This document shows positions 1-20,000 of a stretch of 20,000 nucleotides of DNA, piece by piece. Made by a program: the position numbers and the translations under genes. Numbering within the stretch: position 1 is the first letter of the stretch; each line of letters begins with the position of its first letter. The stretch comes from Chiloscyllium plagiosum (Eukaryota). The stretch spans positions 5,183,063 to 5,203,062 of the forward strand of contig NC_057753.1 in NCBI RefSeq assembly GCF_004010195.1. Direction: 5' to 3'. The notes below the pieces were generated by a model that was given only the letters and a program-made list of their open reading frames with translations, was not told where the DNA came from and did no database searches.

Positions 1-325
1 CTGCTGCCTCACAGCGCCAGGGATCCGGGTTCGATTCCAGCCTTGGGCGACTGTCTGCGTGGAGTTTGCACATCCTCTCCCTGTGTCTGCGTGGGTTTCC
101 TCCGGGTGCTCGGGTTTCCTCCCACAGTCCAAAGGTGTGTGGGTTTGCGTGATGTGTTGCCCGTTGTGTTCAGGGATGTGTAGGTTAGGTGCATTAGTCA
201 GGGGTAAATGTAGAATCATAGGGCAGGAAGAATTGGTCTGGGTTTGTTACTCTTTGGAGTGTCAGTGTGAACTTGTTGGGCCAAATGGCCTGTTTCCAAA
301 CTGTGGGGATTCTATGATTCTGATT
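1..325 (+). mobile_element. tRNA-derived V-SINE (elasmobranch HE1-like), 5' end cut by the window edge
   Basis: B-box GGTTCGATTCC at 28-38; V-domain-like core GTGGGTTTCCTCCGGGTGCTCGGGTTTCCTCCCACAGTCCAAAG; LINE-derived 3' end GGCCTGTTTCC..CTGT..ATTCTATGATTC; similar to the copies at 11078 and 11523. Confidence 0.88.
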
Positions 326-584
326 CCTGTTTCCCAGCACTTGGTCTGCAGCATTGTCTCCCAAGCCACTTCATGCAATTACCTAAGTATTTCTATCAAT
401 ACTGCATTTACGCAGTGAGTGTCAAACACCTACCACCCTCTGGCTGAAACAATTCCTCCTCAAAGCCCCTCTGAACAGCTTTTTTTAAAAATCTGCGTCC
501 CTTAGTCGATCCTGTCATTAAAAGGGAAAAGTTTTTTTCCTCTCATACCTATCTCTGCCTCTCATAATGTTGTAGATCTCAGTC
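326..584 (-). mobile_element. Old degenerate CR1-type LINE 3' fragment (duplicated at about 1070-1326)
   Basis: Antisense CR1 3' motifs (CACCTACCACCCTCTGGCTGAAA, CTCAAAGCCCCTCTGAAC, ATCTCTGCCTCTCATAATGTTGTAGATCTC). Confidence 0.6.
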
Positions 585-944
585 CATAAGACATGGGAGT
601 GGAAGTAAGGCCATTTAATCATGGCTGATGGGCATTTCAACTCCACTTACCCGCACTCTCCCCATAGCTCTTAATTCCTTGCGAGTTCAAGAGTTTATCA
701 CTCTCTGCCTTGAAGATGTTTAATGTCCCCGCCTCCACTGCGCTCCGTGGCAATGCGTTCCACAGGCCCACCGCTCTCTGGCTGACGAAATGTCTTCTCA
801 TTTCTGTTTTAAATTGACCCCCTCTAATTCTAAGGCTGTGCCCACGTCCTAGTCTCCCCGGCTAATGGAAATAACCTCCCAGCGTCCACCCTTTCTAAGC
901 CATGCATTATTTTATAAGTTTCTATTAGATCTCCCCTCAACCTT
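585..944 (-). mobile_element. CR1 LINE 3' end, duplicate of 1327-1686
   Basis: Minus-strand peptide RLRGDLIETYKIMHGLERVDAGRLFPL is identical to the end of the 1572-2111 ORF. Confidence 0.85.
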
Positions 945-3526
945 GGGGTAAATGTAGAATCATAGGGCAGGAAGAATTGGTCTGGGTTTGTTACTCTTTG
1001 GAGTGTCAGTGTGAACTTGTTGGGCCAAATGGCCTGTTTCCAAACTGTGGGGATTCTATGATTCTGATTCCTGTTTCCCAGCACTTGGTCTGCAGCATTG
1101 TCTCCCAAGCCACTTCATGCAATTACCTAAGTATTTCTATCAATACTGCCTTTACGCAGTGAGTGTCAAACACCTACCACCCTCTGGCTGAAACAATTCC
1201 TCCTCAAAGCCCCTCTGAACAGCTTTTTTAAAAATCTGCGTTCCTTAGTCGATCCTGTCATTAAAAGGGAAAAGTTTTTTCCTATCATACCTATCTTTGC
1301 TTCTCATAATGTTGTAGATCTCAGTCCATAAGACATGGGAGTGGAAGTAAGGCCATTTAATCATGGCTGATGGGCATTTCAACTCCACTTACCCACACTC
1401 TCCCCATAGCTCTTAATTCCTTGTGAGTTCAAGAGTTTATCACTCTCTGCCTTGAAGATGTTTAATGTCCCCGCCTCCACTGCGCTTCGTGGCAATGCGT
1501 TCCACAGGCCCACCGCTCTCTGGCTGACGAAATGTCTTCTCATTTCTGATTTAAATTGACCCCCTCTAATTCTAAGGCTGTGCCCACGTCCTAGTCTCCC
1601 CGGCTAATGGAAATAATCTCCCAGCGTCCACCCTTTCTAAGCCATGCATTATTTTGTAAGTTTCTATTAGATCTCCCCTCAACCTTCTAAACTCCGATGA
1701 ATACAATCCCAGGATCCTCAGCTGTTCATTGTATGTTAGGCCTACCATTCCAGGGATCATCCATGTGAATCCCCGCTGGACACGCTGCAGTGCCAGTATG
1801 TCCTTCCTGAGGTGTGGGGCCCAAAATTGGACACTGTATTCTAAATGGAGCCGAACTAGAGCTCTATAAAGTCTCAGAAAGACATCGCTGCTTTTATATT
1901 CCAATCCTCTTGAGATAAATGACAATATTACACTTGCTGTCTTCACCACGGTCTCAAGCTGCAAGTCAATCTTTAGAGAATCCTGGACTAGCACTCCCAG
2001 ATCCCTTTGTACATTGGCTTTATGAATTTTCTCACCGTTTAGAAAATAGTTCATGCCTGAATTCTTTTTTCCAAAATGCAAGACCTCACATTTGCTCATT
2101 TCCTGGACCATTCTCCTAAACTGTCTGAATCTTTCTGCAGCTTCCCCACCTCCTCAGAACTACCTGCCTGTCCACCTAACTTCATATCATCGGTGAACTT
2201 CGCTAGAATGCCCCCAGTCCCTTCATCCAGCTCATTAATATATAAAGTGAACAGCTGCAGCCCCAACACTGAACCCTGCGGGACACCACTTGTCACCAGC
2301 TGCCATTCTGAAAAAGAACCATTTATCCCAACTCTCTGCCTTCTGACAGATGGCCAATCCTCAGTCCATGCCAATAGCTCACCTCAAACACCATGGGCCC
2401 TCACCTTACTCAGCAGCCTCCCATGAGGCACCTTATTAAAGGCGTTTTGGAAACCTTATTAAAGGTTTCCCTGGTCTAACCTAATTGTTACCTCTTCAAA
2501 GAATTCTAACAGGTTTGTCAGGCACGACCTTCCCTTACTGAATCCATGCTGACTTATTCTAACTTGACCGTACACTTCCAAGAATTTAGAAATCTCATCC
2601 TCAACGATGGATTCTAGAATTTTAACTACAACTGAGGTTAGGCTAATTGGCCTATAATTTTCCATCTTTTGTCTTGATCCTTTCTTGAACAAGGGGGTTA
2701 CAAACGCGATCTTCCAATCATCTGGGAATTTTCCTGACTCCAGTAATTTTTGAAAGATCAGAACCAACGCCTCCACTATTTCCTCCGTCACCTCCCACAG
2801 AACTCTAGGATGTAGCCCATCGAAGCCTGGAGATTTATCAATTTTTAGACCTTTTAGCTTTTCTAGCACTTTCTCTTTTGTAATGGCTACCATACTCAAC
2901 TCTGCCCCTTAACTCTCCTTAATTGTTTGGATATTACTCATGTCTTCCAGTGTGAAAACTGACACAAAGTACTTGTTAAGTTCTTCAGCTATTTCCTTAT
3001 CTCCCATCACTAGCCTTCCTGCATCAATTTAGAGTGGCCAATTTCTACTTTTGCCTCTCGTTTGTTTCTTATGTATTGAAAGAAACTTTCACGATCATTT
3101 CTAATATTACTGGCTAGTTTACCTTCATATTTAATCCTCTCCTTCCTTATTTCTCTCTTTGTTATCCTCTTTGTTTTTGTAGCCTTCCCAATCTTCACAC
3201 CCCTGTCATTACCCTTATTTAACTGTAACACCATTCCATCTGACAATGCCTTCTCTCTTTCAAACTGCAGACTGAACTCTACCATATTATGATTGCTGCC
3301 TCCTAAGTGTTCCCTTACTTTAAGATCTTTTATAAAGTCTGGCTCATTATATAGCATGAAGTCCAGAATAGCCTGCTCCCTTGTGGGTTCCATCACAAGC
3401 TGTTCCAAAAAGCCATTCTGTAAGCATTCCATGAATTCCCTTTCTTTGGATCCACCGGCAACATTACTCACTTAGTCAATTTGCATATTGAAGTCCCCCA
3501 TGATCACCGTGACCTTGCCTTTCTGA

Positions 3527-3730
3527 GAGAAAGTGAGGACTGCAGATGCTGGAGATCAGAGCTGAAAATGTGTTGCTGGAAAAGCGCAGCAGGTCAGGCA
3601 GCATCCAGGGAACAGGAGAATCGACGTTTTGGGCATGAGCCTGAAGAAGGGCTCATGCCCGAAACGTCGATTCTCCTGCTCCTTGGATGCTGCCTGACCT
3701 GCTGCGCTTTTCCAGCAACACATTTTCAGC
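3527..3730. mobile_element. PLE-derived hairpin element A (204 bp) inserted in the CR1, 14-bp TSD
   Basis: TSD CCTTGCCTTTCTGA at 3513-3526 and 3731-3744; inverted arms 3561-3641 and 3650-3730; unpaired 34-nt tail 3527-3560; hammerhead-like core at the apex. Confidence 0.88.
3641..3668 (+). ncRNA. Minimal hammerhead ribozyme core (stem I 5' strand lost)
   Basis: CUGAAGA-A-GGGC(UCAU)GCCC-GAAA-CG-UC; palindromic ACGU stem III; GUC cleavage triplet. Confidence 0.7.
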
Positions 3731-4309
3731 CCTTGCCTTTCTGACATGACCTATCTATTTCCTGGTACATTTTGCACCCCAGTCCTGGCCACTGCTGGGA
3801 GGTCCGTACATAGCTCCCATTATGGGTTTTTGTCTTTATGGTTCCTCAACTCCACCCAGACGGACTCCACATCATCTGACTCCATGTCATTCAGTGCCAT
3901 AGATTTAATTTCATTCTTAACTCACAAGGCAACCCTGCCCCCTCTGCCCACCTCCCTGTCTTTTCGATAAGTTGTAAATTCTTGGATGTTTAACTGCCAG
4001 TCCTGAACCCCCTGCAACCACGTCTCTGTGATGCCTACCACATCATAATCATTTACAATGATTGCTGCTGTTAATTCATCTACTTTGTTACGAATACTAT
4101 GAGCATTCAGGTAAAGCACCTTAATACTAATTTTTCTTATCCTCATGATTTCCATCACCTCTAGTAGTATGTCCTAAGTAATTCTTCCTTTTTTGTTTTA
4201 TTTCTAGTCTGCCTAGAACTTTAGCTCTGCTCACATGCTAACCTGCTGCTTACTTTCTACTTGACTCCATACTCCCTGTTGCTTTCCCTTTCCCCTCCCC
4301 CCCACCGAC

Positions 4310-4950
4310 TCACAAGTTTGAAGTCCTAGTGACCACCCTATTGATCCTTTTCACCAGAACGCTGGTTCCAGATCGGTTCAGGTGGAGGCCGTCCCATCGG
4401 TACAGATCTCCCCAGTTCCAAAACTGATGCCAATGTCCCATGAAATGGAATCCCTCCTTCCCACACCAATCTCTTAGCCACGTGTTTACTTCCCTAATTC
4501 TCTGTTCCCTATGTCAATTAGCACGTGGCTCAGGCAGTAATCCAGAGATTGTGACCCTCGAGGACCTGTTCTTCGATTTTGTTCCTCGCGCTTGATAATC
4601 CCCAAACAGATCCTCCTTCCTAGCCTTGCCGATGTTGTTAGTGCCAACGTGGACCGCAACAACTGGATCCTCTCCCTCCCGCTCCAATATCCTTTCAAGC
4701 CAGTCAGAGATGTCCTACACCCTGGCACCGGGCAGGCAACACACCATGAGGGACTCCCGATCCGGCTCACAAAGGATACTATCTGTCCCCTAATTAGAGA
4801 ATCCTTATAACAACTATTTGTCTTTTTGCTCCTCAGCTTTGAATGGCCTTCTGCGCCATGGTGCGGTCGTCAGCTGGCACATCCTCCCCATAGCCCTTTT
4901 CTCATCCATATTGGGGAGCAAAAGTCTCCTACCTGTTGGACAAGGTCAAG
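4310..4950 (-). pseudogene. CR1 ORF1 C-terminal SGNH/GDSL esterase domain, disrupted
   Basis: Manual translation gives IVVI(G)DSLIRGTD...CCLPGARV*D...VHVGTNNIG...ISGLLP...LYRWDGLHLN...TSNL* (GDS, GxN and DxxH blocks); 1-bp deletion at GDS and two stops. Confidence 0.88.
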
Positions 4951-5516
4951 GGCTGGTCCCTTCTCCATCTTCTCTGCTTCAAAGAAAAGGCCAGAGCTTT
5001 ATTGAGCCTCTCTTCATAGTTTGAAGTAGTCTGTTTGCAGGCAAAGGGACCTCCGGCAAGTGGGAGGCCTTTAAAAGTGAGATAGCTAGAGTTCAAGGTC
5101 TATATGTTCCTGTGGGGGTGAAAGGCAAGGTTGACAGGAATCAGGAACCCTGGATGACAGGAGATATTGAGGCTTTGGCCAGAAAAAAAGGAGGAGATGT
5201 GGCTCAGGTACAGGCAGCTGAGATCAAGGGAATCCCTGGAGGTATATAAGGGATACAGGAGTTTACTGGAAATCAGGAGGGCGAAAGGGGGGACACGAGA
5301 CAGCCTTGGTTGAGAAGATTAGGATGAATCCAAAGAGGTTCTTACATTTATTAAAGACGAAAGAATAACTAGGGAGAGAATAGGGCCCCTCAAGGATCAA
5401 AGTGGACATAGATGTGTAGAACCGCGGGAGATGGGTGAGGTCATCAATGAATATTTCTTCTCTGTGTTTTCCATGGGGGTTTGTGTGGGGGAGTGAGCGT
5501 GGGGGATGAGTGTGAC

Positions 5517-6058
5517 NNNNNNNNNNNNNNNNNNNNNNNNNNNNNNNNNNNNNNNNNNNNNNNNNNNNNNNNNNNNNNNNNNNNNNNNNNNNNNNNNNNN
5601 NNNNNNNNNNNNNNNNNNNNNNNNNNNNNNNNNNNNNNNNNNNNNNNNNNNNNNNNNNNNNNNNNNNNNNNNNNNNNNNNNNNNNNNNNNNNNNNNNNNN
5701 NNNNNNNNNNNNNNNNNNNNNNNNNNNNNNNNNNNNNNNNNNNNNNNNNNNNNNNNNNNNNNNNNNNNNNNNNNNNNNNNNNNNNNNNNNNNNNNNNNNN
5801 NNNNNNNNNNNNNNNNNNNNNNNNNNNNNNNNNNNNNNNNNNNNNNNNNNNNNNNNNNNNNNNNNNNNNNNNNNNNNNNNNNNNNNNNNNNNNNNNNNNN
5901 NNNNNNNNNNNNNNNNNNNNNNNNNNNNNNNNNNNNNNNNNNNNNNNNNNNNNNNNNNNNNNNNNNNNNNNNNNNNNNNNNNNNNNNNNNNNNNNNNNNN
6001 NNNNNNNNNNNNNNNNNNNNNNNNNNNNNNNNNNNNNNNNNNNNNNNNNNNNNNNNNN
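5517..6058. other. Assembly gap (542 N)
   Basis: Run of N flanked on both sides by G-rich repeat sequence. Confidence 0.99.
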
Positions 6059-6150
6059 GGTGAGTCTGACAGTGGGGTTGTGTGCGGGCGGTGAGTCTGA
6101 CAGTGGGGGTGTGTGCGGGCGGTGAGTCTGACAGTGGGGGTGTGTGCAGG
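6059..6150. repeat. G-rich 31-bp minisatellite (about 3 visible units; related sequence at 5476-5516 and 6150-6195)
   Basis: GGTGAGTCTGACAGTGGGG(G/T)TGTGTGCGGGC starting at 6059, 6090 and 6121. Confidence 0.85.
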
Positions 6151-6368
6151 GGGAGTGAGCGTGATGGTGGGGGAGTGTGACCTGGGGACTTGGGGAAGTT
6201 AGTGGTGATATCTTGAGGACAGTCCATATTGCAGTCAAGGAGGTGTGGATGTATTAAGGTGGATAAATCTCCTGGTCCTGACCAGATCTAGCCAAGAACA
6301 CTGCAAGTGGCAAGAGAAGAAATTGCAGGGGCCCTGGCTGGGTGAGGTCCCGGAAGACTGCAGGGTAG

Positions 6369-6807
6369 ATTTGAGCTATAGGGAGAGGCTGAACAGGCTG
6401 GGGCTGTTTTCCCTGGAGCGTCAGAGGCTGAGGGGTGACCTTATAGAGGCTTATAAGATCATGAGGGGCATGGAAAGGATAAATAGATAAAGTATTTTCT
6501 CTGGGGTGGGGGAGTCCAGAACTAGAGGGCATAGGGTTAGGGTGAGAGGGGAAAGATATAAAAGAGACCTAAGAGGCAGCTTTTTCACACAGAGGGCGGC
6601 ACGTGCATGGAATGAGCTGCCAGAGGAAGTGGTGGAGGCTGGTCCAATTGCAACACTTAAAAGGTATTTGGATGGGTATATGAATAGGAAGGGTTTGGAG
6701 GGATATGGGCCGGGTGCTGGCAGGTGGGACTAGATTGGGTTGGGATATCTGGTCGACATGGACGGGTTGGACCGAAGGGTCTGTTTCCGTGCTGTACATC
6801 TCTATGA
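6369..6807 (+). mobile_element. Nested 5'-truncated HER1-like CR1 3' end
   Basis: LSYRERLNRLGLFSLERQRLRGDLIEAYKIMRG, RAWNELPEEVV; ends GTGCTGTACATCTCTATGA; the host LINE resumes at 6808 (NVVPLFK). Confidence 0.85.
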
Positions 6808-8234
6808 ATGTTGTGCCATTGTTCAAGGAGGACTGCAAAGAAAATTCTGGGAACTATAGACCAGTAAACTTAATGTCTGTGGTGGTAAATTACTTGAGAA
6901 GATTCTGAGAGATAAGATGTACATGCATTTGGAAAGACTGGGTTTGATTAGGAGTAGTCAGCATGGCTTTGTGTGCGGATGATCATGCCTCACAAATTTG
7001 TTCGAGTTGTTTGATGAAGTGACCAGGAAGTTTGACGAAGGCAGGGTGGTAGATGTAGTCAATATGGCTTTCAGTAAGGCCTTTGAGAAGGTTCCACATG
7101 GTAGGCTGCTCTGGAAGGTTATATCACATGTAATCCAAGGCGAGCTGGTGAATTGGATACTCAGTTGGCTTGACAGTAGGAAGCAGATGGTAATAGTGAA
7201 AGGATGCTTATTGGACTAGAGGCCTGTGACTAGTGGAGTGCCTCAGGGGTCAGTGCTGAGTCCATTACTGTTTGTCATCTATATCAATGATATAGATGAG
7301 AATGTACGAGGCATGATTAGTAAGTTTATCGATGACACTAAAATACATGGTAATGTGGGCAGTGAGGAAGGTTGTGAGAAATTGCAGCTGGACCTTGATC
7401 AGCCGGGTAAGTGAGCCAAAACCTGGCAAATGGAGTTTAATATAGATTAGTGTGAGGTCTTGTGTTTTGAAAAGTTATGTCAAGGTAGGAGTTTCATGGT
7501 GAATGGTCGGGTCTTAAGGAGTGTAGTGGAACAGAAGGATCTTGGAGTTCAGGTGGACAGTTCTCTGAAAGTGGAGTCACAGGTAGACAGGGCAGTGAAG
7601 AAGGCTTTTGGTACACTGGCTTTCATCAGTCAGGGCATTGAGTATAGAAGTTGGGAAGTTATGTTGCAGTTATACAGGATGTTGGTGTGTATTGTGTTCA
7701 GTTTTGATCACCTTGCTATAGGAAGGATGTTATTAAACTGGAAAGAGTGCAGAAGAAATTTACAAGCATGTTGCCAGGACTCAATGGTCTGAGTAATAGG
7801 GAAAGGTTGGACAAGTTCGGATTTTATTCTTTGGATCGTAGGAGACTGAGGGGGGGATGCTATAGAGGTGTATAAGATCACGAGAGGCATGGAAAGGGTG
7901 AATGCACTCAATCTTTTTCCCAGGGTTGGGGAATTGGGGACTAGTGGGCGTCAGTTTAAGGTTAGAGAGTGGAAAGAATTAAAGGGAACCTGAGGGGCAA
8001 CATTTTTACACTGAGGGTAGTACACATATGGAATGAGCTGCCAGCAGGAGTGGTTGAGGTAGGTACATTACCAACATTTAAAAGGCATTTGGACAAATAC
8101 ATAGATAGGAAAGGTTTAGAAGGATATGGACCAAGTGCAGGGAATTTAGGTTAGTGTTAATGGACATTATGGTCTGCATGGACCAGTTTGGGACAAAGGG
8201 CCTGTCTCCGTGCTGTCGGACTCTATGACTCTGA

Positions 8235-8495
8235 TTTTGATTGGGAGAAGCTATTTGCAGCCAAAAGGATGTCTGGGAGGTGGGAGGCTTTCAGAAGTGA
8301 GTTAATGAGTGTTTAGGGCTAGCAATGTTCCTGTTAGAGTGAAATGTAAGGCTGGCATCAGGAGGGAACCTTGATTCCTGGAAGTTACTGAAGCCCTGGT
8401 CAAGAGAAAGGCATTTGGGATCAAGTGAATTCCTTGAGGAGTACAGAAGGTGTCGGAGTAGACTTGAGAGAGACATCAGGAGGGCCAAAAGGGGA
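8235..8495 (+). mobile_element. CR1 ORF2 internal fragment
   Basis: Diverged homologue of 5030-5290 (TTTGCAG..AAAGG..GTGGGAGGC..AAGTGAG, GGAACC, ATCAGGAGGGC). Confidence 0.7.
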
Positions 8496-8530
8496 CTCTG
8501 ATCTCCAGCATCTGCAGTCCTCACTTTCTC
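8496..8530 (+). mobile_element. Solo 35-bp PLE tail of family A
   Basis: CTCTGATCTCCAGCATCTGCAGTCCTCACTTTCTC is the exact reverse complement of 3527-3561. Confidence 0.85.
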
Positions 8531-8534
8531 TTGG

Positions 8535-8797
8535 CTATCTACCTTAGTGAGCGACATTATCTCTGCCTCTCATGATTTTAAAGATCTCAACAAAGTTTCC
8601 GACACACCAGGGAAGAAAATCCAAACTCTCCTTATAACTCAAACCTTCCAGTCTCGGTAGCATCCTAGTAAATCTTCTCTGCACTCTTTCTTGTTTAAGA
8701 AGGTCCTTTCTATAGTAGGGTGACCACAATTGCCGCAGTACTCCAAATGTGGCTTCACCAACATTTTGTACAGCTGCAATAAGACACCCCAACTCCT
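8535..8797 (-). mobile_element. CR1 ORF2 C-terminal fragment
   Basis: LQLYKMLVKPHLEYC, WSPYYRKD..ERVQRRFTRMLPRLEGLSYKE. Confidence 0.82.
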
Positions 8798-8799
8798 AA

Positions 8800-9550
8800 C
8801 TGGTCTAATTAGCAAGTTTGCGGATGACACAAAGATCGTTGGAGTTACGGGTAGTGAGGAGGATTGTCAGAGGATGCAGCAGGTTATAGATCAGTTAGAG
8901 GCATGGGCAGAAAAATGGCAGCTGGAGTTTAATCCGGACAAATGTGAAGCGATACATTTTGGATGGTCAAATACAGGTGGAAATTATACAGTGAATGGCA
9001 GAACCCTTAGGCGTATTGACATGCAGAGGGATCTGGGTGTGCAGACCCACAGATCACTGAAGGTGGTAGTGCAGGAAAGGCCCATGGCATGTGTGCCTTC
9101 ATTGGAAGGGGCATTGAGTATAAAGGCGGACAGGTTATGCTGCAGCTTTCTAGAACTTTAGTTCGGCCACACTTGGAATATTGCGTACAGTTCTGGTCAC
9201 CACACTATGCTTCAGACTGGAAATTATGAGGCTTTTTGTTCCCAGGGTGGAGGGGTTAATTACTAGGGGACTCAGGCTCATGGTGCGGGGTGGAAACTTT
9301 AAAAAAGAGAGGTAGGAAGCTTAAAAGAGATGTGCGAGGCACTTTTTTTTTACAGAAAGGTGTGTGTCTGGAATGCACTACCAGAGGAGGTGGTGGACAC
9401 AATTGTAGCATTCATGAAACACCTGGATGAAAACACGAATAGGAAGGGAATAGAGGGAAACAGATCCTGGAAGTGAAGACAGCTTTAGTATGGAAGGGCA
9501 AAATGCGACAGAGCAGGCTTCGAGGGTTTGTTTCTGTGCTGTATTCTTCT
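8800..9550 (+). mobile_element. CR1 RT to 3' end fragment with internal deletions
   Basis: ISKFADDTKI, WAEKWQLEFNPDKCE, QRDLGV; decayed 3' UTR to about 9550. Confidence 0.85.
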
Positions 9551-9564
9551 TTGCTCTCCATCGC

Positions 9565-9879
9565 TTTTCCCCATGGTAATGGAGTTTAAAACTAGAGGGC
9601 ATAAGTTTAAGGTGAGAGGGGAGAGACACGAAAGGGGGATTTTTTTTTTCCACACAGAGAGTGGTGAGTGTTGGAATGGACTGCCAGAGGTCATGGTGGA
9701 AGCGAGTACGATTTTGTCATTCAAGAAACATTTAGGTGGGTATATGGACGGGATAGGAATGGAGGGATACGGATCAAATGCAGGCAAATGGGATTAGTTT
9801 AATTGTGAAAACTGGGTGACATGCATAAGTTGGGCCGAAGGGCCTGCTTGCATGATGTAGACCTCGTTGAGTCTATGAC
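9565..9879 (+). mobile_element. CR1 3' end fragment
   Basis: KTRGHKFKVRGER, WNGLPEV..FKKHL..YMD; tail GGGCCGAAGGGCCTG..TCTATGA. Confidence 0.82.
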
Positions 9880-9904
9880 AGCGAAGTAACAGTCCACACA
9901 GCTC

Positions 9905-11045
9905 TTAGTCAGGATGGCGTGTGGCTTGAAGGGGAACCTCTAGATGGTGGTATTCCAATGAAAATGCCAGCTTGTCCTTCTAGATGGCAGAGGTCACAGT
10001 TTTATAAGATGCAGGAGAAGGATTGTTGGTCAATTTTGGCAGTCCTTCTTCTAGACAGTCCACAGTGCGGCCTGTGTGTGTCAGTGTTAGAGTGAATATC
10101 AAAGGTGGTGGTTAGAATCAGATTTACAGAATTGTTACAGTGCAGAAGGAGGCAACGTGCCTGTGTGAGCTCTGAGAGTCTCACTGAGTGCTATTTTCCT
10201 GCCCACTACCCGTAACTTTGCACTTTGATGCTTTTCAAATAACTGTCTCATTCTCTTTATGAATACCTTGATTGAAGCTTCCAAATTGAAGTATCAATTA
10301 ACTGGGCTCCTTTCTTCTGTATGGGGTTGAGTTTCGGGAATGCGGTTGGTGCAGCTGTTATCTGTGCGATCAGGGAGTATTCTACTGTACTCCCAATTTT
10401 AGACAGTGGACAGACTTTGGGGAGAAGGGAGGGAAGCGAATTACCACAGAATTCCCATCTCTGAGAAAGAAAGTCATTGCTGTATCAGCTGTAGTTGGTT
10501 GGATGGAGGACACAAGCGTGAGGAAGTTCTGGCATCCACAACAATCTTCCTTTGTGTTCGGGATTGCTCGAACAAGTGGACTGTTTTCACCCTGATTCCC
10601 ATTGACTTCACGGTTACATGTAGCCTTGTTGTTAAGGGGAGTCACTCTCACCTCACTTCAAGAATTCAGCTGAAAATGTGTTGCTGGAAAAGCGCAGCAG
10701 GTCAGGCAGCATCCAAGGAACAGGAGAATCGACGTTTCGGGCAAATTCAGCTCCCAGGATATGCAGGTCCTGGGCCTGCTCCACCGCCAAACCAATACCA
10801 CCTGACTCCTGGAGGAAGACTGCCTCCCATTTAACTCCCCACTCCCTTGTGCCACCTCCTCATTCCTGATTAAGAGCTTATGCTTGAAACGTCGATTCTC
10901 CTGCTCTTCAGATGCTGCCTGACCGGCTGTGCTTTTCCAGCAACACTCCTCGACCAGTTTTGGACCAGGTCTATCACGAGGTCAGCAGCTGAGTGGCCTT
11001 GGTGGAATCTGAACAGAAAGCCCAGTAAGCAGGTTATTGCTAAAA
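9905..11045 (-). mobile_element. Very old LINE fragments (CR1/L2 group) with nested insertions
   Basis: Minus-strand VKSMGIRVKTVHLFEQSRTQRKIVV at about 10540-10615 resembles a LINE RT segment; 9910-10290 is homologous to 18910-19300. Confidence 0.55.
10669..10954 (+). mobile_element. PLE family A hairpin retaining a GIY-YIG C-terminal remnant between the arms
   Basis: Left arm 10669-10742 matches 3561-3634; spacer reads QDMQVLGLLHRQTNTT*LLEEDCL (PLE endonuclease C-terminus-like); right arm about 10881-10947; degenerate hammerhead ATTC-CTGATTA-A-GAGC(TTAT)GCTT-GAAACGTC-GATT at 10862-10897. Confidence 0.8.
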
Positions 11046-11077
11046 AATGCTTCACAGAACTGCCAAAAGTCGGGTGA

Positions 11078-11415
11078 CAGTGCTGCCTCACCGCAACGGA
11101 GGTGCAGATTGGATTCCAGCCTCAGGGGACTGTCTGTGTTGGAGTTTGCAAATTCTCTCCGTATCTTCATGGGTTTCCTCCGGGTTCTCCGGTTTCCTCC
11201 CACAGTCCAAAGCTGAGCTGATTAGGTGGATTGGCCATGCTAAATTGACCAGGAGGTCCAGGGATGTGCAGGCCAGGTGGATTAGCCATGGGAAATGTGG
11301 GATTATAGGGGGAGATAAGGGGGTTTGGTTTGGCTGGGATGCTCTTCAGAGGGTTGGTGTGGACTCGAGGCTCTGAATGGTCTACTTGCACACTGTCAGA
11401 AATCTATAATTCAAT
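11078..11415 (+). mobile_element. HE1-like V-SINE, diverged
   Basis: GGGTTTCCTCCGGGTTCTCCGGTTTCCTCCCACAGTCCAAAG, GATTGGCCATGCTAAATTG and a LINE-like tail. Confidence 0.85.
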
Positions 11416-11522
11416 GAATTCCATTTTCCATCAGTTTGCTGATGACCGGAATTAGACCAAAGAAGCAGTTATTGCTTTAATTGCCACTAGTGGGGACATC
11501 TCGAAATAGGATACACTATTGT

Positions 11523-11856
11523 GGGCGGCACGGTGGTACAGTGGTTAGCACTGCTGCCACACAGTGCCAGAGACCCAGGTTCAATTCCCGCCTCAGGTGA
11601 CTGACTGTGGGGAGTTTGCATGTTGTCCCTGTGTCTGTGTGGGTTTCGTCCGGGTGTTCCGGTTTCCTCCCACAGTCCAAAGATGTGCAGGTCAGGTGAA
11701 TTGGCCATGCTAAATTGCCTGCAGTGTTAGGGAAGGGGTAAATGTAAATGTAGGGGTTGGGGTATGGGTGGGTTGCGCTTCGGCGGGTCGGTGTGGACTT
11801 GTTGGGCCGAAGGGCCTGTTTCCACACTGTAATGTAATGTAATCTAATCTAATCTA
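11523..11856 (+). mobile_element. Full-length HE1-like V-SINE
   Basis: 5' GGGCGGCACGG; A-box TGGTACAGTGG at 11532-11542; B-box GGTTCAATTCC at 11577-11587; V-domain; 3' (TAATG/TAATC)n tail. Confidence 0.92.
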
Positions 11857-11859
11857 TTT

Positions 11860-12110
11860 ACAGAATAGAGGGAAGGACATTTGCTTATCCGAGGAAAGGG
11901 AAGGTCTGGAATTCCCTACCCAGAGAATTGTGGAAGGTAGATCACTGGCAGAAATTAAAGAGGATTTAGATAGATTATTGAATGTCAGGGTGTTGAGGGA
12001 TATGAGGAACTGGCAAAAAAGTGAAGTTGAAGCTTGGGGTAAGTAGGCCTTGATCTTTTAAAATAGCTTGAGAGGATGAATGACCCAAGCCTGCTCCTAT
12101 TTCCCTGTTC
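11860..12110 (+). mobile_element. Old CR1 3' end
   Basis: TGGAATTCCCTACCCAGAGA..GTGGAAG, TTAGATAGATT, CCTGCTCCTATTTCCCTGTTC. Confidence 0.6.
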
Positions 12111-12299
12111 ATTCCAACTCCCTGTGAAAGGAATTTGCAAACTCCCTCACTTTTAGTCCAGGATAGAAATTCGAAAGACCCAATATTTTTTTCATGGGTG
12201 GAAGTTGCTGTGCACAAATCCTCCCCTTCTAACCCGCTGTCAAAGCAGTTCCCAGCTGCAGTTTCTAACTGGGGTCTTGGGGATGGGGGGCATGTTCCT

Positions 12300-12610
12300 G
12301 TCTCAAGGTTCCGCCCTTTGTCCCTTTAAATCCCACCCTCGGTCCTTCCAGCTCCAGCGCCGGCGAAGCGCATGCTTCGCACCGCTGTCCAGTCCCGCCC
12401 CTTCATTGACTCCGATTGGTTGGAGGACCAGCGCTGTCCTCCGGTCCTCCAGGCCCGCCTCCTCCCTCGCTATTGGACTTGACTATCCGTCAATCATCCA
12501 GCCCTTTGGTGCGGGAGCAGACCTGCGCAGCATGGTTTTGCTCCCCGAACGGCTGTGCACATGCGCGGCCGCCATTTTAGCAGCTTTCTTCAAAGTGGGG
12601 TCAGGGTCTT
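12300..12610 (+). promoter_or_regulatory. CpG-rich putative promoter of the zinc-finger gene
   Basis: Local CpG enrichment; GC boxes at 12394-12400 and 12454-12460; reverse CCAAT (ATTGG) at 12415 and 12472; NRF1-like GCGCATGC at about 12368 and TGCACATGCGC at 12556-12566; YY1 motif CCGCCATTTT at 12569-12578. Confidence 0.72.
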
Positions 12611-12929
12611 GTCTCCAGCTGTAACCATTAGTCAGAATGGGTTGGAGATAATTATCCAATATTTTATTGGGATTTCACCCAGGAATGAGGGTGGGAGAGA
12701 AAAAGAGAAAGTGTGGGGGACGGGGAATTATTATTTGGAGGGAACAAGAGAGGAAAATACACCACAGAAACTGGAATTGTCTGTTTAATGATTTCTCTGC
12801 CTCACTGACAGTGAACTGTTTGGTCACAGGGACTAGAAGAGGAGGGTCACATCAAGGAAACCCAAAACAAAGCATCAGGGCAAGGTCTGACAGTGACACC
12901 AACATCAGGAGTTGAACATCACTGCTGTC

Positions 12930-13190
12930 TTGATTGTGGAAGGAGACGTGTTTGCTTTGTCTGAGGGGAAGGATTTCTAACATCAATACGACTGGAAGAG
13001 CACCGAGCCGCACCTGAGTGAGAGTGTTCCAGTGAGCTGACTGTGTACAGCGCTTTCACCAGACACACAGACTTTAAGAAACTATTTAGAGGAGAAACTG
13101 CGCACCTGCAATAGGGTTAGGTGTTCTCTGACTGGATAAGATTTGAACTGATCCTTCAATATGGAGGGGCACAAAGACCCTGTCACCATG
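12930..13190 (+). pseudogene. Two to three decayed zinc-finger units upstream of the ORF
   Basis: Finger-like remnants (GGGAAGGATTT..CTGGAAGAGCAC, GTGTTCCAGTG..GACTGT, GAGGAGAAACTG..ACCTGC) running into the MEGHKDPVTMEKP start. Confidence 0.5.
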
Positions 13191-14921
13191 GAGAAACCAT
13201 GTAAATGTGTGGAGTGTGGGAAGGGATTCAGATTTCCATCCAGGCTGGACGTGCATCGACGCACGCACACTGGGGAGAAACCATTCACCTGCTCAAAATG
13301 TGAGAAGGGATTTGCTCGTTTGTGCAGCTTACAGATACACCAGAGAACTCACACTGGAGAGAAACCATTCATCTGCATCAAGTGTGGTATGGGATTTGCT
13401 CATTCATCCAGTTTACGTGTACACCAGCGAATTCACACTGGGGAGAAGCCATTCAAATGCTCAGAGTGTGAAAAGGGGTTTGCTCATTTATCCAGCTTAC
13501 AAATGCACCAGAGAACTCACACTGGGGAGAAATCATTCATCTGCTCTGACTGTGGTAAGGGGTTCACTCATTCAACCAGTTTACATGTACACCAGAAAGC
13601 TCACACAGGAGAAAGACCATTCACCTGCTCTGACTGTGGGAAGGGATTTCTTCAGTCATCCAAGTTACATCAACACCAAAGAATTCACACTGGGGAGAAA
13701 CCGTTCGTCTGCTCTGAATGTGGGAAGGCATTTGCTCAGTCATCCACTTTAAATGTCCACCAGAGAATTCACACTGGAGAGAGACCGTTCACCTGCTCCA
13801 AGTGTGGGAAGGGATTCGCTCAGTCATCCAGCTTACATGAACACTGGAGAACCCACACCGGTGAGAGACCATTCATCTGCTCTTACTGTGGGCAGGGATT
13901 CGCTGAGTCATCCACCTTACTTAACCACCAGAGACTTCACACTGGAGAAAAACCATTCGCTTGCTCTGAGTGCGGGAAGCGATTCACTCAGTTGTCCAAC
14001 TTGCATCAACACCAGAGAACGCACACTGAAGAAAAACCGTTCACCTGCCCTGAGTGTGGGAAGGGATTTGCTCAGTCTTCCAAGTTACGTGAACACTGGA
14101 GAACTCACACCGGGGAGAAACCATTCATCTGCTCTGACTGCGGGAGGGGATTCGCTCAGACGTCCACCTTGCGTGCACATCGGAGAATTCACACCAGAGA
14201 GAAGCCATTCATCTGTTCTGAGTGTGGGAAGGGATTTGCTCAGTCATTCAAGCTGCACCAACACCAGAGAACTCACACTGGGACGAAACGTTCATCTGCT
14301 ATGACTGTGGGCTGGGATTCACTCAGTCATCCACCTTACATGTACAGCAGCGAATTCACACTGGAGAGAAATGACTCACCTGCTCCAAACGTGGGAAGGG
14401 ATTTGCTCAGGCATCTAGCTTACATGAACACTGGAGACCTCGCACTGGGGAGAAGCCATTCATCTGCCCTGAGTGTGGGAGGAGATTTGCTCAGTCTTCC
14501 AAGTTACATGAACACTGGAGAATTCGTATCTGGGAGAAACCATTCAACTGCTCTGATGATGGGCAGGGATTCCCTCAGCCATCCACCTTGCATAACCACC
14601 AGAGAACTCACACTGGAGAAAAACTGTTCACCTGCCCTGAGTGTGGGAGGGGATTTGCTCAGTCTTCCAAGTTATGTGAGCTCACGTGAAACCACCGGAG
14701 AACTCACACTGGAGAAAAACCATCCACCTGCTCTGACCACTGGAAGAGATTCACTTGGTTATCCGACATACATTCATAGCACGGAACTCACAGTGGAGAA
14801 AAACTCTTCACCTGCCCTGGGTGTTGGAAGGGATTTACTGAGTCACCCAAGTTCTGTGAACACTGGAGAATTCGCACCGGGGAGAAGCCATTCATCTGCT
14901 GTGACTGTGGGAAGGGATTAG
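13161..14921 (+). CDS. C2H2 zinc-finger protein: 13 intact fingers plus a frameshift-derived tail of about 210 aa; no KRAB or SCAN domain visible
   Basis: 13 C-x2-C-x12-H-x3-H units with TGEKP-type linkers at about 13200-14280; -1 frameshift near 14289; start may be M1 (13161) or M10 (13188). Confidence 0.85.
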   Translation: MEGHKDPVTMEKPCKCVECGKGFRFPSRLDVHRRTHTGEKPFTCSKCEKGFARLCSLQIHQRTHTGEKPFICIKCGMGFAHSSSLRVHQRIHTGEKPFKCSECEKGFAHLSSLQMHQRTHTGEKSFICSDCGKGFTHSTSLHVHQKAHTGERPFTCSDCGKGFLQSSKLHQHQRIHTGEKPFVCSECGKAFAQSSTLNVHQRIHTGERPFTCSKCGKGFAQSSSLHEHWRTHTGERPFICSYCGQGFAESSTLLNHQRLHTGEKPFACSECGKRFTQLSNLHQHQRTHTEEKPFTCPECGKGFAQSSKLREHWRTHTGEKPFICSDCGRGFAQTSTLRAHRRIHTREKPFICSECGKGFAQSFKLHQHQRTHTGTKRSSAMTVGWDSLSHPPYMYSSEFTLERNDSPAPNVGRDLLRHLAYMNTGDLALGRSHSSALSVGGDLLSLPSYMNTGEFVSGRNHSTALMMGRDSLSHPPCITTRELTLEKNCSPALSVGGDLLSLPSYVSSRETTGELTLEKNHPPALTTGRDSLGYPTYIHSTELTVEKNSSPALGVGRDLLSHPSSVNTGEFAPGRSHSSAVTVGRD

Positions 14922-15093
14922 CTCAGACTCGCAGGTCGCATGTACGTCAGAGAGGTCACACTGGAAAGAAAAAACGTTCGCCTGACCTGAGTGCGGGAAG
15001 AGATTCACTCAGGTTTCCAACTTAAAACAACAGTGTGCGAAATGATACACTCACTCATCCGATCTGCTGAGGGATCAGCAAGGTCATGAGTGA
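14291..15093 (+). pseudogene. About 9 decayed C2H2 fingers (plus a partial one) in the ancestral reading frame
   Basis: Manual translation: FICYDCGLGFTQSSTLHVQQRIH, *LTCSKRG.., FICPECGRRF..HWRIR, FNCSDDG.. and so on, with stops and lost Cys/His ligands. Confidence 0.85.
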
Positions 15094-15746
15094 CTGTGGG
15101 GGGGGTGGGTCTAACAGCTTCTATAATGTACTTGTGTAATGGCTTGCAAACTTTATCACGTGTATAATCAGCTTGCCATTTTTGAACAATTCATCCGTGT
15201 TTGTGTGAGGGTCGGATCATCTGGTTTGAGGATTTCAGATGTCGTGTGTCGATCACGAAATGATGTCTCCAATCCAGATCGCTAAGGGTTCATTGGACAT
15301 GGCAATAAGCCACTGATGGAGAGCGGAAAAGCAAGTGAGAACCGGCAGTTTCGCAAGAAGATGGCCTTTTGGCGTAAGAACAGCTTGATTTGCAGCAACG
15401 CCGGGACTAGTTTTTGACCACCAAGCACAGAGGAATGCTTAGGAAATCTACTCAGAGGAGGCAGTGTAGCACGTGACATAAGATCCAGTATCTTATTATT
15501 GTATGGGACTTTTCACAGTTCGTTGGACTTCTGCGGATTGGGTTCACACGTGGTGCCGTGGGAGTTGAGATTGAGCTCCAAGTGCCAGCCATCACCGGGT
15601 TTCCTGACGAGTGAAAGGATGTGAGGTTTATGTGTTTTAATATATCTAAAGTAGTTTAAGTTATTAATTTTGTTGAACTCTGTCTAAAGTAGTGTAAGCT
15701 AATAATTATTAGATTACTATATATATATTATTCAGTGATCTAAGCT

Positions 15747-15752
15747 AATAAA
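15747..15752 (+). terminator. Candidate polyadenylation signal for the zinc-finger gene
   Basis: AATAAA at the end of an AT-rich tract about 830 bp after the stop, followed by TTTGTGTGG. Confidence 0.35.
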
Positions 15753-15839
15753 TTTGTGTGGCACACTAGTTTGGTCTCAGCTGAAATGCCATATCCAGTT
15801 CTGTGGGCCGCATTTTGCAAGCATTACAGAGATTTCATC

Positions 15840-16630
15840 GAGTATTACAGCACACACAGAGACCCTGTGGCTCATCGTGCCCAAATCAGTTGTCAAGTCC
15901 CTATCTACTTTAATCCCGATTTGGAGATGCCGGTGTTGGACTGGGGTGTACAAAGTTAAAAATCACACAACACCAGGTTATAGTCCAACAGGTTGAATTG
16001 GAAGTACACTAGCTTTCGGAGCGACGCTCCTTCACAAGCACCTGATGAGGGAGCAGTGCTCTGAAACCAATGCTTCCAATTCAACCTGTTGGACTATAAC
16101 CTGGTGTTGTGTGATTTTTAACGTTGTACTTTAATCCCATTTCCCAGCACTTGTGTGCAATGGCAGCTCAAGCATTCAACTAAATCCTTCTTAAATGTAG
16201 TTTCTGCCTGGACGCAGAGAGTTCCAGGTACCTACCAGCCTCTGGCAGGAATGATTTTGCATCCCCTCTAAACTTCCTGCCTTTTACTTTAAATCCACGC
16301 ATCCCCGTGTCATTGATCCTGTGGCTAAAGGGGAAGACTTTTTTCCTAACATCCCTGTGTATAATAATTTTGTAGACCTCAGTCAGGTCACCCCTCAACC
16401 TTCTCTGCTTCATATCAAAAGACACAGCTTATCTGGCCTCTCTCTATAGTTAAACTGATCCATATCAGAAATGTCCTGGGAAATCTCCACAACCTTCCTA
16501 CAGGAGAGTGACCAGAGCTGTGCACGGTACTCCAGCTGTGGCCTGAGTAATGTCATATCCAGTCCCATCTTAACCTCCCTGCTTTTGTGTTCAGTGCCTC
16601 AGTGATTAGAGGCAAGTATCCGATATGCCG
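15840..16630 (-). mobile_element. Old CR1 3' region, host of hairpin B
   Basis: QRRLRGDLTEVYKII..GFKVKGRKFRGD in the 16180-16425 ORF. Confidence 0.75.
15918..16126. mobile_element. PLE-derived hairpin element B (209 bp), 12-bp TSD
   Basis: TSD TACTTTAATCCC at 15906-15917 and 16127-16138; arms about 15948-16034 and 16046-16129; 30-nt tail 15918-15947; CTGATGA..GGAGC(AGT)GCTCT-GAAA at 16042-16066; arms match the ends of the PLE at 16754-18806. Confidence 0.88.
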
Positions 16631-16874
16631 AGTGCAGATTTGTTTTCCTTTAAGCTTTCACAGAGGATGTGGGTGTCACTGGTGAGGCTGACATTTAGTG
16701 ACCATCTCTAAATGCTCTGCAGAAGGTGGTGGTGAGCTGCCTTCTTTAACCACGTTAAAAATCACACAACGCCAGGTTCTAGTCCCAAGTTAAAAATCAC
16801 ACAACACCAGGTTATAGTCCCAAGTTAAAAATCACACAACACCAGGTTATAATCTCAACAGGTTTGTTTGGAAG

Positions 16875-16909
16875 CACTAGCTTTCGGAGCAGTGCTCCTT
16901 CATCAGGTG
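16875..16909 (-). ncRNA. Intact minimal type I hammerhead ribozyme motif in the PLE repeat
   Basis: Minus strand CAC-CUGAUGA-A-GGAGC(ACU)GCUCC-GAAA-GC-UA-GUG: stem I CAC/GUG, 5-bp stem II, palindromic AGCU stem III, CUA cleavage triplet. Confidence 0.82.
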
Positions 16910-16933
16910 GTTGTGGAGTATAAGATTGTAGGA

Positions 16934-17056
16934 CTGCATTAGTCAGTTGTTAATGTAGAGTCATAGGAGAATGGGTCTGGGTGGCATACTCTTTGGAGGG
17001 TTGGTGTGGACTTGTTGGGCCGAAGGGCCTGTTTCCACACTGTAGAGATTTTATGA
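16934..17056 (+). mobile_element. HE1-like SINE 3' fragment nested in the left PLE repeat
   Basis: GGTGTGGACTTGTTGGGCCGAAGGGCCTGTTTCCACACTGTAG; absent from the right repeat. Confidence 0.85.
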
Positions 17057-17582
17057 CACAGAATTTATAGCAAAAGTTTACAGTGTGGTGTAGCTGAAAT
17101 TACAGATTGAAAAAGACCTGAATTGTTTGTTAAGTCTGTTCACCTTTCAGAATGGGCATGTTGGTCTCAGTACGTAAATCCCAGAACTTTTTTTTTTAAA
17201 GTTACATTCTCAAGTGAACTTTAACAATAGGTTCCACGTTGGCCCAGATAATGCACTGAAGATGTGAGGTGCCCCGGGTGAGGCTGTCAGTGCCCCAATG
17301 TTCAGACTGATTCTCATCTAAAAAAGGGATTTACAGAATCTTACATGGATTCATATAGTTTTTGAGCAAAATAAAGTGTATTTCTACAAGTACAAATGCA
17401 CCCCACCGACTTTTATGTGTGCGCGCATGGGGTGGAGGAGGTATGAGTGTCTGTGAGAGCGCGTGTATGTGTGTGAGTGTAAAGAGGTATAAGTCTGTGA
17501 GAGTGCGCGTGTGGGAGTGTGTGAGCGTATGAGAGAGCTTATGTATGAGAGAGGGTCTGTATGTGTGTGTAGTGCAGTGGGG

Positions 17583-18192
17583 TCACCTGTAGTGTGACAT
17601 TAACCCAAGGTCCCGGTTGAGGTCATCTCCGTGGATACCGAACTTGACTATCAGCCTCTGCTCAGCCACTTTGTGTTGTTGCCTGACCCACAGTCCGCCT
17701 TGGAGGGTGGTCACCCGACGGTCTGAGGTCGAATGTCCAAGATCGCTGAGGTGTTCTCCGACTGGGAGGGAACACTCCTGGCTGGTGGTTGTTGTGTGGT
17801 GCCCATTCATCCGTTGCCATAGCCTCTGCTCGGACTCGCCAACGTACCATGCCTCAGAGTATCCTTGCCTGCAGCGTATGAGATAGACAACGTTGGCCGA
17901 GTTACAAATACCTACCATGGTGGGTGGTGTCCCCATGTATAATGGTGGTATCCGTGCCCACACTCTGATACATCTTGCAGCGCCTACCGTGACAGGGTTG
18001 TATGGTATTGGCGTGAAAGCTGGGCAGTTTGCTATGAACAATGATCTGTTTGAGATTTGGTGGTTGTTTAAAGGCGAGCAGTGGGGGCGTGGGGAAGGTC
18101 TTGGCGAGGTGCTCATCCTCATTGTTAATGTGTTGCAGACTGTGAAGAACATGGTGTAGTTTTTCAGCTCCTGGAAAGTACTGGACAACGAA
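17583..18192 (-). pseudogene. PLE ORF C-terminus: linker, Cys-rich motif and GIY-YIG endonuclease, frameshifted
   Basis: FVVQYFPGAEKL..AFKQPPNLKQII, QPCHGRRCK, then CNSANVVYLIRC..WYVGE..QRMNGH..VGEH..AEQRLI..GDDLNRD. Confidence 0.88.
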
Positions 18193-18473
18193 TCAGTATG
18201 ACCAATGGGGCACAGACAGCCTCGCACAGGGTACCTCCCACCTTCAATGCATTATCTGGGCCGGCGTGGCATCTATTGTTAAAGTTCACTTGAGAATGTA
18301 ACTTTAAGAAAGTTCTGGGATTGACATATGAAAGAACTGAAACCAACATGGTCATTCTAAAAGATGAGAGACTTAACAAACAATCCAGGTTTTTTCAATA
18401 TAGAAGTTCAGTTACATCACATTCTAAACTTTTGCTATAAATTCTGTGTCCTCTGATTCTTACACTCCACAAC

Positions 18474-18506
18474 CACCTGATGAAGGAGCAGCGCTCTGAA
18501 AGCTAG
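18474..18506 (+). ncRNA. Hammerhead motif of the right PLE repeat, interrupted by hairpin C
   Basis: CAC-CUGAUGA-A-GGAGC(AGC)GCUCU-GAAA-GC-UA-G; the stem I partner GTG is displaced to 18724-18726. Confidence 0.75.
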
Positions 18507-18711
18507 AACCAAAAGAGAAAAGTTTGGCAGCATCTGTAAGGAGAGTAAAGAGCTGTCATTTCGAGTCTAACTGACCCTTTGTCAAAGGGTCAGTTAGACT
18601 CGAAACATCAGCTCATTGCTGTCCTTACAGATGCTGCCAGACCTGCTGGGATTTTCCAGCATTTTCTCTTTTGGTTTCAGATTCCAGCATCCGCAGTAAT
18701 TTGCTTTTATC
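18507..18711. mobile_element. PLE-type hairpin element C (205 bp), 13-bp TSD
   Basis: TSD CTCTGAAAGCTAG at 18494-18506 and 18712-18724; perfect 23-bp inverted repeat 18559-18581 and 18583-18605 within longer arms; 35-nt tail 18677-18711; GGGTC(AGTTA)GACTC-GAAACATC resembles hammerhead stem II and core. Confidence 0.85.
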
Positions 18712-19309
18712 CTCTGAAAGCTAGTGCTTCCAAATAAATCTGTTAGACTTGTGCGTTTTTTTAACTTTGTCCACCCCAGTCCAACACTGGCAACTCCACC
18801 TCATGGCTTCTTTAACCACAGCAGTCGAGGGACACCCATAATATAATCAGGGAGAAAGTTCCAGGATTTCAGCCAGTGACAGTGAAAGAATGGTTGATAC
18901 AGTTCCAAGTCAGGGTGATGTGTGTCTTGGAGGGGAAACTGTAGATGGTGCTGAAAATTAAAAATGCCACCCTTGTTCTTCTGGATGACAGGGGTCACAA
19001 GTTTGCATATCAATGGCGAAGGATTTTTCATGAATTATAGCAGTCCTTCTTGTAGATAGTGCACAGTGCGGCCTGTGTGTGTGTGTCAGTGATGGAGTGA
19101 GTGTTAAAGGTGATTGGAATCAGGTTTGCGGAATAGTTACGGTGCAGAACGAGGCAGTTTGGCCCACGTGTCTGTGCGAGCTCTGAGGGGTTTCTCACTG
19201 AGGGACACTTTCTTGCCTGCTGCCTGTAACTCTTCATGCTGAACCCTTCCAAATAAAAACATCAATATCTTTATGGATATCTTGATTGAAGCTCCCAGAT
19301 TTTTTTTTT

Positions 19310-19416
19310 AAGAATCCCTACAGCCTGGAAACCGACCCTTTGGCCCAACAAGTCCACACCGACCCTCCGAAAAGTAACCCACTCAGACATATACCCCTAC
19401 CCTATATTTGCCCCTG
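19310..19416 (-). mobile_element. HE1-like SINE 3' fragment
   Basis: GGCCCAACAAGTCCACACCGACCCTCCGAA is the antisense of the SINE tail. Confidence 0.82.
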
Positions 19417-20000
19417 AAGGTAAGTGATTGATATTTGAGTGGGTGTGTTCTGTACCCCAGGCCCTACATAGTAGGGCCTCTCTCCCATCCTCCTCCTCTA
19501 ACCTAACTTTAAAGTTCACAGGTAAGCTACTCTGTTCTTGCTTTGGAGACGAAGTGTAGAGTAATGGCAGCGCAGGCAGTGGAATGTTCCTCCTGCCGGA
19601 TGTTTGAGGTAGGGGTGACCACCAATACTCCTGCCGACTTCATCTGCAGGAAATGCAGTCAGATTCTGCTCCTCACAGAACGAGTTAGGGAACTGGAACT
19701 GGAGTTGGATGAACTGAGGATTATTCGAGAGGCTGAGAAGGTGATAGATAGAAGCTACAGGGACATAGTTACGCCAGAGAACAGAGGTAGCTGGGTAACA
19801 GTTAGAGGTGGGAAGGGGAGGAAGCAGGCAGTGCAGGGATTCCCCTGTAGTCATTCCCCTAAACAATAGGTATACCGCTTTGGATACTGGTGGGGGGGAC
19901 AGCCAGCAGGGGTAAGCTGCAGTGGCCGGGTCTGTGGCGTGAGGTCTGGCCCTGAGACTCAGAAGGGAAAGGGGGAGAGGAGGAGACCGCTAGTTATAGG
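19417..20000 (+). mobile_element. CR1 LINE 5' UTR and ORF1 N-terminus (continues beyond the window)
   Basis: ATG at 19564: MAAQAVECSSC..FICRKC (zinc knuckle), coiled coil RVRELELELDELR, WVTV; after a frameshift IPLNNRYTALDT and finally LVI(G), the start of the GDS esterase block. Confidence 0.88.

Follow-up and report, generated by a model that had tools for sequence, protein, structure and literature searches.

Hairpin insertions in Chiloscyllium plagiosum as probable head-to-head 5' ends of Penelope-like elements, with a mapped 5' stop and an extra G

Introduction

Endonuclease-positive Penelope-like elements (PLEs) are described as inserting with an inverted 5'-truncated copy, a one-sided tail of 30 to 40 bp and a target site duplication (TSD) (Craig et al. 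2021, PMC8557442; Arkhipova et al. 2013, PMC3846280), and the former paper states that the formation of inverted ends and tails is still undefined. For PAc (Poseidon, Anolis carolinensis), internal priming in vitro at two sites bounding the tail, on mostly uncleaved RNA, has been described (Frangieh et al. 2024, PMC11167929). PLE minimal hammerheads have an extra base after A9, a palindromic helix III and a U3-A8 variant, and dual motifs on opposite strands, 100 to 700 bp apart, have been reported in PLEs (Cervera and de la Pena 2014, PMC4209133).

The insertions analysed here share with the published PLE unit, as given in the cited passages, the head-to-head ends, the single tail, the TSD and an inverted junction marked by an overlap or palindrome, and differ from it in that the minimal form dominates, the TSDs are longer and the 5' stop falls at one site with an extra G. 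The hairpin architecture is thus already published for PLEs, and what is new is the mapped 5' stop with its extra G. The hammerhead features of PMC4209133 are common to our elements; the junction, TSD and start-site analyses are from this work and do not appear in the passages of that paper on which we draw.

Results

Three hairpins with one tail each

The window (the whole 20,000-nucleotide stretch of DNA analysed) contains three short fold-back insertions, A, B and C, and a lone tail. Arm limits are given relative to the hammerhead cut.

3513-3526, plus strand: left TSD copy of A, an exact 14-bp repeat (right copy, 3731-3744)
3527-3641, minus strand: tail-bearing arm of A, -18 to +96, tail at 3527-3560
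3640-3730, plus strand: tail-less arm of A, -28 to +62; 3640-3641 is a 2-nt overlap with the tail-bearing arm
3641-3668, plus strand: minimal hammerhead core of A from a motif scan, intact, without the helix I 5' strand and buried in a long duplex
8496-8531, plus strand: lone family-A tail (100% match)
15906-15917, plus strand: left TSD copy of B, an exact 12-bp repeat (right copy, 16127-16138)
15918-16034, minus strand: tail-bearing arm of B, about -22 to +92, tail at about 15918-15950
16034-16126, plus strand: tail-less arm of B, starting at the candidate +1 A (-36), mutated core at 16042-16070
18494-18506, plus strand: left TSD copy of C, an exact 13-bp repeat (right copy, 18712-18724)
18507-18587, minus strand: tail-less arm of C, up to -32; its U3-A8 core is mutated, and about 17 nt are deleted internally
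18583-18711, plus strand: tail-bearing arm of C, -26 to +102, tail at 18677-18711, 5-nt apex overlap

A preliminary description of this DNA had reported most of this architecture, and the lengths (204, 209 and 205 bp for A, B and C) and coordinates, the exact TSDs, the one-sided tails (34, about 33 and 35 nt) and the extension of the arms upstream of the predicted cut (by 18 to 36 nt) all proved accurate. The long fold-backs are equally real, with arms 88 to 98% complementary over 57 to 84 nt and chance excluded. Two further claims stood in part. A hammerhead had been assigned to each element, but only the core of A is intact, those of B and C being mutated; the C core, a U3-A8 variant on the minus strand, is missed by a CUGANGA scan. 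The three had also been placed in different sequence families, which is true of B, but A and C are distantly related, since they have in common a 32-nt block of 91% identity, a kinship that B lacks. C lies in the hammerhead core of a long family-B copy (below), and it measures 205 bp solely because its tail-less arm is short by about 17 nt.

An Rfam search of the hairpins returned no hammerhead match and only sub-threshold hairpin families; identity as miRNA hairpins was rejected because all Rfam miRNA matches were sub-threshold. Non-LTR retrozymes resemble A, B and C in being short and non-coding, with a type I hammerhead and ancestry in PLE pLTRs (PMC7229834; bioRxiv 10.64898/2026.07.22.740005). 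In the passages cited, however, retrozymes are head-to-tail repeats giving self-cleaved monomers and circles, whereas each of A, B and C is a single insertion, arranged head-to-head, in which no more than one ribozyme is present and that one is incomplete. A complete hammerhead per head-to-tail unit marks a retrozyme; here the units are head-to-head, and helix I is incomplete or the core mutated.

All three families join PLE coding remnants

Larger relatives lie in the same window.

10669-10954, no strand assigned: head-to-head relative of family A that retains a short piece of the endonuclease C-terminus and lacks both tail and TSD
16754-18806, no strand assigned: long family-B head-to-head insertion with a 13-bp TSD and cores at 16878-16906 (minus) and 18477-18505 (plus)
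17583-18251, minus strand: 222-codon open frame in the long B copy, with a Cys linker and a PLE-type endonuclease remnant

Both relatives had been cited as tying A and B to PLEs. The long B insertion, whose tail-less end carries three repeats of 35 nt (16747-16855), does so through its TSD and PLE-like endonuclease frame, but 10669-10954 is less simple: its arms are 97% and 87% identical to the family-A yardstick, and it may be two events because of this unequal likeness. The link of A and B to PLEs held, but it is not confined to those families, since C is tied to them as well, through a long copy (L127) that retains the endonuclease C-terminus only. Elsewhere in the genome, a family-B relative of the window frame (L249) has a 480-codon frame with a reverse transcriptase (RT) match (RVT_1, E 6.9e-06, below the cut-off) followed by an endonuclease, and a family-A copy (L188) has pieces of both. 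In a Pfam profile search, the window and locus frames, including the 222-codon frame, matched no GIY-YIG family; from its motifs we take the endonuclease of the frames linked to A, B and C to be of the GIY-YIG type. The CX2-5CxxC linker between RT and endonuclease that characterises Neptune/Nematis-type PLEs is present in B, and its last Cys is altered in the single translated A copy. In long copies of all three families, motif scans also predict a minimal type I hammerhead in the pLTR. The three hairpins are stubs of endonuclease-positive PLEs, and this continuity with copies bearing RT and endonuclease upholds the PLE origin first proposed for them.

Sizes, junctions and ends across the genome

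Head-to-head pairs were collected from 140 fixed-step stretches of 10 kb (1.4 Mb in total), yielding 45 A pairs and 19 B pairs that span 110 to 3,886 bp. Pairs of up to 260 bp predominate (32/45 for A, 16/19 for B), but the roughly 205 bp once taken as the size of a class is met by only 9 of the 45 A and 4 of the 19 B pairs, which fall at 195 to 215 bp; 19 C pairs taken in genome order measure 148 to 363 bp. When apex junctions were tabulated in this sample, as the preliminary description had proposed, those of the short pairs were mostly unique (29 distinct among 32 for A, 16 among 16 for B). Exactly one arm carries a tail in 43/45 A and 18/19 B pairs, and the 3' ends of the pairs fall at two fixed positions separated by about 35 nt. 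TSDs measure 10 to 21 bp in 37/45 A pairs (mode, 14 to 15) and 10 to 15 bp in 11/19 B pairs, and the TSD test was positive at 2 of 300 random positions versus the 37 of 45 A pairs. At the tail-less end, microhomology averages 1.84 nt and is at least 2 nt in 29 of 56 cases.

Short, non-coding sequences with inverted arms at very high copy number could be MITEs moved by a DNA transposase, but a tail on one side in 61 of 64 pairs, TSDs of 10 to 21 bp, inner and outer junctions that both vary, and continuity with RT- and endonuclease-bearing copies make this extremely improbable, and the symmetric TIRs and short, fixed TSD typical of a MITE are not seen; the earlier dismissal of MITEs, on the one-sided tail and long variable TSDs, was sound.

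Arms stop upstream of the hammerhead cut, at an A preceded by an extra G

Arm stops occur at -36 to -24 at a rate of 0.074 per nt in A and 0.065 in B, and at the hammerhead cut at 0.007 and 0.004, near background, so that arms end 24 to 36 nt upstream of the cut about 10 times as often as at it. Template ends generated by cleavage were rejected on this rate, and the earlier claim of an uncleaved template, with arms passing the cut, is supported. Young arms have the same peak, and unpaired arms also end there. A subfamily mismatch as the cause of the peak was rejected for A, because the flanks of 24 unpaired stoppers are unrelated bar one pair and young arms peak alike; in B, such an effect may persist for some old arms.

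In A and B, the stop falls on an initiator-like A. An extra G precedes this +1 A in 57 of the first 100 of 11,050 A matches and in 68 of the first 100 of 3,971 B matches (both scored by eye) versus 26% expected. Among arms joined to unrelated DNA, again by eye, the G is present in 7/11 for A (one duplicate counted once) and 6/8 for B, and in the unselected sample in 5/8 and 3/4, which are small counts. As controls, no G excess was seen 2 to 4 nt farther upstream or at other stops (8/31 and 11/42). The stop edge of C has no G excess (7/36); one base farther in, G is found in about 39/100, no clear excess, and A-to-G changes contribute. A 3' splice site was rejected as the edge of C, as its AG would place the edge 2 nt off. 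TATAAA lies 28 to 33 nt upstream of +1 in 19 B copies and 31 to 33 nt upstream in 7 C copies; A has a weak TATA-like stretch only. An ORF-bearing copy (L055) starts with G and the same +1 and continues through the tail into the ATG. RNA reads on a long A copy from three runs (poly(A) single-cell data) gave 2,102 reads in one, none in another and contigs in the third, with no visible pile of molecule starts.

Taken together, the fold-back points of the hairpins likely pile up at the start of a capped PLE RNA. An exact prediction follows from the G, the initiator-like A and the distance to the TATA box: RNA should start at -31 in A and -36 in B. A reading that also has double priming would let the ribozyme fold or a bound protein set the stop, through RT stalling or trimming of the RNA to helix I. 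Stops at or near the helix I 5' edge in all three families, the lack of a G signature in C and a PLE protein reported to aid hammerhead folding in vitro (PMC11167929) are in keeping with it, and for family A a start and a fold are inseparable because +1 coincides with that edge. However, the stop of B, marked by G, lies past helix I by 5 nt and has TATAAA as far upstream as expected, a fold leaves the position-specific G unexplained, and the 3' side of the fold has no excess of stops, so we regard this as unlikely. The proposal that RT stops on meeting the ribozyme fold fits poorly: RT travelling 3' to 5' would meet the fold at +1 to +4, where stops are at background, and the pile-up is on the far side.

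A recurrent A junction and two twins

The junction of A has 1,009 exact matches in the genome (control, 0), and the best 40 matches to A, chosen by likeness, are 97 to 100% identical over 201 to 204 nt. A 100% twin of window A and a 98.5% twin of window B lie at unrelated sites and have private changes in common with them, and the B twin has its own TSD of about 10 bp, yet the same private degenerate core as window B. These observations are what would be expected of self-propagating, non-autonomous hairpins that PLE proteins copy in full from hairpin masters. The first 30 of the 1,009 junction matches, however, comprise four subfamily haplotypes, the tail switches side (25 have it on the -18 arm and 4 on the -28 arm, and 1 has none) and the tail-less end varies. 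The closest matches to A were selected by likeness, and unselected junctions are nearly all distinct; a hairpin transcript is computed to be unable to fold the ribozyme, opening the A core inside the duplex costing 37 kcal/mol with the core forced open. The A twin has a decayed TSD flanking an identical interior, which may reflect conversion or assembly fill-in. We consider hairpin masters very improbable, and as a rule the self-propagating mini-retroelement class once put forward is not supported, because most junctions are unique, sizes form a continuum and the junction that recurs does so on several subfamily backgrounds. An inherited, fixed internal structure of the SINE-like kind was not found, the two twins being exceptions. 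Separately, the assembly shows gaps and apparent chimeras at these repeats.

The junctions also bear on a single cDNA that folds back, or that self-primes on an antisense template, as proposed for palindromic junctions by Arkhipova et al. (PMC3846280). Such a cDNA would account for the same subfamily variants on both arms and for the 1 to 5 nt of self-complementarity used at junctions. Concordance of arm variants (93% versus 57% under the null) is uninformative on one RNA versus two because subfamilies differ in age. At the A junction, the tail is missing from the longer arm, which bears the loop, in 25/29, and a fold-back from that arm would give no tail; a G that precedes an initiator on the sense strand speaks for a sense template; and unpaired arms share the stop site. 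All of this leaves a folded-back cDNA with very little probability.

Discussion

A, B and C are probably head-to-head, 5'-truncated PLE ends, twin run-off products made anew at each insertion and not copied as hairpins. A GIY-YIG endonuclease would make a staggered cut of about 13 to 14 bp, and both 3' ends would prime reverse transcription, the first at the tail end (in B just upstream of the ORF ATG) and the second about 35 nt farther in, aided by 1 to 4 nt of pairing. The template would be an uncleaved, capped sense RNA. Because priming would lie inside the 5' leader, RT would copy only about 90 to 130 nt before it ran off the template at the cap, opposite which it would often add a C. Both cDNAs may then be trimmed at their ends and joined where helix II, being self-complementary, offers microhomology. 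Read-through transcripts would give rise to the longer copies, and the hammerhead in hairpin stubs would be a passenger. Mostly unique junctions, with stops clustered near the core, support double-primed insertion as the stereotyped origin that the preliminary description had offered as one of two options.

In L1 twin priming, each of the two cDNAs is made from a different part of the RNA, unlike the present case, in which both would copy the same 5' leader and yield a palindrome. Features in common are the priming by two target ends, microhomology at the inversion and an untemplated G (PMC4859970), and that review describes the G at complete 5' ends of L1 as taken for a cap signature. PAc as described in PMC11167929 agrees with our model in its two tail-bounding initiation sites, its uncleaved template, and the cutting and extension of both target strands; there the ORF start and the hammerhead overlap and priming falls within the ORF, whereas the family-B tail ends at the ATG.

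More broadly, and by a narrower preference, we favour reading the hairpins (about 100,000) as a genomic record of the PLE cycle, in which a capped and uncleaved sense transcript of Pol II, starting at or just before helix I, serves as template, both nicks prime in the 5' leader, and coding copies arise only via read-through tandem transcripts. Ordinary mRNA would then give only twin run-off cDNAs, hence a hairpin, because both target nicks prime within the leader. If true, pLTRs, inverted ends and tails would be covered by one scheme, and an antisense template would be disfavoured. The hairpins thereby bear on how PLEs form their inverted ends and tails. As elements, the three hairpins are ordinary remains of PLEs, and the labels MITE, miRNA hairpin and new retrozyme are unsuited to their annotation. 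A rough extrapolation gives 80,000 A and 40,000 B hairpins in the genome, an abundance that makes them a large potential source of double-stranded RNA and cruciforms.

Anatomy of the hairpins and their relation to Penelope-like elements

The three short insertions lie where the preliminary description had placed them, and each is a long fold-back with a tail on one side only and an exact target-site duplication (TSD; 14, 12, and 13 bp for A, B, and C, respectively).

3527 to 3730: hairpin insertion A
15918 to 16126: hairpin insertion B
18507 to 18711 (18494 to 18724 with TSDs): hairpin insertion C, inserted into the long B copy at its hammerhead core
16754 to 18806: long B copy, a head-to-head insertion of family B

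Family-A insertions within other Penelope-like element (PLE) copies were also seen (e.g., locus L102). With the predicted hammerhead cut numbered 0, the tail arm of A, starting at −18, meets a tail-less arm starting at −28 with an overlap of 2 nt; the B junction joins −22 to −36, and in C, the tail arm from −26 meets −32 with an overlap of 5 nt. Among the three, only A has an intact hammerhead core; the 5′ strand of helix I is missing from it, and opening the core against the long duplex would cost 37 kcal/mol in a forced fold. The core of C is the U3-A8 variant known from Schistosoma PLEs (PMC4209133). An Rfam search of the window gave sub-threshold hairpin matches only.

A 222-codon frame in the long B copy has very numerous relatives (35,278 first-look candidates, 150 of them scored), one of which, L249, has a 480-codon frame comprising a reverse transcriptase (RT), a Cys linker, and an endonuclease; its RT matches RVT_1 below the cut-off (E = 6.9e-06). 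Family-A copies likewise extend into RT and endonuclease, and in the C copy L127, an endonuclease frame ends upstream of the hammerhead core. The presumed endonuclease is named from its motifs, and a Pfam search of the window and locus frames returned no match for it. In B, the ATG of the open reading frame marks the end of the tail (copy L055), so that core and tail together form the 5′ leader. A young family-A subfamily (L104, L133, and L206) has arms without differences and gapped interiors kilobases long.

Junctions probably form repeatedly

Since similarity searches yield near-identical full copies but select for the junction, we sampled the genome at fixed steps (140 stretches of 10 kb; 1.4 Mb, including 44,489 N), keeping matches of at least 86% (A and C) or 80% (B) and leaving out older relatives. 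Family A yielded 45 head-to-head pairs (110 to 3,886 bp) and 52 unpaired arms, family B 19 pairs (149 to 1,637 bp) and 24 unpaired arms, and family C 4 pairs, 2 of them doubtful; among the first 40 C cut-outs in genome order, 19 held both arms, spanning 148 to 363 bp. Exactly one arm was tailed in 43/45 A pairs and 18/19 B pairs of this sample. TSDs of sampled pairs measured 10 to 21 bp (mode 14 to 15 for A), on a background of 2 positives at 300 random sites, and were rare in unpaired arms (6/47 and 3/24). In five unpaired loci (L174, L106, L125, L156, and L217), a TSD copy lies 6 to 14 nt upstream of the 5′ end of the arm, and extra bases thus separate target from arm.

A self-propagating mini-element had been proposed as one of two possibilities, with a tabulation of apexes and tails as the check. 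Run on the fixed-step sample, this tabulation found junctions to be nearly all unique (among pairs of ≤260 bp, 29/32 in A and 16/16 in B), which argues against such an element. The junction of A itself recurs, with 1,009 exact 34-nt matches (control, 0); by eye, the first 100 of these had one variant on both arms in 81 cases, the other variant in 14, and a mixture in 5. The first 30 loci represent four subfamily haplotypes; 25 of them have the tail on the −18 arm, 4 have it on the −28 arm, and 1 has no tail. Their tail-less end varies widely. This recurrence is therefore repeated formation at a microhomology and not descent from a master copy.

Against this reading, a private 100% twin of A (L002, positions 1501 to 1704) and a private 98.5% twin of B (L032, positions 1501 to 1703) occur at unrelated sites; that of B has a TSD of its own. 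Rare re-mobilization of hairpins may have taken place, but gene conversion or assembly fill-in is the likelier origin, as the assembly is gapped and flanks are shared where these repeats lie. A 623-bp stretch that takes in one flank is 100% identical between L009 and L012, two loci on different contigs; L012 is tailed on both sides and is possibly an assembly chimera.

Arms stop upstream of the ribozyme cut

The stop rate per nucleotide at −36 to −24 was 0.074 in A (58 events) and 0.065 in B (25 events), compared with 0.007 (A) and 0.004 (B) at the cut site; elsewhere, it ranged from 0.003 to 0.015. Young arms alone gave 0.059 and 0.061. This concentration upstream of the cut, with a rate near background at the cut itself, bears out the earlier suggestion of an uncleaved template, as also reported in vitro for an Anolis element in the accessible text of PMC11167929. 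The alternative, RT stalling at the ribozyme fold, fits poorly, since stops are not in excess on the side that the enzyme would meet first.

In A, the most frequent stop (−31; 18 arms) is an adenine whose context matches the vertebrate initiator; its counterpart in B is the adenine at −36. TATAAA lies 28 to 33 nt upstream of −36 in 19 long B copies (mode, 32) and 31 to 33 nt ahead of an edge at −34 in 7 C copies. Family A offers no more than a weak T-rich stretch, 32 nt upstream.

An extra G at the putative RNA start

Arms starting at the initiator-like A with a non-native preceding base numbered 11,050 (A) and 3,971 (B). Among the first 100 of each list, scored by eye, this base was G in 57 and 68, respectively, versus 26% expected from composition (binomial P = 5e-11 and 2e-18). 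There was no G excess 2 to 4 nt further up or at other stops (8/31 and 11/42). G also preceded 11/16 A and 14/16 B arms in rows unexplained by the partner arm (by script) and 13/19 arms joined to unrelated DNA (by eye), and the ORF-bearing copy L055 begins with G at the same site. For L1 and SVA, an untemplated G has been taken as evidence of a cap (PMC4859970). We infer that the RNA starts at the arm stop site; against this, C lacks the G signature (7/36), and no start site was seen in RNA reads. Transcription of D. virilis Penelope also starts within the pseudo-LTR, but from a TATA-less promoter, according to the accessible parts of PMC8557442 and PMC2377424.

The architecture itself is already published for PLEs (PMC8557442, PMC3846280, and PMC8969392), and minimal hammerheads paired on opposite strands were reported in 2014 (PMC4209133), as far as the available text of these papers goes. 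A literature search, with subscription journals, supplements, Dfam, and Repbase outside its range, did not turn up any description of 5′ stops located at a capped start; this signature is mechanistic, testable, and probably unreported.

Priming and a proposed mechanism

Two classes of 3′ end occur, at +97 and roughly +53 to +65 in A and at +92 and +56 to +60 in B, resembling the two tail-bounding initiation sites described for a PLE in vitro in the accessible text of PMC11167929. At the tail-less end, the only end tested, target and element share a mean of 1.84 nt (≥2 nt in 29/56). The two arms share subfamily variants: in 39 unselected A pairs, arm concordance was 93% versus 57% under the null; in B, it was 82% versus 64%, within the shuffle range. 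Arm-to-arm divergence varies by subfamily from 0 to 6 to 7%, which makes one RNA and two contemporaneous RNAs indistinguishable.

A staggered target cut could supply two primers, from which two short cDNAs would run off the capped 5′ end and join, either via microhomology or with a few additional bases between them. The usual size of 200 to 230 bp would follow from leaders of ∼128 and ∼93 nt. What we observed is the anatomy and statistics of the hairpins; which end is primed first, the presence of a cap, and the chemistry of joining are presumed.

Other features of the window

201 to 820 and 945 to 1562: tandem duplication of about 742 to 744 bp, 96 to 100% identical
7699 to 8732: inverted 113-nt pair (75%), apparently LINE fragments, with a lone family-A tail between them (8496 to 8531)
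13153 to 15032: array of ∼21 C2H2 zinc-finger-like 84-bp repeats, with interruptions of the spacing suggestive of decay
16747 to 16855: 35-nt unit in three head-to-tail copies, marking the tail-less end of the long B insertion and looking as though inner-site priming had restarted
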